Part shown: positions 1 through 64,000 of the stretch, one piece after another
How the letters are laid out: each line of letters begins with the position of its first letter
Numbering within the stretch: the first letter of the stretch is position 1
NCBI GenBank assembly: GCA_014730065.1
Contig: WJIW01000254.1
Location: 553 to 64,552 of the forward strand
Direction: 5' to 3'
Source: Armatimonadia bacterium
Lineage (GTDB): Bacteria; Armatimonadota; Zipacnadia; UBA1398
DNA: 64,000 nucleotides
Translations under genes and position numbers: made by a program
Notes under the pieces: generated by a model
Database searches by the model: none
What the model was told of the DNA's origin: nothing
The model's input: only the letters and a program-made list of their open reading frames with translations

Positions 1-546
1 GTGGGACGACTGAAGCGCGATCTTCCCCGACAGAGACGCCCCTGCCAGGCTCTCTACCTCGTCGGTGTTGGCGCGGCATACCTCCACGCCGTCCACACTC
101 ACCGTGAGGAGCTTGCCCACGGCGGTGATCTCCATGCTGTGCCACACCAGTGGCGTCTCGTCCGGCCGCGGATCGACGGCCACATGGCCATAGAGCGAGC
201 CCGTGCAGTGGAGGTCATCCCTGCGCGGCGTCCAGGGGGCCAGGAGCTGGACCTCGGTGACCACGGAGCCCTCGGCCATGCCCCTAACCAAGACGCCGCT
301 GTTGCCCACCTCAGAGAGCATGTATTCCAGTCGTAGCACGAAGTCCGCGTACTCCCGGTCCGTCGCCAGCCATCCACCATCGACGGTGCCCACCGTCAGG
401 AGGATGCCGTCGTCCTCGACGACCCATCCCGACTCGTCGCCCGTCGCTGTCCAGCCCGCGAGGGATTCGCCATCCAGCAGAGGCGTGAACTCGGGCTCTC
501 CGGGAGCCGCCAGCGTCAGCGCCATGAGTGCCATCGCCAGGGTCAT
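1..546 (-). CDS. DUF1080 (3-keto-disaccharide hydrolase-like, LamG/jelly-roll) domain protein; N-terminus complete, C-terminus cut by window edge
   Basis: Not in ORF track (no stop in window). Minus-strand ATG at 546..544 overlaps the TGA stop (545..543) of the upstream Gfo/Idh/MocA gene (ATGA). Manual translation: MTLAMALMALTLAAPGEPEFTPLLDGESLAGWTATGDESGWVVEDDGILLTVG...YADFVLRLEYMLSEVGNSGVLVRG...SGKIALQSSH, no stops to position 1. Signal peptide plus LDGxSLxGW / NSGxxxR / G-IALQ-H pattern typical of DUF1080. Confidence 0.55.
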   Translation of the reverse strand, partial: MTLAMALMALTLAAPGEPEFTPLLDGESLAGWTATGDESGWVVEDDGILLTVGTVDGGWLATDREYADFVLRLEYMLSEVGNSGVLVRGMAEGSVVTEVQLLAPWTPRRDDLHCTGSLYGHVAVDPRPDETPLVWHSMEITAVGKLLTVSVDGVEVCRANTDEVESLAGASLSGKIALQSSH

Positions 547-1886
547 CGGACCGCCACCTTCCGGCGCACCTCGGGCAGCGCCCAAGGGCCGTGATAGGGC
601 ACCGAGAGCATGCGGTTGGCCGCCTCGTCACCTACGAAGGACCCCTGCGCCGCGTCCCACTCCAGGGGTCGCTGCAGCCGGAAGGAGATGCAGCCCAGCA
701 GCATGGGAAGGGTCATGTTCGCGGCATAGTCCAGATGGCTCTCGGGTTGGCGGCGCGACCTCACGCAGTCCAGGAAGTTCCGTTGGTGGCCCGGCGAGCG
801 GTCGATGCTCTGGGGCACATCGGGCACGTCCTCTATCTCCTCACCATCGATGAACAGCACCCGGCTACCGTAGTCGACCACCATGGAGCCCCGGGTGCCC
901 TCGAACTGGCAGCCGATCCCCTTGCCCGCCGCACCGGGCACATCGGGCACGTCGGTGGACCAGTGCAGATCGAGGCCATCGAACTCGTAGTCCACTTCGA
1001 TCCAGGCGGGCGTGTCGGCGATGCCGTCGGCGGGAGTCGTCCCCCGGGCGTGGATCCGGATCGGCTCGCCGATCCCTAGCGACCAGAAGGCCATGTCGGC
1101 GATATGGCACCAGAAGTCGGCGTAGACTCCGCCCGAGTAGTCCCAGAAGTACCGGTAGGAGAAGTGACAGCGGGGCGGCGTGTACGGACGACGGATCGCC
1201 GGTCCTTGCCACATCTCCCAGTCGAGCTGCGGGGGCGGATCCTCGAAGGGCGGGTAGCCCAGCCCCGGACTGCCGCCCGTCTTCCAGAGCCGGACGGTAT
1301 GGATGTCGCCCAGCACCCCCGACCGCACCAGCTCCACGGCCCGGTGGTAGTTGTCGCCGGCGTGGATCTGGGTCCCGAGCTGGAACACACGCCGGGTTCG
1401 CTGGCGTGCGTCGACCATGGCCCTGCTCTCGGCAACGGTGCGGCAGAGCGGCTTCTCGGCGTAGACGTCCTTGCCCGCATCGAAGGCCATGATGGTGACC
1501 AGGGCGTGCCAATGATCGGGCGTGGCACAGGTGATGACGTCCACGTCGCCCCGGTCCAGCACATGCCGAAAGTCGCTGTAGGTCGCGATGTCCTTCCCCG
1601 GCTGTATCTCCTGGGCGCGAGCCAGTGCCGTCGCCAGGTGCTCGGAATCCACGTCACAGAGCGCCACCGTGTTCACGTCCGGCATGGCGGCGAACCACTC
1701 CAGATGGGAGCGGCCCATTCCGCCCAGGCCGATGTGGGCCACATTGATCTTCTCACCGGGCGAGACCGTCTGGGCGAAGGCTCCCCGGCCCGCCCCCAGG
1801 AAGGCCGCGGCTCCGGCCGCCGACCACTTCAGGAAGTCGCGGCGGCCCATGGGGCGCGCCCCGCTGATGCTCATCGACTGCACCAC
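543..1886 (-). CDS. Gfo/Idh/MocA family oxidoreductase with Tat signal peptide
   Basis: 447-aa ORF. Twin-arginine motif RRDFLKWSAAGAAAFLGAG. NAD(P)-binding Rossmann N-term (VAHIGLGGMGRSHL, EKPLC) and GFO_IDH_MocA C-terminal region. Confidence 0.8.
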   Translation of the reverse strand: MVQSMSISGARPMGRRDFLKWSAAGAAAFLGAGRGAFAQTVSPGEKINVAHIGLGGMGRSHLEWFAAMPDVNTVALCDVDSEHLATALARAQEIQPGKDIATYSDFRHVLDRGDVDVITCATPDHWHALVTIMAFDAGKDVYAEKPLCRTVAESRAMVDARQRTRRVFQLGTQIHAGDNYHRAVELVRSGVLGDIHTVRLWKTGGSPGLGYPPFEDPPPQLDWEMWQGPAIRRPYTPPRCHFSYRYFWDYSGGVYADFWCHIADMAFWSLGIGEPIRIHARGTTPADGIADTPAWIEVDYEFDGLDLHWSTDVPDVPGAAGKGIGCQFEGTRGSMVVDYGSRVLFIDGEEIEDVPDVPQSIDRSPGHQRNFLDCVRSRRQPESHLDYAANMTLPMLLGCISFRLQRPLEWDAAQGSFVGDEAANRMLSVPYHGPWALPEVRRKVAVR

Positions 1887-1899
1887 CTCATCACCGACC

Positions 1900-2709
1900 C
1901 TACCAGGCCGGGGTTGGCTTAGCTTTCATCCGCTTGCGAGTCCGTTCCTCTCCCGCAGCGTCGGGTTGCTTGATGCCGCCGATGACCGCATCGGGTCCGC
2001 GCCGCCAGAAGCAGTCCAGCCCGCCCAGACCCGACGCTCGCATCGCTTCGAAGTGCCATTCCAGTGGATACCCCTCATCGTCGCCCCGCCACGCTTTGAG
2101 GGCACGCTGCCGCTCCCTGGCCGCCTCGGGCCCGAGCACCGCCAGGTATCCGTCCCAGAAGCTGCGCCAGGCGGCCTCACTCTCGCCGAGCAGCTCATGC
2201 TCCCATTCGGCGCGGTAGCGGTGGATGTCCGGGTGCTCCGAGCGCACGGGATCGGCGTTCAGCAGGATTCCGCCCGGCTCCAGGAGACCCGCGGCCTGCC
2301 GGTAGACCCGCGCCAGCTCCGCCCGGTCCAGCCAGTGCAGGGCCGTCGCCGAGACCACCGCTCGCACGCCCTGGCCCACCTGCCCGGGCCAGCTCGCCTG
2401 CCGAAGGTCCGCCTGGCGCACCCGGGCGCGCTCGCCATACGGCTCCAGCCTTGCCTCGGCCAGCGGCAGCAAGGTGGGATCGACGTCGATGCCCACCACG
2501 GCGGCGCCGGGCATGCGCTCCAGCACGGCGAGACCGAGGCTGCCGGTGCCGCAGCCCAGGTCGACGACGACGGCGTCCTCCGGCTGACTCACGGCGACCA
2601 GGTCGGCCATCAGCTCGAGGCGCTCCTGGCGATCGAGCAGACACGCCTCCTGCATCCGGTCCCAGCGCTCGATCCATACCTGGGGGTCTACAGACTCCGG
2701 CAGTGCCAT
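1900..2709 (-). CDS. Class I SAM-dependent methyltransferase
   Basis: Track ORF 1900..3069 has a GC-artifact N-terminal extension. Real start likely MSMALPES (ATG at 2715 or 2709) with GGGAGGG RBS. Motif VVDLGCGTGSLGLAVL (GxGxG SAM-binding), acidic residue after beta2 (VVGIDVD). Confidence 0.75.
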   Translation of the reverse strand: MALPESVDPQVWIERWDRMQEACLLDRQERLELMADLVAVSQPEDAVVVDLGCGTGSLGLAVLERMPGAAVVGIDVDPTLLPLAEARLEPYGERARVRQADLRQASWPGQVGQGVRAVVSATALHWLDRAELARVYRQAAGLLEPGGILLNADPVRSEHPDIHRYRAEWEHELLGESEAAWRSFWDGYLAVLGPEAARERQRALKAWRGDDEGYPLEWHFEAMRASGLGGLDCFWRRGPDAVIGGIKQPDAAGEERTRKRMKAKPTPAW

Positions 2710-2809
2710 GGACATCCCTCCCAGGGCGTATTGGGCCGTGGGGGTGGCGCATTCCTTTAGGTAGGGAGCGTGCAGTGGCCCGCAGAACTCCGCCTGAGGG
2801 AGGACACCC

Positions 2810-4036
2810 ATGGGCGACCACATACGGGAGCCAGCACGCAAGACACCCATTCGCTGGCGGGCGGACGTCATCGTGGCCGGGGGCGGCCCGGCGGGATTCG
2901 CCGCGGCCCTGGCGGCCCGCCGACAGGGAGCCGACGTGCTGCTCCTTGAGCGGCATGGGCACCTGGGCGGCCTGGCCACGGGCGGGCTCGTCGTCGAGCT
3001 TCCGTCCTTCGAAGCCGACGGGCGGCCCATCATCGGCGGCATCGGCCGAGAGCTGCGAGATGCGCTCATCCAGCGAGGTCACGCCGCCATGAAGGGCGAC
3101 ACTGGGCACTGCTTCTTCGATCCCGAGGCCATGAAGTGGCTGTGCGCCAGGCTGCTTCGGGAGGCGGGTGTTAGGGTGGTGCACCACGTCTGGGTCGCGG
3201 GGACCGTAACCGACGGCGGTCGTGTGACGGGCCTGCTCGCCGAGACCAAGCAGGGACGCGTGGCCGCCGCCGGCGACATGGTCATCGACGCGACGGGCGA
3301 TGGTGACGTGATCGCATCCACCGGCTGCGAATTCGATCAGGCCCACGCGCTGATCGGCCTGCCGTGGCGTATCGCCGGGATCGACGCGAACCGGGCGGGA
3401 CCAGCCCTGGCCGCTACGCTATCGAGCTTCCGGGAGGAGCGTGCACCCGAGAGGGGCTGGCTCGCGGCGATGCCGGTGACCACTGCTGACGGCTCGCTAT
3501 GGTGCACCAACGGACTCGACGTGGCCGACGGACTTGATCCCGAGGCACTATCCGAGCTGGAGCTGCGCGGACGCGAGCTGGCCTTCGCCCTAGTGGAGCG
3601 CCTCCGCCGAGAGGTGCCCGGCTGCGGCTCGGCCTACGTCTCCGATGTGGCCCCCCAGATAGGCGTGCGCCACACCCGTCGACTCGTCGGCCGCTCCCGA
3701 GTCACCGATGGCGACGCCCGCGTCCACGACAAGCGCTACCCCGATGCCATCGGCCGGGCCGGCGGATTCTACCAGGTCAGGTCCCTGACCGATGTCCCGT
3801 ATGGCGCCTTGGTGCCCGCAAGGGGGGACGGCCTGCTGGTTGCGGGCCGATGTGTGTCCGCCGACCTGTGGGCTCTGGAGACCCTCCGGCTGATCCACGC
3901 CTGCTGGGTGACCGGACAAGCGGCCGGCACCGCGGCGGCTATGTGCGCCGAGTCGGGAGCCGTCCCCGCCACCCTCCCCTACCCCGACCTGCGGGCGCGT
4001 CTCCAGGCCGAGGGCGTGGCCTTCGCTGAGGGCTAA
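2810..4036 (+). CDS. FAD-dependent oxidoreductase (FAD_oxidored / HI0933-like family)
   Basis: 408 aa. N-terminal dinucleotide-binding motif DVIVAGGGPAGFAAALAAARQGADVLLLER. Divergent from the methyltransferase gene (100-bp shared promoter region). Confidence 0.75.
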   Translation: MGDHIREPARKTPIRWRADVIVAGGGPAGFAAALAARRQGADVLLLERHGHLGGLATGGLVVELPSFEADGRPIIGGIGRELRDALIQRGHAAMKGDTGHCFFDPEAMKWLCARLLREAGVRVVHHVWVAGTVTDGGRVTGLLAETKQGRVAAAGDMVIDATGDGDVIASTGCEFDQAHALIGLPWRIAGIDANRAGPALAATLSSFREERAPERGWLAAMPVTTADGSLWCTNGLDVADGLDPEALSELELRGRELAFALVERLRREVPGCGSAYVSDVAPQIGVRHTRRLVGRSRVTDGDARVHDKRYPDAIGRAGGFYQVRSLTDVPYGALVPARGDGLLVAGRCVSADLWALETLRLIHACWVTGQAAGTAAAMCAESGAVPATLPYPDLRARLQAEGVAFAEG

Positions 4037-4115
4037 AGGGACCAGCCGACTGCACTCCGAAGACTCCGCACCGCGATCAGCGATACCTAGGTAGAGTCTG
4101 AGGAGGCGCGATCAC

Positions 4116-5720
4116 TTGAACCTGCAACGACCGAACGGCAATGATGCCACCCTTACGAGGAACCGCTCCCGGGACATCGTCCCCTTCTCGGGGATCTGCA
4201 CCCGGTGCACCGAGGACTGCACCGGCAACTGCGAGATCTTCAAGGCCTCCATGCGAGGCAGGGAGCTCATCTACCCCGAGCCCTTCGGTGACATGACCGC
4301 AGGCGCAGACAAGGAATACCCCATCGACTACTCCCACCTGAACATACTGGGCTATGCCCTGGGTGCCGAGGCCATCGATGAGGCCAATCCCGATAAAGCC
4401 ATCTTCCCCGGCGTGGACACCAGCACCGTGTACGGACACACCCACCCCGTGCGGATGAGGATGCCCATCTTCACGGGCGCGCTGGGCTCCACGGACATCG
4501 CCCGGAAGCACTGGCGGAGCTTCGCCGTGGGGGCGGCCATATCGGGGATCTCACTCGTCGTGGGTGAGAACGTATGCGGCATCGACCCCGAGCTGGAGCT
4601 GGACAACACGGGCAAGGTTGTCCGCTCACCGGAGATGGAGCGCCGGGTCAAGCTCTACAAGGACTGGCAAGATGAGTACGGCGACATCATCATCCAGCTC
4701 AATGTCGAGGATTCCAACCTGGGGGTCGCCGACTACGTGGTCAACGAGCTGGGCATTGAGACCCTGGAGCTGAAGTGGGGTCAGGGCGCCAAGTCCATCG
4801 GTGGGGAGATCAAGATCTTCGACCTGGACCGAGCCCTGGAGCTGCAGCGGCGCGGCTACATCGTCACCCCCGACCCATCGGATCCCGCGGTGCAGGCGGG
4901 CATGAAGAGCGGCGCGATTCGGGAGCTGGAGCGCCACTCCCGGCTCGGCTTCATCGATGAGGAGGAGTTCGTCCGGAACGTGGAGCGGCTCCGCCGGTCG
5001 GTGGGCGTGAAGCGCGTCACCCTGAAGACCGGGGCCTATAGCTTCCGGGAGCTGGCCATGGCCATCAAGTGGGCCTCCAAGGCTCGGGTCGACCTGGTTA
5101 CCATCGACGGCGCCGGCGGCGGCACGGGCATGAGCCCCTGGCGCATGATGGAGGAGTGGGGCGTGCCCACCTTCTACCTCCAGGCCATGGCCGTGGAGTG
5201 CGCCATGCGCCTGGCCCGGCGTGGCGAGTGGGTGCCCGATCTGGCCATGGCCGGCGGCTTCTCCACCGAGGACCACCTGTTCAAGGTCCTGGCCATGGGC
5301 TCACCTTTCTTCAAAGCGGTGTGCATGGGCCGTGCGCTGATGATACCGGGGTTCGTGGGCGACAACATCGCCGGCGTCCTGGGGCACGAGGGCGCCCAGA
5401 GCCGGTGGGAGTCCCTCCCCTCCACCGTCAGCCGGTACGGCGAGACGCCCGAGCAGATCTTCGTCAGCTACTCCACCCTCCAGGACCGGTACGGTGATGC
5501 CGCCAAGGACATCCCCCTGGGCGCTGTGGGGATCTTCACCTATGTGGACAAGCTGCGCACCGGCCTGACTCAGTTCATGGCGGGCGCGCGCAGCTTCCGA
5601 CTCGATACCCTCAAGCGACGCGACCTCGTCGCCCTGACCGAGGAAGCGGCGAAGGTATCGGGTCTCAACTACGTGATGGACGCGTATCGTGACGAGGCCG
5701 AGCGGATACTGGACGCGTAG
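4116..5720 (+). CDS. FMN-binding glutamate synthase (GltS domain) family protein with N-terminal Cys cluster
   Basis: 534 aa. Cys-rich N-term CTRCTEDCTGNCEIF. Conserved Glu_synthase-type motif IDGAGGGTGMSPW and GGFSTEDHLFKVLAMG, consistent with the stand-alone glutamate-synthase-domain-2 family. Confidence 0.65.
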   Translation: MNLQRPNGNDATLTRNRSRDIVPFSGICTRCTEDCTGNCEIFKASMRGRELIYPEPFGDMTAGADKEYPIDYSHLNILGYALGAEAIDEANPDKAIFPGVDTSTVYGHTHPVRMRMPIFTGALGSTDIARKHWRSFAVGAAISGISLVVGENVCGIDPELELDNTGKVVRSPEMERRVKLYKDWQDEYGDIIIQLNVEDSNLGVADYVVNELGIETLELKWGQGAKSIGGEIKIFDLDRALELQRRGYIVTPDPSDPAVQAGMKSGAIRELERHSRLGFIDEEEFVRNVERLRRSVGVKRVTLKTGAYSFRELAMAIKWASKARVDLVTIDGAGGGTGMSPWRMMEEWGVPTFYLQAMAVECAMRLARRGEWVPDLAMAGGFSTEDHLFKVLAMGSPFFKAVCMGRALMIPGFVGDNIAGVLGHEGAQSRWESLPSTVSRYGETPEQIFVSYSTLQDRYGDAAKDIPLGAVGIFTYVDKLRTGLTQFMAGARSFRLDTLKRRDLVALTEEAAKVSGLNYVMDAYRDEAERILDA

Positions 5721-5747
5721 GGCCGAACGCGATACAGCCGCGGGGCC

Positions 5748-6899
5748 TCAAGCCCAGGTGATCGAGCCCAGCAGCCGAGGCCCCGCGGCGCCCGTTACCG
5801 ACGGCACGTTGGCCGGCTGGCCGCGCATCAGCTCACTGCCCAGCAGCGCGAAGCCCATGGCCTCCTTGGCATCGCCGGGCACCCCGAGATCATCGGTGAG
5901 CCCGAGGGGTGCCCCCAGCTCCTCGGAGAGCCATGCCGTCAACACGGGATTGTGGGCGCCCCCGCCGCACACCACCACCTCCCCCGGCTGCGGCGTGAAG
6001 TCGATCAGCGCGCGGGCGATGGACCGAGCCACCCAGCGGGTTAGGGTGGCCACCAGATCGGCGCCCGTAGCCGCCCTCGGCTCGGAGGTAACGGCGTGCA
6101 CGAAGCCCTCGCCCAGCTCCTCCCGGCCCGTGGACTTGGGCGGACGCCGAGAGAGGTACGGGTGACTCATTAGGCGTCCCAGCAGTGCCTCATCCACCGT
6201 GCCCGAAGCCGCGAGCCGGCCGTCGACATCGTGGGGCAGGTCCGGGTCGGCCAGCCGGGCGGCGTGGTTGATGACCAAGTTGCCGGGGCCGGTATCGAAC
6301 CCCACGGGCGGGGCGTCACCCGGGAGATGGGTCACATTCGACATGCCGCCGATGTTCACGATGCTGCGTGGCGCGCCACCTGGCGCCGACAGCAGGACCC
6401 AATCCAGGTAGGGCAGCAAGGGAGCGCCCTCACCGCCGGCGGCCAGGTCCCGAGCCCGAAAGTCACTGGCTACCGGCAGGCCGGTCGCCTCGGCGATGAC
6501 GGCGGCTCGGCCGATCTGCATGGTGCATCGCTCGCCCAGATGCGGACCGCCTTCGGGGTAATGGCACACGGTGTGCCCATGGCTGGCGATGAGATCGATG
6601 GAGTGCCTCCCCGCAACCTCGCAAGCGACTTCGGCGATGAGGCGGCCCAGCCGCACGTCCAGCTCGGCGACGAATCCGGAGAGAGTCCCGGCCGGGTCGG
6701 AGGACACGCGCAGGAGAGCGGAAGTGGCCTCGGGATACGGCGTGGACGCGAACTCCAGCAGCCCCACCTCGGCCCCTCGCCCCGAGGCCGTCACGGAGCA
6801 CACGGCCACATCCAGCCCGTCGCAGGACGTTCCCGACATCACGCCAGCGACCACGGCCTCCTCGTCGGCGGGCCAAGGGTAGTGCGGGCCTGGTTCCAT
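5748..6899 (-). CDS. anmK: Anhydro-N-acetylmuramic acid kinase
   Basis: 383 aa. N-terminal GVMSGTSCDGLDVAVC motif characteristic of AnmK; ASKHA-fold length and layout. Confidence 0.85.
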   Translation of the reverse strand: MEPGPHYPWPADEEAVVAGVMSGTSCDGLDVAVCSVTASGRGAEVGLLEFASTPYPEATSALLRVSSDPAGTLSGFVAELDVRLGRLIAEVACEVAGRHSIDLIASHGHTVCHYPEGGPHLGERCTMQIGRAAVIAEATGLPVASDFRARDLAAGGEGAPLLPYLDWVLLSAPGGAPRSIVNIGGMSNVTHLPGDAPPVGFDTGPGNLVINHAARLADPDLPHDVDGRLAASGTVDEALLGRLMSHPYLSRRPPKSTGREELGEGFVHAVTSEPRAATGADLVATLTRWVARSIARALIDFTPQPGEVVVCGGGAHNPVLTAWLSEELGAPLGLTDDLGVPGDAKEAMGFALLGSELMRGQPANVPSVTGAAGPRLLGSITWA

Positions 6900-6909
6900 G
6901 GCTGGGATC

Positions 6910-8397
6910 CTATCTCAGCACGAAAAGTGCTGAACTCTGGATCGCGGAGATGATCGGTCCCGCGGCGAGGACCATCAGGAAGGTACCCGCCAGGCAGATG
7001 CCGATGGCCGTTCCCACCCCGCCACCCACGGGTACGGGCTCGTCGGTGACCGGCGGCTTGAAGAACATCCGCCCGGCCACGCCGATGTAGTAGTAGAGGG
7101 ATACCACCGAGTTGAGCACTAGCACGATGAGCAGCCACATCAGGGGCGAGCCCCACGTCAGGCCCGTGTCCACCGCCGCCATGATGATGAACACCTTGCC
7201 CAAGAAGCCCGCCAGCGGCGGCAGCCCGACCAGGGAGATGCCGAACACCACCCAGGACCACGCCAGGTAGGGCGACCGGATCGCCAACCCGTTGTATGAC
7301 CGCACGCTGTCGCTGCGGGTGTGGTTGGAGAAGGCGATGATGACCGCGAAGGCACCCAGGTTCATGAAGAGGTAGGCGAAGGCGTAGACGCTCAGCGCCG
7401 CCAGAGCCATGTCAGTCTGGAGGGTGACGAAGACGGCGACGAGCATGTAGCCCGCGTGGGCGATGCTGGAGTAGGCGAGCATCCGCTTGATGTTCGACTG
7501 CTTGAGTGCTACCGCGTTACCCAGGGTCATGCTCAAGATGGCGCCCCAGAACAGCACGCCCTCCCACGCAACGCGCGCCGTGTCGTGGGGGAAGGCGATG
7601 CTGAAGACCCGGGCCAGGGCCGCCAGAGCCGCCAGCTTCGGACCCACCGACAGGAAGGCGGTGACGGGAGTGGGCGCGCCCTCGTACACGTCGGGACACC
7701 ACATGTGGAAGGGCACCATGGCCACCTTGAAGCCGAACCCCACGAGCATGAGCACGGCCGCCGTGGGCAGGAGTACCCCGATGTTGCCGCCCGCCGTGGC
7801 CTCCATGATGCCAACCAGATCCAGCCGGCCGGTGAGGCCGTAGACGTAGCTGAGGCCGAAGAGCATGAAGACCGACGAGGTGGCACCCAGGATGAAGTAC
7901 TTGAGGGCCGCCTCCACCGACCGCTCGTCATCCTTGAGGAAGGCCGCCAGGACGTATCCGCACACCGACAGCAGCTCCACCGAGAACCAGATGGTGATCA
8001 GCTCGCGTGCGGCTGCCAGGGTGCACATGCCCATGGAGGCGAAGGCGATGATGGCCAGAAGCTCGGGCTGGTGATCGTCCAGTCGCCGCTCCAGATACTC
8101 CTTGGAGAAGATGAACGTAAGGCCGCACACCAGTAGGGCCAGGGCGGCGAACACTCGTGAGAAGGGATCCAGGGCCAGGGTCGTGCTGAGGTACACCGGC
8201 GCGCTCTCGGCGATCTGCGCGCCCTCGGCGGTGGTGGCCAGATGGGCCAGGTAGCCGGCACCGACGGCGCCCCCGATGCAGGCCACACCTCCCAGGACGG
8301 TATAGGCCCGAAGCCGCTCACGACTCGGCGCGCAGGCGATCACCAAGCCGATGGCCCCGACCAGTACCAGAAGTAGCTCTGGGATTAGATAGATCAC
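6910..8397 (-). CDS. nuoN: NADH-quinone oxidoreductase subunit N
   Basis: Track ORF 6910..8517 trimmed to GTG at 8397 (VIYLIPELLLVLVGA...), preceded by GGAGGA. The longer start would overlap nuoM by 82 nt. Polytopic antiporter-like subunit ending the nuo operon. Confidence 0.85.
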   Translation of the reverse strand: MIYLIPELLLVLVGAIGLVIACAPSRERLRAYTVLGGVACIGGAVGAGYLAHLATTAEGAQIAESAPVYLSTTLALDPFSRVFAALALLVCGLTFIFSKEYLERRLDDHQPELLAIIAFASMGMCTLAAARELITIWFSVELLSVCGYVLAAFLKDDERSVEAALKYFILGATSSVFMLFGLSYVYGLTGRLDLVGIMEATAGGNIGVLLPTAAVLMLVGFGFKVAMVPFHMWCPDVYEGAPTPVTAFLSVGPKLAALAALARVFSIAFPHDTARVAWEGVLFWGAILSMTLGNAVALKQSNIKRMLAYSSIAHAGYMLVAVFVTLQTDMALAALSVYAFAYLFMNLGAFAVIIAFSNHTRSDSVRSYNGLAIRSPYLAWSWVVFGISLVGLPPLAGFLGKVFIIMAAVDTGLTWGSPLMWLLIVLVLNSVVSLYYYIGVAGRMFFKPPVTDEPVPVGGGVGTAIGICLAGTFLMVLAAGPIISAIQSSALFVLR

Positions 8398-8434
8398 GCT
8401 CGCCGATCCTCCACCCGAAGTCGTGCCCGCATCG

Positions 8435-9970
<1,536 letters not shown>

Positions 9971-10031
9971 GCGGCACACCTCCTTCCCGGGTGCTTCGGC
10001 AGAGCCACCTCAATGACTCCAACCAGGGTGC

Positions 10032-12191
10032 TCACTGCCTCACCGCCTTACGCTGCCTTCGGAACAGAGCCGTCCCGACCACGCCCGCCACGGCGACCAA
10101 GCCAACCAGGGTCAGGATGATGCTGAGGACGCCATCCACGAACAGGGCTGATGCCACGAGCACCAGGCCGCCCATGGCCGTGATCAGGGCGTAGAAATGG
10201 ACCGAGCCCGTCTGCAGAAGCTGGAGGATCCCGCCGAGCATGAACACCGCGGCCGGGCCCGCGTGCACCAGCACCCGGTCCACGATCTCCCGGTCGATCC
10301 AGCCCGCCGCCGACTTCAGCTTCAGAGTCAGCCACGCCCATCCGCGCACGAAGATCCGGTCCAGCACGTGCAGGTCGAACCGGGCGACCACGATCATCAG
10401 GCCGATGCCGATCCGGGCCAAGAAAAGGTAGAACTCATCGATGTAGTACTTGTTGGCAAGCAGCGCCCGCACACCCCGCAGGGGCGCCGAGCGTGCCGCC
10501 ATGGAGCGGGTGCGCTCCGGCCCCCGGCCCCACAGGAGCACGCCGAGGAAGATACCCGCGGCCACACATCCCGTGGCGATCCAGCCAACGGTCATCTCGG
10601 CGGCATGGTGGGCCGCGTCGTCGTGCCGGCCTCCATGCCCGGCGTCGGTCCCGTGGGCGGCTTCGCCGTGGTGGGCACCGGCCGCCGCCGTCGTCTCCGC
10701 GTGGAAGGCGTAGCCGTGGTCCAGCCAAGACTCGAAGGGGTGCGCGAACCACCCCGCGGCCAGGGCGAAAACCGAGAGCACGATGAGGGGCACGGTCATG
10801 TTCGGCGGGGTCTCGTGGGCATGCTCGGCCACATGGCGGTCCCGTGTCTTGCCGAAGAAAGTCAGGCAGATGAGCCGGGTCATGTAGAAGGGCGTGAGGA
10901 AGGCCCCGGCTATGCCCAGCCACGCCAGCACGGGGGTCTTCAGCCACGCCGCCACGAGGATCATCTCTTTGCTGTGGAAACCCGAGAACCCGTACCAGCC
11001 GGGGATCCCCAGTCCCATGAGCGCCAGGGTGCCGATGGCGAAGGTCACGAACGTGATGGGCATGGTCCGCATCAGGCCGCCCATCTTCTTCATGTCTTGC
11101 TCGTGGTGGCACCCGATGATAACCGAGCCCGAGCCCAGGAACAGCAGGGCCTTGAAGAACGCGTGGGTCAGCAGATGGAAGAAGCCGGCGAAGAAGGCGC
11201 CCACACCCAGCCCCAGCATCATGTACCCGAGCTGGCTGATGGTGGAGTACGCCAGAACCCGCTTGATGTCGTCCTGGGCGATGGCGATGGTCGCGGCGAA
11301 CACCGCGGTGAACCCGCCGATGACCGCGATCCACTTCATGGCATCGTACGGGCCATTGCCCGCCGTGGCCTGGATCACCGGCTGCATCCGGTAGATCATC
11401 CATACCCCCGCGGCCACCATGGTCGCGGCGTGGATGAGCGCCGAGACGGGCGTGGGGCCCTCCATGGCGTCGGGCAGCCAGACGTGCAGCGGGAACTGAG
11501 CCGACTTGCCCACGGCGCCGGCGAACAGGCCCAGAGAGATGAGGAACAGCATGGGCGAGCTGACCTCGCCGGCGGTCACCTTGGTGAAGATCTCCCTCAG
11601 ATCCAGCGAGCGGGTGGCCACGAAGAGGGCGATGATGGCGATGGTGAAGCCCACATCACCCAGGCGGGTCGTCAGGAAGGCCTTCTTGCACGCTCTGGCC
11701 GCCTCGGGCTTGTGGAACCAGAACCCGATGAGCAGGTAGCTCATCAGCCCCACCAGCTCCCAGCACATGAACAGCAAGATCAGGTTGCTGGAGAGGACCA
11801 AGCCCAGCATGGATGACGAAAACAGGGCGAGGAAGGCGAAGAAGCGCGCGTACAGAGGGTCGTCGTGCATGTAGCCCGTGGAGTAGATCATCACCAGCAG
11901 GGCCACGACGGCGACCATGCTGAGCATGATCGCCGCGGGAGCGTCCACGGTCATACTGAAGAAGAAGCTCCGACCCACGTGGGCCCACTCGAAGCCCGCC
12001 GTGAAGGGCTCGCCACCCGTGAGGCAATAGCCCAGGGAGCCCAGGGCCCACAGGGTCGACACGCTCATGGCCGCGATGGGCAGCCCCGCGCCGCGCCCGG
12101 GGGCCCTATCGCCGAAGACGATGACAATGGCGAAGGCCACCACCGGCAGAGCCGGGACCACGTATGCCGTTTGTGCGAAGAACTCCAGCAA
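10032..12191 (-). CDS. nuoL: NADH-quinone oxidoreductase subunit L (with His-rich insertion and long C-terminal extension)
   Basis: 719 aa, TTG start after GAGGGG. Conserved …FPLHVWLPDAMEGPTPVSALIHAATMVAAGV… Extra His-rich loop HAETTAAAGAHHGEAAHGTDAGHGGRHDDAAHHAAE (~aa 497-530) and ~180-aa C-terminal helix/TM region. Confidence 0.85.
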   Translation of the reverse strand: MLEFFAQTAYVVPALPVVAFAIVIVFGDRAPGRGAGLPIAAMSVSTLWALGSLGYCLTGGEPFTAGFEWAHVGRSFFFSMTVDAPAAIMLSMVAVVALLVMIYSTGYMHDDPLYARFFAFLALFSSSMLGLVLSSNLILLFMCWELVGLMSYLLIGFWFHKPEAARACKKAFLTTRLGDVGFTIAIIALFVATRSLDLREIFTKVTAGEVSSPMLFLISLGLFAGAVGKSAQFPLHVWLPDAMEGPTPVSALIHAATMVAAGVWMIYRMQPVIQATAGNGPYDAMKWIAVIGGFTAVFAATIAIAQDDIKRVLAYSTISQLGYMMLGLGVGAFFAGFFHLLTHAFFKALLFLGSGSVIIGCHHEQDMKKMGGLMRTMPITFVTFAIGTLALMGLGIPGWYGFSGFHSKEMILVAAWLKTPVLAWLGIAGAFLTPFYMTRLICLTFFGKTRDRHVAEHAHETPPNMTVPLIVLSVFALAAGWFAHPFESWLDHGYAFHAETTAAAGAHHGEAAHGTDAGHGGRHDDAAHHAAEMTVGWIATGCVAAGIFLGVLLWGRGPERTRSMAARSAPLRGVRALLANKYYIDEFYLFLARIGIGLMIVVARFDLHVLDRIFVRGWAWLTLKLKSAAGWIDREIVDRVLVHAGPAAVFMLGGILQLLQTGSVHFYALITAMGGLVLVASALFVDGVLSIILTLVGLVAVAGVVGTALFRRQRKAVRQ

Positions 12192-12193
12192 GG

Positions 12194-12532
12194 CTAGCCC
12201 CTCAACAGCTTCAGCTCATCGGCTTCCACAGTCCTGCGAAGCTTGAACATGGCCACGATGATCGCGAGCCCTACGGCGGCCTCGGCCACGGCCACGGTGA
12301 TCATGAACACGACCAGCAATTGTCCCAGCACCTGCCCCTCGCCCACACCCGACCGGCTGAAGGCGGCGATGTTCACATTCACCGCGTTCAGCATGATCTC
12401 GATGGAGAGCAGCATGCCGATGGCGTTCCGGCGGGAGATCAGGCCGAACAGTCCGATGGCGAACAGCAGGGCCGCGAAGACCAGATAGTAGCCCGTCGGT
12501 ACCGTCTCGGGGAGGATGTCCTCGATGCTCAA
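12194..12532 (-). CDS. nuoK: NADH-quinone oxidoreductase subunit K
   Basis: 112 aa, three TM helices, conserved …LLSIEIMLNAVNVNIAAFS… Lies between nuoJ and nuoL. Confidence 0.85.
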   Translation of the reverse strand: MSIEDILPETVPTGYYLVFAALLFAIGLFGLISRRNAIGMLLSIEIMLNAVNVNIAAFSRSGVGEGQVLGQLLVVFMITVAVAEAAVGLAIIVAMFKLRRTVEADELKLLRG

Positions 12533-13194
12533 GGGCCCGCCCCCCCTGCGTCTTCATCGTCGCTGGCATCAGCACCGGTATCGGCGGTCTCCTGCTCGAG
12601 CGCCTCCTTGGGCGATAGGGCTCCCGTGGGATGCTTCTGCTTCAGCGGGTGGGCGATGAGCACCGCTCCGACCATGGCCACCAGCAGCAGCACCGACGCG
12701 ATCTCGAAGGGCAGCAGGTAATCGCGCAGCATGGCCGGCGAGAACTCGTCCACGGGATCGATCTCCTCGGGCACGTCGGTGATCACCACGCGCTCGGCCA
12801 GATCCAGGTCTGTGGGATGCATGAAGCCGCCCAGGGTGCCCTCTTCCTCCAGGCCAGCCAGGTAGCCCGAGCCGATGCCCATGAGCACCGCGAAGAAGAG
12901 GAGCGCAACCACCAGCGCGGGTCCGACCAAGCTGGTCTTCTGCCGGACGAACTCGCCCGTGACCCGGCGCACCAGCATCACGGCGAAAGCGAACAGAACG
13001 ACGACCCCGCCCGCGTAGATCATGAGCTGCATGACGCCCAGGATCGGCGCCCGCATCAGGAAGAACAGTCCGCCAATCCCGATCAGCGCCAGGAACAGGG
13101 AGACGACCGCCCGCAGGATGTGGGGCGTGGTGACGACGACTGCCGCCAGAATCAGCACGGGCACGGCCAGGCAGAAGAACACGAGCGTCTCCAT
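12529..13194 (-). CDS. nuoJ: NADH-quinone oxidoreductase subunit J (with acidic C-terminal tail)
   Basis: 221 aa, TM-rich; operon position between nuoI and nuoK; 4-nt overlap with nuoK. Confidence 0.8.
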   Translation of the reverse strand: METLVFFCLAVPVLILAAVVVTTPHILRAVVSLFLALIGIGGLFFLMRAPILGVMQLMIYAGGVVVLFAFAVMLVRRVTGEFVRQKTSLVGPALVVALLFFAVLMGIGSGYLAGLEEEGTLGGFMHPTDLDLAERVVITDVPEEIDPVDEFSPAMLRDYLLPFEIASVLLLVAMVGAVLIAHPLKQKHPTGALSPKEALEQETADTGADASDDEDAGGAGP

Positions 13195-13197
13195 GGC

Positions 13198-13755
13198 TTA
13201 CTCCTCGCCCCCCTCGTCGTCGGCTCCATCGGTCTGGTTGGCCTCGTACTCGCTCAGAGGCTCCGGCCTGAGCAGCCCCTCCAACTCGATCCGCATGGTG
13301 TGCACGTCGCCCGACGAGTACTTGAAATCTCGGGTGAGGTGAAGGCAGTCCACCGGGCAGACCTCGGCGCACAGGTTACAGTACATGCAGCGGGCCAGGT
13401 CGATGACGAACTCGTCGGGCCGGTTGACCTGCTTCTCCTCGCCCTCGGGAGTCGTGACGGTGACCTTCTTGCGGGTCACCAGGATGCAGTGATCGGGGCA
13501 GATCCGCTGGCATTGCCCGCAGGCGATGCAGATGGGGTCGCCCGTATCGTCCACCAGCACCCGGTGCTTGGCTCTCGTTCTCAGGCTCAGGTCCAGCTCC
13601 TGCTTCGGGTATGCCACCGTCACCCGCTCGCGCAGCCACGCGTTGTAGCCCGTCACCCGCAGGCCCTTCGCCGCGGTGATCAGCGACGACCACACGTACT
13701 GGAAGAAGGCGATGATGGGGTTGGAGGATACCTGGGTGCGGGGAACGTGACCCAT
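13198..13755 (-). CDS. nuoI: NADH-quinone oxidoreductase subunit I (2x[4Fe-4S] ferredoxin)
   Basis: C-terminal 185 aa of the over-long track ORF 13198..14784; ATG at 13755 is 2 nt after the nuoH stop. Two CxxCxxCxxxCP motifs (CIACGQCQRICP, CMYCNLCAEVCP). Confidence 0.85.
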   Translation of the reverse strand: MGHVPRTQVSSNPIIAFFQYVWSSLITAAKGLRVTGYNAWLRERVTVAYPKQELDLSLRTRAKHRVLVDDTGDPICIACGQCQRICPDHCILVTRKKVTVTTPEGEEKQVNRPDEFVIDLARCMYCNLCAEVCPVDCLHLTRDFKYSSGDVHTMRIELEGLLRPEPLSEYEANQTDGADDEGGEE

Positions 13756-13757
13756 GG

Positions 13758-14852
13758 CTACGGACCCACCCATGCCACATGGGCCACGGCGATGGCCACG
13801 TTGATGAGGGCCAAGGGGATGAGGCCCTTCCACGCCACCTGGAGCATCTGGTCGATGCGGACACGGGGCAGGGTCCACTTGACCCACATCATGCCGTAGA
13901 TCAGTGCCGTGATCTTCACGAAGTACCATACGATGCCATCGCCGAAGATCTGCCAGATCCCCTCGCCCTCGGAGACGATGGGCGAGCTCCACCCGCCGAA
14001 GAAGATGGTCGCCGCGATCCCCGCCACGAGTGCCGTGTTCGAGAACTCGGCCAGGAAGAAAATCGCAAATCGCATGCCCGAGTACTCGGTGTTGAAGCCC
14101 GAGACCAGCTCCGACTCGGCCTCGGGGAGATCGAAGGGCTGGCGGTTCACCTCGGCCAAGGCCGCAACCAAGTACAGGACCGACGCGATGAGCCCCGGGA
14201 TCGTGAAGCAGTACCAACCAGCGAATGGGGTCTCTGGCGGGGCTAGGCTCCACCGCCCGCCCGCCTGGTTCCGCACGATGTCGTCCATGGACAGGGTGCC
14301 CGCCATCATGATGACGACGACCACCGACAGGAACATGGGGATCTCGTAGGTGATGAGCTGGGCCGCCGCCCGCATCCCGCCCAGGAGCGACCACTTGTTG
14401 TTGCTGGCCCACCCCGCCACGATAACGCCCACCACGCCCAACGAGCCCACCGACAGCAGATACCACAGGCCCACGTTCAAGTCGGCGGCGATCCAGCCCT
14501 TGCCGAAGGGGATCACCACATAGACGAGGACGGCGGGCACGAAAGCGATGAAGGGCGCGATGCAAAACACCAAGCGGTCGGCCTGGCGGGGGATGGTGTC
14601 CTCCTTGGTAAGGAGCTTCAGGGCGTCCCACACCGACTGGAACACGCCAATGGGGCCGTGATGGAGGGGTCCCACGCGTGACTGGATGTCGGCCGAGACC
14701 TTCCGCTCGGCCCAGATCAGGATGAGCACCGAGACGGCCACGAGCACCAGGATCCACAGCAGCGGAACCAGGTGCACGATCCACGGCACGGCATCGTACA
14801 GGGGCTGCACGAGACCGTTGACGAGACTCTCTAGCCAGCCGCGCTCCTCCAT
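13758..14852 (-). CDS. nuoH: NADH-quinone oxidoreductase subunit H
   Basis: 364 aa, typical NuoH/ND1 sequence (…WAERKVSADIQSRVGP…, …EAESELVSGFNTEYSGMRFAIFFLAEF…). Confidence 0.9.
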   Translation of the reverse strand: MEERGWLESLVNGLVQPLYDAVPWIVHLVPLLWILVLVAVSVLILIWAERKVSADIQSRVGPLHHGPIGVFQSVWDALKLLTKEDTIPRQADRLVFCIAPFIAFVPAVLVYVVIPFGKGWIAADLNVGLWYLLSVGSLGVVGVIVAGWASNNKWSLLGGMRAAAQLITYEIPMFLSVVVVIMMAGTLSMDDIVRNQAGGRWSLAPPETPFAGWYCFTIPGLIASVLYLVAALAEVNRQPFDLPEAESELVSGFNTEYSGMRFAIFFLAEFSNTALVAGIAATIFFGGWSSPIVSEGEGIWQIFGDGIVWYFVKITALIYGMMWVKWTLPRVRIDQMLQVAWKGLIPLALINVAIAVAHVAWVGP

Positions 14853-14903
14853 GCCCAGTCTCCCGCCCCCGGCGGCGCCGAGGACTCCGTCCCTTCCGTG
14901 TTG

Positions 14904-16019
14904 CTAGCGGTCCACGTCACCGAGCACGATGTCGATGCTGCCCAGGATCGCTACCACGTCAGCCAGCTTCCAGCCGGCGAGAGCCTTCTCGATCAAGTGT
15001 AGGTTCGAGAAGCAGCCCGAGCGGATCTTCAGCCGATACGGGGCTTCGCCTCCGTCGCCGATGGCGAAATACCCGCACTCGCCCCGGCCTCCTTCTACTG
15101 CACCGTACGCCACGCCCTCGGGCGTCTTGAAACGGGCGGGGAGCTTGGTGCGGATGTCCCCCTCGGGCAGGCCATCCAGGGCCTGCCGGCATAGCTTGAT
15201 CGACTCCCGGATCTCCATAGTGCGGCAGGTAAGCCGATCCAGGCAGTCGCCGCGCTCCCCCGTGACCACGTCGAAGTCGAGCTTGTCGTACACGCCGTAC
15301 GGCGCATCCCGGCGTAGGTCGAAGTCCACGCCCGAGGCCCGGGCCACGGGGCCCGAGGCGCCGAAGGCTCTGCACCTCTCGGCCGACATGGTCCCCACGC
15401 CCTCGATGCGAGCACGGGCGACTCGGTTGTTGGTGAACACGTCGTCGTACTCGGGGAGGCGCGACTCGACGGTTTTCAGGACCCGCCGGATCTCGGCGTC
15501 CAGGCCGGAAGGCAGGTCCCAGCCCACGCCGCCCACACGAATATAGTGGCAGGTCATCCGTTGGCCACTGAGCTTCTCGAAGATGTCGAGGAGCAGCTCG
15601 CGCTCCCTGAAGGTGTACAGGAACATGGTGGTGGCGCCCACGTCCATGGCGAAGGTGCCCACGAAAACCAGGTGGCTGGCGATGCGGTACAGCTCGGAGC
15701 TGAGAACCCTAAGCCACTCCGCCCGCTCGGGGACCTCCACCTGGGCGAGCCGCTCGGCGGCCAGGGCCATGGCCCATTCGCTGGTAATGGGCGACAGATA
15801 GTCCAGGCGGTCCGGCAGGGGCATGGCACGGATCCAGCCGTTCTGCTCGGTGAGCTGCTCGTGGCAGCGGTGCAGGTAGCCGATGACGAAGCGGGCCGAC
15901 TCGATGACCTCGCCCCGGAGCCGGAGAAGCAGCCGCAGCACCCCATGGGTGGAGGGGTGCTGAGGGCCCATGTTGATGAGCATCTCCTCGTGATGTACCG
16001 GCTCCGCGTGCCCCTGCAT
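14904..16019 (-). CDS. nuoD: NADH-quinone oxidoreductase subunit D
   Basis: 371 aa; NuoD/49-kDa signature (INMGPQHPSTHGVLRL…, …RLDYLSP…, C-terminal …GDVDR). Confidence 0.9.
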   Translation of the reverse strand: MQGHAEPVHHEEMLINMGPQHPSTHGVLRLLLRLRGEVIESARFVIGYLHRCHEQLTEQNGWIRAMPLPDRLDYLSPITSEWAMALAAERLAQVEVPERAEWLRVLSSELYRIASHLVFVGTFAMDVGATTMFLYTFRERELLLDIFEKLSGQRMTCHYIRVGGVGWDLPSGLDAEIRRVLKTVESRLPEYDDVFTNNRVARARIEGVGTMSAERCRAFGASGPVARASGVDFDLRRDAPYGVYDKLDFDVVTGERGDCLDRLTCRTMEIRESIKLCRQALDGLPEGDIRTKLPARFKTPEGVAYGAVEGGRGECGYFAIGDGGEAPYRLKIRSGCFSNLHLIEKALAGWKLADVVAILGSIDIVLGDVDR

Positions 16020-16038
16020 CAGGCAGTATCCCGTTCCG

Positions 16039-16638
16039 CTAGTCGCCCTTGTCGGCGTCGTCCTCGGGCTTGGGCTTGGGTTTGGGCTTTGGCTTGGGCT
16101 TCGCCGCTCCGCCCCCGCCCCGCTTCCGCGCCTCGGCCACCTCGGGCCAGCGCTTCTCGGGCGTGTAGGTCAGGTCCGTCTGATCCTCGCTGTAGTCCTT
16201 GCGCAAGGGATGGCCGCGCCACTCGTCGGGGAGCAGGATCCGCGTCAGGTCCCGATGCCCGGCGAAGACGACCCCTAGCAGATCGTAGCACTCGCGCTCA
16301 TGCCACTCGGCCGTCGGGAAGAGGTCGGACACCGTTCGCACCGACTCACCATCCCGCGCGATGCTGGCGCTCACGAGGATCTCCAGCCGCCTCCCCTGGG
16401 AGCGCAGATGGTACCACAGGTCCATGTGACCCTCGGCCTCGTCGGTCGGTGGGTAGTCGGCGGCCGTTAGGAAGCTCAGGTAGTCGCACTGCACCGAGCC
16501 GTCCTTCAGCCGGCCCAAGACATCGGCGATGTGCGCGGCCTGGCAGCGGACCAGCACGTCCCGCTCCCGGGCCTCGACGGAGTCGGCCAAGTCGCCGAGA
16601 TCGGACTGGATCGAGTTGGCCGCTTCGTGCAGGTCCAT
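16039..16638 (-). CDS. nuoC: NADH-quinone oxidoreductase subunit C (with C-terminal (KP)5 repeat tail)
   Basis: 199 aa; NuoC/30-kDa core (…DLTAADYPP…WYHL…EWHERECYDLLGVVF…) followed by GGGGAAKPKPKPKPKPKPEDDADKGD. Confidence 0.85.
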   Translation of the reverse strand: MDLHEAANSIQSDLGDLADSVEARERDVLVRCQAAHIADVLGRLKDGSVQCDYLSFLTAADYPPTDEAEGHMDLWYHLRSQGRRLEILVSASIARDGESVRTVSDLFPTAEWHERECYDLLGVVFAGHRDLTRILLPDEWRGHPLRKDYSEDQTDLTYTPEKRWPEVAEARKRGGGGAAKPKPKPKPKPKPEDDADKGD

Positions 16639-16642
16639 GGAT

Positions 16643-17107
16643 CTACCTCACGGGCGAAATGGGGCCCTCACACTTCGCGATCTTCTCGCGAAGCTGCATG
16701 AACCCATCGATCAGGGCCTCGGGCCGAGGCGGGCAGCCCGGAACGTATACATCCACGGGGATAACCAGATCCACCCCGCGAACCACATGGTAGCCATCCA
16801 GGAAGGGGCCGCCGCAGTTGGCGCACGATCCCATGGATATGACGTACTTGGGCTCGGGCATCTGATCGTACAGCCGGCGCACCCGCTCGGCCATCTTGTG
16901 GGTCACCGTGCCCGAGACGATCATCACGTCGGCCTGGCGGGGCGTGGCACGGGGCATGACACCCCAGCGGTCGATATCGAAGCGGCTGGCCCAGGTGGCC
17001 ATCATCTCGATGGCGCAGCATGCCAGCCCAAAGGTCAGTGGCCATAGGGAGCGGAGGCGCGCCTGGTTGAAGACCCACTGCTCGACCTTCTCCGCCGGGC
17101 CGGCCAT
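16643..17107 (-). CDS. nuoB: NADH-quinone oxidoreductase subunit B
   Basis: Track ORF 16643..17494 carries a frame-artifact N-term overlapping nuoA. Real start taken at [36 protein letters not shown] (ATG 17107); Fe-S ligands CC…C…C ([13 protein letters not shown]) present. An upstream GTG alternative cannot be excluded. Confidence 0.8.
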
Positions 17108-17226
17108 ACCGGGAATGGAGCCCAGTACCGAGGTCCGGGCGAAGGGATAGCCCGCTCCGGCCGACTCGGGGGTTACGACCCGGCCTTCGTCCTCCCCTTG
17201 GCCCTCGGTCTTGGGATTCTCGGGGT

Positions 17227-17649
17227 CTACTCGGTGATCCACTCGAGGGCACCCTTCCGAAGCGCGTAGACCCAGCCCAGAAGCAGAATGGCCAGGAAGA
17301 CACCCATCTCGATCACGGCGAACCACGCACTGCCCAGGCCTTCGGCGCCGAAATAGTGGATGAAATCCCCAAGCTTCAGCGCCCACGGAATCAGGTACAC
17401 CGCTTCCACTTCGAAAACCACGAAAAGGAGGGCGATCAGGTAGAACTGGGCGGGGAACTGGAACCACGCGGATCCCACGGGCTCCTCGCCACATTCGTAG
17501 GTGCTCTGCTTCTCGTCATCGGGGCGGCGAGGCCGGAGCAGCCATGACGTGATAAGGGCGGCGGCCACGAAGCCGACTCCGCCCACGGCGAGGATAAGTA
17601 CCTGGAGATATGGATGGCTGCTCACGGAAGGGTCACCAGCGACCCTCAT
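17227..17649 (-). CDS. nuoA: NADH-quinone oxidoreductase subunit A
   Basis: 140 aa, three TM helices, conserved …YECGEEP… motif; first gene of the nuo operon. Confidence 0.8.
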
Positions 17650-17704
17650 TCGCGGGGTCGACTACTTCTCCTCCACGCCCCTCTTCCGCTTTCGCAGCCT
17701 GAGA

Positions 17705-18115
17705 TCACGTGCCGCTCTCGGCGGCCCGGAGATTCTGGTGGTGGCGGACGCGTATTCGGATGATCCCCTGAATGCCGGTCGCCAGATCGCTCTTGAGCAC
17801 GCAGAACAAGTACCTCTCATGCTCGGACGTGGTGACCATCACGGTGTCCCGGGCGTCCTTCATGGTGACGGCGCTCAGGATCTCAGCGTAGTCCAGGTCG
17901 ATCGCGTCCGAGGCGGCAGCATAGTCGGGCTCGAAGTGGACCCCCTGGCTGTCCAGAACCAGTCTGCCCGTCCGTGGCGCGAACTCATGGTCGATGGGTC
18001 GCAGCACGGCGTAGTCCATCACGAAGTACTCCGTGACCTTGGCGACCTGCTCCACCGCCGTCTGCCAGAACTCCGACTCCCCCGTCACACTCCGGCCCTG
18101 GGTGTCCTTTGTCAT
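17705..18115 (-). CDS. Hypothetical cytoplasmic protein (137 aa)
   Basis: Track ORF trimmed to MTKDTQGRSVTGESEFWQ… (ATG 18115 after AAGGTGA). No recognisable family; no TM or signal. Confidence 0.4.
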   Translation of the reverse strand: MTKDTQGRSVTGESEFWQTAVEQVAKVTEYFVMDYAVLRPIDHEFAPRTGRLVLDSQGVHFEPDYAAASDAIDLDYAEILSAVTMKDARDTVMVTTSEHERYLFCVLKSDLATGIQGIIRIRVRHHQNLRAAESGT

Positions 18116-18319
18116 CGAATCACCTTCTCTCGGCCGGGCCCTATGAATGGAGCCCGGACGCGGAGGCGTGGAGGTAGGCGACACCAGCAAGGTGACTCCA
18201 ACCCCGGAAGGCTCCCCGCAAAGGTGTCTTGCCTCAATCGACCATCGGTTTACCACGCTCGATGGCATTGGGGCGAGTCTAGTTAAGACGGACTCGGGCG
18301 GGGTAGGGGCGCGCCCTAC

Positions 18320-19702
18320 CTACGTCGGCCGCTCCCGGACGGGAAACTCGGCCGAATCCACCCGCGCCTCGGAGAACAGCTTCTCGGCCCGGTCGACGGC
18401 ACTGGGGAGCTCGCTCGAGACATCGTGCTCCTCGCCGAGGTCGCGATCCAGCCGGTAGATCTCTATGGGCGCCTCTCGGTTCCGCCGCCTGACCGCCTTG
18501 ATATCGCCCATCCGCACCGCCTGGTGGAAGCCACCCTCGTGGAACTCCCAGTACAGGTAGTCGTGGTGGGGGGCGGTTCCGCCGGTGAGGGCGCCCGCCA
18601 TGGAGAGCCCATCGATGCCCGACGGCCCCGACGTGCCCGCCAGCTCGGCGGCCGTTGGCAGGAAGTCCCAGAAGGCCCAGGGATGGTCGCTGACCACGCC
18701 GGCGGGCCCTCCCTGGGGCCAGCGCACGATCATGGGAACCCGGATGCCTCCCTCGTGTAGGTCACGCTTGATGCCCCGCAGCGGCCCGTTGCTGTCGAAA
18801 AAGTCGGGATCGGCCCCGCCCTCGCGGTGGGGGCCATTGTCGCTGGTGAAGAGGATCACCGTCTCGTCATCGATGCCGAGGGCCTCCAGGCGCCGCAGAA
18901 GCCGGCCCACGTCCCGGTCCAGCCGATCGATCATCGCGGCATGGCCCTTCTGGGGGTTGGGCCAGTCTCGGTCGGCGTACCGGCCGTAGGCCGGGACCTC
19001 CATGCCGTCGCCCGTCTCACGGCCCAGCTCGTTGTTCGCGTGAGGCACGGTATAGGCCATATAGAGAAAGAACGGGTCCCGTGCGTGGCGGGTCACGAAG
19101 TCCAGGCCTCGCTCGGTGAACAGATCATGGGTGTACGTCTCACGCCGTCCGCCCCGATTGCCGGGGAGCGGGTAGCGCTCTTGGTTCTCCCACACATAGT
19201 CGGGGTAGTAGTTGTGGGCCCGGCCCTGATGCAGGTATCCGAACCACTCGTCGAATCCCTGGAGGTTGGGCACGCCGGAGCTGCCCTCTCGGCCCAGACC
19301 CCACTTGCCGAAGATGCCCGTCCGGTACCCGGCGTCGCGAAGCACCTCGGCCACGGTCACGTCCTCGGGCTCCAGGGGCACGCCGCCATTGCCGCGCACC
19401 CGGGCATGACCCATGTGCAGACCGGTCATCAGCCCACAGCGCGATGGGGCGCAGACGGTGCTGGCCGCGTAGCAGTCGGTGAACCGGATGCCCTCGTGGG
19501 CCAACCGATCGATGTTGGGTGTGGTGAGGATCTCCTGGCCGTAGCAGCCCAGGTCTCCGTATCCCAGGTCGTCGGCCATGATATAGATGATATTGGGCGC
19601 CCTGCCATCGCCGCCCACGCGGCCCTGCGCCCAGGCGCCCGGTACCGCGGCGATCGACGCCGCCAAGCCGGCCATACCCTTCAATGCCTGCCGCCGGTCC
19701 AC
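18320..19702 (-). CDS. Arylsulfatase (Cys-type sulfatase family), Tat/Sec-exported
   Basis: 460 aa. Signal MDRRQALKGMAGLAASIAAVPGAWAQ. Sulfatase signature IMADDLGYGDLGCYG and FGly motif CAPSRCGLMTG (C-x-P-S-R). Confidence 0.85.
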   Translation of the reverse strand: MDRRQALKGMAGLAASIAAVPGAWAQGRVGGDGRAPNIIYIMADDLGYGDLGCYGQEILTTPNIDRLAHEGIRFTDCYAASTVCAPSRCGLMTGLHMGHARVRGNGGVPLEPEDVTVAEVLRDAGYRTGIFGKWGLGREGSSGVPNLQGFDEWFGYLHQGRAHNYYPDYVWENQERYPLPGNRGGRRETYTHDLFTERGLDFVTRHARDPFFLYMAYTVPHANNELGRETGDGMEVPAYGRYADRDWPNPQKGHAAMIDRLDRDVGRLLRRLEALGIDDETVILFTSDNGPHREGGADPDFFDSNGPLRGIKRDLHEGGIRVPMIVRWPQGGPAGVVSDHPWAFWDFLPTAAELAGTSGPSGIDGLSMAGALTGGTAPHHDYLYWEFHEGGFHQAVRMGDIKAVRRRNREAPIEIYRLDRDLGEEHDVSSELPSAVDRAEKLFSEARVDSAEFPVRERPT

Positions 19703-19747
19703 TCGACCACTCCTCCCGGTCCGAGGTGGAGCAGCGCCGCCTCGGCC

Positions 19748-22144
19748 TCACTCGCCTGGGTTCGCGGCCGGCCGTGGCGGGTCCTGGCTCAGGATGCCCT
19801 GGATCAGCTCCACCATGACCTGGGGCTCGAAGGGCTTCTGGACGAAGGCCGTGGGCCCCTCGCCCCGGAGCTTGCCCTTCACCGTCCGCTCTCCGTAGCC
19901 GCTGCAGAGGATGATCGGCACATCGGGCCTCATGGCCCGGATCCGCTCCATCGCCTCCGAGCCGTCCATCCGCGGCATGCTCAGATCCATCACGATCAGG
20001 TCGAAGGCCTCGGGCCGCTCGTTGACCGCCGCCAGTGCCGCGTCGCCGTCACTGGCGGTGACGACGGTGAACTCATCGGTGGCCTCCAGCCACGTGCTAA
20101 GCACCAAGCGCACGTTGAGCTGGTCGTCCGCCACCAGGACCAGCTTCCGGTCGAGGGCGGTATCGCGCTGGTCCGTATCGGCAGCGGGGGCCGACGGCTC
20201 CTCACTGCACGGCAGGGCTACCCGGACGGTGGTCCCTGCCCCGGGCTCGCTGGTCACCCAGATCCCGCCGCCATGGCCCCGAACGATACCTAGGGTCGCG
20301 GCCAATCCCAGGCCCCGTCCGGTGATGCGGGTGGTGAAAAAGGGATCGAAGATGCGTCCGAGGATCTTCGGGGCGATACCCGATCCCGTGTCGGAGACGT
20401 CCAGAGCGACGCAATGCGTGGGCAGGGGCTCGGGCTGGATCTGGGAACGAGCCCAGTCCGATTCCCTCAGGGTCACCACCGCGGTCCTGACGGTGATACG
20501 GCCGCCTCCCTCTTCGATGGCTTCGGCGGCATTGGTGACCAGGTTCACCACCACCTGACTGAGCTGGCCGGGATCGCCATGGATCAGGGGCAGGCCACTG
20601 GCCGACTCCAGGCGCAGGTCCACCTCGTCGGGCACGATGGACTCCAGCAGGTGCCCCACGCCTTCGACGACTTCGGACACGTCCACGGGCTCCAGAGGCA
20701 CCGTCCCGCCGCCCGAGTACGCGAGCATCTGCTTAGCCAGGTCGCCCGCATCCCTCGCCGCCTCCTGGACGTGCTCCAGGTACGGCCGGACGGGTGACTC
20801 GTCCGACAAACGTGCCAGGGCGAGGGCGGTATTGCCCAGGACACCCATGAGCACGTTGCTGAAGTCGTGGGCCACCCCTGCGGCCATGGACGACAGCCCC
20901 TCCAGCCGCTGGGCCTGAGCCAGCCGAGCCTCGACCCGCCGACGCTCCTCCTCGGCCTCCCGCTCCTCGGTGACATCCCGGAACACCCCGAAGGTGCCCA
21001 CCACCCGGCCCGTGCCATCGAAGTGGGGTGTCACGGTCACCAGGATGCGCCGCAGCTCGCCGTCGGGCCGGAGCAGGTTATGCTCATAGGTGTTGCTCTC
21101 CCCGCGCGCGCGGCGCCCGGTCTGCTCTCGTATGAGCTCGTGCTGGTCCTCGGGGATGTACTCCAGCACACTCGATCCGATCAGGCAGTCTTGGGCCACA
21201 CCGAAGATACGGCATGCCGCGGGATTGGCGTAGGTAACCCGCTCGTCCAGGTCGGTCATCGCCACGCCCTCGCCCGAGTGCTCCACCAGCAGCCGATGCC
21301 GCTTCTCGCTCTCGCGCAGGTTGCGCTCGGCCTTGCGCTGCTCGCTGATGTCGGTGTGGGTGCCCACCATCCGGGTGGGTGTGCCGTCGGCGCTCCACTC
21401 GACGGTCCGGCCCCTGCTGAGCACCCAGACCCAGTGCCCAGCCTTGTGCCTGGCCCTGAACTCCGCTCGGTACCTGGGCGACTCGCCCGCCGCGTGGCGC
21501 CGGTACGCGTCCACCACGGCGTCCCAATCCTCGGGGTGTATCAACATGCGGTACGTCTCCGACTCGGGCCTGAACTCGCCGGTCTCGTACCCCAGCATCT
21601 CATAGCAGCCCTCGCCCCAGACGATCTTCTCAGCGGACACGTCGATATCCCATACCCCATCGCTGGTGGCCTCTAGGGCCAGGCGCAGCCGCTCCTCGGA
21701 CTGGGCGACCCTGGAGCTGGCCTGCTCCGACTCGCTGATGTCCTCCACCATACCCAAGATATGGGGCTCGCCCCCAGGGCAACTGGCCAGGAGAGCGGTG
21801 TAGATCCGTGCACTGAACAGCGAGCCGTCCTTGCGTACCATCTCGATGGGCGTAGTGCGTGTCGGCCCGCCGCGCCGGATACGCTGCAGGCTCTCCAGGA
21901 ATTCGGGCCACAGCTCGTCGGGGGCGGTGGGGTTGGGGCGGCCAAGCACTTCATCGGCCGTCCATCCAAAGAGCTTCTCGGCCGAGGGGCTCCAGAAGGT
22001 AATCCGGCCCTCGGGATCTACGGTGATCACAGCCAGGGGCGACGCTTCGATAATGGACGCCAGCAGGGCGCTGGCACCTTGCGGCTGCTCGTCCAAGGCC
22101 ACGGACGAAGGGGGATGTGCGGGCAGTGCATCATCTTCGGGCAT
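19748..22144 (-). CDS. PAS-domain hybrid sensor histidine kinase / response regulator
   Basis: 798 aa. Multiple PAS/PAC repeats; HisKA (AHDFSNVLMGVLG), HATPase_c (…DTGSGI…GRGLGLA…), C-terminal REC (LVLVADDQLNVR…DLIVMDLSMP). Confidence 0.8.
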   Translation of the reverse strand: MPEDDALPAHPPSSVALDEQPQGASALLASIIEASPLAVITVDPEGRITFWSPSAEKLFGWTADEVLGRPNPTAPDELWPEFLESLQRIRRGGPTRTTPIEMVRKDGSLFSARIYTALLASCPGGEPHILGMVEDISESEQASSRVAQSEERLRLALEATSDGVWDIDVSAEKIVWGEGCYEMLGYETGEFRPESETYRMLIHPEDWDAVVDAYRRHAAGESPRYRAEFRARHKAGHWVWVLSRGRTVEWSADGTPTRMVGTHTDISEQRKAERNLRESEKRHRLLVEHSGEGVAMTDLDERVTYANPAACRIFGVAQDCLIGSSVLEYIPEDQHELIREQTGRRARGESNTYEHNLLRPDGELRRILVTVTPHFDGTGRVVGTFGVFRDVTEEREAEEERRRVEARLAQAQRLEGLSSMAAGVAHDFSNVLMGVLGNTALALARLSDESPVRPYLEHVQEAARDAGDLAKQMLAYSGGGTVPLEPVDVSEVVEGVGHLLESIVPDEVDLRLESASGLPLIHGDPGQLSQVVVNLVTNAAEAIEEGGGRITVRTAVVTLRESDWARSQIQPEPLPTHCVALDVSDTGSGIAPKILGRIFDPFFTTRITGRGLGLAATLGIVRGHGGGIWVTSEPGAGTTVRVALPCSEEPSAPAADTDQRDTALDRKLVLVADDQLNVRLVLSTWLEATDEFTVVTASDGDAALAAVNERPEAFDLIVMDLSMPRMDGSEAMERIRAMRPDVPIILCSGYGERTVKGKLRGEGPTAFVQKPFEPQVMVELIQGILSQDPPRPAANPGE

Positions 22145-22264
22145 CGCGGGTCTCCCTCCGCTGCCCGGCCACCACGATCTATCCAGCCATCCACCTCACG
22201 CGAAGCGTTCGATACACGGATGTTCTCCCTGCGATGCCAGGCCCCTCCGTTGCCCGCGAGCTGC

Positions 22265-25222
22265 TCAGGCCTGTCCCGCCGGGGTCAGCTCGACCAGGCA
22301 CGCGTCCGACGGGCCCAGCCGTAACCGGGGCGACCCGCCCGGACCCGCGGTGACGGCCGCCGGCGGCACGGGCGTATCGCCGACCGTCACGGGGGTGCCT
22401 AGCACCCCTTCGCCTAGGTCGAAGCTCACTTCGGCGCCGGACACGTTGAGAGCCAGCAGGTACCGGGCGCCCTCGGCTGTGGTTAGCACTGTGCCGTGTA
22501 CGGCGGCACCCAGGCCCTGGGCCGGCTCGCTGGCTATCGTCCGGCCGAGGATCGGCGCCACGTCCTGGCAGACCTCCATCCCCAGCCGGCGGCACTCGGC
22601 CCAGAGCTGGGGACTACGCGGCCGGTAGACGAAGTACAGCACACCCCGGGCGCCGTGGATGAAGGACAGGTACGTCATCTCGCTGACCTCCGCCGGCGTC
22701 GGCTCACGAGACCACCACTCGATGGCTCCGAAGGCCTGGATCCACATGAACAGCGGCTTGCGGCCACCCACGATCCGGTTCAGTCGCCGGGTCCACTCGG
22801 CGATGGTCAGGCTGCCTTGGTCGGGGATTGGGTAGTGGTCCACCGAGTACACATCACACGCCGGCTGGGCCCCCTCGGCATACGTGAGAGTCTCCTCCCA
22901 GAAGGTGGCCTCATTGATCCATACGGGATGGTACGGGTCCAGCTCTCGGACCAGGTTCGCCACCGATAGCAGCTTCTCGGGCGTGGCCCGGGGCCCGGGC
23001 TCGTCGACGGTGTGCCAAGCGAGTAATGCGGGGTGATCGCGGAAGGCGGTCACCAGGGTCTCGATGGCCTCCTCATCCAGCGCCGCAGCGTTGTCGCGCA
23101 GCTTCATGGGCAGGTGGAAGATCACCCGCAGCCCTCGGCTCCATGCGGCGTCGAGGAAGGAGCGCCATGCCGCCAGAGCCTCCTCTGGCACCTGGCCCGT
23201 GGCATAGATGATCCCCGTAGGCTCATGCCATCGCTTGAGCATCACGGTGTTGAAGTGGCCGCCCTCGACGGCGGGAAGGTTCTCCTCCACCAGCCACCCC
23301 GGTGACATCACAATGAAGGGCTCGCCGTCGACGACCAGGCAGCGATGCAGGTAGTCCACCTTCACCTCGTTGCGTCGCGGCTCCCTCACCACCAGCTTGG
23401 CCCGGCCCAGCTCCCGCTCGCCGGCAAGCGCCCGGTGCCACTCCACCTCTTCCTCCCCCTTGGCAAAGGGCACTGGGATCACGGCCAACCCGCCGGAGAC
23501 AGGGCGCCCGTCTCCGGTGCCGCCACCGTCGGTGGCCACCCGCACCTCCTCGATGGAGGGATCGTGAACGCGCACCACCAAGCGGGCCTCGTCCTCTACG
23601 GTGTAGTAACTCCGCTCGAAGAACACCTCGGCTCGGGGAGGAACGGTCAGGTGCCGAAGCCGACCCAGGCCCACCATCTCGCCCGTGTCCGCGCGCGCCA
23701 CCGCCACCGACAAGTCCAGCGGCGCGAAGGACTCCGTCTCGGGTATTGCGACACGGAACCGCCCGCCTTCGACGGACGCGATAGCCGGGGTCTGGTCGTC
23801 CCCCAGGACCTGAACGGTCACGCGCAGCTCCGCGTCGCGCCACCGCTCGGGAGTATCGATCTCGCCCTCCAGGAAGACGCCTTCCCCGCCGTGCACCAAC
23901 CTGCCCCGGAGGGGCGGCAGAGCATGATTGGCGAGTACTCGGGGATCTAGTCCGATCAGCTCCACGAACACCTCGGGCCGGTGCAGCGTCTCCCCCGAGC
24001 GCGAGTGGCAGGACCACTCGCCCGATGCCGCCCGGTACCGAGCCAGGTTCATCCGTAGCGCCTCGGGCGCCGGGGTGGCGATGCCCAGCTCGGCGAAGGG
24101 AATGCGCATCTCCGCCGACCACCCGCCCTCGGCCCCGGCGGCGGCCGCGACCATCCCGGTATCGAAGCGGTTCCCGCGGCCAATCGAGCCATAGATGCGG
24201 CCCGACACATCGGCGGCGTAGTGGCGGTAGCCCCAGCCACTGTCCTCGGCGGAGACGAACACTTCCACGTGGTCGGAGGTGAACAAGCTGGCCGACTCGG
24301 TGGGATCCAGTCCCTCCTGGCAGAAGAAGCCCACGTACAGGGCCTCTTCGTCGAACAGTACCTTCGCCCGAGTCAGGGCCTCGGCGGGCTCGCCGAGCTC
24401 CATCTCCACGAAGCTCTCCACCCCGGGGGCGTCGACCCATGCTTGCTCATCCAGCTCCCCATCGATGGTGATGCCACCCAGGGCGCGCCGAGTGGCCAGG
24501 TCGGCGCCCGAGGGGTCGTCGGGTGGTAGCCCGTCGTTGGGCCTGGGCCCGTAAGGCGTGGCCTCATCGCCCATCTCGAGCTGAAGTCCATCGATCCACA
24601 GGCTGCCCACAGCATCGGCGATGACGGCCACCCGGTTCCGGACACCCGAGCCCGAACGCAGCTCCGGTGAGGCGAACACGAACCTCTCCCACTCGGTACC
24701 CACCTCGATCACGGTGATGGCCGAGTTGTGGTCCACCTCCACACCCTCTGCCGCCGTATCGCCTCGGAACCCCCCATAGACGGCCAGGCGAACGGGATAC
24801 TCCTTCCGGTCAGCTTTCAGGTACACCGAGAACACACAGCCCTGGGCATCGCTCGGGAGCGTCATGTAGGGGTAGTCCAGGGCCGCCCGGTTGCCCTCTC
24901 GGCTGTTGGTCAGGCGGACGCTTCGGGCGTGGAACCGCGCCTGCTCCTCCTCGAGAGCGTACTCCACGCCGATGTTGGCCGATCGGAAGTCGCTCCATGC
25001 TTCCCCCGGGCGCCACCAATCGGGGATACCCGGCGCCGTGGCGAACTCCAGCGACGAATTGCGCAGCAGGTTGGCCGGGTTGGGCTCCGGCACCTCGGCC
25101 CAGAACTCCGGTGGAGCGGGCGGTGGAGGAGGCTCCGGTGGCGCGGGCGGCCGGGTCCAATCGCCATTGGACGGGATCATGGCCAGCCCAGCCACGCATG
25201 CCAGCAACGCGGTCGACGCCAT
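22265..25222 (-). CDS. Secreted multidomain glycoside-hydrolase-like protein (CBM9-like domain + TIM-barrel GH-like domain)
   Basis: Track ORF 22265..25291; start likely MASTALLACVAGLAMIP (signal). Pro-rich linker, CBM9-like motif DGELDEQAWVDAPGVESF…EALYVGFFCQE, C-terminal TIM-barrel GH-like region (…HTVDEPGP…VWINEATFWEE…DVYSVDHYPIP). Confidence 0.5.
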   Translation of the reverse strand: MASTALLACVAGLAMIPSNGDWTRPPAPPEPPPPPAPPEFWAEVPEPNPANLLRNSSLEFATAPGIPDWWRPGEAWSDFRSANIGVEYALEEEQARFHARSVRLTNSREGNRAALDYPYMTLPSDAQGCVFSVYLKADRKEYPVRLAVYGGFRGDTAAEGVEVDHNSAITVIEVGTEWERFVFASPELRSGSGVRNRVAVIADAVGSLWIDGLQLEMGDEATPYGPRPNDGLPPDDPSGADLATRRALGGITIDGELDEQAWVDAPGVESFVEMELGEPAEALTRAKVLFDEEALYVGFFCQEGLDPTESASLFTSDHVEVFVSAEDSGWGYRHYAADVSGRIYGSIGRGNRFDTGMVAAAAGAEGGWSAEMRIPFAELGIATPAPEALRMNLARYRAASGEWSCHSRSGETLHRPEVFVELIGLDPRVLANHALPPLRGRLVHGGEGVFLEGEIDTPERWRDAELRVTVQVLGDDQTPAIASVEGGRFRVAIPETESFAPLDLSVAVARADTGEMVGLGRLRHLTVPPRAEVFFERSYYTVEDEARLVVRVHDPSIEEVRVATDGGGTGDGRPVSGGLAVIPVPFAKGEEEVEWHRALAGERELGRAKLVVREPRRNEVKVDYLHRCLVVDGEPFIVMSPGWLVEENLPAVEGGHFNTVMLKRWHEPTGIIYATGQVPEEALAAWRSFLDAAWSRGLRVIFHLPMKLRDNAAALDEEAIETLVTAFRDHPALLAWHTVDEPGPRATPEKLLSVANLVRELDPYHPVWINEATFWEETLTYAEGAQPACDVYSVDHYPIPDQGSLTIAEWTRRLNRIVGGRKPLFMWIQAFGAIEWWSREPTPAEVSEMTYLSFIHGARGVLYFVYRPRSPQLWAECRRLGMEVCQDVAPILGRTIASEPAQGLGAAVHGTVLTTAEGARYLLALNVSGAEVSFDLGEGVLGTPVTVGDTPVPPAAVTAGPGGSPRLRLGPSDACLVELTPAGQA

Positions 25223-25345
25223 GAGCCGGGTCAGGCACGATGCCCAGGTCCAGTGGCGGATGTGCAGGTTTTGGCGGGTGTCTCTATACACAGCTATGCA
25301 GTATACGCAGTCCCTGGGCTTCGCGGAAGCTCGTCGCCATGGCCG

Positions 25346-27295
25346 TCACTGCTCCAACAGCAGCAGCGCCTGGCCATCGGCCACATAGACCAGGCTCGAG
25401 TCCACGACCACATCGCCGGCCCGGCCAGGGGTGTCCATGAACACATAGGGACGTGGCGAGGTGGGCTCATCGAGCGCCACGAGCCTTAGCCCCGCCGATC
25501 CCGCGGCCACGTACGCCGCACCCGAGAACATGTCGGCACCCAGCGCGGGACCGGGCAGGGCCGCGGTCCCCAGCACCTTGGGCTGACTCGGATCGGAGAC
25601 ATCCACGACCACCAGGCCCGTCTCGGCCGATGGGAGCTGCAGGAAGTCGCCGATTCGGCGCATGTCCACGGGGGTGGCCGGCAGATCGAGGGTCGATTCC
25701 ACGGACAGGCTCCCGTCCTCGGACACCAGTACGGTCACCAATGCCGGCTGGCTCTGATCGACCACCAGCAGTCGCTGTCGGCCATCGGCGATGAGGTCCG
25801 CCGAGGCTCCCCCGAGATCCAGGGTCGACAGGAGCTCGGGTGCCGAGGGATCCTCCACGTGGTAAGTGGCCACCCCGCTCGTACCCAGCGCGACGGCCGC
25901 GACCTGGCCGAGTAGAGCCACGTCCCGTAGCCCCGGCAATGAAACAGCGCTCGCCGCCGCGGGCGGCGCCTCGGCTCCCTCGCCCATGGGCACAACCAGG
26001 AGCGATTCGTCGCCCTCGCCGTCGCCGCCCCGGTCGGCCACAACGCACAGGTCCTCGCTCAGGCTCAGGCGCGGAGCGCCGCCGACCGTCTCGATGATGT
26101 CCACCAAGAAGGGCTGCTTGCCCACCGAGGCATCGACGATGGCCGCCCCTTGGTCCGTCGACACGACAACGATCCTATCCACACTCTCCACCTGAACGAT
26201 GCCCGTGGGGCCGCCGAAGGCGAACTCGACGTCGGGTGCGGCGGGATCGGTCACATCGAGGGAGTACAGCCCGCCCCTATCGGCCGCCACCAGGACCCGA
26301 TCGCCGTCCACCCCCACCGATCGAGCCGCGCCATCGTAGTAGGCCACTTCGGCGGGACTGCTGGGCTCGGCCACGGAGACCAGCCGGAGCCCCTGGCTCT
26401 CGGCGCCCAACTCGGTGACGTAGAGGGTGTCGCCATCGAGAGCCACGCGCGCGGCGCCGGGTAGCTCCAGCCGTGCCAGCTCCTGCACCAGGGCGGGCAC
26501 GGCGGCATTGACCGACACCACGCCTAGCCCCTCGGCGACGGCATGAACCACGGCCCCGTCGATGGCCAGGTCCAGGATCCGGATCCCCTCGGCCAGACCG
26601 TACTCGCCCAGCGACTCAGGCCGGCTGCCGCTGAGGTCCACTACGACGAGCGATCCGTCATCGGTGCCCAGATAGGCTCGGTCCCCCGCTTGCGAGAGGG
26701 CGATGCACCGCACGTCCCGCCGCTGGAACTGGCCGATGGTCCGCAGCACTCGCGGGTCGGACGCGTCGATGATACGGAATCCGAAGTCGGGGTCGAGCAG
26801 GTAGACCAGCCGCTCCCGCACGGCCACATCCGCCGCGCCGATGTTGCCGCTGCTGATCGAGTTGGCCAGACCCGGGCTCTCGGGGTCCTGGACCGAGTAG
26901 ATGGCCAGGCCCCGGCCATCGGTGGCCACATAGGCGTAGGGGTGGTCGAAAGACATGCGCGGCTCGGGCCCGATGACGCCATCGACCCGCGCGGCCGGAA
27001 CCCAGCCCTCGTCATCGGTGCGCTCGAAGACACCGAAGCCATGGCGGCAGACGGCGTAGGCGTAGTCCTGGTCGCCGGCGACCTCGAGGACGCCGCTCCA
27101 GAGGAGGGACGACGTGGGCGTGGGGAGCCCGGGCAGGAGGGCGCCCGTGCCGCCCCCACCCCCGCCACCGGTACCGTCGCCCGGGCCGGGGTCGGCGCCG
27201 GGCTCCGAAGGGCCACCGGGCGCGCACCCGAGGGCAAGGGCCATAAGGATGAGCGAGGTCGCCGTCAGGGCGGCGATGGAAGCTCGGGGTCTCAC
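25346..27295 (-). CDS. LVIVD-repeat beta-propeller lipoprotein
   Basis: 649 aa. Lipobox LALGC; Gly-rich linker; ~8 repeats of the AxxVAVxGxxAYVAxxxxGLxIxDVSDPxxP type (LVIVD repeat). Confidence 0.7.
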   Translation of the reverse strand: MRPRASIAALTATSLILMALALGCAPGGPSEPGADPGPGDGTGGGGGGGTGALLPGLPTPTSSLLWSGVLEVAGDQDYAYAVCRHGFGVFERTDDEGWVPAARVDGVIGPEPRMSFDHPYAYVATDGRGLAIYSVQDPESPGLANSISSGNIGAADVAVRERLVYLLDPDFGFRIIDASDPRVLRTIGQFQRRDVRCIALSQAGDRAYLGTDDGSLVVVDLSGSRPESLGEYGLAEGIRILDLAIDGAVVHAVAEGLGVVSVNAAVPALVQELARLELPGAARVALDGDTLYVTELGAESQGLRLVSVAEPSSPAEVAYYDGAARSVGVDGDRVLVAADRGGLYSLDVTDPAAPDVEFAFGGPTGIVQVESVDRIVVVSTDQGAAIVDASVGKQPFLVDIIETVGGAPRLSLSEDLCVVADRGGDGEGDESLLVVPMGEGAEAPPAAASAVSLPGLRDVALLGQVAAVALGTSGVATYHVEDPSAPELLSTLDLGGASADLIADGRQRLLVVDQSQPALVTVLVSEDGSLSVESTLDLPATPVDMRRIGDFLQLPSAETGLVVVDVSDPSQPKVLGTAALPGPALGADMFSGAAYVAAGSAGLRLVALDEPTSPRPYVFMDTPGRAGDVVVDSSLVYVADGQALLLLEQ

Positions 27296-27298
27296 GGT

Positions 27299-28465
27299 CT
27301 ACCAGCTTTCGAGGAGCCGGCGGATCCGGTCTAGCGCTTCCTGGATCCGCTCGGTCTTCTGAGTATACGCCAGGCGCAGGAAACCCTCGCCGCGCTCGCC
27401 GAAATCGAGACCGGGCGCCACGGCCACCTTGGCCTCGGCCAAGATCCGCCGTGTAACCGCCAGGGAGTGAGGTCCCAGATGGCTCGCATCGGCGAAGAGG
27501 TAGAAGGCCCCCTCGGGCTCGCGGGCCACGCCGAGGCCGAGGTCGCGCGCGCCGTCGATCATGGCCCGCCGGCGGGTGCCCAGCTCGACCACCATCTTGG
27601 ATACATGGTCCTGCACATCGTCGCGCAGTGCCGCCAGGCCGGCATGCTGCACGAACTCGGCGGCGGAGATGAACAGATTCTGCTGGAGCGCTTGCAGGGG
27701 CTTCATCAGCCGCCGCGGCGCGACCACATAGCCCAGCCGCCAGCCCGTCATGCAGTACCGCTTCGAGAAGCCGTCCAGCAGCACCGTGTCCTCCCGGAAC
27801 CGCATCATGGACGACGACTGGCCGCCGTATTCGATGCCCCGGTAGATCTCGTCGGAGACGATGGTCAGGTCCAGGTCGGCCAGGGCGGCCAGGTTGTCAT
27901 CGGAGAGCACCGCACCCATCGGGTTGGCCGGGGAGTTGATCAGTAGGGCTTTGGTTCGCGGAGTCATGGCGGCGCGCACCCGGCCGGGGTCGATAGCATA
28001 GCCGTCCTCGGGATCCACCGGCACGTACACCGGCTCCACCGAGAGCGTCTTCAGGAAGTTGGGATAGCACGCATAGTGGGGGTCGGTGAGGATCACCTGG
28101 TCGCCCGGATCGCACAGGGCGGCGAAGGTGATCAGCATGGCCGATGAGGTGCCCGAGGTGACCACGATCTGGCCCGGATCGACGGCCACGCCCGAGTCCC
28201 GGAGGGTCCGCTCGGCGATGGCCTCCCGCAGGGGTAGGATGCCCAGGCTGTGGGTGTAGTGGGTGAGGCCGTCGCGCAGGGCCCGGGTGCCGGCATCGAC
28301 GACGGGCTCGGGGGTCGGGAAGTCGGGCTCACCCACCTCCAGATGGATGACGTCGTCGCCCGCCCTCTCCAGCTCCTGGGCTCCCTCGAGCACCTCCATC
28401 ACATAGAAGGGCGGGATGCCCTGGCATCGCGATGACACCCTTGCAGCACCTCTCTCGTCGCCCAA
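27299..28465 (-). CDS. Pyridoxal-phosphate-dependent aminotransferase class I/II (aspartate aminotransferase-like)
   Basis: 388 aa. Typical fold-type I layout; PLP-lysine context LDGFSKRYCMTGWRLGY; NSPANPMG motif. Confidence 0.85.
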   Translation of the reverse strand: MGDERGAARVSSRCQGIPPFYVMEVLEGAQELERAGDDVIHLEVGEPDFPTPEPVVDAGTRALRDGLTHYTHSLGILPLREAIAERTLRDSGVAVDPGQIVVTSGTSSAMLITFAALCDPGDQVILTDPHYACYPNFLKTLSVEPVYVPVDPEDGYAIDPGRVRAAMTPRTKALLINSPANPMGAVLSDDNLAALADLDLTIVSDEIYRGIEYGGQSSSMMRFREDTVLLDGFSKRYCMTGWRLGYVVAPRRLMKPLQALQQNLFISAAEFVQHAGLAALRDDVQDHVSKMVVELGTRRRAMIDGARDLGLGVAREPEGAFYLFADASHLGPHSLAVTRRILAEAKVAVAPGLDFGERGEGFLRLAYTQKTERIQEALDRIRRLLESW

Positions 28466-28473
28466 GCCAGCGC

Positions 28474-29394
28474 CTACTGCTTGGTCAGTCGAACGGCGTC
28501 GTCCCCCGGCGGCATCAGAACGAGCGTGCGGTCGCCGTCCTCGAACCGGTAGCCCAGCACCTCATCGTTCGATTCATCGCCCATACGCATCGCTAGGTGC
28601 AACTGGCCACCCGACGGGCGCCAATCGATGTCGATGCTCATGTCGGCATCGGGACCGCCAATGGGGCGGAGCTGGCCCGTGCCGCCGGGGTTGAAGACGA
28701 TCTCCAAGGTCTGGCCGTCGCTAGTGCCCCGCCACCGGCCGTGGAACTTCGCCTCCTCCGAACCGCCCGAGGACTCCGGCTCACCGGTCTCGGGGTCCGG
28801 CTCCGGTTCGTCCGACCGGTCCGTCCGGGCGCCGGCATCCTCCGGCCGCCCCTCGCCCAGCTCCACCACGTACTCCCGGCCGTCCTTGCTGAGCACGGCG
28901 CCCTTAAGGGTGGCCATGTCGACTCGGTACCCGAAGGCCGTCTCCCCCACCGCCACCCATCGGCGCTGACCCGACTCCCGGTGGACCACCAGAACCCTCA
29001 TGCGGCTGCCCGAGCCGACCACCGCTGCCACGTACACCTGGAGAGGCTCGACCACCGTCACGTCTGGAGTGGCGGGAGCGGAAGTCGGCGGCTGCGATGG
29101 CGGCTCCCCCGGAGGCTCAGGACCGGGGGTGTGGGGAGGGGCGGGAGTCGGCTCAGGGCGCGCCACCGGACGGACCGCTGGCTCCGAGTCCTCGGGGCTC
29201 GACGTCCCCACGAATGCCCCTGGATCGGCGATGGCCCCACCGGCCCGCAGCTTGCCCGATGCCGCCACTTCATCGGCGACACGGGGGGCGGCTCGCGGCG
29301 GGGTCTCCGATGCGGGCTCCCGCTGGCCGCAGCCGAGAGCGCCGAGAGCGAGAGCCACTGCGAGGATCACCATCGAATGCGGCAAGCGGAGCAT
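28474..29394 (-). CDS. Hypothetical lipoprotein (306 aa) with Pro-rich linker
   Basis: Track ORF 28474..29826 trimmed to MLRLPHSMVILAVALALGALGCGQ (lipobox LGALGC; GAGGAAGTGA RBS). Pro/Glu-rich low-complexity segment then a beta-rich C-terminal domain; no family recognised. Confidence 0.5.
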   Translation of the reverse strand: MLRLPHSMVILAVALALGALGCGQREPASETPPRAAPRVADEVAASGKLRAGGAIADPGAFVGTSSPEDSEPAVRPVARPEPTPAPPHTPGPEPPGEPPSQPPTSAPATPDVTVVEPLQVYVAAVVGSGSRMRVLVVHRESGQRRWVAVGETAFGYRVDMATLKGAVLSKDGREYVVELGEGRPEDAGARTDRSDEPEPDPETGEPESSGGSEEAKFHGRWRGTSDGQTLEIVFNPGGTGQLRPIGGPDADMSIDIDWRPSGGQLHLAMRMGDESNDEVLGYRFEDGDRTLVLMPPGDDAVRLTKQ

Positions 29395-29502
29395 CTCATC
29401 ACTTCCTCGCGTCGCGGGCGCGCCTGGTAACAGGCATCCGCCCTTCCATGGACGAACATTCGCCCGCCGTGGACAAGCCCCTCGGCCCGGAGGTGTTTTG
29501 AC

Positions 29503-30750
29503 GTGAAACCCCAGCGGCTCACCCTTATCGGGATGACGCTGTTCCTGGCGACTTCCGCCCTGGCACAGCAGGATGCCCACTCGGTAACGGACTATGGCGC
29601 CACGGGCGACGGCGTAACCGACGATACCGAGGCCTTCCAGGCGGCCCTTGCGGCCGCCGCGGAGACCCGTGGCTACGTGTACGTCCCCTTCGGCCGGTAC
29701 GCCATCTCCGAGCCCCTGCCGCTCGACGCAGTGGGGCTCATGGGCCCGCCCGTGGCCGCCTGGCCCGCAGACATCGACTCCATGCCCACCATCGTGCCTC
29801 TCCATCGGGACGGCCCCGCCTTCCACATGGGGCAGGGCGGCTCACTTCAGGGGCTCGACATCGCCTACGAGTGGGAGGCCGAGCCCGAGGATGGGCCGCC
29901 CGCCGTGCTCATCTCCGGTATCGGCTGCCTGATCCGCGACCTCCGCATCCGTTACGCATGGGACGGCATCCTCACCGATGGCACCAACAACGTCGGCCGC
30001 CTTAACATACAGGATGTGTTCATGGTCTCGATCCGGAACGTGGGCGTGCGCGTCACCGGCACCTGGGACGTGCCCGCCCTCCGGAACATAGAGGTCTGGA
30101 ACGCCGGGCCCGTGCCTCGGCCGCTGAATGAGGGCGTGGGCTTCCACCTGGGCAAGAACGACCTGATCCGGGTGACCGATTGCTTCGCCTTCGCCATGGG
30201 CACCGGCTTCCTCATCGAGGACGAGATCGAAGGGCTGGAGATCGAGGGCGGGACGTGGGGCATTCTCACCGGATGCTCCACCGACTACTGCCCCATCGGC
30301 GTGATGGTCCGCGGCGACAATACCGTTAGCATATCCGGCGGGACTTTTTGGGAGCACGCCCAGAGCGTCGTTGTCGATGGCGAAGGAGCCCGGGTGCGCC
30401 TTAGCGGGGCGGAGCTCCGATCCAACTCCGCCCCCTGTGTGGACGTCCGGGCCGCCGACCACGTGGTCGTCACCGGCTGTAGCCTGCTCCGCAGTATGGA
30501 CGGATTCGATGCCCCCGCGGTCGCGTGGGCCGGCGGTCGGCTGGTGCTCCAGGGGAACATGATCGAGGCCCGGGGCCAGGGCATTGTGATCGGCGATGGC
30601 CGCGGCTCGGGGATCATCCAAGGCAACCTGATCAGTTGCCTCGGCGGCGAAGGCATCGTGGGGCGGACGGAGCTGGAGCCCGCCATCGCAGTCAGCGGCA
30701 ACCTCATCACCGATGTCCCGCCCCCGCCCGAGACCGAGGGCGAGGACTAA
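29503..30750 (+). CDS. Secreted right-handed beta-helix protein (pectate lyase superfamily / GH28-55-like)
   Basis: 415 aa, GTG start after AGGTG. Signal peptide; hallmark N-terminal motif VTDYGATGDGVTDDTEAFQAAL of the Pectate_lyase_3 family; repeated GxxxxN/IxG beta-helix rungs. Confidence 0.7.
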   Translation: MKPQRLTLIGMTLFLATSALAQQDAHSVTDYGATGDGVTDDTEAFQAALAAAAETRGYVYVPFGRYAISEPLPLDAVGLMGPPVAAWPADIDSMPTIVPLHRDGPAFHMGQGGSLQGLDIAYEWEAEPEDGPPAVLISGIGCLIRDLRIRYAWDGILTDGTNNVGRLNIQDVFMVSIRNVGVRVTGTWDVPALRNIEVWNAGPVPRPLNEGVGFHLGKNDLIRVTDCFAFAMGTGFLIEDEIEGLEIEGGTWGILTGCSTDYCPIGVMVRGDNTVSISGGTFWEHAQSVVVDGEGARVRLSGAELRSNSAPCVDVRAADHVVVTGCSLLRSMDGFDAPAVAWAGGRLVLQGNMIEARGQGIVIGDGRGSGIIQGNLISCLGGEGIVGRTELEPAIAVSGNLITDVPPPPETEGED

Positions 30751-31547
30751 GGCTGGAGCGAATCCAGCAGCGCCTTGGCGCGGGACCGCGACGCGGTAAG
30801 GGTGGTTCCCGCCTCGTCGGTGAGTACCACATCGTATGAGCCGTCGCCGTTGGGGATCATATGCCCGATGTACCCGATGTTGATGAGCGCGCCGGGATTG
30901 GCGCGTACGAACCCCATGTCGCCCAGGCGAGCTTCGAGGCGATCGATGGTGAAGTAAGTGGGGAACTCCTGATCGGTGGTGCATAGGATGACTCGTCGGT
31001 CGCGCCGCTCGGCATAGACAAGCTCGGTGGGCTCCAGAAGCCGGACGGTGCCCTCGTCGTAGTCCTTCACCGGGATCCTGAAAGTGTCCTTACCCGGCTT
31101 CTTGAGGTCGGCCAGCTCCCGGGCGATGCCCGTGATGCGCTCGCGCAGCTCCGCCACTGAAGTACCGCGCCGCTCCAACGCCGAGTCCATGCGGTCCACT
31201 GTGAGCCGGAGCCTGGCCTGGAACTCGTCCAGGTCGAGGGATTTGACGACATAGTCCACGGCGGCCAGCTCGAAGGCCTTCACGGCGTAGTGGTCGTGGC
31301 CGGTGATGAAGGCCACGATGGGAGGATCGGGGGCCTCCAGGACACGCTCAGCGACTTCGATCCCCGACACCCGTGGCATGCGGATGTCCAGGAAGAGCGC
31401 CTCGGGCGACATCTCCTCACAGAGGCGGATGCACTCGCTACCGTCGCTGGCCTCACCGATGATGCGGACCTTACCCGTGCCCTCCAGCAGCTCTTTCAGG
31501 ACGTGGGCCGACGAGGCGTCATCGTCGGCGATGATCGCCGTGATCAT
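30747..31547 (-). CDS. LytTR-family two-component response regulator
   Basis: Track ORF 30747..31604 trimmed to MITAIIADDD (ATG 31547). N-terminal REC (IIADDD…LFLDIRMP…) and C-terminal LytTR DNA-binding domain (…FRIPVKDYDEGTVRLL…ILCTTDQEF…FVRANPGALINIGYI). Confidence 0.8.
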   Translation of the reverse strand: MITAIIADDDASSAHVLKELLEGTGKVRIIGEASDGSECIRLCEEMSPEALFLDIRMPRVSGIEVAERVLEAPDPPIVAFITGHDHYAVKAFELAAVDYVVKSLDLDEFQARLRLTVDRMDSALERRGTSVAELRERITGIARELADLKKPGKDTFRIPVKDYDEGTVRLLEPTELVYAERRDRRVILCTTDQEFPTYFTIDRLEARLGDMGFVRANPGALINIGYIGHMIPNGDGSYDVVLTDEAGTTLTASRSRAKALLDSLQP

Positions 31548-31628
31548 GGACCGAGCCCCTCCGTCATATGCCGTCCCCGAGTTGCCCCGGCCAGTATAAC
31601 CCAATGAGCCCCCGGCCGGCAGGTCGGG

Positions 31629-33176
31629 TCAGAACCAGGTCTGGAAGGAGAGCGATGCCGCCGTCGAGGGCCGGTCGGCCCGGTGGTGGGTCAGGCCGAG
31701 ACGGAGCGAGGTGTTCCGCCCAAGCTGCTTGCTCACCGACAGCCCCCAGATCGTCTGACGGCGCGTGTTGGGCACACTGAGCCCGCGCTCGGACCAGTCG
31801 ACGTAGGCCTTGGCGAGCCAGTCGGAGTGGGGAATGTACCGGATCTCTCCGTAGATGCCCCGGGCGTCGGGCCCCAGGCGGTGCTGCATGGGCAGCCCGT
31901 TACTGAAGAAGTCCAAGCTCGCACCTCGGCTCGTGATCCCCAGTCGCGGACTGGCCCAGGCATACTCGATCCGCGCCGCCAAACGTCCCTCGCCATCCAG
32001 GTCGGGCGCGTACAGCCCCAGGAGGACGCCGTTCTCGTTCACTCCCTCACCGGGCTCGCTTCTGAAGGCTCCGGTCCAGCCGAGTAGCCACTGCAAAGGC
32101 CGGTAGAGCCCCACGGTATCCAGCACCCGTGCCAAGTCGGTCTCGTCGAGCGCCGCGTCAACGTAAAGGTGCAGGTCCTCCGAGGGCGTCCAGTACAGCT
32201 CAGCGTGGTTCATCAGGTTGTCGTCCTCGCGAACGGTGGGATCCTGGAATAGGCTGTCCCGCAGTAGGGTGGCCCACAGTCCGAGAGGGCTGATGAAGTA
32301 CACCGGAGAGGTGATGGATCTAGTGCGTGCGGTGTCCGATAGGCTGAACTCCAGCTCGGGCGAGAGCCGCTTCTCCAGCCGCTTTGTTAGGACCCATAGT
32401 CGCTCGCCCTGGTTACGGTGAGTGTACCAGCCCACATCCAGAATGGCCTTGGTGCCCCAGAGCTGGATCTTGTCGCGGTACCGGATGTGGTCGACGGATC
32501 CCGCCAGCGCGCCGGTGTTATACGTCCCCCGCGCACCCACACCCAGGCGGTAGATGCCCCGGCCCACCGTCAGCTTCTGGGCTGGCTTGTCCGACAGCAC
32601 CAGGAGCCGATGGAGGCCACGCCGGCCGATGCGGTCTTGGCTCCGGTCGGGTGGCCGGTGGCGCCACTCCACTAGGCCCAGGGAGTGGGGCTTCTGGCTG
32701 AACCGGGCCGCGCCGGCGTCCCACAGAAGCTCGGCGCCGGCCGCGGACCCACGCCGAGAGACGTAGCCCAAGGCAGCGGCGCCGTATGGCGCATAGTCGG
32801 TCTCGCCGGAGGAGCTTAGCCAGGAGAGAGCTTCCTCGCGCGAGCGGCCCTCGGACTCCAGCTCCCAGGAGAACTCCCGCACCAGGGCCCCCAGCCACCG
32901 GGCAATGTGATCATCCGTCTCCTCCCGATCTCGAGCGGCCAAGCAGGCTCGCCATACCGCGTCGGCGAGCTCGGCTCGGTTGAAAGTCACGTCACCCATG
33001 TACCGCAGAGGCGTGAGGCCTGGAACGTCGAGATCGGTGAGTACCGACCGGAGGGCCGAGTAGCTCCAGTGGTCCGGGGGCAGCGCAGTGTGGGTGAGCT
33101 GCGGATGCTCGTCGGCGACGGCGCCAGCGCAGAGCAGGCACACAACCGCCAAAGCAGCCAGCCAAAGGCGAATCAA
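31629..33176 (-). CDS. Putative outer-membrane beta-barrel protein (Wzi/alginate-export-like; ends in aromatic residue)
   Basis: Track ORF 31629..33488 trimmed to TTG at 33176 (LIRLWLAALAVVCLLCAGAVA signal; GGAGG 9 nt upstream), overlapping the TGA of the upstream lipoprotein gene (TTGA). Alternating beta-strand pattern; C-terminal …SLSFQTWF typical of OM barrels. Family assignment weak. Confidence 0.4.
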   Translation of the reverse strand: MIRLWLAALAVVCLLCAGAVADEHPQLTHTALPPDHWSYSALRSVLTDLDVPGLTPLRYMGDVTFNRAELADAVWRACLAARDREETDDHIARWLGALVREFSWELESEGRSREEALSWLSSSGETDYAPYGAAALGYVSRRGSAAGAELLWDAGAARFSQKPHSLGLVEWRHRPPDRSQDRIGRRGLHRLLVLSDKPAQKLTVGRGIYRLGVGARGTYNTGALAGSVDHIRYRDKIQLWGTKAILDVGWYTHRNQGERLWVLTKRLEKRLSPELEFSLSDTARTRSITSPVYFISPLGLWATLLRDSLFQDPTVREDDNLMNHAELYWTPSEDLHLYVDAALDETDLARVLDTVGLYRPLQWLLGWTGAFRSEPGEGVNENGVLLGLYAPDLDGEGRLAARIEYAWASPRLGITSRGASLDFFSNGLPMQHRLGPDARGIYGEIRYIPHSDWLAKAYVDWSERGLSVPNTRRQTIWGLSVSKQLGRNTSLRLGLTHHRADRPSTAASLSFQTWF

Positions 33177-33796
33177 AGCCCGGGGCCTCCGTACAGCGAG
33201 AGTCCTGGGCGGACCCGGGATCGCACCTCCACCCTGGAGACGGTCAGAGGCTCCGCGGAGTTCGGGTCCGCGGGGGTCCAGATGAAGTCCAGCTCGAACT
33301 CCGTTGTCTTCTCCCCGATGACCGGCGATCCCACCGCCGCATCCCTCAGGGCCCTGTCCAGCACCTGGACGTTCCCTGCCCCACCTTCCGCCGCGCCGTC
33401 GGAGCTGGTCACCGCCGCCAGGCTCCGGGCCTGCGCCACCTCCAGCATCAGGGCCGAGCCGCGTCGCGGCGTACGTATCTCCAGGCACCCCGCAACCGGA
33501 ACTTCACCGCCAAGGTGGAGGCGCGACTGCTCGTACAGGAGGAACCCGGTGAGAGGCGAGCCATCGGAGGCTTGATGCCCTGCCAGGTCCCACGATACCT
33601 TGGTTCGCGGGGGATCGTAATCGTCCGGCCGGTGCTCGGGGGAAAGGGTGGGTGGCACTACGACATCGGCGGCCGATAGCGAAACACCGGCCCCACTCAG
33701 CTCGGCCGACGGCGTGCAGCCGAGCAGCGACGCGGCAGCCCAGGCCGCCGAGACCATGGCCATCACCAAGGCGAAGGTGACACGCTTCGCTGTCAT
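33173..33796 (-). CDS. Hypothetical lipoprotein (208 aa)
   Basis: Track ORF trimmed to MTAKRVTFALVMAMVSAAWAAASLLGCTPS (lipobox LLGC). No family recognised. Confidence 0.45.
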   Translation of the reverse strand: MTAKRVTFALVMAMVSAAWAAASLLGCTPSAELSGAGVSLSAADVVVPPTLSPEHRPDDYDPPRTKVSWDLAGHQASDGSPLTGFLLYEQSRLHLGGEVPVAGCLEIRTPRRGSALMLEVAQARSLAAVTSSDGAAEGGAGNVQVLDRALRDAAVGSPVIGEKTTEFELDFIWTPADPNSAEPLTVSRVEVRSRVRPGLSLYGGPGL

Positions 33797-33937
33797 GCCT
33801 ACTAACCCCCGGGCTACTGAGGCCCTATGGTGCGTGTGTTCAAGCCGTGTGTCGCCGATCCCTGCGCGGGGTCCGGGCGCCGGCAGCATTAAGGATAGGG
33901 CAAAAGGGGCCGTAGGTCGAGGGCCAGGCCTGGGAGG

Positions 33938-35569
33938 TCAGGCCGAGGCCACCAGGCCGATGCGGCGGGATGCGGCGGCACCGGGGCCGCCTTGCTCGTA
34001 GCGGGCCGCTTGCACCAGATCCGATTGGCGGATGCGACGCGCTCGGCCTTGGCGGCGAGCGGCGGAGACGGCGGCCCGGAGGGCGGCGTTCTTGATGTGG
34101 CCACCGGAGAGGCGGAACTCGGACGCCAGGGCAGCCAGATCCACGTCGTCAGCCAGAGGCGCCGAGGGCGGAAGGTGGCGACGCCAGATCTCCTCCCGAG
34201 CCTGGGCATCGGGTGCGGCGAACTCCACCTTGACGGCGATCCTGCGCTCCAGGGCCGGATCCAGGCTCTCGGCCCGATTGGTGGTCAGGACCAGACATCC
34301 CTCGAACCGCTCCACCTCCTGGAGCAGCACGTTGACTTCACGGTTGAAGCTCTGATCGGTGGCGTTGTTGACACTCACACGGGTGTGGAACATGGCGTCG
34401 GCCTCGTCGAAGACCAGCACCGCATCACAGGCCCGGGCCTCGGCGAACAGGGACGAGATGTTCTTCTCCGTGTCGCCGACCCATTTGGAGACCAGCTCCG
34501 GGTAGCACACGATAAGGACCTTCCGGCCGAGGGCGTCGGCGATGGCCTGCGCGGTCATCGTCTTGCCGGTGCCCGGCGGACCCGAGAACAGAACGGTGCA
34601 CTGGCCCGAGCGGCCATGGCTCTCGCCGAAGCCCCAGTCGCCCAGGATGAGATCCTGGTTGGCCACATAATCGATGACATGGCGCACCTGGTTTGCCACC
34701 TCGTTCGGCAGCACCACGTCGCCCAGGGCATACCGGGGCTCGATCGCCGAGTGCCGGTAACTGACATGCTCCTCGGAGAGGCCCCGGAGCAAGCCGTGGC
34801 CCTCCTGGTCGGCGGCGGGCTGAGTCAGCTCGTGTATGGCCTTCTCGGATATTTTGAAATAGGCGTCCAGTACCGTCGCCTCGGCGGTGTTGGAGCTGAC
34901 GACCAAACCCTCGCGCAGGAGGGACGCAGTGGGGTAGAGCACTTTCCGGGCCTCGAGAACGTCGAGCCGATCATGGAGGAGGATGCCCAGCAGATCACGG
35001 CCCCGGGAGTAAGTCTTCTGACCGGAGACGGTGATGTCTTCCACCAGAAGCAGTAGGAGAATGTCCAGCTCCAGAGTCGAGAGGTCGTACCGCCCAGCGA
35101 AGGCGTCGAGCTGGAACCGAATGCTCTCCTTCGCCGCCAGGTCGCGCTTCTTCTCGATGCGCTCGGCCATCCGGTCGGCACGGCGCTGCAAGCGGCGGAT
35201 CTCCAGCTCCTCGGCACTCTCGTAATCCGGGTCGCTGTCCACGAACCCCTCGTCCTGCCACTCCCGGGCTCGCACCTTGCGCATGTAGAGCTGCTGGCGC
35301 AGATCCATCAGGGCGACGGAATCCCGCAGCAGCTCGCGATCGTCTCGGTAGGGAGCGGTGATGCGACCTCCCATGTCGTCCAGCCAGGCCTCCTCCAGCT
35401 CCGGGTCGGAGTGGTCGCCGGCCTGCCAGTCATCGGGGTCGTCCGGATCGGCGGGGACGAACTCGACGGCTTCGTCGTCGTACGCCGTTAGCGACTCAGG
35501 CCGGTCACTCTCAGAAACCCCGGCCTGGCCAGAGCGGTTCATCGGGTCGGGTTGCTCGTGTCGCGCCAT
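33938..35569 (-). CDS. AAA+ ATPase (classical AAA clade) with ~300-aa acidic/coiled N-terminal domain
   Basis: 543 aa. Walker A GPPGTGKT; Walker B VLVFDEADAMF; sensor-1/second region of homology (…LVLTTNRAESLDPALERR…). N-terminal region acidic (DPDDPDDWQAGDHSDPELEE) with predicted coiled coil; no protease domain. Confidence 0.8.
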   Translation of the reverse strand: MARHEQPDPMNRSGQAGVSESDRPESLTAYDDEAVEFVPADPDDPDDWQAGDHSDPELEEAWLDDMGGRITAPYRDDRELLRDSVALMDLRQQLYMRKVRAREWQDEGFVDSDPDYESAEELEIRRLQRRADRMAERIEKKRDLAAKESIRFQLDAFAGRYDLSTLELDILLLLLVEDITVSGQKTYSRGRDLLGILLHDRLDVLEARKVLYPTASLLREGLVVSSNTAEATVLDAYFKISEKAIHELTQPAADQEGHGLLRGLSEEHVSYRHSAIEPRYALGDVVLPNEVANQVRHVIDYVANQDLILGDWGFGESHGRSGQCTVLFSGPPGTGKTMTAQAIADALGRKVLIVCYPELVSKWVGDTEKNISSLFAEARACDAVLVFDEADAMFHTRVSVNNATDQSFNREVNVLLQEVERFEGCLVLTTNRAESLDPALERRIAVKVEFAAPDAQAREEIWRRHLPPSAPLADDVDLAALASEFRLSGGHIKNAALRAAVSAARRQGRARRIRQSDLVQAARYEQGGPGAAASRRIGLVASA

Positions 35570-35646
35570 GGGTGCGCCATCCCACTCCCGCTGTGGAGGT
35601 CTGTGCAGCTTACGCGCGACTTCTTCTACACGGCACCGAAGAACCC

Positions 35647-35676
35647 TTTGCCTTACCCGGTATACTTTTGCCTTAC
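35647..35676. promoter_or_regulatory. Two 10-bp direct repeats TTTGCCTTAC spaced 20 bp start-to-start in a low-GC leader upstream of the AAA ATPase gene
   Basis: Plus-strand gaacccTTTGCCTTACccggtatactTTTGCCTTACttcttcc within the 220-bp intergenic region 35570-35789. This stretch is markedly lower in GC than surrounding DNA. Confidence 0.4.
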
Positions 35677-35789
35677 TTCTTCCCCTCCACCCCTCCCTAT
35701 AGACAGCCGAGGGCTATCGGCCGGCAGCCGATCACGCGCCGCCAAGCTGAGTACCGAGCTTCGGCGGGGAGACGCTTACGCGGACCGAG

Positions 35790-36155
35790 CTACCGGGCGT
35801 TGCTGCGGAGGCCCGAGGCGCGCTGGGTGCAGCGCTGGAGCAGCGGGCTGAGGGCGGGTGACAGGTTCTCGAACTGGCGCGAGTTGCTGCAGACCCTGGC
35901 CGCTAGGGCGTGGGCCGATGGCTCGGGTGATAGGCGGTAGAACCGGGGCCCACCGTTCGAGTCGGAGTGGGTTGCCACGCCGCAGTCCACCAGCTCATCC
36001 AGGCAGGCCTGGAGCTGCTGATGGTCTGCCTTGATACGGCGCGCGATCTCCGGGCAGGTGGTCGCCTGAGCGGGGTGCTCCATCAGATACAGCAGAGCAC
36101 GAAGAGCCAGGGCCGTGTTGCAGGAGTGCCACGCGCTGAACAGAGGTCGGGACAT
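35790..36155 (-). CDS. Small winged-helix (ArsR/MarR-like) transcriptional regulator
   Basis: Track ORF trimmed to MSRPLFSAWHSCNTALALRALLYLMEHPAQATTCPEIARRIKADHQQLQACLDELVDCGVA…; HTH plus wing pattern. Weak family assignment. Confidence 0.45.
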   Translation of the reverse strand: MSRPLFSAWHSCNTALALRALLYLMEHPAQATTCPEIARRIKADHQQLQACLDELVDCGVATHSDSNGGPRFYRLSPEPSAHALAARVCSNSRQFENLSPALSPLLQRCTQRASGLRSNAR

Positions 36156-36269
36156 GCCACCAGCTCCCTTCCTCCCCCCGTCGAGCCCCAGGAAGGACCT
36201 GGGGCCACACCACATCGCCTAACCGCTGCCTCTACCGTACCGGTATAGACGCATGGCTCCCCTGGTTGG

Positions 36270-37067
36270 TTACGCGTCATTTCCGGGGCCATCGGGTCGA
36301 GGTGCGGTCCGCAGCTTCTCGGCGGCCTCGTCGACCCGGCGTCGCCAGCCCCAGAACCCGCGGGCGTACGCCAGATCCTTCTCCTTCACGCCCTTAATCC
36401 CTAGCAGCGACCAGACCACGATCGCGATGAGGATGGGGATGATGAGGAAGCCGGTCCAGGTTCGGGTGAAAAGCACGGCATCGTAGAGAGCGTGGGCCGC
36501 CGCCGCCACACCGAAGCCCGTCAGGAGGTAGCGGGTGCGCTTCTTGGGCACCATTTTGGCCGCACCCACCCACAGGCCCATCAGCGCGCCATAGCCGGCA
36601 TGGCCCGGCACCGCCGTGACGGCGCGCATCCCGCCCGTCAGGGCCGCGCCGAAGGGCCCTTGAGCCATGCCGCTCATCCCCACATAGAGGATGTTCTCCA
36701 GGGTCGCGAAGCCCAGGGAGGCCGCGACGCAGTACACCACGCCATCGAAGAGCTGGTTGAACTCTTTGCGCCGGAAGGGGAGGACCAGCACCGCCAGCAG
36801 CTTGCCCGATTCCTCGGCCAGGCCCACGAAGCTGGCGGCGATGAGGGCCGCGCCGAGGGGCATGGTCTCGCCGGGTGGCACATGGGCGCCGGCGCCTGCC
36901 CGGTCGGCGAGGATCTCCAGCGCCACCGCCCATACGCTGGAGAGGGCACCCAGGCCCACGGTGCCCCAGACTAGGCCGGGCGGCTCGGGATCATCTCGGT
37001 CTCGGACCATGAGCCACCAGAAGATGAGTGCCCCGGGGGCGATGGCGAGGATGATGCAGACGTGCAT
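36270..37067 (-). CDS. PrsW-family intramembrane metalloprotease
   Basis: Track ORF trimmed to MHVCIILAIAPGALIFWW. Multi-TM; conserved GLAEESGK (EExxK) and FATLEN/HALYD motifs of the PrsW/CAAX-protease-like fold. Confidence 0.65.
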   Translation of the reverse strand: MHVCIILAIAPGALIFWWLMVRDRDDPEPPGLVWGTVGLGALSSVWAVALEILADRAGAGAHVPPGETMPLGAALIAASFVGLAEESGKLLAVLVLPFRRKEFNQLFDGVVYCVAASLGFATLENILYVGMSGMAQGPFGAALTGGMRAVTAVPGHAGYGALMGLWVGAAKMVPKKRTRYLLTGFGVAAAAHALYDAVLFTRTWTGFLIIPILIAIVVWSLLGIKGVKEKDLAYARGFWGWRRRVDEAAEKLRTAPRPDGPGNDA

Positions 37068-37192
37068 TGGCGGGCTCCTGGATCCTGGACTGTCGCGCCA
37101 AGACCTTGGCCATGGTAGCACATCGGGGAGCGCCTCTGGAGGCGCTCCCCGATGTCGAACGTTCTACTGGCTTCGAAGCGAGGGTGCCGGCC

Positions 37193-37426
37193 TTACTCGG
37201 CCGAGTCCGCTTCACCGTCGCCCGCCTCGGCGCCGCCTGCCTTCGGAGCGCCCATGTCGCCGGCCGCCGTTGCTCCGGGGCCCTCGGCGGCCCGGCTGCC
37301 CGGGGGCGGTCCGGCCGCCATGGCCTCGGCTGGGTCTTCCTCCTGGCCACAGCCAACGAAGGATGCCAGACCGATAAGGCCAACGACGATGGCCAGTGCC
37401 ATCAGGATCGCCTTTGCTCTGCTCAT
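37193..37426 (-). CDS. Small Gly/Ala-rich acidic lipoprotein (77 aa)
   Basis: MSRAKAILMALAIVVGLIGLASFVGCGQEE… lipobox FVGC; GGAGG RBS 8 nt upstream; mature part disordered (GPPPGSRAAEGPGATAAGDMGAPKAGGAEAGDGEADSAE). Immediately downstream of DUF1559 gene A. Confidence 0.45.
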   Translation of the reverse strand: MSRAKAILMALAIVVGLIGLASFVGCGQEEDPAEAMAAGPPPGSRAAEGPGATAAGDMGAPKAGGAEAGDGEADSAE

Positions 37427-37479
37427 ACAAGCTGCCTCCTCTGTTGTGGTATACGCGTGTATGCGCACAGGTTGCGCCT

Positions 37480-38211
37480 CTACTGGTACTCGGAGATGTT
37501 GGCGCAGTTACGGGCCCAGTTCCGCAGGTTGTTGATGTCGCCATACCACTCGTAGGTCTGCCACCAGAGCCAGATGTTGTCGGTCGTCGGCTCCTGGTCC
37601 TGGGTGTAGTTCAGATCGCCCACAGTGCGCTGGGGCTTCAGCGCCTTCACGTGACCGTCGGCGAATGAGAAATTGGTCATGCCGTTATGCGACAGGATGA
37701 CCCCACGCTCCCGATCGAACCACGCACGCCACTCCAGGGTCCAGGGGCCCAGATCGGGGTAGAACTCGCGGCTCTCCAGCACCAGCATGCTGGTCGATGG
37801 ACGGGTGTAGGAGGCCAGTTTGCGGTTGTTGAAGGGGCCCCATGCCCAGGTGAAGCTGCCGGCGTAGGAGCGGCGGATGCCGTTGTCCCAGTCCACCGGG
37901 TGCCACCACAGGGGCTCCTGAGGCTTCTCGAAGGCGGGGCACAGGAACAGATCGACGTTCTTGATGTAGGGCTGCACCTTCCAGCGCCACGACTCCGGTC
38001 CTTGGGCCGCGTGCGGGAGTCTCTCGTCGTAGTCCTGCGCGTAGGAGAGCAGGGCAGTCGCGATCTGCCGCTGGTTGGACAGGCAGGACGTCTGCTTCGC
38101 CTTATCCTGCGCCTTGGCGAATACCGGGAACAGAATTGCCGCCAATATGGCGATAATAGCGATGACTACAAGAAGCTCGATCAGGGTGAAGCCTAATTCG
38201 CGCTTCGTCAT
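37480..38211 (-). CDS. DUF1559 / H-X9-DG domain protein with prepilin-type N-terminal cleavage/methylation motif (pseudopilin-like)
   Basis: 243 aa. MTKRELG|[24 protein letters not shown] (class III signal: G-F-T-L-I-E); C-terminal H-X9-DG motif HNGMTNFSFADGH. Confidence 0.85.
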   Translation of the reverse strand: MTKRELGFTLIELLVVIAIIAILAAILFPVFAKAQDKAKQTSCLSNQRQIATALLSYAQDYDERLPHAAQGPESWRWKVQPYIKNVDLFLCPAFEKPQEPLWWHPVDWDNGIRRSYAGSFTWAWGPFNNRKLASYTRPSTSMLVLESREFYPDLGPWTLEWRAWFDRERGVILSHNGMTNFSFADGHVKALKPQRTVGDLNYTQDQEPTTDNIWLWWQTYEWYGDINNLRNWARNCANISEYQ

Positions 38212-38300
38212 GCTGAGTTTCCCCTTCCTGAAACAAGTATCATGGATACTTCGCTGACGGGGCAGGCCGAGACGTGACCGGCCCGCCCCGTTGCTGAGTC

Positions 38301-38558
38301 CTATTCGCCGGACCCGCCATCGGTGGTCGCGCCACCGCCCGAGTCCGGGGCCTTACCAGGCGTGCCCGCTCCGCCTGCCGAGCCGCCACCACCGCCCGAG
38401 CCACCGGCCGCTCCGCCACCTTCGGAGATCACGGGCTTATCAGGCGCCAGATGGGGATCGTCGGGCGACTTCTTGGTGCCACCGCAGCCGGCGAGGGCCA
38501 GTGAGGTCACCAGGGACAACGCACCAAACGACAGAGCTAGCTTCGCGAGGGTCTTCAC
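38301..38558 (-). CDS. Small Gly/Ser-rich lipoprotein (~85 aa)
   Basis: Track ORF 38301..38702 trimmed to a GTG start giving MKTLAKLALSFGALSLVTSLALAGCGGTKK… (lipobox LAGC); mature part GGGAAGGSGGGGGSAGGAGTPGKAPDSGGGATTDGGSGE. Exact start uncertain (GTG at 38558 or 38567). Immediately downstream of DUF1559 gene B. Confidence 0.4.
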   Translation of the reverse strand: MKTLAKLALSFGALSLVTSLALAGCGGTKKSPDDPHLAPDKPVISEGGGAAGGSGGGGGSAGGAGTPGKAPDSGGGATTDGGSGE

Positions 38559-38601
38559 GACAAGCACAATCCCTTCCGGATGCCGATCCAAGGATCGACG
38601 G

Positions 38602-39417
38602 CTACTCGTACTCGGGGTGGACGTTCTGGAGGCTCGCACGCAGCACGGCGGGATCCTCCCAATCGCCAGGATTCCACCACCACCATGCCCACAGGAAGTC
38701 ATCGGTGGGCGGTGCGGGGAAGGTGTAGTTGAGGGCCCCGAAGGTCTGGGTGAACTTCAGTGGCTTGGCATGGCCATCGGTGAAGCTGATATTGCTGAGG
38801 CCATTGTGTGTGGTCATCTTCCCGAGATCGGGAGCCGGTGACGTCGGGTAACCAGCGCCCACAGGGTCGGTAATCCAGTTGCCCCAGGAGAACAGCGGGA
38901 AGTCCGCGTTCCACTCGCGGCTCTCCACGAGCAGCATGATGCTGCCAGGCCGCGGGCAGGAGCTGATCATGCCGTAGTTGATCCAGTAGTGAGCCCAAGC
39001 GTAGTTCATGCCATAGCTACGCCGAATACCGTACTCGTACCAGCCACGGGGCGATGCCATCAGGGGCTCGTTGGGCAGCTCGAAGGACGGGCACAGGTAT
39101 ATCTGGTGGTTCTTCACATAGGGATACATGGCCGTGCGCCAGTCGATCTCGATGTACCATGGCGAGTAGCCCAAGTCCGGCGGAAGCGCGTAGTCGTCCG
39201 GCGCCCAGCCCTGGGGCATGCGGGTATCGTGGTCGGCGGCGTAGGCGTGCAGACCTGTGGCGAGCTGCCGAATGTTGGACAGACAGGACGTCTGCCGCGC
39301 CTTCTCACGTGCCCTTGCGAATACGGGGAACAGAATTGCTGCAAGAATAGCGATGATGGCGATAACCACTAGGAGCTCGATCAGGGTGAAACCCTTTCGA
39401 CTCCGGCTCATGCTCAT
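38602..39417 (-). CDS. DUF1559 / H-X9-DG domain protein with prepilin-type N-terminal motif (paralog)
   Basis: Track ORF 38602..39567 trimmed to MSMSRSRKG|[24 protein letters not shown] (ATG 6 nt after AAGGAGGTG). H-X9-DG motif [13 protein letters not shown]. Roughly 45% identical to gene A over the conserved N-terminal and H-X9-DG regions (by eye). Confidence 0.85.
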
Positions 39418-39609
39418 TAAGAGCACCTCCTTCATGGAAGTCCGTACATATGATGATAGGACGCGAGTCCGGCGTCGCCTCGCCGGGCCCACGTACCGTA
39501 CCATACCATTCGTCGGGCCTAACTCACGACCTACCTCAAACGCGATTTCCCGACCCTTGCGGACCACCTATGCCCGTGTGGGCACACCTCACATGGGTAG
39601 GGAGCAGCC

Positions 39610-40929
39610 CTAGAAGGGGACTCGCAGCTCGAACCGAGAACCCTCACCCTCTTCCGAGTCAACCGTGACGATACCTCCATGCGCGTCCACGGCATTTCGT
39701 ACGATCCTCGTCCCCAATCCTGTCCCCCCTGGCTTCGTGGAGACCGCCTGGCTTGTGAACAACTTACTACGAACGTGCTCCGGGATGCCCTTGCCAGTGT
39801 CCGATACGACGATCTGGACGTATCCGCCCTCGGGGAACTCGCCCTCGGGCTGGCATGAGGTGCTGACGGAGATGCGCCCGCCCCGGGGCGTCTCGGGGAT
39901 GGCGTTGTTCACCAAGTTGTACACCGCCGAGTGGATCAGCTTCCGGTCCACCATCAGCGGAGGCGGGTCGCCGAGTCCCGATAGGTCAAGGGTTATGTCG
40001 GCACGGTCGGCCACGATCCTCAGCACCTTGGCCACCGAGCGGATGATGTCGTCCACCGATGCCTGCTCGAAGTGAGGCTCCGAGACTTGGCCCTTGATGC
40101 AGTCCGCGATCTCCCGGGCCCGGCCGGTGACCTGGTCGGCTCCGTCCATAACCATGGTGACGGCCTCGGGGAAGAACTCCTGCAGGGGCTTCAGGACCTC
40201 CAGAATGCGTTTGCGGCACTCTGGGCTGCTGGATTCCACCGCACCCGGCACGGCCATCATGGTCTGGTCGAAGATCATCTGGAGGGTCTTCACCCCGGAG
40301 GTGACAGGGGTCATGAAGTTCTTCACGTCATGGGCGATGTCTCCAATGAGCTTGACGACTTGAGCGAGCCGGGCCTCTTGGTGCAGCCTGGCGTGATCGA
40401 TGGCCATGGCGGCCTGATTGGCGACAATGAGTAAGACGTCCATGTCTTGGTCGCCGAAGGGGCCGCCGCGGCGGTTGAGGACCTGCATGACGCCGATGGT
40501 CTCGTTATCCGCGTTCTTCAGCGGAACGGTGACCATGGTGCGGGTCACGAGGTCGATCTTCTCCCCCACGGCGCGGTAGTGCTCGGGGTCGGACTGGACG
40601 TCGTCGCTGACCTCGTACTGGCCCGTGCGGAAGACCCGGCCCGCGATGCCCTGGTCGGCGTCCATTCGCATGCCCACCAGCTCGGCCGACTTGGGGCCGA
40701 CGACGTGCTGGAAGACGAGCTGTCCCGTCTCCTCGTCGTGGAGGATGACCGAGCCAGCCTCGCAGCCGACGACCTCCAGGCAGCCATCGAGGCACTCCCG
40801 GATCAACTCCTGGAGATCAGTAGTGGAGTAGACGGCGGCGGTGATGGTCCGAACGGCGTCGAGCTGCCGTCGGCGGAGGCTCAGCTCCGCGGTCACCTCG
40901 TTGTAGCCCATGGACTGGCCATCACTCAT
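39610..40929 (-). CDS. GAF-domain sensor histidine kinase
   Basis: Track ORF 39610..40983 (GTG) trimmed to MSDGQSMGYNEV… (ATG 40929 after AAGGTGG). N-terminal GAF (…GSVILHDEETGQLVF…), HisKA (IAHDVKNFMTPV), HATPase_c (VSDTGKGIPEHV…GTGLGTRIV). Confidence 0.8.
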   Translation of the reverse strand: MSDGQSMGYNEVTAELSLRRRQLDAVRTITAAVYSTTDLQELIRECLDGCLEVVGCEAGSVILHDEETGQLVFQHVVGPKSAELVGMRMDADQGIAGRVFRTGQYEVSDDVQSDPEHYRAVGEKIDLVTRTMVTVPLKNADNETIGVMQVLNRRGGPFGDQDMDVLLIVANQAAMAIDHARLHQEARLAQVVKLIGDIAHDVKNFMTPVTSGVKTLQMIFDQTMMAVPGAVESSSPECRKRILEVLKPLQEFFPEAVTMVMDGADQVTGRAREIADCIKGQVSEPHFEQASVDDIIRSVAKVLRIVADRADITLDLSGLGDPPPLMVDRKLIHSAVYNLVNNAIPETPRGGRISVSTSCQPEGEFPEGGYVQIVVSDTGKGIPEHVRSKLFTSQAVSTKPGGTGLGTRIVRNAVDAHGGIVTVDSEEGEGSRFELRVPF

Positions 40930-41127
40930 CGGCGGCTTCCACCTTGGCCTGCGTCGGCGGCGGACCGAATCCCATGGGCCCACCGTGGCGTCGAACTTGA
41001 TAGGCGTGGTATTCCCCGGCTACTATTGCAGCTCCTTTGCTCCCATAGGCAAGGGAAGGACAGTGCCTCGGGAGAATGTACCGCGCATCCATCACATCCT
41101 ACGGGATGGAGAAGGGAGACGAGGCCG

Positions 41128-42330
41128 ATGGTTGGCCGCGCTCTGACATTTCTAATGGTATTGACGCTCCTTGTGACGGTGGCGGCGATCCCCGCCATGG
41201 CCATGGAGGAGTTGTATAGCGGAACTGCTCCCATGTCCGGCCAGCCCGCCACGGGCTACGGAGGCTGGGGCAGCGGCGAAGTCGAGGAGGCAGGCTCCGC
41301 CATCGCCATCCAGACAACCGGCTACTATGAGGGCGGCCGCATCGACTTCTCCGGCGTGACGATCGAGGATGCCATCCGCGAGCTGGATAACGGCTACCTA
41401 CTGCTCGATGTCGAGGTGACGCCGGACATGACCTCCGGTACCGGCTATGGTAGCGGGATGATGGGTTCTGGCATGGGCTCGGGTGGCAGGATGGGACCCG
41501 GAATGGGCATGGGCGGCCCCGGCAGCGGCATGATGGGCCCCGGCAGTGGTGGCATGATGGGCCCCGGCGGTGGCGGCATGATGGGCCCCGGCGGTGGTGG
41601 CATGATGGGGCCAGGTATGGGGGGTGGCGAAGGGGGCATGATGGGACCCGGAATGGGCTCGGGCATGACCGGCTACGGGCAGCAGTATGAGACGCCCGAG
41701 AAGCTGGACAGGCTACGCGTCGTGCTGGTCACCGATGAGGGTGAGTACGCCGTGGAAGGACTGGCCTCCGGCGGAACCCCGTCCGCCGACGGCCGCTGGA
41801 GCGTCATCCAGGTGCCCTTCTCCGAGCTGGCCCTGTCGGGCGGCCTGCCTTCGGGCGAGGTCAAGCAGGTCCGCGTGTTCGGCAACGCCAAGGGCGAGAT
41901 CAAGCTCGGCGGCGTGCGGCTCTTCGAGGAGGACCCCATCGATGTGGTCCACCCCGTTGCTCCCGATGACATGACCTACACCTACGGCGACAGCTTCGAC
42001 CTCGAGGGCAGCGTCGACGATCCCACCAAGCAGTACCGTCTGTACTGGGACTTCGACGCCTCCGATGGCGTCTCGTTCGATGCCGGCGAGACGGGCGAGG
42101 TCGTCGAGGACGCCAACTTCTACTTCCCGCGCCCCGGCAGCTATGTTGTGAGCCTGATCGCGGTGCCTGTGGGCGGAAGGGCCCTGCCCCGGGTGGACAC
42201 CTTTACCGTTACCATCACCTACCCCGAGGGCTACGGCCAGCAGGGCGGCATGATGGGCCCCGGCGGCGGTATGATGGGACCCGGCGGCGGTATGATGGGC
42301 CCCGGCGGCGGACGCATGGGCGGCCGGTAG
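41128..42330 (+). CDS. Secreted protein with methionine/glycine-rich (MMGPGGG)n repeats and a C-terminal Ig/PKD-like beta-sandwich region
   Basis: Track ORF 40447..42330 trimmed to MVGRALTFLMVLTLLVTVAAIPAMAMEE (ATG 41128; GGAGAAGGGAG upstream; signal peptide). Two repeat blocks: aa ~110-180 (…GSGMMGSGMGSGGRMGPGMGMGGPGSGMMGPGSGGMMGPGGGGMMGPGGGGMMGPGMGGGEGGMMGPGMGSGM…) and the C-terminus (QQGGMMGPGGGMMGPGGGMMGPGGGRMGGR). Confidence 0.6.
   Translation: MVGRALTFLMVLTLLVTVAAIPAMAMEELYSGTAPMSGQPATGYGGWGSGEVEEAGSAIAIQTTGYYEGGRIDFSGVTIEDAIRELDNGYLLLDVEVTPDMTSGTGYGSGMMGSGMGSGGRMGPGMGMGGPGSGMMGPGSGGMMGPGGGGMMGPGGGGMMGPGMGGGEGGMMGPGMGSGMTGYGQQYETPEKLDRLRVVLVTDEGEYAVEGLASGGTPSADGRWSVIQVPFSELALSGGLPSGEVKQVRVFGNAKGEIKLGGVRLFEEDPIDVVHPVAPDDMTYTYGDSFDLEGSVDDPTKQYRLYWDFDASDGVSFDAGETGEVVEDANFYFPRPGSYVVSLIAVPVGGRALPRVDTFTVTITYPEGYGQQGGMMGPGGGMMGPGGGMMGPGGGRMGGR
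41449..41672 (+). repeat. Coding tandem repeat (~21-24 nt units, ggcatgatgggccccggcggtggt-like) encoding MMGPGGG units
   Basis: Visible DNA-level periodicity: catgatgggccccggcag/tggtggcatgatgggccccggcggtggcggcatgatgggccccggcggtggtggcatgatgggg… A second block lies at ~42241-42330. Confidence 0.7.
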
Positions 42331-42433
42331 TCCCGCGCGCCAGAGCGGATACGCCAAGAGAGGGGCTCCTCCGAGCCCCTCTCTTGTTGTGTACCATGCT
42401 TCCGTTCTGGCTTGGGGCGCTCGCGAAGGGGGA

Positions 42434-43105
42434 TCAGCCTACGGCGCAGGCTGGCTCCGGATCCTCGAACTGAGCCACGAGGGCCTCCAGGAACTCGGCG
42501 CCGTCGGCGCCATCGATGGCGCGGTGATCCACGGTCAGGGTGAGCCACATGGTGCTACGCACGGCGAGCTCGCCATCGACCACGAAGGGCCGCTTGGCCA
42601 GGGCGCCGATGGCGAGGATGGCCGTCTGGGGGGGGCCGATGATAGCGTTGAATGCGGTCACCCGGCCGGGGCCGATGTTGCTGATGCTGAAGGTCCCGCC
42701 CTGCTGGAGGCTGGCGCGCAGCCGTCCCTTGCGGGCCTGAGCGATCATATCTCGGGTCTCCTCGGCCACGTCGGCGAGGCTCTTCTCGTTGGCGCCCTTG
42801 ACGACGGGCACCAGCACGCCCTTGTCCGTGGCAACGGCGAAGCCCACGTTGACCTCCTTGTACAGCCTCACCTTCCCATCCACGAAGCCGGCGTTCACCA
42901 CGTCGTGGTCGGGCAGCACCGCGGCGCAGCACTTGAGGATGATGTCGTTGACCGAGGGGGCCTCCTCCCACTCGTCCTTCAGGCGACTACGCAGCTCCAG
43001 AATGGGGCCGCCGTCCACCTCGGCGTGGATGTGGAAAACGGGTATCTCGGTATGGCTCGCCACCACGCGGTCGGCGATGGCTTTGCGGATGGGGCTAAGC
43101 TCCAT
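42434..43105 (-). CDS. Stand-alone 2-oxoacid dehydrogenase acyltransferase (E2) catalytic-domain protein (no lipoyl or E3-binding domains)
   Basis: Track ORF 42434..43633 trimmed to MELSPIRKAIADRVVASHTEIPVFHIHAEVD… (223 aa). Catalytic motif DHRAIDGADGAEFL (DHRxxDG) present. Start uncertain; a GTG ~17 codons upstream is possible. Confidence 0.6.
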   Translation of the reverse strand: MELSPIRKAIADRVVASHTEIPVFHIHAEVDGGPILELRSRLKDEWEEAPSVNDIILKCCAAVLPDHDVVNAGFVDGKVRLYKEVNVGFAVATDKGVLVPVVKGANEKSLADVAEETRDMIAQARKGRLRASLQQGGTFSISNIGPGRVTAFNAIIGPPQTAILAIGALAKRPFVVDGELAVRSTMWLTLTVDHRAIDGADGAEFLEALVAQFEDPEPACAVG

Positions 43106-43149
43106 CTCCTCGTGCTCGGGCTCGTAGCTCCGGCCAGCGGACAATGGGT

Positions 43150-44394
43150 TCACACACCCTTCATCTCGAAGTAATCGGGCACGACCTTCGGGCTCTCTCT
43201 GAGCACTCGCCCGAGCCATGCCACGGCATCCATGCAGCCCCAGAGGATGGACGCATCCAGGGCGTCCATGGGGCTGAGGTCTGCCAGATCGGACAGCGTC
43301 GCCAGGGCCCCCTGGGATGCCACCAGCTCCAGGATCCGGGCGTCGCTGTCCATGGGATCGCCCTTCTCGTCGGTCGCGTCGAACCTTAGGGCGCACGCCA
43401 CGGCGAGCCGGGTGGCATGGGGCACAATGTCGTGAGCCGTCTGCGTCTGGAGGGCGCCGATCAGGCGGTCTTCGGCGGCCAGCTTCCGCCGCAGGTCCCG
43501 GCCCACCCGGAAGACGGTATCGCCCAGAGCCTTGTTGGCGAATCTTCGTAGCAGGTCCTCGATGTGGTGCTCGATGGACGCCTCGTCGAACTCCTCGGGG
43601 TACGCCTTCAGGAGGGCCCGTCCCGACTCCCACATGGCTCGTCGGCCCGCGTCGCGCACGTCATCGTCCTCCATGACCTCCCACATGTAGGTGGCGTCGG
43701 GAAGCTGGAGCCGTCCCACGTACGCGCAGGTGGCGTGTCCCAGGTTGTGGATGAACAACTTGCGGTCCACGTACGCCGCCATGTTGTCCTTGGGCAGGAG
43801 GCCATGGACGTCGGGAACGCCCTGCTTGAAAGCGCTCCGGTCGCAGATCAGTGTATTGTACGCTTCGGCGTACACACGGAGGGGGTCGCGCTTCCGGTCC
43901 CGCTCGGTGATGAGGGGCACCATCTTGCCGATGCTCGTCTCCACCAGCCCGACCAGCTCGTCCAGAGGGTAGTCCTCGGGCAAACACTCGGCGAGCCCTT
44001 CGCGAGCGTGCTCCGCGGCATCCCGGAGGTTCTCGCAGAGTATGATGTCGATGGGACCCCCGCCCGCCTCTCGGCGCGCCCGGAGGCCCTCGGCGATGAC
44101 GGGGTACACCTTGGGCAGGGCTCGGGGGCCCACGGCGGTGCCCAGGATGTCCGCCTTGGCGATCTCCTCCACCAGCCGGTCCTTGGCCCCCGCGTGTAAG
44201 GCCCGAACACCCTCGATCTCGATCTCCTGCCGGGGAGTGTCCCGGACCTCCACCACGTACGAGCGCGCGATGTTGAGCTCGGCCACAAGCTCCTGGTCCA
44301 CGTCCACGAAGCACACATCGTAGCCAGCCTGCGCGAAAAGTTGGCCGATGAAGCTCCGGCCGATATTGCCCGCTCCGAACTGGACCAAGGTCAT
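43150..44394 (-). CDS. mtlD: Mannitol-1-phosphate 5-dehydrogenase (mannitol dehydrogenase family)
   Basis: 414 aa. Classic N-terminus MTLVQFGAGNIGRSFIGQLF (GAGNIGRGF); …KLFIHNLGHAT… motif; longer C-terminal helical domain than E. coli MtlD. Confidence 0.75.
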   Translation of the reverse strand: MTLVQFGAGNIGRSFIGQLFAQAGYDVCFVDVDQELVAELNIARSYVVEVRDTPRQEIEIEGVRALHAGAKDRLVEEIAKADILGTAVGPRALPKVYPVIAEGLRARREAGGGPIDIILCENLRDAAEHAREGLAECLPEDYPLDELVGLVETSIGKMVPLITERDRKRDPLRVYAEAYNTLICDRSAFKQGVPDVHGLLPKDNMAAYVDRKLFIHNLGHATCAYVGRLQLPDATYMWEVMEDDDVRDAGRRAMWESGRALLKAYPEEFDEASIEHHIEDLLRRFANKALGDTVFRVGRDLRRKLAAEDRLIGALQTQTAHDIVPHATRLAVACALRFDATDEKGDPMDSDARILELVASQGALATLSDLADLSPMDALDASILWGCMDAVAWLGRVLRESPKVVPDYFEMKGV

Positions 44395-44506
44395 CAGGAC
44401 ACCCGCAAACAGGAACCGGCGCCTACCCCGAGGGGCAAGCGCCCGTCCACAGGTTTTGCTCCTATTATTGCCCGGAAGTGGGCTCGGGTCCTACCTTGGA
44501 CGGATC

Positions 44507-45112
44507 CTACGCCTGCGTAAGATCCAGATCCTGGGTCGTCGTCTGCCCCGAGGTGATGGTCGCCGAGGCCGTGAGGCTATCGCCGAAGTTCGCCAGGCTA
44601 GCGGTGACCGAGTACACGCCCGGGTCGATCTCGGTGATCGAGTACTGCCCCTGGGCGTTGGTCGTGGCCGTCGCCACGATGGTGGTGCCCTGGCTCACGG
44701 TAATCGTAGCCGCCTGGGCTGTGGTGCCACTGGGCAGCCGCACGGTTCCGGTCAGGGTCCCGCCCGCCGGCGGCAGGAAGAAGTTCCTGACGGTGGTTCC
44801 GCCGCCCTTGACGGTGACCGGGTAGGGTCCGTCGCTGCCTAGCTCCGACGACCGGCTGGCGGGCGGCGAGGCGGTGACGTCGTAGGTGCCGGGCTCGAGG
44901 TTCGTGACCCGGTACTTGCCTTGATCGTTGGCCGGGACGCGGGCGTACTCGGTGCCCTCCTGCTCCACGGTGATCCAAGATCCCCCAACGGGTACCTGGT
45001 CGCCATCGGCCACGGTGCCCTCGATGGTGCCTTGGGTGACGGCGGTGGTGCATCCGGTCAGTAGGGCGAGCCCCGCCAGGCCCGCTACAGCAAGCAACAG
45101 TGTGATACGCAT
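44507..45112 (-). CDS. Lipoprotein with two carboxypeptidase-regulatory-like (CarbopepD_reg / transthyretin-like) domains
   Basis: 201 aa. Lipobox LLTGC; two copies of the GTVxxxxGxPxxGAxVTVxxxxTxxxATTNAxGQYxIxxLxPGxYxVTAS pattern. Confidence 0.65.
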   Translation of the reverse strand: MRITLLLAVAGLAGLALLTGCTTAVTQGTIEGTVADGDQVPVGGSWITVEQEGTEYARVPANDQGKYRVTNLEPGTYDVTASPPASRSSELGSDGPYPVTVKGGGTTVRNFFLPPAGGTLTGTVRLPSGTTAQAATITVSQGTTIVATATTNAQGQYSITEIDPGVYSVTASLANFGDSLTASATITSGQTTTQDLDLTQA

Positions 45113-45199
45113 CGTCTTAGCTCACTCTCTCCGAGAACTTGATGGGAGATGGACTCCACTCCCTCGATTATACAACGATGCCAGCCAGCGTCGGGGTCC

Positions 45200-46522
45200 C
45201 TACGCCAATGCCAGCTCGGGCCCCACGCCCACCGTCGCTTCCACCAAGTCTAGCTCCAGGGGCGCCGAGGCGGTGAGATTCTCGATCCCCTCCTCGGTGA
45301 TCACCACGGTATCCTCGCAGCGAACGTACAGCCGCTCGTCGGGCACCCACAGCATGGGGTCGATGGTGAGGACCGTGCCCGGGCGAAGGGGCGCCTTCCG
45401 ATAGGTGCCCAGGTCGTGGACCGCCATGCCCACGGGATGAGACAGGTGCCCTCTGAAGTCGAACATCCCCGCGGCTCCGTCCCGGTACTCGGCCTTCGAC
45501 CAGCTCCAGTCGGCGTGCACGGGTCGCATGGCCTCGGCGGCCTCGGCGGTGATCGCCTCCCAGTCCTTCCCTGGCCCCAGAAGCGACAGCAGCACCTTGT
45601 GGTACTCGACCACGAACCCGTACAGCTCGCGCTGCCAATCGGCCCATCGGCCGTTCACCGGCCACATGCGGCCGATGTCGCTAGTGTAGTACCGGTAGTC
45701 GGGGGCACAGTCCATCAGGAGCATCTGGCCATCGATCAGAGGCGAATCGTTGCGGTTGTAGTGGCCGTACCAGGCGTTCTCTCCGCTCGCGATGATGGCC
45801 CGGTACCCCTCGCCTCGGGCGCCGCCGGCCAAGTAGACGAACTCTGCCACGGCCTGAAGGTGGTACTCATGCAGCCCCGGCCGGGTGGCGCGCATCGCCT
45901 CGGTAACCGCCTGTGCCGACAAGCGACCCGCTTCCCGGCACAGGGCCACCTCGGCGGGGCTCTTGATGGCCCGCAGCTCGTCGATGATAGGCATTAGGTC
46001 CACGAGGGGCTTGCCGGGGCAGCGCGCCATCAGCAGCCCCACGAACCGCGCCTCTCGGCTCACGGCGCCATCCCACGGATCGTCGGCCACCAGCCGGTCT
46101 CCGTGGGTGAGCACATCCCGGCTCGTCTTCCACCCCTCGGCGGGCACGAAGGGGGTGTGAAGTCGCTCGGCCTCGCGGAGCTTCTCGGCCAGCTCGTCCA
46201 GCGGGCGCACCGCATCGAGGCCCGTGGCCTCCACGATCTCATCGGCGTCCTCGCAGCCCAGCACACGCCCCTCGGCACTCTCGCCCTTGCCCCGACTGGG
46301 GAGGTACACCTCGCCCCCGCCATCGGAGCCGCGGATCACCAGGTACGCCCTCGGAGCCTCTAGGCCGCAGCAGTACGCGAAGGTGTTCGTCTGGCGGAAG
46401 ACCTCGAAGGCCCGGGGAGGCCGCTCACCCGGGATCACCGCCATGTCGCCGTCACCCATTCGCTGGGCGACGACCTTCCGCCGGGCGCCGTACTCCTCGG
46501 GCGCGATGCCTGGGATCAGCAA
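45200..46522 (-). CDS. M24-family metallopeptidase (Xaa-Pro aminopeptidase/prolidase-like)
   Basis: 440 aa. Creatinase-like N-domain plus pita-bread C-domain with metal ligands in conserved contexts (…MLLMDCAPDYRYYTSDIGRMW…, …HPVGMAVHD…, …EDTVVITEEG…). Confidence 0.85.
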   Translation of the reverse strand: MLIPGIAPEEYGARRKVVAQRMGDGDMAVIPGERPPRAFEVFRQTNTFAYCCGLEAPRAYLVIRGSDGGGEVYLPSRGKGESAEGRVLGCEDADEIVEATGLDAVRPLDELAEKLREAERLHTPFVPAEGWKTSRDVLTHGDRLVADDPWDGAVSREARFVGLLMARCPGKPLVDLMPIIDELRAIKSPAEVALCREAGRLSAQAVTEAMRATRPGLHEYHLQAVAEFVYLAGGARGEGYRAIIASGENAWYGHYNRNDSPLIDGQMLLMDCAPDYRYYTSDIGRMWPVNGRWADWQRELYGFVVEYHKVLLSLLGPGKDWEAITAEAAEAMRPVHADWSWSKAEYRDGAAGMFDFRGHLSHPVGMAVHDLGTYRKAPLRPGTVLTIDPMLWVPDERLYVRCEDTVVITEEGIENLTASAPLELDLVEATVGVGPELALA

Positions 46523-46621
46523 GGGCGATCATCCTCTCATCGGCACGGGGTTCCCCTCATGCCCGCCTTCTCCTGCCGGTCGCTCACAGGATCCCGGCTG
46601 CGGGCGCCCGAACTGGTCTCC

Positions 46622-47440
46622 ATGACCAACGCCCCGACGCCGCCCCTTGCCGACGCCCATGTCCACCTCCAGGAGGAGGTCTATGAGGGGCATCTCGAGG
46701 ACATCATGGATCGCGCCCGGGCGGCGGGGATCGCCAAGATGCTCTCCAATGCCACCCATCCGGGTGACTGGGAGCTGACCCTGGGGATCGCCCGCGGCCA
46801 TGACGAAGTGGTCCCATGCCTGGGAGTGCATCCGTGGTTCATCGACCATGGGATCGAGGACTGGCTCGAGGGGCTGAGATCACTGCTGGAGGAGTCGGGA
46901 GCCTTGGTGGGCGAGGTGGGTCTTGACCGGATCAACGCCGACGCGTCGCTCGCCGAGCAGCGCGAGGTGCTCAGCAGGCAGATCGAGCTGGCGCAGGAGT
47001 TGGGCCGGCCCGTGATGATCCACTGCGTGCGGGCCTTCGGCGATCTCGTGCAGGTGCTCGAGGATCATGGCCCGTGGGAGGTGCCCTTCTTGATGCACGC
47101 CTACGGAGGGTCGGTGGAGATCGCCGAGAGGCTGCTCGATATGGGCGCTTACTTCTCCTATGGGGGCTACGTGCTGGATGACCGGCACAAGAAGGCCCGG
47201 CGTGCCCTGCGAGCCACGCCCTCAGATAGACTGCTGATCGAAACCGATGCCCCCGCCATGCTGCCACCCGAGGGCTTCCGGACCCACGTGCTGGAGGGCG
47301 ACCGTGGCCGCACTTGGAACGAGCCCGCCAACCTGCCGGCGATCCTGGGTGGTATCGCCGATCTACTGGACGAGGGGCCTGACGAGCTGCGGCGCCGAGG
47401 GTGGGAGAACCTGGAGCGGTTCCTCGGGGGCGCGCCGTGA
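46622..47440 (+). CDS. tatD: TatD-family metal-dependent hydrolase
   Basis: Track ORF 46559..47440; start probably MTNAPTPPLADAHVHLQ (ATG 46622); alternative start 46559. TatD motifs: DAHVHL, …NATHPGDW…, VMIHCVRAFGDLV, LIETDAP. Confidence 0.75.
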   Translation: MTNAPTPPLADAHVHLQEEVYEGHLEDIMDRARAAGIAKMLSNATHPGDWELTLGIARGHDEVVPCLGVHPWFIDHGIEDWLEGLRSLLEESGALVGEVGLDRINADASLAEQREVLSRQIELAQELGRPVMIHCVRAFGDLVQVLEDHGPWEVPFLMHAYGGSVEIAERLLDMGAYFSYGGYVLDDRHKKARRALRATPSDRLLIETDAPAMLPPEGFRTHVLEGDRGRTWNEPANLPAILGGIADLLDEGPDELRRRGWENLERFLGGAP

Positions 47441-48195
47441 GTGACCCGCGGTTTCGCCGCACGGCGATGATGCTCGGCGATGCCGCTGTGGATCGTCTGG
47501 CCGGATCCCACGTGGCCATCGTGGGACTGGGGGCCGTCGGGAGCTACGCCGTAGAGGGCCTGGCCCGGGCAGGGGTGGGCCGCCTGACCCTGGTGGACTT
47601 CGATCAGGTCAAGCCGAGCAACATCAACCGGCAGCTCTATGCCCTGGAGTCCACCATCGGCCAGCCCAAGGCAAGGGTGGCCGCGGCCCGCGTCCGGGAC
47701 ATCAACCCCGGATGCGACGTCCGCCCCCTGGAGCTGTTCGCCCACTCGGACACCCTGGACGAGATCCTGAGCGGGCCCCCCGATCTCGTGGTCGACGCCA
47801 TCGATGGCCTGCTCCCCAAGCGGGTCCTGATTCAGGACACGGTCCGGCGGAGCATCGGCATCATCGCCGCCATGGGCGCGGCCCTCCGGACCGACCCTTC
47901 GGCCGTCTGCGTGGGTCCACTGCGGACCACCCGTGGCTGCCCCCTCGCCAAGCGGCTCCGCCGGATGCTCAGGGATCACATCGATCTGGACGCCGTGCAA
48001 TGCGTGTACAGCGATGAGGTTGTACCTGAAGGCTCGGCGAGGGAGCCCGACGAGGCCGACCTGGCCGAGTCGCCCACGGGGCGGGGACGGCAGCGTCGCA
48101 CGCTGCCCAGCCTTCCTACGCTCACAGGCATTTTCGGCCTGACCGTGGCCAACGAGGCCATCGGCAGTCTGGTGGGCGACGCGTGGCCCAGGTGA
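47437..48195 (+). CDS. tcdA: tRNA threonylcarbamoyladenosine dehydratase (ThiF/MoeB-like E1 family)
   Basis: GTG at 47437 overlaps the tatD TGA (GTGA). VSDPRFRRTAMMLGDAAVDRLAGSHVAIVGLGAVGSYAVEGLARAGVGRLTLVDFDQV (GxGxxG Rossmann, TcdA/CsdL-type N-terminus). Track start 47401 (GTG) is an alternative. Confidence 0.8.
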   Translation: MSDPRFRRTAMMLGDAAVDRLAGSHVAIVGLGAVGSYAVEGLARAGVGRLTLVDFDQVKPSNINRQLYALESTIGQPKARVAAARVRDINPGCDVRPLELFAHSDTLDEILSGPPDLVVDAIDGLLPKRVLIQDTVRRSIGIIAAMGAALRTDPSAVCVGPLRTTRGCPLAKRLRRMLRDHIDLDAVQCVYSDEVVPEGSAREPDEADLAESPTGRGRQRRTLPSLPTLTGIFGLTVANEAIGSLVGDAWPR

Positions 48196-48235
48196 GCGGC
48201 CCGGCCCGCCGAACCCTCCCTCGGAGGCGCCTCCC

Positions 48236-50623
48236 ATGATCAGCCCACGCTCGATACTGCTCGTCGCCGCGGCCAGTGCGTTAGCCTGCACCGGCCACGC
48301 CCAGGATGAAGGAGATCCGGCCATGACGCCGCCCATGCAAGTCAGTGGACGCTACCCACACCTGGCGGTGACCAACTCCAGCAGCGAATGCGGCATCGGC
48401 GCCGTGGCCGAGTGGGCCGGGCGCCTGTGGCTCGTCACGTACCCGCCCCACGAGCCCTCGGGGAGCGATGACAAGCTCTACTGGATCGACGGCGACCTGG
48501 TGCGCCACACCCATCCGGCATCCATCGGCGGAACCCACGCCTCCAGAATGGTCCATCGAGAGTCAGAGCAGCTCATCATGGGACCGTACTTCATCGATGC
48601 CGGCGGCGGTGTGCGCGTCTTCGCCCTCGCCGACTTCCCCGCCCGCCTGACCGCTGCCATGCGCCACCTCGAGGACCCCGTCGGAAGGGTGTACCTCCTC
48701 GGCATGGAGGAGGAGTTGTACGAAGTCGATGTGCGGACCCTGGCCGTGCGAGAGCTGTACGGTCTCGACGGAATACCCGTTTCGGGCACCCATGCCAAGG
48801 GGGGCTACAAGGCGCAGGACCGGCTGGTGTTTAGCAACAATGGCGACCGCCGATGGGCCGAGGACGGCGACTCCGGCGCCCTCGCCCAAGGCGATGGAGT
48901 CCACTGGGAGGTCGTCCACCGCGCGCCCTTCACGGAAGTCACCTCACGTGAGGGCATCGGTCCGACGGACTCGGCTGTGCCCCTGTGGTGCCTGGGGTGG
49001 GACCATCGCTCGGTCATCCTGCGGATCCTGGATGGCGGCCAGTGGCACGTGCTACGACTTCCCAAGGGGAGCTACACCCACGACGCGCTCCATGGCTGGT
49101 ACACCGAATGGCCGCGTATCCGCGAAGTAAGAGGAGGGACGTACCTCGCGCACATGCATGGCCTGTTCTGGGACTTTCCACCTACGATGAGCGCCTCGGA
49201 CCGTTCTGGCCTCCGGCCCATCTCCACCTACCTCAAGATGCCTGTGGACTACTGCGACTGGAACGGCCGGCTGGTTATGGGCTGCAATGACGCCTCGACC
49301 TTCGAGAACCCCTTCGTGAACCAGCCCAGCTCCAACCTATGGCTCGGGTCTCTGGAGGATCTGGCTCAGCTCGGCGGCCCTGCGGGCTACGGAGGCCCGT
49401 GGGTGAGTGATGCGGTTCGAGCCGGCCAGGCCTCGGACCCCTTTTTGGTCGGTGGGTTCGCCCACGTCACGCTGCACCTCTCGGCGGAGCCCGAGGCCAC
49501 CTTCGACGTGGAAGTGGACCAGAGCGGACGCGGCGATTGGCGCGCCATCGAATCGGTCAAGACCGGCCCCGGAGGGTACGCCTACCGGGTATGGACCGAG
49601 CCACGGGGCGGCGACTGGATCCGTCTGGTGCCCCATGGGAGCGACACGGAGGTCACCGCGTATCTCCACCTGACGACTCCGTACAGGGAGCAGAGAGCCC
49701 ACGGCTCGCGCCGGGTGCCCCTGAGCTTCGACGGCCTCGCCGATATAGACAGCCAGGCCCCCTGGTCGGGCGGCATCATCCGGCCTCGGGGCGGTGATCT
49801 GGGAACCCTCCACGGCTTGCTCCATCCGGCCAATGAGGGACAAGCCACGTACGTGGAGATGACGGCCGACTTGGGCCTGCATGCCGCTGACGATCCCGAA
49901 GCCGCCGCTTGGCTGGAGACCAGCCACGGCCTCGGCGGACCGGACTTCTCACTGGACCCGGCCTCGGTGGTGATGACGGGCGACGGCGGCGGGACGTACC
50001 GGCTCCCTCGCACCGCCCCCCAGTACGACCGAGCCTTCGAGCTAGGCTGGCCCCGAGGCATCCGGGAGGTCGTCACCGAGCGCTCGCTGATGAACATCCA
50101 TGGGACCTTCTATGAGCTGCCCCGGCCCTCGTCGGGGGGGCTGGAGCGGATTCGGCCCATCTCCACCCACGGTAAGAGGATCGTCGACTTCTGCTCCTGG
50201 CGGGGCCTGCTCGTGATGTCCGGGGTGCGGGAGTCGGCCGCGGCCGATGGGCACGTCTTCAGGGGACCGGATGGTCTGGCCCTCTGGCTCGGGGACGTGG
50301 ATGACATATGGGCCATGGGCAAGCCAGTGGGTTACGGCGGGCCGTGGCTGGACACACCCGTGGCCGCCGGCCAGGCTTCGGACCCGTACCTTATGGCCGG
50401 TTACGATCACAAGACGCTGACCCTGTCCCACGACGCCGCTGCCGCGGTGACCATGACTGTACAGGTCACGGCCGGCTTCGACGTGTGGCACGACTACGCT
50501 ACGGTATTGGTCCCGCCAGGCGTGGAGAAGTCCCATTCCTTCGCCACCGGCTTCTCGGCCCACTGGATGCGGGTCGTGGCCGATACCGACTGCCGGGCTA
50601 CGGCGCAGCTTCTGTACCGGTAA
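48236..50623 (+). CDS. Secreted 795-aa hypothetical protein with internal tandem duplication of a ~170-aa module
   Basis: Signal peptide MISPRSILLVAAASALACTGHAQ (GGAGG RBS). Two homologous modules: …YLAHMHGLFWDFPP…LRPISTYLKMPVDYCDWNGRLVMG…GYGGPWVSDAVRAGQASDPFLVGGFAHVTLHLSAEP… and …LMNIHGTFYELPRP…IRPISTHGKRIVDFCSWRGLLVMSG…GYGGPWLDTPVAAGQASDPYLMAGYDHKTLTLSHDA… No family recognised. Confidence 0.55.
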   Translation: MISPRSILLVAAASALACTGHAQDEGDPAMTPPMQVSGRYPHLAVTNSSSECGIGAVAEWAGRLWLVTYPPHEPSGSDDKLYWIDGDLVRHTHPASIGGTHASRMVHRESEQLIMGPYFIDAGGGVRVFALADFPARLTAAMRHLEDPVGRVYLLGMEEELYEVDVRTLAVRELYGLDGIPVSGTHAKGGYKAQDRLVFSNNGDRRWAEDGDSGALAQGDGVHWEVVHRAPFTEVTSREGIGPTDSAVPLWCLGWDHRSVILRILDGGQWHVLRLPKGSYTHDALHGWYTEWPRIREVRGGTYLAHMHGLFWDFPPTMSASDRSGLRPISTYLKMPVDYCDWNGRLVMGCNDASTFENPFVNQPSSNLWLGSLEDLAQLGGPAGYGGPWVSDAVRAGQASDPFLVGGFAHVTLHLSAEPEATFDVEVDQSGRGDWRAIESVKTGPGGYAYRVWTEPRGGDWIRLVPHGSDTEVTAYLHLTTPYREQRAHGSRRVPLSFDGLADIDSQAPWSGGIIRPRGGDLGTLHGLLHPANEGQATYVEMTADLGLHAADDPEAAAWLETSHGLGGPDFSLDPASVVMTGDGGGTYRLPRTAPQYDRAFELGWPRGIREVVTERSLMNIHGTFYELPRPSSGGLERIRPISTHGKRIVDFCSWRGLLVMSGVRESAAADGHVFRGPDGLALWLGDVDDIWAMGKPVGYGGPWLDTPVAAGQASDPYLMAGYDHKTLTLSHDAAAAVTMTVQVTAGFDVWHDYATVLVPPGVEKSHSFATGFSAHWMRVVADTDCRATAQLLYR

Positions 50624-51704
50624 GGCGGTCACGGGGCGGCATCGCGCCGAGGCCTAGCGACGGCAGCGGCAGCATCTGGGGCAGATAGCGGAGTACGGGA
50701 TCGGCTGGCTCCTCGCCCTCCAGGAGGGGGACCACCAGCTCATCGGTGGCCCGATGGGCCAGCTCGCGCATGCTGCTGATCCGCGCCGCGCTGGCTTGAC
50801 CGTAGAGCAGTGTCGTCGTCACCTCGGCCTCCCCGCGCGCCGGCGCCTGCCCCGGCCCATCGCCCAGTACGACGCCAGACCGGGCCAGCCCGATCTCCAG
50901 ACCGTGCCAGCCCGCGGCGCCGGCGGTGACGATGCAGGCCGTGGGGCACTGGTGTTCGGGCAAGCTCCACCATCCGTCGACACGCTCGGCGGCCTTGGTT
51001 GGCGAGAAGTGACCCATGGCCATCCATGACTCCGGCGGGGTGGCGCCGATGCGACCTCCCAGGGCGGCCCGGTAGCCTGCCAGCAGCGCCCTGCCGGCCC
51101 CCGGGTCGGGGCTGCGACCCAAGTAGGCGATGCGGGTGTGTCCCATCTCGAAGAGGTCGGCGACGGCTTCGTCCATCATGCGCTCATGGTCGAAGTCGGC
51201 CTGGTACCAGCCGGGGTTCTCGACCTCGTGGCGGCCTTTGATCACGAAGGGGATACCCAGATCCTCCAGCAGCAGGCCTTGCTCTCTCCCCTCGGGCTCG
51301 GGCGACCAGAGAACGACGGCATCGCAGGACTGACTGCGGGCCATCTCGGACATGCCGCTGAGTAGATCGGTCTGGGAGGTATAGGCTTTGACGATGAGGT
51401 CCAGGTCGCGGCGAGCGAGGGACTCGGCCATCGCCTCGATGGCACCGTGGTGGGAGCCGCCGCCGGGGCTGGAGACGCGGGCGGCGTGGGGAGGGGCGTA
51501 GACGAAGGCGACATTGCGGGACTTTCCGCTGCGGAGGCTGCGGGCGGCTTCGTGGGGCCTGTAACCTAGGCGGCGAGCGGTGTCGAGTATGAGCTGGCGT
51601 TTGGTGTCGGAGACCCAGACGCCGTCCCTATCGTTGAGGACACCTGAGACGAGGCTGGTGGAGACTCCGATCTCTTGGGCGATCTGGCGTAGGGTTGGTC
51701 TCAT
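50598..51704 (-). CDS. LacI-family transcriptional regulator
   Basis: 368 aa. N-terminal HTH MRPTLRQIAQEIGVSTSLVSGVLN…YRPHEAARSLRSGKS; periplasmic-binding-protein-like effector domain. Confidence 0.85.
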   Translation of the reverse strand: MRPTLRQIAQEIGVSTSLVSGVLNDRDGVWVSDTKRQLILDTARRLGYRPHEAARSLRSGKSRNVAFVYAPPHAARVSSPGGGSHHGAIEAMAESLARRDLDLIVKAYTSQTDLLSGMSEMARSQSCDAVVLWSPEPEGREQGLLLEDLGIPFVIKGRHEVENPGWYQADFDHERMMDEAVADLFEMGHTRIAYLGRSPDPGAGRALLAGYRAALGGRIGATPPESWMAMGHFSPTKAAERVDGWWSLPEHQCPTACIVTAGAAGWHGLEIGLARSGVVLGDGPGQAPARGEAEVTTTLLYGQASAARISSMRELAHRATDELVVPLLEGEEPADPVLRYLPQMLPLPSLGLGAMPPRDRLTGTEAAP

Positions 51705-51807
51705 GTGCTATAGTCCTTTGGTCTTCGGCGCGCAGGGGGAGTGCGCCGGATCCCAGAGACATGGGCGCTGAACCTGGCGGAGCGTCGAGCGGGAGCATAT
51801 GTAACGA

Positions 51808-51817
51808 TCCATATGGA
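51808..51817. promoter_or_regulatory. Perfect 10-bp palindrome TCCATATGGA flanked by direct repeats (CATATGtAACGAT / CATATGgAACGAT) in the divergent LacI / TolB-like intergenic region
   Basis: …gcatatgtaacgatccatatggaacgatgtattcgg… at ~51795-51830; AT-rich for this genome. Candidate operator, weakly supported. Confidence 0.3.
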
Positions 51818-51894
51818 ACGATGTATTCGGCGCCTGTGCGCCCTATACCTCCCGCACGAACCCAGCCTTCAGCACCCGAACCGGGGGTAGCCAC

Positions 51895-53109
51895 TTGGAC
51901 TTCCAGATCAAGCCTAGCGCCGTGTACGTCCTCACCGCCTGCCTGGCGGCCGTCACCCTCATCCTCACCACCCACTTCGGCCTGCTACAAGAGGACCCGC
52001 TCTCCAACCCCGCCGGCGACGGTACCGTCTGGGCCGGGCCCAGCACCGATCACGGACCCCTCGACACCTCCGAGCGCCTGCTCCTCTGGCACTCCGAAGC
52101 CACCAGCCCCGTCTCCGGCCCACTCATCGCCTACGCCGGACGATCGGCCACGAGCTCATCGGACATCCTCGTCGTCCCCGCCGCCGGAGGAATGGCCCGC
52201 AATCTCACCCGTCACCCCGCCCGAGACACCCTTCCCACCTGGTCGCCCGACGGGTCGCAGATCGCCTTCATCCGGTACGATGACCACCACCACTACGTGT
52301 GCGTGGCTGGCGTCCAAGGCGGCCCACGTCCCCGGGCCCTCTCCGGCCCACTCAAGGGCGCATGCGAGGTGGCGTGGCATCCGTCGGGTAACCGGCTGGC
52401 CTACAGGGGCACCGATCCCGAAGGCCCGTCGAAGATCCGTCTCGTCTCCCTCGATGGCGTCACAACGACTATAGGTGATGGGGCCTTCCGCGACCAGGAG
52501 CCCCAGTGGTCGCCCTCGGGCGACGCCCTCGCCTTCGTACGCTTCGACGGCAGTCAGTCCCGCATCATGCTTGCCGGCCCGAGCGGGGAGGAAGCCACCC
52601 CGCTCCTCTCAGACCCCGGCCATTACCAGGGCCTGGCCTGGAGCCCCGATGGCCGGTCCCTGGCGGCCGTTCACGTGGTCCAAGGGCAGCCCCACCGCAT
52701 CGTCGTCCTGCAGCCCGATACCGCCCAGGGCAAGGTCTTCGATGTGGACCAATCCCTTCGACCCCGGCTCAAGTGGACTCCCGACAGCCGGAAGCTCGTG
52801 GCCGCCGCGGAGGGGAAGCTGGACTGGGACGTAGTGCTCGTTGACGCGCGGACCGGTCGGGTTGAGCCGGTGACCGAGGGCATGGCCCAGCGGTGGAGTG
52901 CCGAGACGGCGCGGGGCCACACGGATCTCCGCCGCACGGCCATCGAGTACGAGGCCGAGATGGGCCCCAGCGGAGATGAGCTGCTCTTCCTCAGCGACCT
53001 CAGTGGCCCGCCCGTCGGTCTGTTCGTGATGACCCTGGACGGCCGTGGAATCAAGCAGCTCGCGAGTGACGTGACGGCCGCCACATGGCAGCCCGTGCCT
53101 ACCCCGTGA
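51895..53109 (+). CDS. TolB-like / PD40 WD40-like beta-propeller repeat protein (N-terminal TM anchor)
   Basis: 404 aa (track start is TTG; start uncertain). N-terminal hydrophobic segment AVYVLTACLAAVTLILTT; repeated PD40 units (…PTWSPDGSQIAFIRYD…, …PQWSPSGDALAFVRFD…, …LAWSPDGRSLAAV…, …LKWTPDSRKLVAAA…). Confidence 0.7.
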   Translation: MDFQIKPSAVYVLTACLAAVTLILTTHFGLLQEDPLSNPAGDGTVWAGPSTDHGPLDTSERLLLWHSEATSPVSGPLIAYAGRSATSSSDILVVPAAGGMARNLTRHPARDTLPTWSPDGSQIAFIRYDDHHHYVCVAGVQGGPRPRALSGPLKGACEVAWHPSGNRLAYRGTDPEGPSKIRLVSLDGVTTTIGDGAFRDQEPQWSPSGDALAFVRFDGSQSRIMLAGPSGEEATPLLSDPGHYQGLAWSPDGRSLAAVHVVQGQPHRIVVLQPDTAQGKVFDVDQSLRPRLKWTPDSRKLVAAAEGKLDWDVVLVDARTGRVEPVTEGMAQRWSAETARGHTDLRRTAIEYEAEMGPSGDELLFLSDLSGPPVGLFVMTLDGRGIKQLASDVTAATWQPVPTP

Positions 53110-54610
53110 GCACCACGGGCACCACCATGACCTCGGCGTGCCCCGCCCGGGTGATCTCCACGGCGGCCCGGATCGGCCCCTCGAGGGGCTCCTCGGTGGA
53201 CAGGTGGAACGCCACGGAGCCCTCGCAGGGGAAGGGCGCCTGCTTCACGTGGACCGAGGCGAAGGGCGCCGGATCGATCTCGATCCCCTCGGGCAGGTAC
53301 CACTTAATGCGCAGCGTGGCCGGGATCTTGTAGCGGTTGGTCAGCTTGAGCGTGACGGACCGGGCTTGCCCCGGCTTGAGCGATGGGTCGCCGCCGTAGT
53401 CCACCACTACGTCGAAGAAGGCGAAGCGGTGGCGGGTGCCGCCCAGCGCCGAGTACGGCGCTTGTCGCCGGTCGTGCCCAGCCAGGCGTGGCAAGCCGGC
53501 CAAGTCGGTGGGCGCGTCGGACAGAGCGATGCCGCGTCGGATTCGGCCGAGGACCTGGCGTGCCATGGCTTCGGTTCGGGCCGTCAGGTCATCCACATTC
53601 TGGGGAAGCTGATTGCCGAGGAAGCCCAGCTCACCCAAGTTCAGGCATGCCGTCTTGATGGTGCGGCCGATGGGCTCGATCCACTCCTCGGGTATCGCCT
53701 CGGCGCCATGGATGATCCCCCAGATGGCGCCCACCGTCGCCGCCGTACAGTCCGTATCCTCGCCGCAGTTCACGGTGGTGCAGAGCGTGCTGGCGAAGTC
53801 GCCCTCGCCGTAGAGAAGCCCGAGAACGACCAGAGCCACGTTCGACGGCGCGTCCCAACCCAGCTCGCCCTCGTGGAATCCCTTGGCGCGGTCCTCCTCA
53901 CTGGTGCACCATTCGTACCCCATGTGAGTGCTGCCTCGGAACTCGCCCAGCAGGCGGTCCCGGGCATCGCGCCAAGGCATGCCCGAATCGTACGAGTCGA
54001 TCACCTGGCGCACGGCCCTCGCGATCCCGCAGTCGCCGGGTATGTAGGAGAGCCCGATGTCGATCAGCTCCCGCAGGTCGCCCTGCACGAAGGCAGCGCT
54101 CTCCAGGGCCGCGCAGAACACCTCGCCGAAGAGCCCCTCGCCGTCGCCGTGATCGAGAATGCCGTCCTCGTACGCGTACCTCGCCGCCACGTCGGGGCAT
54201 CCGGGGGCGACACAGCCCCAGATCTCCGACCGGATGAAGCATCCGCAGCTATGCTTGTAGGGGTTGTTCAGGCTGCCGGACAGGGGTGGCATCAGTCCGG
54301 TCTGGAGGTTGATCTTGGCGTTGCCGTACTCGCACCAGTGGGGCGTCACGTAGAGCAGCCAGTACTCGGCCAGGGCATGGGCGTCGAGATCGGGGCCCAT
54401 CTCCTCGAGGGCCACCAGCCACAGAAGCTGGATGTCCAGGTCGTCGTTGGGCAGGGGCTCGCCGCCCAGGTCCTGGGTATAGAAGGACACGTCGTTAATC
54501 TGCCGGCGCCACTCGAAGGGCGCCCCCAGGGTACCCCCGATGTTCTTACCAAGCCAGCATCCCAGCACCTTAGTGCGGTACTCCGGGGCATTGAGGTTCA
54601 TCTGCGTCAC
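53099..54610 (-). CDS. ADP-ribosylglycohydrolase family protein with ~150-aa C-terminal beta-rich extension
   Basis: 503 aa. N-terminal ARH signature KVLGCWLGKNIGGTLGAPFE; Asp/Thr-rich metal-binding region (…CGEDTDCTAATVGAIWG…). 15-nt gap to the upstream fusion-cytochrome gene. Confidence 0.75.
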   Translation of the reverse strand: MTQMNLNAPEYRTKVLGCWLGKNIGGTLGAPFEWRRQINDVSFYTQDLGGEPLPNDDLDIQLLWLVALEEMGPDLDAHALAEYWLLYVTPHWCEYGNAKINLQTGLMPPLSGSLNNPYKHSCGCFIRSEIWGCVAPGCPDVAARYAYEDGILDHGDGEGLFGEVFCAALESAAFVQGDLRELIDIGLSYIPGDCGIARAVRQVIDSYDSGMPWRDARDRLLGEFRGSTHMGYEWCTSEEDRAKGFHEGELGWDAPSNVALVVLGLLYGEGDFASTLCTTVNCGEDTDCTAATVGAIWGIIHGAEAIPEEWIEPIGRTIKTACLNLGELGFLGNQLPQNVDDLTARTEAMARQVLGRIRRGIALSDAPTDLAGLPRLAGHDRRQAPYSALGGTRHRFAFFDVVVDYGGDPSLKPGQARSVTLKLTNRYKIPATLRIKWYLPEGIEIDPAPFASVHVKQAPFPCEGSVAFHLSTEEPLEGPIRAAVEITRAGHAEVMVVPVVLTG

Positions 54611-54625
54611 TCCGTCAGATCGAGA

Positions 54626-57600
54626 CTAGTGGACCACCTTGGGCCAGTATCGCTCTTCGTCGAAGTGGGGGCTCTTGCCCTCCGTGTGGCACGTGAGGCA
54701 GGTTGCGGCGGTGAGGGGCTCTAGGATCTCGTGGCCCTGGGCGGTAGCGGGACCGACTCGGTGGCAGGCCACGCACGAGACATCGGGCAGCCGGGCGGCC
54801 TCGGGCTCCAAGGGTGCCGCCGAGTGGCAGTCCCAGCAGTCGGGATCGAACTCCCGGTCCAGGTCTCGGAGCGTCTGGGCGGCCGAGGCGTGGGGGGTCG
54901 CCTGCCACTGCTCAAGCTGCTCGGCGTGGCACGCGCCACACGCCTGGGGCTGGGCGGACTCATCCACTCCCGCCGCCAGAATACGCTCCCGCTGCTCGGC
55001 CTGCACTTCGTCCTGGTAGTCGGCGATGAGTGCCGATACTTGGGGGCTCTCCAGGATCTGGTCATCCATCGGGATGAGCTGGGGCTCAGCCGATACGGGC
55101 CGAAGGTCCTCATCGAGCCGCAAGGTCAGCCGGCCGACCCACTCGCCGTTCTGGCCGGCGGAGACGATCCAGGTGTCATCCGCTCGCTCGGGCACCTGAA
55201 GCGACCGTCCCTCGTGGCCACACACGATCACGTCCACGTCCTCGACGGCCTCGGCGAGAGCTCGGGCATCCTCGACGTAGCCGTGGTAGAGCACCACGAC
55301 CAAGGAGGTGGACGGCGCCACCGAGGCGACTTCGGCTCGGACGCGCTCGAGGGGATCGGCCAGGGCCACGCCCTCGGGAGCCTCGCCATCACCGAAGGCG
55401 AAGGCTCGGGGGGAGGTGACCGACACCACGCCCACGCTCACGCCGCGCCGGTCGATGATCTGCGCCGAAGGCTCCACGCCGTCCACGGCGGCATTGGCCG
55501 AGACGTAGGGCATTGGCGAGCCCTGCATCAGCGCGGACAGCACATCAGCGCCATAGGTCAGGTCCTGATCGCCAATGGCGATGGCGTCGTAGTCCATGAC
55601 CTCGAAGGCCTTCTGGATGTACTCGAACTTGGTCCAGTCCTGGGTGGCCCCGAGCACGTCGCCGCTGTCGACCACGATGGAGGCGGGGTACATGTCCCGG
55701 AGCTCTGCTATGGCCCCGGCCTGACGGGTAAGGCCGCCGTAGGGGTTGCCGGGGCAGCGGCATGCTTCGAGCTGCCCGTTGGTGCTCCCCGTGTAGACGA
55801 TGGTGAGGGACGTGGGCGCCAGCCCGATGCGGTCTGCTATCGTGAGGGCTGTGTCGGCGCCGGCGATGTCGGCCACCTCGCGGTTCTCGTAGAGCAGCAG
55901 GCAGTCACCGTACACGCCCATCTGGGCCTGGGACTGGGCATCCCGGTAGAGGGCGTCCAAGATCCCGCCCGGTGCCGTCGCCTCGGCGCGGATGGCCTGG
56001 GGATCGAGGCCCGCCCGCTCCAGCGGCGCGTCCCAATAGCTGCTGTTCCCGGCGGCCAGCCGGGCCTCCAAGTACGCCGCCATGGCGTCGGGATGATCCC
56101 GCCACACAACGGCCTGGCGCGCCGCTTCCTCGATCTCCGCCACGCCCCCCTGGGCGGCCAGGTCACCCGACTCACTGAGGCTCAGGGCGGGGTGGAGCTC
56201 GACCTCGTACGCGGCCCGGTCGCCCGCTCGCTCCAGGAGAGAGAGCACGGTGGTCACCGCCTCCAGGGCCGGCGGATACTGGCAGCGGTAGTAGAGATCG
56301 ATACGACCCGGCTCGCGCTCGCGACCCACCATCAGGCCCGACGAGGTATGCTCGGGGAGGACCATGTAGTACTCCCCGGTCCGCGTCAGAGCCTGGGAGA
56401 TCTGCTCCAGGTTCGGGCGCTGCTCAAGCTGATCGGCGGGCAGGAAGAAGGCGGGGAGCCATCCCACCTCCGCCATCTCCGACAGCCGGCGCCCCTCCTC
56501 GCTATCGTAGGCCACCTCCCGTGGCTCGAGCCCCGGCATCAAAGCGGCGAGATCGCTCACCAAGGGCCGGTGACTCGTCAAGGCGGCCTCCTCGGAGCCG
56601 ACCACGATCAGCTCCAGGGGCGTGGGATCCTCGTACTCGCAGCGAGCGTCGCCCGTTCCGGCATCCCGGCAATAGCCGATCTGACCCGGCTCGAGGCAGT
56701 CGCCGTGATCGGTGCACTCGGGCACTCCCGCGCAGCGCTCCCCGCGAAGCTGGTCGGGGAGAGTCCAGCAGAACGTCCGGAGCAGGGCGGGGGCGAAGTT
56801 GTCGTCCTCGTACTCGATGTTGTTCAGGTAAAGGGTGGGCGTGCCGGGGATCATGAAGCGGCGAGCCCGGTTGGCGTGGGCTAGGAGCATCCGAGTGACT
56901 TGCTCGGAAGTCGCGTGCTCCCCGACGACCTCGGGGTCGATACCCTGGGCCTCCATGACGGCCGTGGCTTCGGCCCCCGGTTGCACGGCGCGCAGGGCAG
57001 CGTACCGGGTCACGGCCTCCCGCCCATAGAGGACCTGGATGGCGATCTCGCGGCGGGCCTCGGCGACGGCTTCGGGCCCGAAGGTCGACACGAACTGACC
57101 GGTCTCATTGTCGTAGTGAACCACATGCCATCGGCGGACCTGGACGCGATCCTCGCCGAAGAGACCCAGGGCCTCACGTAGCTGGGGCTCCAGCTCCAGG
57201 CAGTAGCCACAGCCCCAGGCGGTGTACGAATCGAGCACCAGCCGCGGCCCCTCGAGGGTGTCCTTGCGCTCCAGCCACTGGGCGACACGCTCCGCCTGCC
57301 CGGGGTCGTCGGGCACGCTGGGGTCCAGGGGAATCTCGCGCAGGCGGTACTCAGCGATCTCGGCTTCATCCACCCGGAGATCGAGGCGAGACAGGGCCCG
57401 GCCCTCCAGGCTGAACTCACCGATGATGGCCTCGCCGACCTTGTCCACAAGGCCGCCCGGACGGCGGTAGTGAGCATTGAGGAAGATGTCCACATCGGGC
57501 ACCGACTCGGCCAGGAGGCGGGTGCGGTCACTGCCCAGGTGAGAGAGGACCACCATCAGGTCGACTTGGCCCCGGATCTCGTCCACCACCGAGTGGACGC

Positions 57601-58195
57601 CTTCGATGGGGTCGCCCACCTGGGCCCACATGGCCTGGCGCGGATCGCCCAGGGCGTAGAGGTCCAGTGGTGTGGCGGCGGTGATCCCCACGGTGACGCC
57701 CCCGACCTCGGTGATGAGGTACCGCTCCACGCCCGCCTCACGGGCGGGCTCCTGGCCCATGTTCGCCGAGAGGAAGGGCGCGCCACCCAGCTCGGCGGCT
57801 CGGGCCAGGAACTCGGGCCCCCACTGTAGCTCCTCATCGCCCACGGCGTAGGCGGCGTAGCCCATGTCCGCACAGGCCCGGAGGTGGACCTCGGTGCGTG
57901 CCTGGTCGACTACGGGTCCCTCGGTGTACTCGTCGTACGCCGACCCGCCGAACTGACCCCCCGCATCCAGGAGCAGTGTGGGCGTGAGTCCGCCCCGGCG
58001 CACCTGCTCGATCATGTGGGCCCGGCGGGCGATGCCCCCGTCCTTGCTCACGACGCAGTCGCAGGGGGTGACCATGGCGTGGGTCTCGCCGGTGTACGCG
58101 ATAGTGATGTCTTTGACGTCGGCGCCGACGGGCAGAGCTGGCAGCAAGGCGAAGAGGCAGAGCGCCCGGGCGACCCGGGCGCCGGGAATGGTCAT
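54626..58195 (-). CDS. Periplasmic multidomain fusion: 2x degenerate 5'-nucleotidase/metallophosphoesterase-like domains + DsbA-like thioredoxin (CGYC) + C-terminal tetraheme c-type cytochrome (4x CxxCH)
   Basis: Track ORF 54626..58315 trimmed to MTIPGARVARALCLFALLPALPVGADV (signal; ATG 58195). Domain 1 (DITIAYTGETHAMVTPCDCVV…LLLDAGGQFGGS…VVLSHLGSDRTRLLAESVPDVDIFLNAH) and domain 3 (LTIVYTGSTNGQLEACRCPGNPYGG…VVVLYHGYVEDARALAEAVEDVDVIVCGHEG) follow the 5'-NT layout, but the D-x-H / GNHE metal ligands are replaced by Cys-containing motifs. Middle region has WGCGYC … IPGTPT (DsbA-like). Last ~110 aa: CGACH, CWDCH, CVACH, CLTCH. Confidence 0.6.
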   Translation of the reverse strand: MTIPGARVARALCLFALLPALPVGADVKDITIAYTGETHAMVTPCDCVVSKDGGIARRAHMIEQVRRGGLTPTLLLDAGGQFGGSAYDEYTEGPVVDQARTEVHLRACADMGYAAYAVGDEELQWGPEFLARAAELGGAPFLSANMGQEPAREAGVERYLITEVGGVTVGITAATPLDLYALGDPRQAMWAQVGDPIEGVHSVVDEIRGQVDLMVVLSHLGSDRTRLLAESVPDVDIFLNAHYRRPGGLVDKVGEAIIGEFSLEGRALSRLDLRVDEAEIAEYRLREIPLDPSVPDDPGQAERVAQWLERKDTLEGPRLVLDSYTAWGCGYCLELEPQLREALGLFGEDRVQVRRWHVVHYDNETGQFVSTFGPEAVAEARREIAIQVLYGREAVTRYAALRAVQPGAEATAVMEAQGIDPEVVGEHATSEQVTRMLLAHANRARRFMIPGTPTLYLNNIEYEDDNFAPALLRTFCWTLPDQLRGERCAGVPECTDHGDCLEPGQIGYCRDAGTGDARCEYEDPTPLELIVVGSEEAALTSHRPLVSDLAALMPGLEPREVAYDSEEGRRLSEMAEVGWLPAFFLPADQLEQRPNLEQISQALTRTGEYYMVLPEHTSSGLMVGREREPGRIDLYYRCQYPPALEAVTTVLSLLERAGDRAAYEVELHPALSLSESGDLAAQGGVAEIEEAARQAVVWRDHPDAMAAYLEARLAAGNSSYWDAPLERAGLDPQAIRAEATAPGGILDALYRDAQSQAQMGVYGDCLLLYENREVADIAGADTALTIADRIGLAPTSLTIVYTGSTNGQLEACRCPGNPYGGLTRQAGAIAELRDMYPASIVVDSGDVLGATQDWTKFEYIQKAFEVMDYDAIAIGDQDLTYGADVLSALMQGSPMPYVSANAAVDGVEPSAQIIDRRGVSVGVVSVTSPRAFAFGDGEAPEGVALADPLERVRAEVASVAPSTSLVVVLYHGYVEDARALAEAVEDVDVIVCGHEGRSLQVPERADDTWIVSAGQNGEWVGRLTLRLDEDLRPVSAEPQLIPMDDQILESPQVSALIADYQDEVQAEQRERILAAGVDESAQPQACGACHAEQLEQWQATPHASAAQTLRDLDREFDPDCWDCHSAAPLEPEAARLPDVSCVACHRVGPATAQGHEILEPLTAATCLTCHTEGKSPHFDEERYWPKVVH

Positions 58196-58226
58196 CGTGT
58201 GGGTCCTTCGCTCCCCCGATGCGGGG

Positions 58227-59564
58227 TTATTGGGGATCCGCGCAGCAGCGGAATCCGACGTAGTCTCCCTTAAGGACGGGGTGCTTCGGTCCTCCCGTGC
58301 TACAGTCGAATCCATCGAGCCGCTGGTCGCGGAAGGACGCGCCGCGGATGTCCACGGTGGTGTCCTCGGAGCCCCAGCCGCTCCCGATGTACTCGCTTAC
58401 ATTACCGATCATGTCATAGAGCCCGTACCCGCTGACGCAGTAAGGGCGGGACCCGATGCGCTCGGGGTGGGCGTCCTCCCCCATCATGACGCCGATGTTG
58501 CAGGCGCCCCGCACGGGACGGTCGCCGTACGGGAAGCGGTGCCCGTCGGGCCCTTCGCAGCCGGCCTCCCACTCGTCGGGCTCACAGAGGCGCTTCCCCT
58601 TGCCCCCGCACCAGCCCGCGGCGCCGAACTGGTTGATGTCGGTTACGGGCTTGGCACCCACGATGTTGGGCGCCTCGTAGATGTCGATGCATACCCGGTC
58701 CTCGACCAGGCGCATGCCCGCGGGACACTTGGGCTCCGGGGGCACGCTCTTCATGAAAAGAGTGTCATCGGCCTGGCCACCCATTAGGGTAGGGGTCTGG
58801 GCGCCGCCCTCGGCCCCCTGGAAGGCCTGCTGAGCCGTCGCCGTGGTGAAGGCCACCAGCTCCTTGATGGAGACGTTCGAGTCGGCGGGCTCAGTGTCGG
58901 CCATGCCCGTGATGGCGTTGGTCAGGCAGAACCCCAGCAGGGGACGCTCCAGGGACTCGTCGTTGAGCTCCTGGCCCGGCGAGACGGCCGAAAGCAGGAG
59001 GCAGCTCGCGGCCAGAGGCTCGAGGACGTTCCCGGGGATGGCCAAATCCTCGGGAGTGCCCTCGGGCTTGAAGGCGCTCCAGGGCGAAGTGTCGAGGATC
59101 AGCAGCTTCTTGCCGGCGGGAATGGCCGCCATGTACTCGGCGAGCTGCTCCACCGTCAGCGCCGTACTGGGCAGGTCATCCAGGTCGGCGTTGTAGGGGC
59201 AGACGTAGATGGTGGGAGCGCCCTCTTCGCTCGCCTGGGCGACCATGGTCAGGCAGAGGTAGACGAAGACCTCGTCGGTCTCGGCAGCGGTCTGACAGAA
59301 CTCCAGGGCGCCTACCAGGTTCGCCCGGCTCGCCTGCCCGCCCGAGAGGGCGCCCACATGCTCCATGGGCACGGCGCCGATGTCGGGGTTGGCGAACCGC
59401 TCGGCGGCGATGAAGGCATAGGTCTCCCCCTCGACGCGGCCGGGGATGTCGAAGTCCTCGTACTCGTTCACGCCCGCACATACGGCGAAGCGCTGGGCTT
59501 CCTGGGCCCACACCCCCGTCGCAAGCAACCCGAGTAAGATGGACCCTAGCCACACACGTTTCAT
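58227..59564 (-). CDS. Secreted caspase-like (catalytic-dyad-substituted) domain + formylglycine-generating-enzyme (FGE/SUMF1) domain protein
   Basis: 445 aa, signal MKRVWLGSILLGLLATGVWAQ. N-terminal FAVCAGVNEYEDF…LLILDTSPWS resembles the peptidase C14 fold, but the His (YLCLTM) and Cys (ILDTSP) positions are substituted. C-terminal FGE-sulfatase domain (…YGLYDMIGNVSEYIGSGW…RGASF…CCADPQ). Confidence 0.6.
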   Translation of the reverse strand: MKRVWLGSILLGLLATGVWAQEAQRFAVCAGVNEYEDFDIPGRVEGETYAFIAAERFANPDIGAVPMEHVGALSGGQASRANLVGALEFCQTAAETDEVFVYLCLTMVAQASEEGAPTIYVCPYNADLDDLPSTALTVEQLAEYMAAIPAGKKLLILDTSPWSAFKPEGTPEDLAIPGNVLEPLAASCLLLSAVSPGQELNDESLERPLLGFCLTNAITGMADTEPADSNVSIKELVAFTTATAQQAFQGAEGGAQTPTLMGGQADDTLFMKSVPPEPKCPAGMRLVEDRVCIDIYEAPNIVGAKPVTDINQFGAAGWCGGKGKRLCEPDEWEAGCEGPDGHRFPYGDRPVRGACNIGVMMGEDAHPERIGSRPYCVSGYGLYDMIGNVSEYIGSGWGSEDTTVDIRGASFRDQRLDGFDCSTGGPKHPVLKGDYVGFRCCADPQ

Positions 59565-59618
59565 CTGCCGTCACCTTCCCGTTGGCGGCGGCCTGAAGAT
59601 GGCGCGCCACTCGGTCGT

Positions 59619-60650
59619 ATGGATACACTAGAGACAGGGGCGATTCGTTTGGCACGAGCAGGCCGGTCCAAGCCGTGGGTGCGCATCGGCTCTCTCGTCG
59701 GGCTGCTCATCGTCGCTCCCTTCCTGCTCTACGCCGCGGTGCGTCTGTACGGCGCCTACATGGATCAGAAGGCCGCCGGAAACCGTGAGATCTGCCTCGA
59801 CAACCTAAGGGTCATCGGAACCTTGCTCCGATCGTACGCCCTGGATCACGATGACCGCCTGCCTCCCGCCGACCGCTGGGAGGACGTACTCCTTGAAGAC
59901 ACGGGAGACCCCCGAGTGTTCCAGTGCCCCTCGGCTCCCAAGGGCACCCGGTCCGGCTATGCCTACTTCGCCGACCTCTCGAGCGGCTCCCTCGCCAACC
60001 TGATCTCCCCCGCCGACGTGCCCATGGTGTACGACTCACCCAAGGGCACGTGGAACGCACGGGACAGCTACCCGGAGCTGCCCAGCCCGCCTCGCCACGG
60101 CGGACGCAATCATGCCCTCATGGCCGACGGCTCGGTGCAGCGCCTCGCACCTTTCGACGTCTGGGTCGGCGCCCGGTTCCAGGATGACGGCGAGGGCGGG
60201 CCGGGCGAAGTGAAGACACTGCCGGGCCATACGGGCCCCAGCGTGCTGTTCCAAGCCCAGACGCCCATCGCCTTCCGGACCGAGCACGGCATCGAGTGGA
60301 CGGCTCGGGAGCTGCCGGACGGGTACCTGTTCGTGGGCCCCGCGGAGTCGGAGATCCTGACCCGGATTCGCTGGCCGGGCGAGGGAGAGGGGCTCCCTCC
60401 CCTACCGCCGACGGCTACTATCGAGGACCGGTACCCGATCGCCATGGCTCCCGACCCGGGCCAGTACTCGGTCATAGGTGAGGCGATGGAGTATGTGGAT
60501 GGCGACGTCCGGGTGCTTCGGATCGAGCTGCCCATGGATCCGGCCATGGTGGCCACGGTGCGGGTGCCCACGGCCGCTGGGGAGGAGCAGCTCGGCGAGG
60601 CCTGCCTTCCCCTCACGGCTCTCAGGCGGGTCGAGACATCGGGCCCATAG
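59619..60650 (+). CDS. DUF1559-like H-X9-DG protein with N-terminal TM anchor instead of prepilin motif
   Basis: 343 aa. TM segment WVRIGSLVGLLIVAPFLLYAAV; then the region conserved with the DUF1559 genes at 37480-39417 (NREICLDNLRVIGTLLRSYALDHDDRLPP vs AKQTSCLSNQRQIATALLSYAQDYDERLP) and H-X9-DG motif HGGRNHALMADGS. Confidence 0.6.
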   Translation: MDTLETGAIRLARAGRSKPWVRIGSLVGLLIVAPFLLYAAVRLYGAYMDQKAAGNREICLDNLRVIGTLLRSYALDHDDRLPPADRWEDVLLEDTGDPRVFQCPSAPKGTRSGYAYFADLSSGSLANLISPADVPMVYDSPKGTWNARDSYPELPSPPRHGGRNHALMADGSVQRLAPFDVWVGARFQDDGEGGPGEVKTLPGHTGPSVLFQAQTPIAFRTEHGIEWTARELPDGYLFVGPAESEILTRIRWPGEGEGLPPLPPTATIEDRYPIAMAPDPGQYSVIGEAMEYVDGDVRVLRIELPMDPAMVATVRVPTAAGEEQLGEACLPLTALRRVETSGP

Positions 60651-60696
60651 CCGCTATAATGCCCCCGAGTCCCGCTCCATCACGAGGAGGCGCTTC

Positions 60697-61395
60697 ATGC
60701 ATCGCTGGCCGATCGGACTGCTTCTCGCCCTCATCGCCATTCCCGCGGCTCTGGCCCAGAGCGGGCCCTTGCCCGACGTTCCCCGCGACCATCCCGCGGC
60801 ATGGGCCGTGGCCACCTTGTGGCGGGCCGATGTCGTCCGCGGCGGTCCCGACGGCCTGTTCCACGGGGACGAGCCCATCACCGAGCTGGAAGCCATCGTT
60901 CTGGCCGCCAGGTTGAGTGCCGCGGTCAACAACGAGTACCTCATCCGGGATGACTGGACCGTGGATCAGTACCTGGCGCGGTACTGGGAGTCGGACTACC
61001 CCGCTCGCGGGGGCGTGCCCCTGCCCGCGGGGCATTGGGCCGCTATGGAGTGGAACTACCTGGCGTGGGTGACCCCGCGTGAGCTGGAGCTGCTCGATGG
61101 CTGGCCGCGGCCGCTACCCACCCGGTACCAGGCGGCCCTGTCCGCGGCCCGGGTCCTTCTGGCCACCCGGCGCGCCGTGCGTGAGGGCATCGCCGACACC
61201 TATGCCGAGACGATGCTCCCCGATACAGCGATCAACGACACCCTCCCGCTGGACCAAGTGCCATGGGAGGAGCATATGTCCGAGCACGGCGAGCCGCCCA
61301 TGCCGGTCGAGGGAGCCGGGGGCGCCCAAGCCGGTCCGATGCAGCCCCCGCCGCCCCCGGCCGAGATGATGTCCGGGCCCGGCGGGGATGGCTAG
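60697..61395 (+). CDS. Secreted S-layer-homology (SLH) domain protein with Pro/Met-rich C-terminus
   Basis: Track ORF 60478..61395 trimmed to MHRWPIGLLLALIAIPAALAQ (GAGGAGG RBS 7 nt upstream). SLH-type motif PDVPRDHPAAWAVATLWRADVVRGGPDGLFHGDEPITELEAIVLAARL. Confidence 0.55.
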   Translation: MHRWPIGLLLALIAIPAALAQSGPLPDVPRDHPAAWAVATLWRADVVRGGPDGLFHGDEPITELEAIVLAARLSAAVNNEYLIRDDWTVDQYLARYWESDYPARGGVPLPAGHWAAMEWNYLAWVTPRELELLDGWPRPLPTRYQAALSAARVLLATRRAVREGIADTYAETMLPDTAINDTLPLDQVPWEEHMSEHGEPPMPVEGAGGAQAGPMQPPPPPAEMMSGPGGDG

Positions 61396-61409
61396 GCCGG
61401 CGAGAGCAT

Positions 61410-61703
61410 TCAGTGGCTGGCATCCTCGCACTCGCAGGGGGAGGCGCCGCACCGGGGACAGCCTCCGGCGTACCGCTGGGCCGCCTCCTCCAGGCTGACG
61501 CCCGCCATGTTCGCGAGACTGGCCAGCCACGCCAGACAGTCGCTGAACTCGTGGGCTAGCTCCTCGGGCTTGCCGTGGCGCAGCGCTCCGGCAAGCTCAC
61601 CGACCTCCTCCACAAGCCACGCGTAGCTCTCGAACAGGCCGCGCCTGCTATCCTTGTCCAGGTAAGTCTCACCGATGCTGTCCTGAAACTCGCGAAGGGT
61701 CAC
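61410..61703 (-). CDS. MazG-like nucleotide pyrophosphohydrolase domain protein with C-terminal Cys cluster
   Basis: 97 aa, GTG start after GGAGGT. MazG core LREFQDSIGETY…LVEEVGELAGAL…EELAHEFSDCLAWLASLANMAGVSLEEA; tail GGCPRCGASPCECEDASH. Confidence 0.6.
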   Translation of the reverse strand: MTLREFQDSIGETYLDKDSRRGLFESYAWLVEEVGELAGALRHGKPEELAHEFSDCLAWLASLANMAGVSLEEAAQRYAGGCPRCGASPCECEDASH

Positions 61704-61728
61704 GGCCTACCTCCAAGCGCGCGAGCTG

Positions 61729-62493
61729 CTACTTGTTCCCCTTGGCCAGGCCTTCGCCGACCAGGTACCGGTAGCTGTCGGCCACGGCGGTCATCATGTC
61801 GTCCGCGCAGTGGTCCAGCTCCACGATCAGCCACTGACATGCGTCGGGATCGATGGCGCCGATGATGGCGGGCATGTCCATCTTGCCCTTGCCCACGGCG
61901 GTATGGGGATCGGGCCCATCGTCGCCGGTAAGGGGGCCATCCTTGACGTGCAGGAGTGGGATCCGCGAGCCGTACTGCTTGATGGTCTCAACGGGATCGA
62001 CCCCACCGTACCGGCACCAGTACACGTCAAGCTCGGAGTGGAGATCGGGCGCCTCATCCATGAGGATCTGGTAGGGCGTCTTGCCGTCGAACTGTCGGTC
62101 GAACTCCCACCAGTGGTTGTGGAAGGCCACCTTGATGCCGTGGGGCTTCATCAGCTCGGCCGCTTTCTGGAAGGCCGCGGCGCATTCCCTGACCGAGTCC
62201 AGGCTCTCCATCTTGTCGGCCCCGAACCCCGTCACCATAACGTCGTTCCCGAGGAGCCGGCACTGAGCCACGGCATCGTCGACCGTCTCCTCGGTGGGCA
62301 TGCCCATATGGCTGCTGCACACCTTCACGCCCGCCTCGTCGAACAGGGCCTTGGCCTCCTGTGGCGACAGGCCCTGGAGGCCTGCGGGCTCGACGCCCAC
62401 ATAGCCGATCTCTCCTACCTGCTTGACGGTGCCTGCGAAGTCGTCCTTGGCGAGCTCGCGAACGGTGTAGAGCTGTAGGGCGATGGGTTTCAT
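61729..62493 (-). CDS. Sugar phosphate isomerase/epimerase (xylose-isomerase-like TIM barrel)
   Basis: Track ORF 61729..62832 trimmed to MKPIALQLYTVRELAKDDFAGTVKQVGEIGYVGVE… (254 aa; AGGTGG RBS). AP_endonuc_2 / xylose-isomerase-like TIM-barrel layout with conserved His/Asp/Glu positions. Confidence 0.75.
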   Translation of the reverse strand: MKPIALQLYTVRELAKDDFAGTVKQVGEIGYVGVEPAGLQGLSPQEAKALFDEAGVKVCSSHMGMPTEETVDDAVAQCRLLGNDVMVTGFGADKMESLDSVRECAAAFQKAAELMKPHGIKVAFHNHWWEFDRQFDGKTPYQILMDEAPDLHSELDVYWCRYGGVDPVETIKQYGSRIPLLHVKDGPLTGDDGPDPHTAVGKGKMDMPAIIGAIDPDACQWLIVELDHCADDMMTAVADSYRYLVGEGLAKGNK

Positions 62494-62679
62494 CTCGCGC
62501 CACCTGCCGTTTCCGGGGGTTGGGATCGTGGGGCGGAGGTTCGCATGGGAATGGCCGCGGCCCTGCCCGGCGTCGAAGTCGCTCCCACCGGCCCGGGTGG
62601 GGGCCCCGCCTCGCACGAGGGGGAGGCCCTCCCGCGCTCCGGCCCGAACCTGGCTCCTCGCGGCGGGAGGAGAGCATTC

Positions 62680-63462
62680 ATGAGTGAAGCCAAGACCGAC
62701 ATCTACATCGGGAGCATTCTCCTGGAGCGTAATCGCTGGAAGCCCGGCAAGATCCCCTCGTACCGAGTCAGCGAGTGGATCCCACGGTTCCAGGCCGCGG
62801 GGTTCGATGGCATCGAGCTGTGGGAGCACCACGCGACCCTTGCACCCGCCGATGAGCTAGCGGCACTGGTCGCCTCGCCTCTGCCCATCGCGATCTTCAA
62901 CGAGTACTCTTCCTTCGACCAGCCCGTGGACGAGAACCGCTGCCTATCGGCCCTGATGACGCACCATCTCGGCGCGGGGGGCGTGAAGTACAACCTGGGC
63001 AATGAGCCCGCTCTGCGGGACACCTACATGGCCGCCCTGCGAGACTGGGCGGCTCGGTTGCCGGAGGGCTGCCGTATCCTCTGTGAGTGCCATCCCGGCA
63101 ACGTGATGGACGATCCCCGTTTCGTGGCCGACTTCCTCGGGGAGCTAGGTGGGCCCGGCTTCCAGGCCATGTGCCATCCCTTCAGCGTGCCCCTGAAGGA
63201 GCTGGAGGAGTGGCTGGACGTCACCGGTGACCGCACCACCCACGCCCATGTGCAGCTCCGGGACGCTCAGAACGCGATGCATCACCTGGAGTACGATACC
63301 GCCTATGCCCGCGACGTGCTGGCCCTGCTGCGGTCCAAGGGCTTCTCGGGGACCTTCACCGTGGAGTTCACCGAGACCACCGGCGCGGCCGAGGAGGACA
63401 TGAGTGTCCTCTGGGAGTACGCCGTCCGGGACCTGGCTTTCCTTAGGGAGAACTGGCAATGA
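62680..63462 (+). CDS. Sugar phosphate isomerase/epimerase (xylose-isomerase-like TIM barrel), second copy
   Basis: Track ORF 62545..63462 trimmed to MSEAKTDIYIGSILLERNRWKPG… (260 aa; GGGAGGAGAG upstream). Divergent from the other isomerase gene (~186-bp shared intergenic region). Confidence 0.7.
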   Translation: MSEAKTDIYIGSILLERNRWKPGKIPSYRVSEWIPRFQAAGFDGIELWEHHATLAPADELAALVASPLPIAIFNEYSSFDQPVDENRCLSALMTHHLGAGGVKYNLGNEPALRDTYMAALRDWAARLPEGCRILCECHPGNVMDDPRFVADFLGELGGPGFQAMCHPFSVPLKELEEWLDVTGDRTTHAHVQLRDAQNAMHHLEYDTAYARDVLALLRSKGFSGTFTVEFTETTGAAEEDMSVLWEYAVRDLAFLRENWQ

Positions 63463-64000
63463 GGATGCGCCACATCGCGGCCGGCGAGCCGGTGCCCCGG
63501 CTGTGGTCGCCCCTGTTCATGGATGCGCTGCGGGAGCTGGGCGAGCTGGACATCGTGCGCGATGGGGCCAAGCTCGAGGACGCCCGCCGGCTCGCCCTGA
63601 TGGCCGAGCCCGACGTGCTTCTGACCGGCTGGGGCGCCTCGCCGGTGCCCATCGCCCTCGCCCAGGCGCCGGGCAATGTGAAGTACGTCTGCCATGTGAC
63701 GGGGTCCGTGCGCGGCACAATCCCCCTGGAGATCATCGAGGCGGGCATCCCCGTGAGCAACTGGGGCACCGCGCCCGCCCACATGGTCTCCGAGGGGGCC
63801 ATGGCGCTGCTGCTAGCCAGCCTGAAGGACATCCACGCCCGCGTCATGTCCACCCGGCGGGGCGAGTGGGGCCTGGACATGCACACCCATGGTGGCACCC
63901 TCCGGGGCCTGAAGGTGGGCATCTATGGATGTGGGGCCATCGGCCGGACCTTCGTGGAGATGCTGCGGCCCTTCGGTGCCGTCATCACCGTGCATGACCC
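63459..64000 (+). CDS. D-isomer-specific 2-hydroxyacid dehydrogenase family protein (N-terminal part; continues beyond window)
   Basis: Not in track (no stop in window). ATG at 63459 overlaps the TGA of the upstream isomerase (ATGA). Manual translation MRMRHIAAGEPVPRLWSPLF…LKVGIYGCGAIGRTFVEMLRPFGAVITVHD shows the NAD-binding GxGxxGR motif of the 2-Hacid_dh_C family. Confidence 0.7.
   Translation, partial: MRMRHIAAGEPVPRLWSPLFMDALRELGELDIVRDGAKLEDARRLALMAEPDVLLTGWGASPVPIALAQAPGNVKYVCHVTGSVRGTIPLEIIEAGIPVSNWGTAPAHMVSEGAMALLLASLKDIHARVMSTRRGEWGLDMHTHGGTLRGLKVGIYGCGAIGRTFVEMLRPFGAVITVHD

Follow-up and report, generated by a model that had tools for sequence, protein, structure and literature searches.

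A predicted disordered, length-variable Gly/Met-rich loop within the jelly-roll domain of an exported Armatimonadota protein: a candidate cohesive element of the envelope or matrix

The stretch of 64,000 nucleotides of an Armatimonadia bacterium analysed here (hereafter the window) contains a gene whose product carries two runs of MMGPG-type repeats, and the question raised by this locus is what an exported bacterial protein might do with so many methionines. An earlier note, made from the DNA letters, described a secreted protein built from methionine-rich repeats and proposed either a metallo-sponge or an extracellular matrix component. The reading that we favour, with reservations, is that of an envelope or matrix protein with a cohesive, elastomer-like disordered loop.

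The gene (41128..42330, + strand) is translated into 400 amino acids without internal stops and ends with a stop codon at 42328-42330. The repeats lie where the note had placed them, in some 80 residues of the middle and in the last 30 or so. The central segment (aa 106-184, 79 residues) contains 19 Met, 42 Gly and 7 Pro and the C-terminal Gly/Met/Pro-rich tail (aa 365-400, 36 residues; 42220..42327, +) contains 7 Met and 18 Gly, which makes 26 Met in 115 residues where about 25 had been announced. Against the Met background of 2.3% in the 34 other ORFs of the window, the probability of at least 19 Met in 79 residues is 2e-14 and that of at least 7 in 36 is 2e-5; no other comparable Met-rich stretch occurs in any frame of the 64 kb. 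The strict MMGPG motif is present five times in the middle segment, the first ~30 residues of which form a degenerate repeat (GSGMMGSGMGSGGRMGPGMGMGG), and three times in the tail, as MMGPGGG units. Methionines are arranged in adjacent MM pairs with a spacing of 7-8 residues, and after trimming, Gly makes up 53% of the insert and Met 24%. The repetition is also visible in the DNA as the expected units of about 21-24 nt: Tandem Repeats Finder reported a 24-nt array at 41527..41609 (+; 3.5 copies, 94% matches; unit GGCATGATGGGCCCCGGCGGTGGT, encoding GMMGPGGG) and a 21-nt array at 42244..42311 (+; 3.2 copies, 93% matches).

The protein as a whole is not built from these repeats. It begins with a Sec-type signal peptide, read from the sequence and conserved in homologues (aa 1-25, MVGRALTFLMVLTLLVTVAAIPAMA, then ME; 41128..41202, +), which ends in AMA and is where hydropathy peaks along the sequence (KD19 window of 2.37 at aa 8). 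A further hydrophobic segment is absent from the 400 residues. A typical signal peptide as the single hydrophobic segment bears out the claim of secretion; Sec export is thus predicted, and the destination beyond export is presumptive. A lipoprotein was excluded because the protein has no Cys, as was a PEP-CTERM or other C-terminal sorting signal because a C-terminal hydrophobic helix is absent.

The AF2 model of the protein (mean pLDDT 76) is mostly above 90 at aa 26-104 and 185-364, and below 50 at aa 105-184 and 380-400. The first half of a predicted CBM-like beta-jelly-roll (aa 26-104, about 6 strands; 41203..41439, +) bears an invariant WGSG motif and YYEGG. It is followed by a disordered Gly/Met/Pro-rich loop (aa 105-184; 41440..41679, +), which leaves and re-enters the fold between strands six and seven, and then by the second half of the jelly-roll (aa 185-272, 5 strands; 41680..41943, +), with the strand LRVVLVT and the near-invariant residues R197, W224, P230 and G252. 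A predicted PKD (Ig-like) domain with a YWDFDASDG motif (aa 273-364; 41944..42219, +) precedes the tail, in which the modelled disorder starts at aa 380. According to the model, then, the repeat of ~80 aa is a disordered loop inserted within a jelly-roll domain and not a scaffold.

CBMs and PKD domains are the structural neighbours of the protein. The modelled jelly-roll region has the beta-jelly-roll fold of type B CBMs such as CBM11 (1v0a), CBM8 (7t7z), CBM30 (2c24), CBM22, CBM29 and the laminarin-binding X584 (8qx6). This likeness is one of predicted fold only: neither Pfam and NCBIfam searches with the jelly-roll nor a search of the family profile against PDB sequences (E <= 1) gave a CBM match. 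In contrast to type B CBMs, the window protein has neither a Pfam nor a PDB sequence match outside the PKD domain and no attached catalytic domain, and a long disordered insert in mid-fold was not identified in the structural matches, the comparison being unsystematic. The protein is non-enzymatic. The jelly-roll probably serves for docking to a glycan or another polymer of the envelope or matrix. In the family alignment W47 is invariant and W224 near-invariant. The PKD region forms a modelled Ig-like beta-sandwich of about 85 residues. The window protein alone reaches 14.1 bits with Pfam PKD_4, for a cut-off of 27 bits (E = 0.049), and PKD membership holds at the family level: a profile of 31 members matches the PKD domains of ColH/ColG (E = 2.7e-12 to 1e-7), and precomputed PF00801/PF18911 matches are present in most homologues. 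Compared with the PKD domains of secreted bacterial proteins such as the Clostridium collagenases ColH/ColG, the one in the window is divergent, occurs as a single copy and is followed by a Met-rich tail.

A split jelly-roll with a Gly-rich insert, followed by PKD, defines an unnamed and unannotated family, whose named members belong to Armatimonadota. The 400-aa protein retrieved 49 homologues, and a family set of 55 members was examined. A profile search of 1.84 billion representatives gave 58,139 matches at E <= 1e-3, which were swamped by giant multi-PKD proteins and are uninformative for family size; solely 24 new single-stretch matches of 335-435 aa were used from it. A Gly/Pro-rich disordered insert is found at the identical position in 55/55 members, with a length of 24-199 aa; it is never lost. 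Its Gly content is 26-62% (median 47%) and its Pro content 2-26%, and Met varies from 0 to 35%, being below 5% in 22 of the 55 members; among the 24 representatives from the less composition-biased profile search, only five have at least 10% Met. Met-poor inserts have Phe (GGFPGG), Tyr (GGYPGG) or Leu instead, or no such residue, and Met content is anticorrelated with non-Met hydrophobic content (r = -0.60). Cys is absent from the family inserts and His occurs once in total. The note had named lack of conservation in homologues as a possible refutation; the Gly/Pro-rich insert proved to be conserved and its Met flavour did not, so that what the family has kept in the insert is disorder rich in Gly/Pro, and not its Met.

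Variation is also rapid at short range, as the note had supposed for the repeat length. In 13 alleles whose 267-aa cores are at least 93% identical, inserts measure 96-148 aa and tails 15-42 aa, and even where the cores are 100% identical, in five alleles, the insert measures 100, 109 or 120 aa and the tail 15 or 33 aa. All the observed length variants are in-frame. Between Met-rich lineages the repeat units themselves differ (GGMMGPG, GGPMGSGGPGGMM, GPMGGGM, MMQPG), and the Met-rich tail is restricted to the close subfamily, where P0009 and P0010, two N-terminally truncated fragments, have it as well.

In the envelope or matrix reading, the jelly-roll and PKD modules would anchor the protein, and the long Gly/Pro-rich insert would carry flexible hydrophobic 'stickers', a part played in this clade by Met, whose MM pairs recur at intervals of 7-8 residues. 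Loop and tail would behave much as abductin, elastin and FG repeats do, as entropic polymers with weak self-cohesion, and would thereby contribute a compliant or gel-like layer to the envelope or extracellular matrix. Repeat number changes fast, by in-frame slippage, and the thioethers would incidentally confer reactivity toward soft metals and oxidants. We infer the cohesive or elastomeric behaviour from such comparisons of composition, among them that with abductin, a Gly/Met-rich random-coil elastomer with the consensus GGFGGMGGGX (PMC13052691). With abductin and with sticker-spacer proteins (elastin VPGVG, flagelliform silk GPGGX, FG nucleoporins), the window loop shares a Gly content of ~50%, a main hydrophobic residue (Met, ~24%), a predicted random coil and short tandem units, and in paralogous lineages of the family Phe takes this place (GGFGG/GGFPGG), as it does in abductin. 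Unlike abductin, which is molluscan and has little Pro, the repeat is bacterial, contains Pro, amounts to only 80 + 35 residues and forms a loop on a folded domain instead of a long polymer; the resemblance is an analogy, not homology.

As a counterpoint, the inserts of P0183, P0194 and P0036 contain almost no hydrophobic residues (4-5%). Given such members, the loop cannot serve cohesion throughout the family. Met in the window's clade is tenfold over background and has been kept through turnover of the repeat units in many lineages. This points to selection on Met itself within the clade, for which a purely mechanical model does not account.

The first rival, which we consider unlikely, is a Cu(I)/Ag(I) sponge in which the flexible Met loop and tail would wrap ions with 3-4 thioethers from neighbouring MM pairs and so buffer periplasmic or extracellular metal. 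The tenfold Met enrichment, its persistence across lineages with differing units, the predicted export and the predicted disorder of the loop are all in its favour. Similar low-complexity GMMGPGMMG sequences occur, moreover, in exported proteins of other lineages, namely the ZraP/Spy/CpxP-like proteins P0047 and P0049 and the PepSY-like repeat protein P0043; the matches of these MMGPG-carrying proteins to ZraP (E = 4e-8) and to Spy (E = 1e-3) are weak, and their folded domains are unrelated to the window protein, with which they have the low-complexity motif alone in common. The Met-rich segment of CueO is, like the window loop, an insertion in a beta-sandwich protein. SilE/PcoE, the N-terminal region of PcoB and the Met-rich insert of CueO resemble the window protein in being exported, Met-rich and predicted to be disordered (here in loop and tail only), and they offer precedents of disordered Met/His regions binding Cu(I)/Ag(I) (PMC5008109, PMC12509749, PMC11840665).

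The differences from these systems are nevertheless considerable. The note had invoked canonical Cu(I) Mets motifs, and these are nearly absent: the repeats hold one MxM, no MxxM, no His and no Cys, and present MM pairs 7-8 residues apart where SilE/PcoE, PcoB and CueO have MxxH, HxxM, MxM and MxxM. SilE/PcoE-type proteins are recognised by His/Met binding motifs and by location in a sil/pco operon (PMC5008109); in the window protein His is missing from the repeats, and sil, pco, cus or cue neighbours are missing from around the gene. Homology to those proteins is absent, and Pfam and NCBIfam gave no CopC, CusF or cupredoxin match. Pfam scans of most ORFs in the 64-kb window found no clear copA, cusCFBA, copC/D, multicopper oxidase or CusRS-type gene, and no copper or silver genes were found at ten homologue loci (L001, L002, L004, L006, L008, L010, L014, L016, L017 and L018). 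The single candidate linkage is at L009, where the distant member P0027 lies ~2 kb from an RND pump with CusA/CzcA as its best match; it is ambiguous, since that match is below the cut-off (445 vs 701 bits) and barely ahead of multidrug RND models. Homologous loops with less than 5% Met and with Phe, Tyr or Leu in its place further indicate that Met is dispensable in many members, and the partner kinase described below is a cytoplasmic GAF-type protein, unlike the CusS/CopS-like sensors of periplasmic metal. Of the two proposals in the note, the matrix component thus fits the findings, and the sponge is weakened by motifs, gene context and Met-poor relatives. If Cu(I)/Ag(I) were bound all the same, the repeats would define metal-buffering regions of a separate type, with MM pairs and no His, beyond the cop/cus/sil systems.

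Neutral or near-neutral expansion of low-complexity sequence is, in our view, rather less probable. It would make the insert a slippage-tolerant surface loop of lineage-drifting composition, in which Met merely happens to occupy a flexible spacer. Fast in-frame changes of copy number between near-identical alleles and the wide range of insert length and composition among the 55 members agree with it. So does the 93-94% DNA identity between repeat units, which points to recent expansion. Pure drift, however, is difficult to reconcile with an insert that occupies one position in all members without ever being lost, implying need, or with ATG-rich repeats that run contrary to the 65-70% G+C bias of the genome. 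The gain in the same clade of a second Met-rich segment of like composition, at the C-terminus, and the in-frame nature of each length variant also stand against it.

Lower still in probability is a sacrificial antioxidant or redox switch: exposed Met would scavenge HOCl, H2O2 or chloramines in the envelope and be re-reduced by Msr enzymes, or its oxidation would make a cohesive loop soluble, in the manner of the Met-rich low-complexity domain of yeast Pbp1. Dense solvent-exposed Met in a disordered exported segment would suit such a role, for which Met as a redox-tunable sticker in phase-separating low-complexity domains is a precedent (PMC8394241). Against it, Met-free family members occur, and msrA, msrB and msrPQ were not detected in the window by Pfam scans of most ORFs.

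Finally, an artefact, whether a frameshift (raised in the note), a mis-assembly or a non-coding repeat mimicking a Met-rich ORF, can be practically dismissed: tandem repeats can collapse or expand in short-read assemblies, which makes the exact copy numbers in the window and in metagenome alleles uncertain, but architecture and reading frame are common to dozens of independent assemblies, and the two halves flanking the repeat form one high-confidence domain, which needs the frame to be kept through the repeat. The gene is real. Its GC3 is 0.84, similar to that of neighbouring genes, and differences from an 81%-identical homologue are distributed as 51/19/110 over codon positions 1/2/3. A ribosome-binding site (GAAGGGAG; 41111..41118, +) located 9 nt 5' of the ATG is invariant in five aligned genomes. 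Downstream, a terminator-like hairpin (42349..42392, +) with a 14-bp G+C-rich core stem (42355-42386) separates convergent genes; its RNA fold has an energy of -40.2 kcal/mol (z = -6.1), equalled in stability by 0 of 200 shuffles, and the absence of a T-tract explains why a simple terminator scan missed it. Two antisense ORFs (41445-41666 and 41713-42357) were dismissed as by-products of the G+C-rich repeat.

The gene shares a divergent intergenic region of 198 bp (40930..41127) with a soluble histidine kinase (39610..40929, - strand) composed of a GAF domain, an H-box and HATPase_c (Pfam GAF_2 7.9e-21, HATPase_c 6.4e-24), as described in the note. An alignment scan of genomes for the close subfamily gave five loci. 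In all five close-subfamily loci, namely the window, L001, L002, L004 and L014, an orthologue of the kinase (62-71% identity) is divergent from the gene, with a gap of 182-198 bp, while the other flanking genes differ. The spacer contains a conserved CGAATC near the kinase start (40967-40972) and, on the side of the gene, a putative promoter-like element AGGGAAS-N14/15-GAATG (41052..41078, +) found in 5/5 aligned intergenic regions. The sole match of a promoter scan, a sigma-70 site at 40997-41026, was set aside because it is not conserved in more distant genomes. Expression of the gene is probably coupled to the cytoplasmic GAF kinase, judging from the conserved pairing; no response regulator adjoins the pair in any locus. 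The note saw in the kinase a possible sensor. It has no transmembrane segment (max KD19 = 1.16), and direct sensing of periplasmic metal is ruled out, a soluble cytoplasmic protein being unable to perform it.

A more elaborate form of the envelope or matrix reading, speculative and distinctly improbable as a whole, would join most of these elements. A glycan-docking jelly-roll would display a hypervariable Met-pair sticker-spacer loop, and this loop would form a gel or elastic layer. Met oxidation or the cross-linking of thioethers through Cu(I)/Ag(I) would switch its cohesion, strain-level changes in repeat number would tune the material, the GAF kinase would control its production, and the whole would correspond, in bacteria, to Gly/Met elastomers and FG-type cohesive repeats.

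Literature searches for MMGPG returned unrelated text matches only, and those for bacterial methionine-rich repeats, or for copper, periplasm and disorder jointly, found nothing relevant. Should the loop function as a cohesive or elastomer-like polymer, it would be a prokaryotic Gly/Met 'rubber' or sticker-spacer domain on a glycan-binding-like module, of which we found no described case, and would show, in a phylum that has received little study, a new principle by which envelope or biofilm materials can be designed. With Met, Phe, Tyr and Leu alternating between members at a single structural position, the family would then also offer a natural series in which to study how sticker chemistry tunes disordered proteins. 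Established here are the architecture with its predicted disorder and the evolutionary pattern (family-wide composition, repeat polymorphism and synteny); the functions proposed are inferred. Whether cohesion or metal binding prevails, an unannotated family has been defined with two conserved gene partnerships, GAF kinase and ymdB, as guides for experiments. The second is absent from the window's own subfamily, and neither ymdB/rny nor a second family member is present within the window. In distant loci, ymdB lies directly upstream of the family member in five of the seven examined, the two genes being -4 to 156 bp apart. This link speaks for the envelope or matrix reading: expression of the biofilm matrix in B. 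subtilis requires ymdB (PMC6123443). In the window protein, possible cross-link sites are hinted at only by Tyr residues, which stand at both borders of the loop (GYG, aa 106-108 and 182-184) and in the tail (GYGQQ, aa 368-372).

The 400-amino acid exported protein encoded at 41128-42330 (+ strand, no internal stops) carries 19 Met, 42 Gly and 7 Pro among the 79 residues of its central segment (aa 106-184), and 7 Met and 18 Gly among the 36 residues of its tail (aa 365-400). Against a Met background of 2.3% (16,587 residues from 34 other ORFs of the window) this enrichment is about tenfold (binomial P = 2e-14 for the central segment and 2e-5 for the tail), and the Met-rich repeats reported by the earlier note were accurately described. 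No comparable stretch was found in any other frame of the 64-kb window. Tandem Repeats Finder detected a 24-nt unit in 3.5 copies (41527-41609, 94% matches) and a 21-nt unit in 3.2 copies (42244-42311, 93% matches). Strict MMGPG occurs five times in the central segment, the first third of which is degenerate, and three times in the tail. The ORF is a real gene, and an artefact is extremely improbable: GC3 (0.84) is similar to that of adjoining genes, changes relative to the closest homologue are distributed 51/19/110 over codon positions 1/2/3, the ribosome-binding site GAAGGGAG (41111-41118, 9 nt before the ATG) is invariant across five genomes, and a 14-bp G+C-rich hairpin (z = -6.1) lies 3' of the stop codon.

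The protein begins with a typical Sec signal peptide, MVGRALTFLMVLTLLVTVAAIPAMA, followed by ME; a lipoprotein was ruled out because it contains no Cys. Searches of Pfam and NCBIfam returned nothing beyond one sub-threshold PKD match, and a homology search yielded 49 proteins, each unnamed or 'PKD domain-containing', the named ones being from Armatimonadota. AlphaFold2, given a 31-member alignment, returned pLDDT above 90 over most of aa 26-104 and 185-364 and below 50 at aa 105-184 and 380-400. The structural alignment covers 134 residues of a single 170-residue CBM, and the repeat flanks, of only 80-88 residues or so each, are individually too short for this; both flanks therefore form one beta-jelly-roll, and the Met-rich segment is thus modelled as a disordered loop of about 80 residues inserted between strands 6 and 7. 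The family profile gave no CBM match at the sequence level. It did match collagenase PKD domains (E = 2.7e-12), which confirms the predicted C-terminal PKD module.

Insert composition was taken between fixed structural anchors in 55 family members, 31 from a word-seeded search and 24 single-stretch matches from an exhaustive profile search. The insert is present in all 55, with a length of 24-199 aa (median 93), 26-62% Gly (median 47%) and 2-26% Pro (median 12%); all inserts together contain no Cys and one His. Met ranges from 0 to 35%, reaching at least 10% in 29 members, staying below 5% in 22, and attaining 10% in only 5 of the 24 members whose retrieval was not biased by Met-rich query words. 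Met-poor inserts hold other hydrophobic residues amid similar Gly/Pro, or nearly none, as in GGFPGGPGGFPGG (P0130), GAFPGAGG (P0188), GQGFPGQGFPG (P0186), GGYPGGPGGYPGG (P0187) and GGLGGLGGG (P0203), and Met and non-Met hydrophobic contents are anticorrelated (r = -0.60). Since the Gly/Pro-rich insert is always present and its hydrophobic residues are exchangeable, the family-wide trait is not Met but a disordered loop rich in Gly and Pro and sparsely set with flexible hydrophobic residues, the Met flavour being clade-specific. Met-rich lineages keep composition and not sequence, their units including GGMMGPG, GGPMGSGGPGGMM, GPMGGGM, MVPGMPGG and MMQPG. The Met-rich C-terminal tail is confined to the close subfamily of the window, truncated fragments P0009 and P0010 included. 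Repeats of the MMGPG or GMMGPGMMG type are likewise present in exported but unrelated proteins from other lineages, namely P0043 (with the repeat ahead of each of its three PepSY-like modules), the Spy-like P0047, P0048 and the ZraP-like P0049, and this motif seems to recur as a low-complexity element of the periplasm.

The suspicion that the repeat is variable in length is supported by 13 alleles (one 90%-identity cluster and its neighbours), with the caveat that they come from short-read metagenome assemblies. Their 267-aa non-repeat cores are at least 93.3% identical, with inserts of 96-148 aa and tails of 15-42 aa. Even where the core is 100% identical (five alleles), the insert measures 100, 109 or 120 aa and the tail 15 or 33 aa; every length variant is in-frame. 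Two short contigs (JAXGNF010000114.1 and JAXGNF010000120.1), each with a 79-81% identical homologue, carry two different alleles in one bin, 'Thermoleophilia bacterium AnMBR.bin25', and are probably mis-binned Armatimonadota contigs.

The divergent gene (39610-40929, - strand) encodes a histidine kinase with GAF, H-box and HATPase_c and no transmembrane segment. Its pairing with the Met-rich gene is genuinely conserved: orthologues (62-71% identity) lie divergently 182-198 bp upstream in each of the five loci of the close subfamily (the window, L001, L002, L004 and L014) despite differing outer-side genes. No response regulator adjoins the pair in these loci. Across the five genomes (52-81% protein identity) the intergenic region retains an AGGGAAS-N14/15-GAATG motif at 41052-41078 and, close to the start of the kinase gene, a CGAATC box (40967-40972). 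The upstream half of the former is GGAAC-like and reminiscent of ECF-sigma -35 elements. Near the pair there is either an ECF-type sigma gene (in L002) or a gene for a PrsW protease (in the window, L001 and L004). Upstream of the kinase, all on the - strand, are two DUF1559 prepilin-type genes with N-methylation motifs (37483-38352 and 38602-39567) and the PrsW intramembrane protease gene (36273-37163), with the order PrsW-prepilin(s)-kinase also seen in L001 and L004. Because DUF1559 genes, present in several inspected loci (L001, L004, L009), may be numerous in the phylum, this association may be incidental.

As the loop pattern matches an elastomeric or 'sticker-spacer' logic, we tentatively prefer, at somewhat less than even odds, an envelope or matrix protein with a cohesive or elastomer-like loop. 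In this view the conserved element, displayed by a docking module, is a long Gly/Pro loop in which Met, Phe, Tyr or Leu can stand in for one another and which changes rapidly through slippage. Loop and tail would form a compliant, weakly cohesive polymer in the envelope or matrix, with reactivity towards metals or oxidants as a possible secondary trait of the Met-rich clade only. The closest compositional analogue is abductin, a Gly/Met-rich random coil with consensus GGFGGMGGGX (PMC13052691), and Met can act as a redox-tunable sticker in low-complexity domains (PMC8394241). This reading leaves the strong Met preference of the clade not fully explained and cannot hold for members whose inserts are devoid of hydrophobic residues. 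The distant loci offer a hint of a matrix or envelope role by analogy with a distant organism. Five of seven, these five being from Armatimonadota, lack the kinase and have the family member directly after ymdB (L006 5186-7104, L008 5191-6981, L010 5062-7245, L016 4203-6056, L017 4206-6068) with a gap of -4 to 156 bp, in an apparently conserved pairing that is probably co-transcribed; recA/recX-rny often precedes it and other neighbours vary. Biofilm-matrix gene expression requires ymdB in B. subtilis (PMC6123443). The ymdB pairing is absent from the window's subfamily and from the other two distant loci, one of which (L009) is near an RND pump with a below-cut-off best match to CusA/CzcA.

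The earlier note had proposed a Mets-motif sponge for Cu(I)/Ag(I) sensed by the kinase, an interpretation that is only partly supported. Such a sponge is chemically plausible, flexible thioether-rich chains binding both ions, as do the disordered Met/His regions of SilE, PcoB and CueO (PMC5008109, PMC12509749, PMC11840665). However, the repeats here are His-free and nearly lack canonical motifs (one MxM, no MxxM), no copper or silver homeostasis genes were found in the 64-kb window and no clear link to metal genes at the homologue loci inspected, the kinase is cytoplasmic, and about 40% of the family can dispense with Met at the insert position. Cu(I)/Ag(I) binding is not favoured as the primary function, and a sponge is unlikely. 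A neutral spacer or mere slippage is a shade less probable still, and an antioxidant or redox switch is quite improbable; no msr genes were found in the 64-kb window by Pfam scans that covered most of its ORFs. Something else accounts for the remainder.

The protein combines parts of known kinds: CBM-like jelly-roll, PKD domain and low-complexity repeat. The family has no name, and its main domain no Pfam model. A literature search returned no description of a hypervariable Gly/Met disordered loop inserted mid-jelly-roll; the undescribed combination also takes in the Met, Phe and Tyr flavours of different lineages and the two conserved gene pairings. Tyr lies in GYG/GYGQQ(Y) motifs at both loop ends and the tail start (aa 106-108, 182-184 and 368-372; 41443-41451, 41671-41679 and 42229-42243), where homologues show FGQQY or NYGQG; anchoring or cross-linking at these positions is purely speculative.

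The window (G+C about 67%) also holds a nuo operon, sulfatases, glycoside-hydrolase-like genes and others. Two large, uncharacterised products are an 826-aa protein (48143-50620, + strand) with no Pfam match and a 1256-aa protein (54629-58396, - strand) whose sole match is a C-terminal cytochrome c554/c'-like segment. An ORF at 42434-43633 (- strand), convergent with the Met-rich gene and abutted by a mannitol-dehydrogenase-family gene (43150-44394), matches 2-oxoacid dehydrogenase E2 in the catalytic domain alone (aa 172-393). It appears to encode a free-standing acyltransferase domain that lacks a lipoyl domain; its L001 homologue is just 241 aa long.

Follow-up and report, generated by a model that had tools for sequence, protein, structure and literature searches.

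A conserved Armatimonadia gene pair encoding a pseudo-caspase/FGE-like protein and a UshA-like, DsbA-like and tetraheme cytochrome c fusion protein

Layout of the locus

The locus comprises three co-directional minus-strand genes in a 64,000-nucleotide stretch of Armatimonadia DNA (the window). The first, g1 (58227..59564), encodes a secreted protein of 445 amino acids, in which an N-terminal signal peptide is followed by a caspase-fold domain and a Cys-rich FGE/pFGE-like domain. The second, g2 (54626..58195), encodes a secreted fusion protein of 1189 amino acids that is a member of the NCBIfam family NF041198. The product of the third, g3 (53099..54601), is a predicted cytoplasmic protein of the ADP-ribosylglycohydrolase family (ARH/DraG fold, PF03747). 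The open reading frames, strand, co-direction and gaps of 31 nt (g1/g2) and 15 nt (g2/g3) given in a preliminary description of the sequence were all reproduced, and profile searches recovered most of its domain calls (FGE and caspase in g1, UshA-like, DsbA-like and tetraheme in g2, ADP_ribosyl_GH in g3). The PVC context that it assumed does not agree with the source labels, which are Armatimonadia, Armatimonadetes UBA1398 and candidate division WS1.

The maximal g2 reading frame extends to 58315, but the start was set at 58195, because every homologue begins at the signal peptide. The 15-nt gap applies to a g3 reading frame with a GTG start (53099..54610, minus strand, 503 aa). Judged from the sequence, the ATG at 54601 is the likely start of g3: a GGAG lies 8 nt upstream, and the resulting 500-aa product is identical to an NCBI protein (P0199). 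With this start, the gap between g2 and g3 is 24 nt. The GC3 values of the three genes (0.86-0.88) match those of other genes in the window. A promoter or terminator between the genes had been named as an argument against a common transcript; neither a sigma-70-like promoter nor an intrinsic terminator was found in the g1/g2 and g2/g3 intergenic regions, and both junctions are ordinary in structure and lack a stable hairpin.

The g1-g2 pair is usually accompanied by a divergent pair of genes. The first of these, d343 (59619..60650, plus strand), is conserved beside g1-g2 (alignment A6) and encodes a membrane-anchored protein with the invariant motif H160-x9-D170-G171, similar to H-X9-DG/DUF1559 proteins; it matches TIGR04294 weakly and no Pfam family. 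Downstream lies a gene for an SLH-domain envelope protein of about 232 aa, counted from an internal ATG (60697..61395, plus strand; PF00395, E 4e-4). Of the first 10 loci, 8 have d343 in divergent orientation to g1 and 7 have an orthologue of the SLH gene; both are also found in L018, L019, L098-L101 and L105.

The g1 and g2 products

The N-terminal part of g1 (aa ~25-275; 58740..59492, minus strand) has a caspase-hemoglobinase fold according to AF2, Foldseek and hhalign. The caspase signal in a Pfam/NCBIfam-type profile search is a weak match, but AF2 models the region with pLDDT 70-97, and the best Foldseek matches of the model are the MALT1 paracaspase, GSU0716 and metacaspases (E ~3e-7). 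g1 can be aligned end to end with bacterial Peptidase_C14 + FGE-sulfatase fusions, and hhalign pairs it with the bona fide fusion P0046 at a probability of 99.4%. Unlike P0046, with its FAGHG and LDSCFSG motifs, g1 has an invariant serine (Ser160) in place of the catalytic cysteine, and the histidine is lost (L105/T106). The earlier view of a caspase-like domain with substituted catalytic residues is thus borne out, the fold by structure prediction and Foldseek, and the loss of the dyad by hhalign. A further difference from the C14+FGE fusions is that g1 orthologues occur only beside g2.

The C-terminal part of g1 (aa ~280-445; 58230..58727, minus strand) is a partial FGE-sulfatase-like domain that matches positions 88-254 of the 255 in PF03781 (49.8 bits, E 5e-13) and contains 10 invariant cysteines. 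Its closest PDB entry is human SUMF2/pFGE (1y4j, E 1.4e-12). In contrast to FGE, the domain lacks the Cu-binding, catalytic Cys pair: in the alignment with T. curvata FGE, the first catalytic cysteine falls into an insertion, and the second is opposite Val/Leu. With neither the caspase dyad nor the FGE cysteine pair, g1 most probably acts without catalysis as a binding or adaptor subunit, or else is a client rich in cysteines.

g2 scores 319.4 bits against the NF041198 profile for the 'UshA-like (seleno)protein' (cutoff 275), a family that NCBIfam names UshA_like_PCGU. The COG0737 'UshA-like' CxU selenoprotein family was described by Zhang & Gladyshev 2008 (PMC2398784; see also PMC13188914), and both sources list the CxU motif. 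The AF2 model of g2 has a pLDDT of 77, with low confidence for the CxC loops and the cytochrome, and it matches CD73, UshA and SoxB in Foldseek. Conservation was judged in 10 full-length homologues (alignment A1) and in 11 sequences of a stand-alone family, type b, that corresponds to the C-terminal part (alignment A3).

UshA-like domain 1 (aa ~26-310; 57266..58120, minus strand) shares the fold of the calcineurin-like dinuclear metallophosphoesterases (5'-nucleotidase, UshA, CD73, SoxB) and matches PDB 5'-nucleotidases in profile comparison (E 1.7e-26). The ligand positions H39, H219 and H242 are kept, whereas DxH is changed to E37-T-H39, GD to G79-G80 and GNHE to G119-D-E-E122. As E37, H39, D120, H219 and H242 are present, a mononuclear metal site in this domain is possible. 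A PCxC motif (C45-D-C47 after P44; 58055..58063, minus strand) occupies the position of PCGU in selenoprotein relatives. The CxC is found in 10/10 full-length homologues and in 11 of 13 homologues of the N-terminal part (type a); the other two type-a proteins lack it.

The thioredoxin-fold domain that follows (aa ~312-480; 56756..57262, minus strand) has a C329-G-Y-C332 motif and resembles DsbA, DsbC, DsbG and GILT, with weak DsbA (PF01323) and GILT profile matches and an E of 6e-4 against PDB DsbA. It differs from DsbA in scoring below the Pfam DSBA cutoff, and its second cysteine varies among relatives: all of the full-length homologues have C329 and 9/10 have C332, while type-a proteins mostly have CPYS or CPYG. 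Next comes a Cys-rich linker (56627..56770, minus strand) with invariant or near-invariant cysteines (C476, C488, C494, C500, C509 and C519) and a faint likeness to the TRX/Cys-rich region of vacuolar sorting receptors. AF2 secondary structure then indicates a small alpha/beta domain and a second, degenerate DsbA-like domain (aa ~525-790; 55826..56623, minus strand); the type-c homologue P0086 has a weak DSBA match over the equivalent region. In the alignment, this second domain has no CxxC and no conserved cysteine at the active-site position.

UshA-like domain 2 (aa ~795-1075; 54971..55813, minus strand) is supported by A3 and by matches to PDB 5'-nucleotidases over residues 793-1083. It is homologous to NF049981, 'UshA-like (seleno)protein family 2' (E 1.5e-24, below cutoff). 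D846 (in G845-D846), H971 and H994 are kept, whereas motif I reads S-T-N806 and GNHE is changed to G-D-Q-D. Its CxC motif (C812-R-C814; 55754..55762, minus strand) is invariant in A1 and in 11/11 sequences of A3. The chain ends with a tetraheme cytochrome c module (aa ~1080-1189; 54629..54958, minus strand; PF13435, Cytochrome_C554, 30.7 bits against a cutoff of 20.8), the PDB matches of which are OcwA (6i5b), cytochrome c554 and NrfB. All four CXXCH motifs (C1086, C1120, C1141 and C1166) are invariant in A1 and A3; the C-terminal His1189 is also invariant.

Judged by these alignments, both UshA-like domains lack residues required for dinuclear-metal phosphoester hydrolysis. This bears on the clearly unlikely alternative that g2 is a hydrolase, either a periplasmic nucleotidase or a SoxB-like thiosulfohydrolase in a compact Sox-like sulfur-oxidation enzyme. 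Such a role would agree with the 5'-nucleotidase/SoxB fold and with sequence similarity, including a TIGR04486 (SoxB) match with E 7e-36, and Sox systems do pair SoxB with c-type cytochromes and periplasmic thioredoxins. However, the SoxB score is 123.6 bits against a cutoff of 550 bits, and g2 is far below all equivalog cutoffs. In domain 1, other residues stand in place of the motif II bridging Asp and the GNHE Asn-His; in domain 2, the same is true of motifs I and III. Moreover, the C-terminal substrate (nucleotide-binding) domain of 5'-nucleotidases (PF02872) was not found in g2, and sox genes occur in none of the neighbourhoods examined. In both domains, the CxC adjoins the former metal site, where the selenoprotein relatives have CxU; no Sec-containing variant was present among the loci retrieved.

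In comparison with the NF041198 and NF049981 families, g2 thus has the 5'-nucleotidase-like N-domain fold and the Cys rather than the Sec form of the motif, and it differs in joining both families in one chain, with an inserted DsbA/GILT-like CxxC domain and a tetraheme cytochrome end. It is a rare Rosetta-stone, end-to-end fusion of two widespread, uncharacterised periplasmic stand-alone families. Type a (NF041198) consists of UshA-like domain 1 with PCxC, the DsbA/GILT-like domain, the Cys-rich linker and the degenerate DsbA-like domain; type b consists of UshA-like domain 2 with CxC and the c554/NrfB-type tetraheme cytochrome c. A search of 1.84 billion representatives with the g2 profile returned about 4 clusters (at 50% identity) with the full architecture, and dozens of type-a (profile positions ~10-787) and type-b (~790-1186) proteins. 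An independent fusion in permuted order, P0128, runs from a UshA-like through a tetraheme to a DsbA/GILT-like module. In Nitrospinota, a gene of the DsbA family with CGHC (PF01323, 36 bits; cutoff 25.6) comes after the type-b gene, on its strand, in 29 loci. Where they stand alone, genes of types a and b were not neighbours of each other in the loci examined.

Conservation of the g1-g2 pair and the position of g3

In every locus with at least 53% g2 identity, g1 lies directly upstream of g2, in the same direction and at a distance of 8-57 nt. The flanking genes change while the pair stays adjacent. It is confined to a small Armatimonadia/'WS1' clade, with about 10 full-length relatives each of g1 and g2. 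This distribution leaves room for the rather unlikely view that common descent within a narrow clade is the only reason for their adjacency and that the products work separately, g1 as a surface protein of lectin-like or pseudo-protease type, g2 as a self-contained redox enzyme. In line with it, a full-length g2 homologue with 40% identity (L103/P0053) has no g1 upstream, and stand-alone type-a and type-b genes have no g1-like neighbours, except for an FGE-sulfatase gene that adjoins a UshA-like gene in L041. Against it, very short-gap adjacency persists at 43-57% g1 and 53-60% g2 identity despite replacement of the genes on either side, and full-length g1 homologues (P0021-P0028) come from g2-bearing lineages only.

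The third gene is not part of this pattern. g3 matches PF03747 (ADP_ribosyl_GH) over its full length (158.6 bits, E 3.5e-46), with no macro-domain family among the Pfam matches at E <= 0.01, so that its former assignment as macro-type has to be corrected to the ARH/DraG fold. It shares with ARH1-3, DraG and Tri1 the full-length domain and a C-terminal metal-binding motif, GEDTDCTAA, that aligns with DraG, but it misses the equivalog cutoffs, carries an extra C-terminal domain of ~190 aa, and belongs to a distinct, highly conserved subfamily of ~505-525 aa. The ARH domain starts at residue 17 of the GTG-start reading frame, which leaves no space for a signal peptide. The proposal that all three products are secreted or periplasmic therefore holds for g1 and g2, which have signal peptides, but not for g3.

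The preliminary description combined all three genes into one periplasmic system for redox-coupled protein modification, a model that now appears very improbable. The short gaps, co-direction and uninterrupted junctions speak for it, as does the same arrangement in a 97%-identical strain (L010). Yet among the related loci, this strain's is the only other one in which g3 directly follows g2, and even a relative with 75% identity lacks it there. Missing synteny in relatives, which the preliminary description had named as grounds for rejecting its model, is thus what is observed for g3, but not for g1-g2. In other loci, the slot after g2 is taken by a gene for a BNR_2 protein, an FAD oxidoreductase, a polysaccharide lyase 8 or an unannotated 274-aa product, or by a convergent HAD hydrolase or flavoprotein gene. 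The g3 family has at least 3952 matches, with 56-76% identity across Planctomycetota, Chloroflexi and Hydrogenedentes, compared to about ten for g1 and g2, and g3 homologues also occur without g1-g2, as in Hydrogenedentes, where one lies between a GH3 gene and rpoBC. g3 is a passenger, an unrelated cytoplasmic ARH-family enzyme in a variable slot after g2 and outside the conserved module, even though it may be co-transcribed with g1-g2 in this species.

Caspase-like and ADP-ribosylation-related proteins are known from defence systems, and the locus might accordingly be read as an anti-phage defence or toxin system. This reading deserves hardly any credence: PADLOC gave no match for g1, g2, g3 or d343, the caspase dyad is missing in g1, g1 and g2 are exported redox-type proteins, and the neighbourhoods are metabolic or housekeeping.

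Proposed function

The best explanation, which we hold to be somewhat more probable than all others together, is that g1 and g2 form a two-gene, Sec-exported envelope thiol:cytochrome c redox module, with g3 as a passenger. The idea of a periplasmic redox-coupled module thus remains reasonable for g1-g2, but not as a three-component system with an ADP-ribosyl hydrolase, which synteny and the missing g3 signal peptide do not support. The CxC and CxxC cysteines of g2 would be the catalytic redox centres, and the four hemes would pass electrons between them and the electron-transfer chain of the periplasm. Together, cysteines and hemes suggest a thiol(selenol):cytochrome c oxidoreductase, acting perhaps on a protein thiol or disulfide, or on a small sulfur or selenium compound.

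g2 resembles periplasmic thiol-disulfide oxidoreductases in its CxC motifs, its c-type cytochrome might accept or donate the electrons, and the Nitrospinota linkage of type-b genes to a DsbA gene also recalls Dsb systems. The mitochondrial Mia40(CPC)-Erv1-cytochrome c disulfide relay offers an analogy for the coupling of CxC and cytochrome. The g1-g2 locus differs from the Dsb and Erv1 systems in having no DsbB, DsbD or Erv1 homologue. As to which way the electrons flow, g2 may be slightly more likely to act as a reductase or isomerase, because CGYC/CPYC-type motifs are similar to those of DsbC, DsbG and glutaredoxin.

Gene order and the ARH-type neighbour

The three minus-strand genes are present as first described: g1 (58227..59564) is an ORF of 445 aa, g2 (54626..58195) one of 1189 aa, and g3 (53099..54610) one of 503 aa. 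The intergenic gaps of 31 nt and 15 nt also hold for these starts. The maximal ORF of g2 reaches 58315, but in all ten full-length homologues the signal peptide is at the very N terminus, which supports the start at 58195. In g3, the ATG at 54601 has a GGAG 8 nt upstream, and the 500-aa product from this ATG is identical to an existing NCBI protein. Therefore, the true gap between g2 and g3 is probably 24 nt. The GC3 values of the three genes (0.86-0.88) are the same as those of other genes in the window. A scan of 52-61 kb detected neither a sigma-70-type promoter nor an intrinsic terminator on the minus strand, and RNA folding in the three junction or end regions was no better than for shuffled sequence. 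Together with the short gaps, these results are compatible with a single transcript in this organism, and they argue neither for nor against co-transcription.

The window was compared with loci carrying g2 homologues (L001-L013, L018, L019 and L098-L105). In every locus with a g2 identity of at least 53%, g1 immediately precedes g2 in the same orientation, separated from it by 8-57 nt, and the genes flanking the pair differ between loci. At 40% identity, L001 is cut by the contig end, so that a g1-like gene is represented by its last 59 residues alone, and L103, with a full-length g2 homologue of likewise 40% identity, lacks g1. Most g1-g2 loci also keep a divergent pair of genes beside g1, which consists of d343 (59619-60650), encoding an H-X9-DG-like membrane protein with an invariant H160-x9-DG motif, and an SLH protein gene (60697-61395). 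Apart from the window, L010, from a strain with 97% identity, is the only locus in which g3 follows g2. In the remaining loci, the position downstream of g2 is taken by a BNR_2, FAD oxidoreductase, polysaccharide lyase 8 or unannotated 274-aa gene, or by a gene for a HAD protein or flavoprotein in convergent orientation.

The preliminary description had envisaged one periplasmic, redox-coupled protein-modification operon of three genes in a PVC context. The gene order is indeed kept in relatives for g1-g2, but not for g3, whose adjacency is confined to L010, and a three-gene system is thus not supported. Its loss takes away most of the original surprise. The PVC context has to be given up as well, since the source is labelled "Armatimonadia bacterium", "Armatimonadetes UBA1398" and "candidate division WS1". 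Overall, the preliminary description is confirmed in part. What remains is the narrower g1-g2 pair, which, judged from the comparison of loci and motifs, is a real and conserved two-gene thiol-heme module.

Residues 17-309 of g3 match positions 1-287 of the 287 in the ADP-ribosylglycohydrolase profile PF03747 (158.6 bits, cutoff 26.2, E = 3.5e-46), the only Pfam family found at E <= 0.01. This family has the ARH/DraG fold and is not of the macro type that had been assumed. The ARH domain begins at residue 17, there is therefore no signal peptide, and g3 should no longer be counted among the secreted proteins. The protein falls below the DraG and Tri1 equivalog cutoffs, and its similarity to solved ARHs is restricted to the C-terminal metal motif. 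At least 3952 matches were obtained for the g3 family, whose members keep 56-76% identity in Planctomycetota, Chloroflexi and Hydrogenedentes. In Hydrogenedentes, the gene is on its own, with a GH3 gene on one side and rpoBC on the other. For g1 and g2, about ten full-length relatives each were found. On these discordant phyletic patterns, g3 is a passenger gene. Between L010 and the window, g1, g2 and d343 are 97-98% identical and g3 is 92% identical, so that the passenger gene diverges faster. At its 3' end, g3 overlaps convergently by 11 nt (53099-53109) with a plus-strand gene for a PD40/TolB-like beta-propeller protein (51895-53109). A reading of the genes as a defence system was rejected, because a PADLOC scan returned no matches. 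Two further rivals, g2 as a hydrolase or Sox-like enzyme and a g1-g2 adjacency that is merely inherited, are considered less probable than a joint redox module.

Domain composition of g1 and g2

Domain-profile searches with g1 gave a weak caspase match. In an AF2 model made from eight orthologues, the N-terminal domain (residues ~25-275) is confidently modelled (pLDDT 70-97), and Foldseek assigns it the caspase-hemoglobinase fold, with the MALT1 paracaspase, GSU0716 and metacaspases as best PDB matches (E = 3e-7 to 1e-5). Profile-profile comparison with P0046, a bona fide Peptidase_C14+FGE protein that has FAGHG and LDSCFSG motifs, gives a probability of 99.4%. The His-Cys dyad of caspases is absent from g1: an invariant Ser160 is found at the Cys position, and a gap or L105/T106 at the His position. 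The FGE-sulfatase profile PF03781 is matched partially, over positions 88-254 of 255 (49.8 bits, cutoff 23.3, E = 5e-13), and the best match of this domain is the inactive paralogue pFGE/SUMF2 (1y4j, E = 1.4e-12). In the alignment to Thermomonospora curvata FGE (5nxl), both catalytic, Cu-binding cysteines are missing, the first lying in an insertion that g1 lacks and the second aligning with Val/Leu. Since the FGE-like domain is poorly modelled (pLDDT <50), its assignment relies on sequence profiles. The fold matches and substituted catalytic positions confirm the description of g1 as a catalytically substituted caspase-like/FGE protein. It lacks both catalytic sites, yet is strictly co-distributed with g2, and is best regarded as a subunit with a binding or adaptor role, or as a client.

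g2 scores above the curated cutoff of NF041198, UshA-like (seleno)protein (319.4 bits versus 275, E = 3.8e-95, in three stretches). The P-C-x-(U/C) motif after metallophosphoesterase motif I is present as P44-C45-D46-C47, is invariant in 10/10 full-length homologues, and carries Cys, not Sec. A second UshA-like module (residues 797-1057) is, on profile evidence, homologous to NF049981, UshA-like (seleno)protein family 2, at 86.8 bits (E = 1.5e-24) and thus below the equivalog cutoff, curated at 140. The UshA-like family is described as a CxU selenoprotein family of unknown function (PMC2398784, PMC13188914). When a profile built from the ten full-length g2 homologues was searched against the PDB, residues 26-240 and 793-1083 matched solved 5'-nucleotidases, residues 115-303 SoxB, residues 312-458 DsbA (E = 6e-4), and residues 1080-1176 cytochrome c554, NrfB and OcwA. 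The 5'-nucleotidase N-domain fold was confirmed by Foldseek on an AF2 model (pLDDT 77). With full-length g2, Foldseek gave 5'-nucleotidase and SoxB matches only, and the middle domains were therefore assigned from profiles and secondary structure.

Unlike 5'-nucleotidases and UshA, g2 lacks the full set of motifs (DxH, GD, GNHE, H and GH) by which two metals are bound and the catalytic His is provided. In domain 1, DxH is replaced by E37-T-H39, GD by G79-G80 with loss of the bridging Asp, and GNHE by G-D-E-E with loss of Asn-His, and H219 and H242 are retained. In domain 2, motif I reads S-T-N806, GD is retained, and GNHE has become G-D-Q-D. The C-terminal substrate-binding domain PF02872 is absent from g2 (Pfam, E <= 0.01), but present in the more distant homologues P0014-P0020. 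With 123.6 bits, g2 also misses the equivalog cutoff of 550 for SoxB (TIGR04486). Immediately behind motif I, each UshA-like domain has an invariant CxC, which is P44-C45-D-C47 in domain 1 and C812-R-C814 in domain 2. The putative thioredoxin-fold domain scores 18.7 bits against PF01323 DsbA (cutoff 25.6) and contains C329-G-Y-C332, whose second Cys is not constant among type-a relatives, i.e. those combining the first UshA-like domain (PCxC) with a DsbA/GILT-like domain. g2 also has a six-Cys linker and a degenerate second DsbA-like domain. The C-terminal region matches the multiheme cytochrome c profile PF13435 (c554/NrfB-like, 30.7 bits, cutoff 20.8), and its four CXXCH, predicted heme-attachment motifs, are invariant in g2 homologues. 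The final residue, His1189 (54629-54631), preceded by SP.F..E.Y, is invariant too and may be a distal heme ligand. The same terminal His (column H400 of the stand-alone type-b alignment A3) ends the type-b proteins, which consist of the second UshA-like domain (CxC) and a tetraheme cytochrome, except for short C-terminal extensions in a few. A literature search on SoxB-like cytochrome fusions and WS1 genomes found nothing relevant.

The wider UshA-like family and a possible redox role

When the g2 profile was run against 1.84 billion representatives, the full architecture was recovered in about four clusters. Type a comprises dozens of proteins of ~750-800 aa that match profile positions ~10-787, and type b comprises proteins of ~400-450 aa that match ~790-1186, with the CxC and the four CXXCH invariant. 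Forms of ~590 aa without the CxxC domain make up type c. The separate occurrence of types a and b indicates that g2 is a fusion of two independent families. The UshA-like family is known but uncharacterised, and the g1-g2 module represents a rare variant of it. A contig search started from the g2 protein alone gave no relatives, and they were recovered only with A3; for pattern extraction, A4 was too divergent and A5 was used in its place.

The 78 stand-alone type-b-like loci come from Nitrospinota, Marinimicrobia, Krumholzibacteriota, Planctomycetota and others. In 29 of them, all from Nitrospinota, a DsbA-family gene (CGHC, PF01323 above cutoff) lies immediately downstream. The operon order there is UshA-like(CxC)+tetraheme, a ~208-aa DsbA-family protein, and an S41/PDZ C-terminal processing protease, with the type-b match at ~8001-9230 followed by the other two as genes +1 and +2 (L037, L042, L044, L061, L071-L078, L087, L091 and others). 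Complete genomes with the type-b + dsbA operon include the Nitrospinales records OZ253582.1, OZ242182.1 and OZ253496.1. P0128 (962 aa) is a separate, permuted fusion, in which UshA-like domain 2 (without CxC) and a tetraheme cytochrome are followed by a DsbA/GILT-like domain, a Cys-rich linker and a Trx-like domain. In the loci compared, type-a and type-b genes do not lie side by side, and a g1-like gene accompanies neither the stand-alone genes nor those for P0011 and P0012, two short type-a homologues. Like the lack of g1 in L103, this speaks against a universal partnership. No in-frame TGA (Sec) was seen at the CxC position in any of the loci examined; Sec-containing members include WP_263046620.1 and WP_420705249.1. 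The neighbours of type-c and a few type-a genes follow a lineage-specific housekeeping synteny (tig-clpP-serC-serA-[gene]-leuA-like-purA-ompA), which says nothing about function. The only adjacency of FGE and UshA-like genes seen outside the Armatimonadia clade is in an Omnitrophota MAG (L041:6468-10274), where the gene for a 443-aa protein with a complete FGE-sulfatase domain and a CxxxxC pair (WCYSAFCC) immediately precedes that for an 800-aa UshA-like protein lacking a cytochrome.

At the level of sequence, export of the proteins, dead hydrolase motifs, conserved Cys and heme motifs, and recurrent fusion or linkage to DsbA-like domains are established. The cysteines would be the catalytic centres; interchange of Sec and Cys, as in this family, is a classical signature of a redox-active residue. 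The hemes would exchange electrons with the g2 cysteines. It is conceivable, but in our estimate improbable, that g1-g2 is an oxygen-independent, c-heme-wired machine that modifies or oxidises periplasmic cysteines. Two versions are possible. By analogy, the module could correspond, in bacteria, to the Mia40(CPC)-Erv1-cytochrome c disulfide relay. Alternatively, the FGE-like g1 could present Cys-containing clients, e.g. Cys-type sulfatases such as the one encoded at 18320-19702, within a cytochrome-linked route. An extension of this improbable reading would make the orphan "UshA-like" CxU selenoprotein families thiol/selenol:cytochrome c oxidoreductases, with a dead phosphoesterase fold as their scaffold.

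The UshA-like selenoprotein families have been on record since 2008 (PMC2398784), with no function put forward for them. Type b is always fused to the tetraheme domain, is DsbA-linked in Nitrospinota, and has joined with DsbA/GILT-like domains on at least two occasions, which suggests a functional hypothesis. According to this hypothesis, which is concrete and testable, thiol or selenol chemistry in the cell envelope would be coupled to electron transfer through hemes. If true, it would add a new route of electron supply or removal for periplasmic thiol chemistry, beside DsbB/VKOR and DsbD, and an example of a phosphoesterase fold re-employed as a redox scaffold.

Other genes in the window

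The window also carries a nuo operon, a Cys-type sulfatase gene, sugar-metabolism genes and DUF1559 pseudopilins. In the minus-strand nuo (NADH:quinone oxidoreductase) operon (~6900-17650), NuoL-like and NuoD-like products were confirmed by Pfam, and the other subunits are predicted from ORF order. The sulfatase (18320-19702, minus strand; PF00884) has the motif C-A-P-S-R and an RR-containing signal peptide, and is encoded ~35 kb from the FGE-like g1. At 61410-63462, a MazG-like pyrophosphohydrolase gene adjoins two divergent genes for xylose-isomerase-like TIM-barrel (AP_endonuc_2) proteins. AP_endonuc_2 genes are also found near g1-g2 in L002, L003 and L006, a recurrence that probably reflects the sugar metabolism of the lineage. 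Finally, a plus-strand gene (48236-50623) encodes a secreted 795-aa protein without Pfam or NCBIfam match, which has an obvious internal duplication, with YGGPWVSDAVRAGQASDPFLVGGFAHVTLHLS repeated as YGGPWLDTPVAAGQASDPYLMAGYDHKTLTLS.

Follow-up and report, generated by a model that had tools for sequence, protein, structure and literature searches.

A UshA-like selenoprotein with a CxU motif (COG0737) was listed in 2008 by Zhang & Gladyshev (PMC2398784) and has been covered in reviews since (PMC9312934 and PMC13188914). In the corresponding NCBIfam family model, NF041198, a P-C-x-[U/C] loop follows the first beta-strand of a nucleotidase fold and a tetrahaem cytochrome forms the C terminus (model positions ~406 to 517), within a single unit of about 450 to 520 aa. 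Proteins of the 5'-nucleotidase family have also been proposed to act on tetrathionate (PMC7608252). The protein described here, encoded within a 64-kb stretch of DNA from an uncultured Armatimonadia bacterium (the window), departs from the single-unit layout, with 1,189 aa, two UshA-like domains, and a 470-aa insertion. We consider it, with a probability of roughly 0.55, to be not a nucleotidase but a periplasmic multi-centre relay that passes electrons between dithiols and haems, probably as a reductase, and is built on a dead phosphoesterase.

Gene, export, and module architecture

The open reading frame named in the preliminary description (54626 to 58195, 1,189 aa) is genuine and lies on the minus strand, and its product has the same sequence as GenBank MBD3175307.1 ("hypothetical protein," Armatimonadia bacterium MAG). 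An in-frame ATG further upstream, at 58315, would give an alternative product of 1,229 aa; we place the start at 58195 because the N termini of homologues coincide with it, a GAAGGA hexamer lies at 58209-58204, and the upstream gene stops at 58227. Attachment of c-type haem requires an exported location, and export to the periplasm by way of the predicted signal peptide is the best explanation for this protein. The features are as follows.

54626..58195, minus strand: whole open reading frame, 1,189 aa plus stop (TAG at 54626-54628)
58204..58209, minus strand: Shine-Dalgarno-like GAAGGA hexamer, 9-14 nt 5' of the ATG at 58195, read directly from the sequence
58121..58195, minus strand: putative Sec-type signal peptide, aa 1-25, MTIPGARVARALCLFALLPALPVGA, inferred from sequence
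57296..58120, minus strand: UshA/5'-nucleotidase-fold domain 1, type A, aa 26-300 (NF041198, PDB alignments, MAFFT table, Foldseek)
58055..58066, minus strand: P44-C45-D46-C47 loop, Cys equivalent of the PCGU selenocysteine motif
56756..57244, minus strand: GILT/DsbA-like thioredoxin-fold domain 1, aa 318-480 (Pfam DSBA, AF2 model, Foldseek)
57200-57211, minus strand: C329-G-Y-C332, CxxC of thioredoxin-fold domain 1
56837-56842, minus strand: cis-Pro loop T452-P453 of thioredoxin-fold domain 1
56639..56734, minus strand: Cys-rich mini-domain, aa 488-519, C-x5-C-x5-C-x8-C-x9-C; C494, C500, C509, and C519 invariant
55826..56638, minus strand: second thioredoxin-like plus DsbA-like unit, aa 520-790, with conserved EEAARQ and no CxxC in this protein
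55016..55810, minus strand: UshA-fold domain 2, type B, aa 796-1060 (NF041198, NF049981, MAFFT table)
55754..55762, minus strand: C812-R813-C814 of ACRCPGNPYGG, aligned with the CGU-P motif of Sec forms
54629..54958, minus strand: tetrahaem c-type cytochrome, aa 1080-1189 (Pfam Cytochrome_C554, NF041198, alignment)
54926-54940, 54824-54838, 54761-54775, and 54686-54700, minus strand: the four CxxCH motifs
58227..59564, minus strand: upstream gene, 31 nt away; product exported, its N-terminal half weakly caspase-like and its C-terminal domain FGE-sulfatase-like

Every string quoted in the preliminary description, LLLDAGGQFGGS included, is found in the translation: PCDC at aa 44 to 47, WGCGYC at aa 327 to 332, ACRCPGNPYGG at aa 811 to 821, four CxxCH motifs at aa 1086, 1120, 1141, and 1166, and likewise VVLSHLGSD, VDIFLNAH, VDVIVCGHEG, and IPGTPT, in which Pro453 is invariant. 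These motifs are beyond chance, because they are kept in every full-length homologue, down to 40% identity; all modules are strongly conserved across the range of 40 to 97%. Profiles and fold search back all three module types (nucleotidase fold, GILT/DsbA fold, and c554-type cytochrome).

The architecture had been thought not assignable to any described family. However, NF041198 matches both nucleotidase-like domains, with 123 bits each (123.3 for aa 1 to 320 at model positions 15 to 269; 123.4 for aa 785 to 1075 at positions 22 to 269), as well as the cytochrome (72.6 bits for aa 1060 to 1189 at positions 406 to 517). The whole-protein score of 319.4 bits exceeds the cutoff of 275 only as the sum of these three pieces, one UshA-plus-cytochrome unit reaching only about 196 bits. 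The P-C-x-[U/C] loop is present as PCDC and as ACRC (aa 811 to 814), and the C-terminal tetrahaem cytochrome is present as well. Judged by these matches, the "Cys-substituted nucleotidase" domains are not new: they belong to the UshA-like CxU selenoprotein family, as its Cys form. What holds of the earlier claim is that no library model spans the whole five-module order. Domain 2 alone scores 50.6 bits against NF049981 (UshA-like selenoprotein family 2), to which the whole protein, at 86.8 bits against a 140-bit cutoff, does not belong. Domain 1 matches 5'-nucleotidases by Foldseek with an E value of 2e-19, and their C-terminal nucleotide-binding domain is absent from it.

The middle region is predicted to fold as tandem GILT/DsbA-like thioredoxin domains. 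The AF2 model of its 470 aa has a pLDDT of 87.8, and its best PDB folds are mouse GILT (6nwx), with a target-normalized TM-score (TMt) of 0.75, and DsbA proteins including 3bci; against GILT and DsbA the probability is 1.00 and TMt is 0.72 to 0.75. The DsbA-like segment with WGCGYC and IPGTPT that had been recognized by eye thus finds support in the AF2 and Foldseek results. For membership in the DsbA (PF01323) or GILT (PF03227) families, Pfam scores of 18.7 to 23.9 bits lie below the cutoff of 25.6 (DSBA, 23.9 for domain 1). For the unit at aa 520 to 790, no Pfam or NCBIfam model matches. All four heme c motifs reported for the last ~110 residues were located, and Pfam Cytochrome_C554 (PF13435) scores 30.7 bits, above its cutoff of 20.8, which makes the domain a c554-type cytochrome with putative haem sites. 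The four CxxCH motifs are conserved in all full-length homologues, together with three further His residues.

The C-x-C loops and the degenerate metal site

HMMER and MAFFT alignments with canonical 5'-nucleotidases place the DxH position at E37-T-H39 in domain 1 and at S804-T-N806 in domain 2, with the C-x-C 6 to 8 residues downstream, in the loop preceding the GG[LIV]ARR helix. This offset, as far as alignment can tell, contradicts the earlier proposal of Cys motifs in place of the Asp/His metal ligands, and it is an outcome that the preliminary description had itself named as a refutation. At the C-x-C site, relatives have selenocysteine (PCGU) or CxxC. An in-frame TGA occurs at the aligned position in two Eisenbacteria loci (L026 and L030) and in three tandem paralogues of L042, all reading PCGU; both PCDC and ACRC align with PCGU of L026 and L030 and with CGU of L039, and the equivalence of the C-x-C loops to the Sec motif is thereby established. 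Among the best matches of the exhaustive search, the motif is CxC in 99, CxxC in 9 (e.g., PCGHCP), and absent in 9, a variation easier to reconcile with a redox dithiol than with a metal site of fixed geometry. To our knowledge, proteins employ selenocysteine where redox catalysis takes place and not in structural roles. Within domains that are otherwise modelled with confidence, pLDDT is lowest at the C-x-C loops (67 and 51), consistent with their being mobile.

The ligand positions read GETH, DAGG, GDEE, SHLG, and NAHYR in domain 1 and GSTN, DSGD, GDQD, YHGY, and CGHEG in domain 2. Neither domain has the full set of dimetal ligands: the MAFFT table shows the bridging Asp missing in domain 1 (DAGG) and DxH missing in domain 2 (STN), and GNHE has become GD[EQ][ED] in each. 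Nor are these positions conserved across the family, the Sec form L039 having lost both His residues and nearly all of the ligand set. Within the type-A clade, E37, H39, D120, E122, H219, and H242 vary hardly or not at all, and because of this a residual metal or anion site in type A may matter, which counts against the relay. Neither Metallophos (PF00149) nor 5_nucleotid_C (PF02872) of Pfam matches at an E value of ≤1; with incomplete ligands, no substrate-binding domain, and 65.8 bits against the UshA model NF007109 (cutoff, 600), the protein is not a member of the 5'-nucleotidase/UshA family. The doubt raised in the preliminary description about nucleotide hydrolysis is well placed, and hydrolysis is unlikely. 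Of the two alternatives offered there, a thiol-redox role is the best reading, and a different metal or cluster is weakened, because CxC, CxxC, and CxU interchange and what is left of the ligand positions lacks conservation in the family at large.

Distribution and shuffling of the modules

An exhaustive search of 1.84 billion representatives turned up only three clusters, at 50% identity, with all five modules in this order, and the genome matches with this order are all from Armatimonadota. UshA plus GILT/DsbA alone accounts for about 112 clusters, UshA plus cytochrome also occurs alone (e.g., P0146), and about 11 clusters (P0084 and others) have the different order UshA-cytochrome-GILT/DsbA. 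The modules are shuffled, and the protein is a rare fusion in which two families, each found on its own elsewhere, have been joined. One of them, a UshA-like C-x-C plus tandem GILT/DsbA-like family of about 580 to 800 aa from Fibrobacterota, Omnitrophota, Latescibacterota, Poribacteria, and Coatesbacteria, can be aligned from one end to the other with aa 1 to 790, the N-terminal two thirds, and has in common with it YTGETHA..PCxC, DAGG, GDEE, the Cys-rich knot, and EEAARQ. It differs in having neither a second UshA-like domain nor a cytochrome, and no library model covers its middle module. In its first thioredoxin-fold domain it mostly has CPYG, not CxxC; the second Cys is unconserved in the wider family, CPYG being commonest, so that the DsbA-like module may act as a monothiol, which also counts against the relay. 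The full-length clade carries a true CxxC (WGCGYC).

In P0075 and L034, UshA and thioredoxin-like modules are joined to a membrane domain with two conserved transmembrane Cys residues (motifs INPC and CTGQxYLP), and in five Omnitrophota loci this domain is encoded directly upstream. The domain, which is not in the window, has no Pfam match even at an E value of ≤10 and no PDB match, and it matches the ArsG family weakly (E value, 1e-3). It is thus not identifiable as DsbD/CcdA-like, which leaves a reductive direction weakly founded. The upstream gene at 58227..59564 matches Pfam PF03781 and, weakly, NF047832, and its place next to the full-length form is conserved (L001, L002, L004, L005, and L006; a fragment in L003). 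No thiol-redox or cytochrome-maturation partner genes are found in the 64-kb window, and this too counts against the relay.

Function and relation to known systems

In the relay that we favor, each UshA-fold domain would be a phosphoesterase scaffold with incomplete dimetal ligands, carrying a redox-active C-x-C on a flexible loop after the first beta-strand. The C-x-C dithiols would exchange electrons with the CxxC of the GILT/DsbA-like module and with the C-terminal tetrahaem cytochrome. The most likely direction would be reductive, from the respiratory chain or a periplasmic carrier through the haems to the dithiol centres, and from these to a periplasmic substrate of the S-S, S-X, or Se-containing kind or to an oxyanion bound in the old phosphate pocket. 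The NF041198 assignment, the motif variation, the ligand loss, the GILT/DsbA folds, the separate and reordered fusions, and the mobile loops argue for this reading; from them we infer that the cysteines are redox-active, which way the electrons flow, and what class of substrate is involved.

The same module set would serve a relay running the opposite way, in which the dithiols oxidize periplasmic thiols (in disulfide formation, or small thiols or sulfide) and pass electrons through the haems to the respiratory chain. Mia40 (CPC), Erv1, and cytochrome c are a precedent for such an oxidative thiol relay, the closest folds include those of DsbA proteins, which act as oxidants, the true CxxC of the full-length clade would suit it, and the host encodes NuoD, a subunit of the NADH dehydrogenase complex, and therefore respires. 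We nevertheless think this direction quite unlikely, as the closest single fold, GILT, is a reductase, and the Sec variants and the fusion to a putative inward-to-outward two-Cys membrane relay suit reduction better. That the cysteines form structural disulfides only, in an electron-transfer cytochrome with inert, decayed domains, is very improbable: C47 is aligned by HMMER with a Cys of the equivalent CD73 loop that we take to be a partner in the C51-C57 disulfide, but relatives have selenocysteine at this position, all modules are strongly conserved, and they recur in independent fusions.

Two further possibilities we regard as unlikely. One is a "mini-Sox," a self-contained SoxB-like sulfur-oxyanion enzyme in which the C-x-C Cys holds a thiosulfate or sulfane adduct, the haems take the electrons of oxidative coupling, and the residual metal site hydrolyses the sulfonate. 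SoxB TIGR04486 is indeed the best profile outside NF041198 (123.6 bits for the whole protein, 71 and 60 per domain), SoxB 2wdc is among the fold matches, E37/H39, H219, and H242 are kept in domain 1 and D846, D876, H971, and H994 in domain 2, and the proposed action of family members on tetrathionate would be in keeping with it, as would a sulfur-metabolism cluster of CBS and cystathionine lyase downstream of the Sec paralogues in L042. The profile score is, however, far under the cutoff of 550, so that SoxB membership does not follow; the binuclear ligands are complete in neither domain and nearly all gone in L039, sox genes are absent from the window and from related loci, and the GILT/DsbA modules are left without a role. 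In the other, which takes up the metal alternative of the preliminary description, the C-x-C and the remaining His, Asp, and Glu residues would form a new mononuclear or thiolate-ligated metal site, with the haems as the electron source for its metal or metalloid chemistry. Its appeal lies in the short distance from the first ligand motif to the C-x-C, in the His pairs retained in both domains, in the near invariance of the type-A residues, and in the three conserved distal His residues for four haems, which would leave one haem open or otherwise ligated. Against it, CxC, CxxC, and CxU are interchangeable among relatives, some of which have no Cys at all, the ligand positions vary among type A, type B, and Sec forms, model confidence at the loops is low, and the recurrent fusion partners are thioredoxin-fold and two-Cys membrane modules, not metal-handling domains.

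A broader and more tentative suggestion, which we hold to be possible but doubtful, is that the UshA-like C-x-C/C-x-U scaffold with its GILT/DsbA-like partner represents an unrecognized class of periplasmic redox enzyme with an interchangeable electron-input module, either a fused tetrahaem cytochrome or a two-Cys membrane thiol relay. If so, the present protein would be a device for direct haem-c-to-disulfide (or disulfide-to-haem) coupling, offering bacteria a periplasmic thiol redox route without DsbB/DsbD, or else a new oxyanion or chalcogen reductase family derived from a dead phosphoesterase.

Among known systems, DsbD/CcdA-fed periplasmic reductases and the mitochondrial Mia40 (CPC)-Erv1-cytochrome c system link a dithiol relay with either a thiol transporter in the membrane or cytochrome c, with C-x-C as the redox motif; they resemble the relay in concept only, with no relationship of sequence or fold. 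The protein has the N-terminal catalytic-domain fold of 5'-nucleotidase/UshA/CD73 and SoxB (Foldseek E value of ~1e-19, ~310 aligned columns, rmsd of ~3.5 Å) and a still recognizable sequence similarity to them. In contrast to these calcineurin-like dimetal phosphoesterases, it lacks the C-terminal substrate-binding domain, neither copy has all the dimetal ligands, Glu or Gln stands in for the catalytic His of GNHE, and all scores against the 5'-nucleotidase/UshA/SoxB families are far under their cutoffs. GILT (gamma-interferon-inducible lysosomal thiol reductase; mouse 6nwx) and DsbA (S. aureus, TMt 0.72 to 0.75) share the thioredoxin fold with an inserted helical domain, the N-terminal active-site Cys, and the cis-Pro loop; they differ at 12 to 20% identity, with Pfam DSBA under its gathering threshold, and the module here is in tandem, with a Cys-less second copy and a Cys-rich knot between. 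As in c554/NrfB-type cytochromes, four CxxCH motifs lie within ~85 residues with three distal His for the four haems, but here the cytochrome is joined to a non-haem catalytic scaffold, and similarity to Nitrosomonas c554 is weak (31 bits; cutoff, 400). The closest likeness is to the NF041198 "PCGU" family, with its nucleotidase fold, its P-C-x-[U/C] loop before a GGxARR helix, and then its tetrahaem cytochrome: aa ~790 to 1189 have exactly this layout, and stand-alone relatives such as P0146 share the CxCPGNPYG motif. From that family the protein is set apart by two nucleotidase-like domains with one cytochrome, by the GILT/DsbA-like module between the two domains, and by the use of Cys in place of Sec.

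Composition of the fusion protein

The gene under study and its product are as follows (window positions).

54626 to 58195, minus strand: predicted exported protein of 1189 aa

The start codon at 58195 is supported because homologues share the same N-terminal beginning, a GAAGGA hexamer lies 9 to 14 nt 5' of it, and the preceding gene stops at 58227. Scans for promoters and terminators across 52.9 to 59.9 kb of the window found none. An identical sequence is deposited in GenBank as MBD3175307.1, annotated as "hypothetical protein" in an Armatimonadia MAG. All of the sequence strings quoted in the preliminary description were found in the protein, and the CxxCH motif occurs four times, at aa 1086, 1120, 1141, and 1166.

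When the whole protein was searched against Pfam, the cytochrome (PF13435; 30.7 bits versus a cutoff of 20.8) was the only recognized domain besides a DSBA match below threshold. The NCBIfam model NF041198, UshA-like (seleno)protein, matched the whole protein with 319 bits versus a cutoff of 275, a cutoff passed through summed pieces only. Piecewise matches indicate that this curated family consists of a nucleotidase-fold domain plus a tetraheme cytochrome.

Matches of NF041198 to pieces of the protein scanned separately
aa 1 to 320: model positions 15 to 269, 123 bits
aa 785 to 1075: model positions 22 to 269, 123 bits
C-terminal 130 residues: model positions 406 to 517, 72.6 bits

The first nucleotidase-fold domain alone had no Pfam match at E≤1 and was recognized by NCBIfam only, while the middle 470 residues had no NCBIfam match and resembled DSBA weakly in Pfam. 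An AlphaFold2 model of aa 305 to 800 (pLDDT, 87.8) was matched in the PDB best by mouse GILT (E, 6.5e-8; target-normalized TM-score, 0.75) and by many DsbA proteins. The full-length model (pLDDT, 81) resembled 5'-nucleotidases, CD73, UshA, and SoxB in their N-terminal domains (E, about 1e-19); the alignments behind these predictions were shallow (14 rows).

The cysteine/selenocysteine loop

A UshA-like selenoprotein with a CxU motif was listed in 2008 from ocean metagenomes (PMC2398784), and later reviews list UshA-like selenoproteins as NF041198 (CxU) and NF049981 (CxxU) (PMC9312934, PMC13188914). In the loci of relatives that we fetched, the position of the second cysteine of the motif is taken by an in-frame TGA: the Eisenbacteria loci L026 and L030 read KPCGU, the UBP11 and Delongbacteria loci L039 to L041 read DCGUP, and locus L042 reads PCGU in three tandem paralogues. 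Among the best matches of the exhaustive search described below, the motif was CxC in 99, CxxC in 9 (e.g., PCGHCP), and absent in 9.

The preliminary description had proposed that the cysteine motifs replace the canonical Asp/His metal ligands. This placement did not hold, because in a MAFFT alignment with the canonical 5'-nucleotidase P0023, the C-x-C/U motif lies 6 to 8 residues past the motif-I histidine, within the loop that leads into the GG[LIV]A[RK]R helix, and HMMER alignments to PDB nucleotidases gave the same register. In the same MAFFT comparison, neither domain of the fusion has a complete dimetal ligand set, and the set is not kept across the family.

Residues at ligand motifs I to V, with P0023 as the reference
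Canonical P0023: NDLH, DAGD, GNHE, SHLG, GGHSH
Fusion, domain 1: GETH, DAGG, GDEE, SHLG, NAHYR
Fusion, domain 2: GSTN, DSGD, GDQD, YHGY, CGHEG
Selenocysteine form, L039: GSNN, DTGD, GDQE, AQLN, AGNNR

The selenoprotein loci show further features. The three L042 paralogues (~2900 to 6800, plus strand) comprise two with four hemes and one without, and gene callers split each of them at the TGA; downstream lie genes for a CBS-domain PLP enzyme, an Exo_endo_phos protein, a cystathionine-lyase-type protein, and an M20 peptidase. The short (~300-aa) selenocysteine-type UshA-like proteins of UBP11 and Delongbacteria (L039, 7935 to 8966; L040, 7926 to 8909) have a second in-frame TGA near the C terminus (ELENUWP), which is either a second selenocysteine or a true stop.

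Module shuffling and gene neighborhood

A word-indexed homologue search returned few relatives only, and distribution was therefore assessed with an HMM built from the full-length alignment, searched exhaustively against 1.84 billion representatives and followed by a census of modules.

Module orders in the census (labels after the fusion, in which UshA1 and UshA2 are the nucleotidase-fold domains, with PCDC and ACRC; DsbA1 is the first thioredoxin-fold domain, with CGYC; and midB is the second thioredoxin-like plus DsbA-like unit)
UshA1-DsbA1-midB: 73
UshA1-midB: 39
UshA-cytochrome-DsbA-midB, an order differing from that of the fusion: about 11 (P0084 and others)
DsbA1-midB alone: 10
UshA-cytochrome alone: 4 in the top list (P0146, with SCTCPGNPYGS and four hemes)
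Full five-module order: 3 clusters at 50% identity (P0006, P0010, and P0028) and one fragment
Two-Cys membrane domain-UshA-DsbA-midB: 1 (P0075)

Since its units are found separately, the protein is a Rosetta-stone fusion of two units that occur independently. In the genome collection, the full five-module form was confined to Armatimonadota MAGs (L004 to L007), and shorter forms were found in Latescibacterota, Poribacteria, Coatesbacteria, Fibrobacterota, Omnitrophota, and others. The preliminary description could assign the architecture to no described family. The five-module fusion as such is undescribed in the libraries searched, as is the family combining UshA-like and GILT/DsbA-like domains, but the CxU/CxC UshA-like protein with a cytochrome is a kind already catalogued as NF041198, though uncharacterized.

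Several relatives are fused to, or encoded just downstream of, a polytopic membrane domain in which two transmembrane cysteines are conserved (GINPC... and CTGQxYLP).

L034, ~4860 to 7553, plus strand: two-Cys membrane domain
L027, 6767 to 7978, plus strand: two-Cys membrane domain
L022, L024, L025, L031, and protein P0075: two-Cys membrane domain

In L034 (Edwardsbacteria), a single fusion combines it with a UshA-like CRC domain and two CxxC thioredoxin-like modules, and in five Omnitrophota loci it is encoded directly upstream, with a DUF1573-like GCAC head. The domain had no Pfam or PDB match and matched an ArsG family weakly; it may represent an undescribed DsbD-like thiol relay family.

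The following genes of the window were considered as context.

53099 to 54610, minus strand: ADP-ribosylglycohydrolase (PF03747; E, 3.5e-46), 15 nt downstream of the fusion gene
58227 to 59564, minus strand: exported 445-aa caspase-like/FGE-sulfatase-like protein, 31 nt upstream of the fusion gene
59619 to 60650, plus strand: prepilin-type/H-X9-DG-like protein
60478 to 61395, plus strand: SLH-domain protein
14904 to 16019, minus strand: NuoD
18320 to 19702, minus strand: sulfatase (PF00884), N terminus Tat-signal-like by eye
48236 to 50623, plus strand: 795-aa exported protein without a Pfam or NCBIfam match

Only the FGE-like gene accompanies the full-length fusion throughout the Armatimonadota loci examined, including that of a member with 40% identity; it was not found at loci of other phyla. 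Its product is weakly caspase-like in the N-terminal half (NF047832; E, 1e-4) and carries a partial FGE-sulfatase domain. A role in modifying the fusion protein was rejected: the fusion, read directly, has no C-x-P-x-R motif, and the neighbor, compared by eye with human FGE, lacks the catalytic cysteine pair. The association with the ADP-ribosylglycohydrolase is probably incidental, because a FAD oxidoreductase stands in its place in L001 and L002. The prepilin-type and SLH genes are divergent from the fusion gene and syntenic with it in L001, L002, L004, and L006, which probably reflects shared ancestry, not function.

Clustering of neighbors across 38 loci revealed no partner kept between phyla. 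Synteny in Omnitrophota concerns housekeeping genes (trigger factor, by Pfam; ClpP, SerA, and PurA, by eye), the Fibrobacterota neighbor looks like a tyrosyl-tRNA synthetase, and neighbors in Eisenbacteria and Delongbacteria appear housekeeping-like, likewise by eye. Elsewhere in the window, the genes (for NuoD, a sulfatase, a PAS histidine kinase, glycosidases, and others) offered no functional link to the fusion. ORFs with N-terminal sequences suggesting other nuo subunits lie at about 6.9 to 16.6 kb, and together with NuoD and the sulfatase they make up an unremarkable chromosomal setting for a heterotroph that respires. The 795-aa protein seems internally duplicated, with two copies of a ...GGPW..AGQASDP(F/Y)L..G(F/Y).H.TL.LS... 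segment.

A putative dithiol/heme relay

The nucleotidase-fold domain travels consistently with electron-transfer modules, namely, the tetraheme cytochrome, GILT/DsbA-like thioredoxin folds, or the two-Cys membrane domain, and these associations suggest that the Cys/Sec loop carries out redox chemistry and not hydrolysis. A redox role for C-x-C is further argued by its equivalence to selenocysteine in relatives, its interchange with CxxC, and the decay of the hydrolase site. We propose, with a probability of roughly 0.55, that the fusion protein would act as a periplasmic dithiol/heme relay built on a dead phosphoesterase scaffold. Close relatives are labeled "hypothetical protein," "multiheme c-type cytochrome," or, in IMG, "2',3'-cyclic-nucleotide 2'-phosphodiesterase"; the module associations suggest that labels of the last kind are probably wrong for these proteins.

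Other readings of the same features were weighed. A SoxB-like "mini-Sox" enzyme, with SoxB among the structural matches and a cytochrome in the same chain, seems unlikely; the protein is not a SoxB by membership tests. The literature searched on SoxB-like proteins with cytochromes contained nothing bearing on the UshA-like (seleno)protein family. Equally doubtful is a new thiolate-containing metal site, for which the loop next to the motif-I histidine would supply the thiolates in domains whose dimetal ligand set is incomplete. The relay itself might run in the oxidative, Mia40-like direction, which we regard as less probable again; a reductive direction is weakly suggested, because the closest fold is GILT, relatives use selenocysteine, and the membrane domain is putatively DsbD-like. 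That the cysteine pairs are purely structural disulfides is very improbable beside the selenocysteine forms.

The UshA-like CxU selenoproteins have been on record as a family for almost two decades; no function or functional data for them were found in the literature searched, and a search combining nucleotidase, selenoprotein, and multiheme returned no papers. The fusion and the module shuffling around it provide the first concrete, testable context for this family, and the fusion protein is a tractable all-Cys representative for biochemistry, for which selenocysteine insertion is unnecessary. If heme-to-dithiol coupling is real, it would be a new way to power periplasmic thiol chemistry in bacteria of several poorly studied phyla. 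Membership tests place the protein with neither the 5'-nucleotidases nor SoxB, and it is probably not a bona fide DsbA, its middle region having a GILT/DsbA-like fold with a DSBA score below the Pfam threshold. In part it belongs with the UshA-like (seleno)proteins, to which we liken it in its working.
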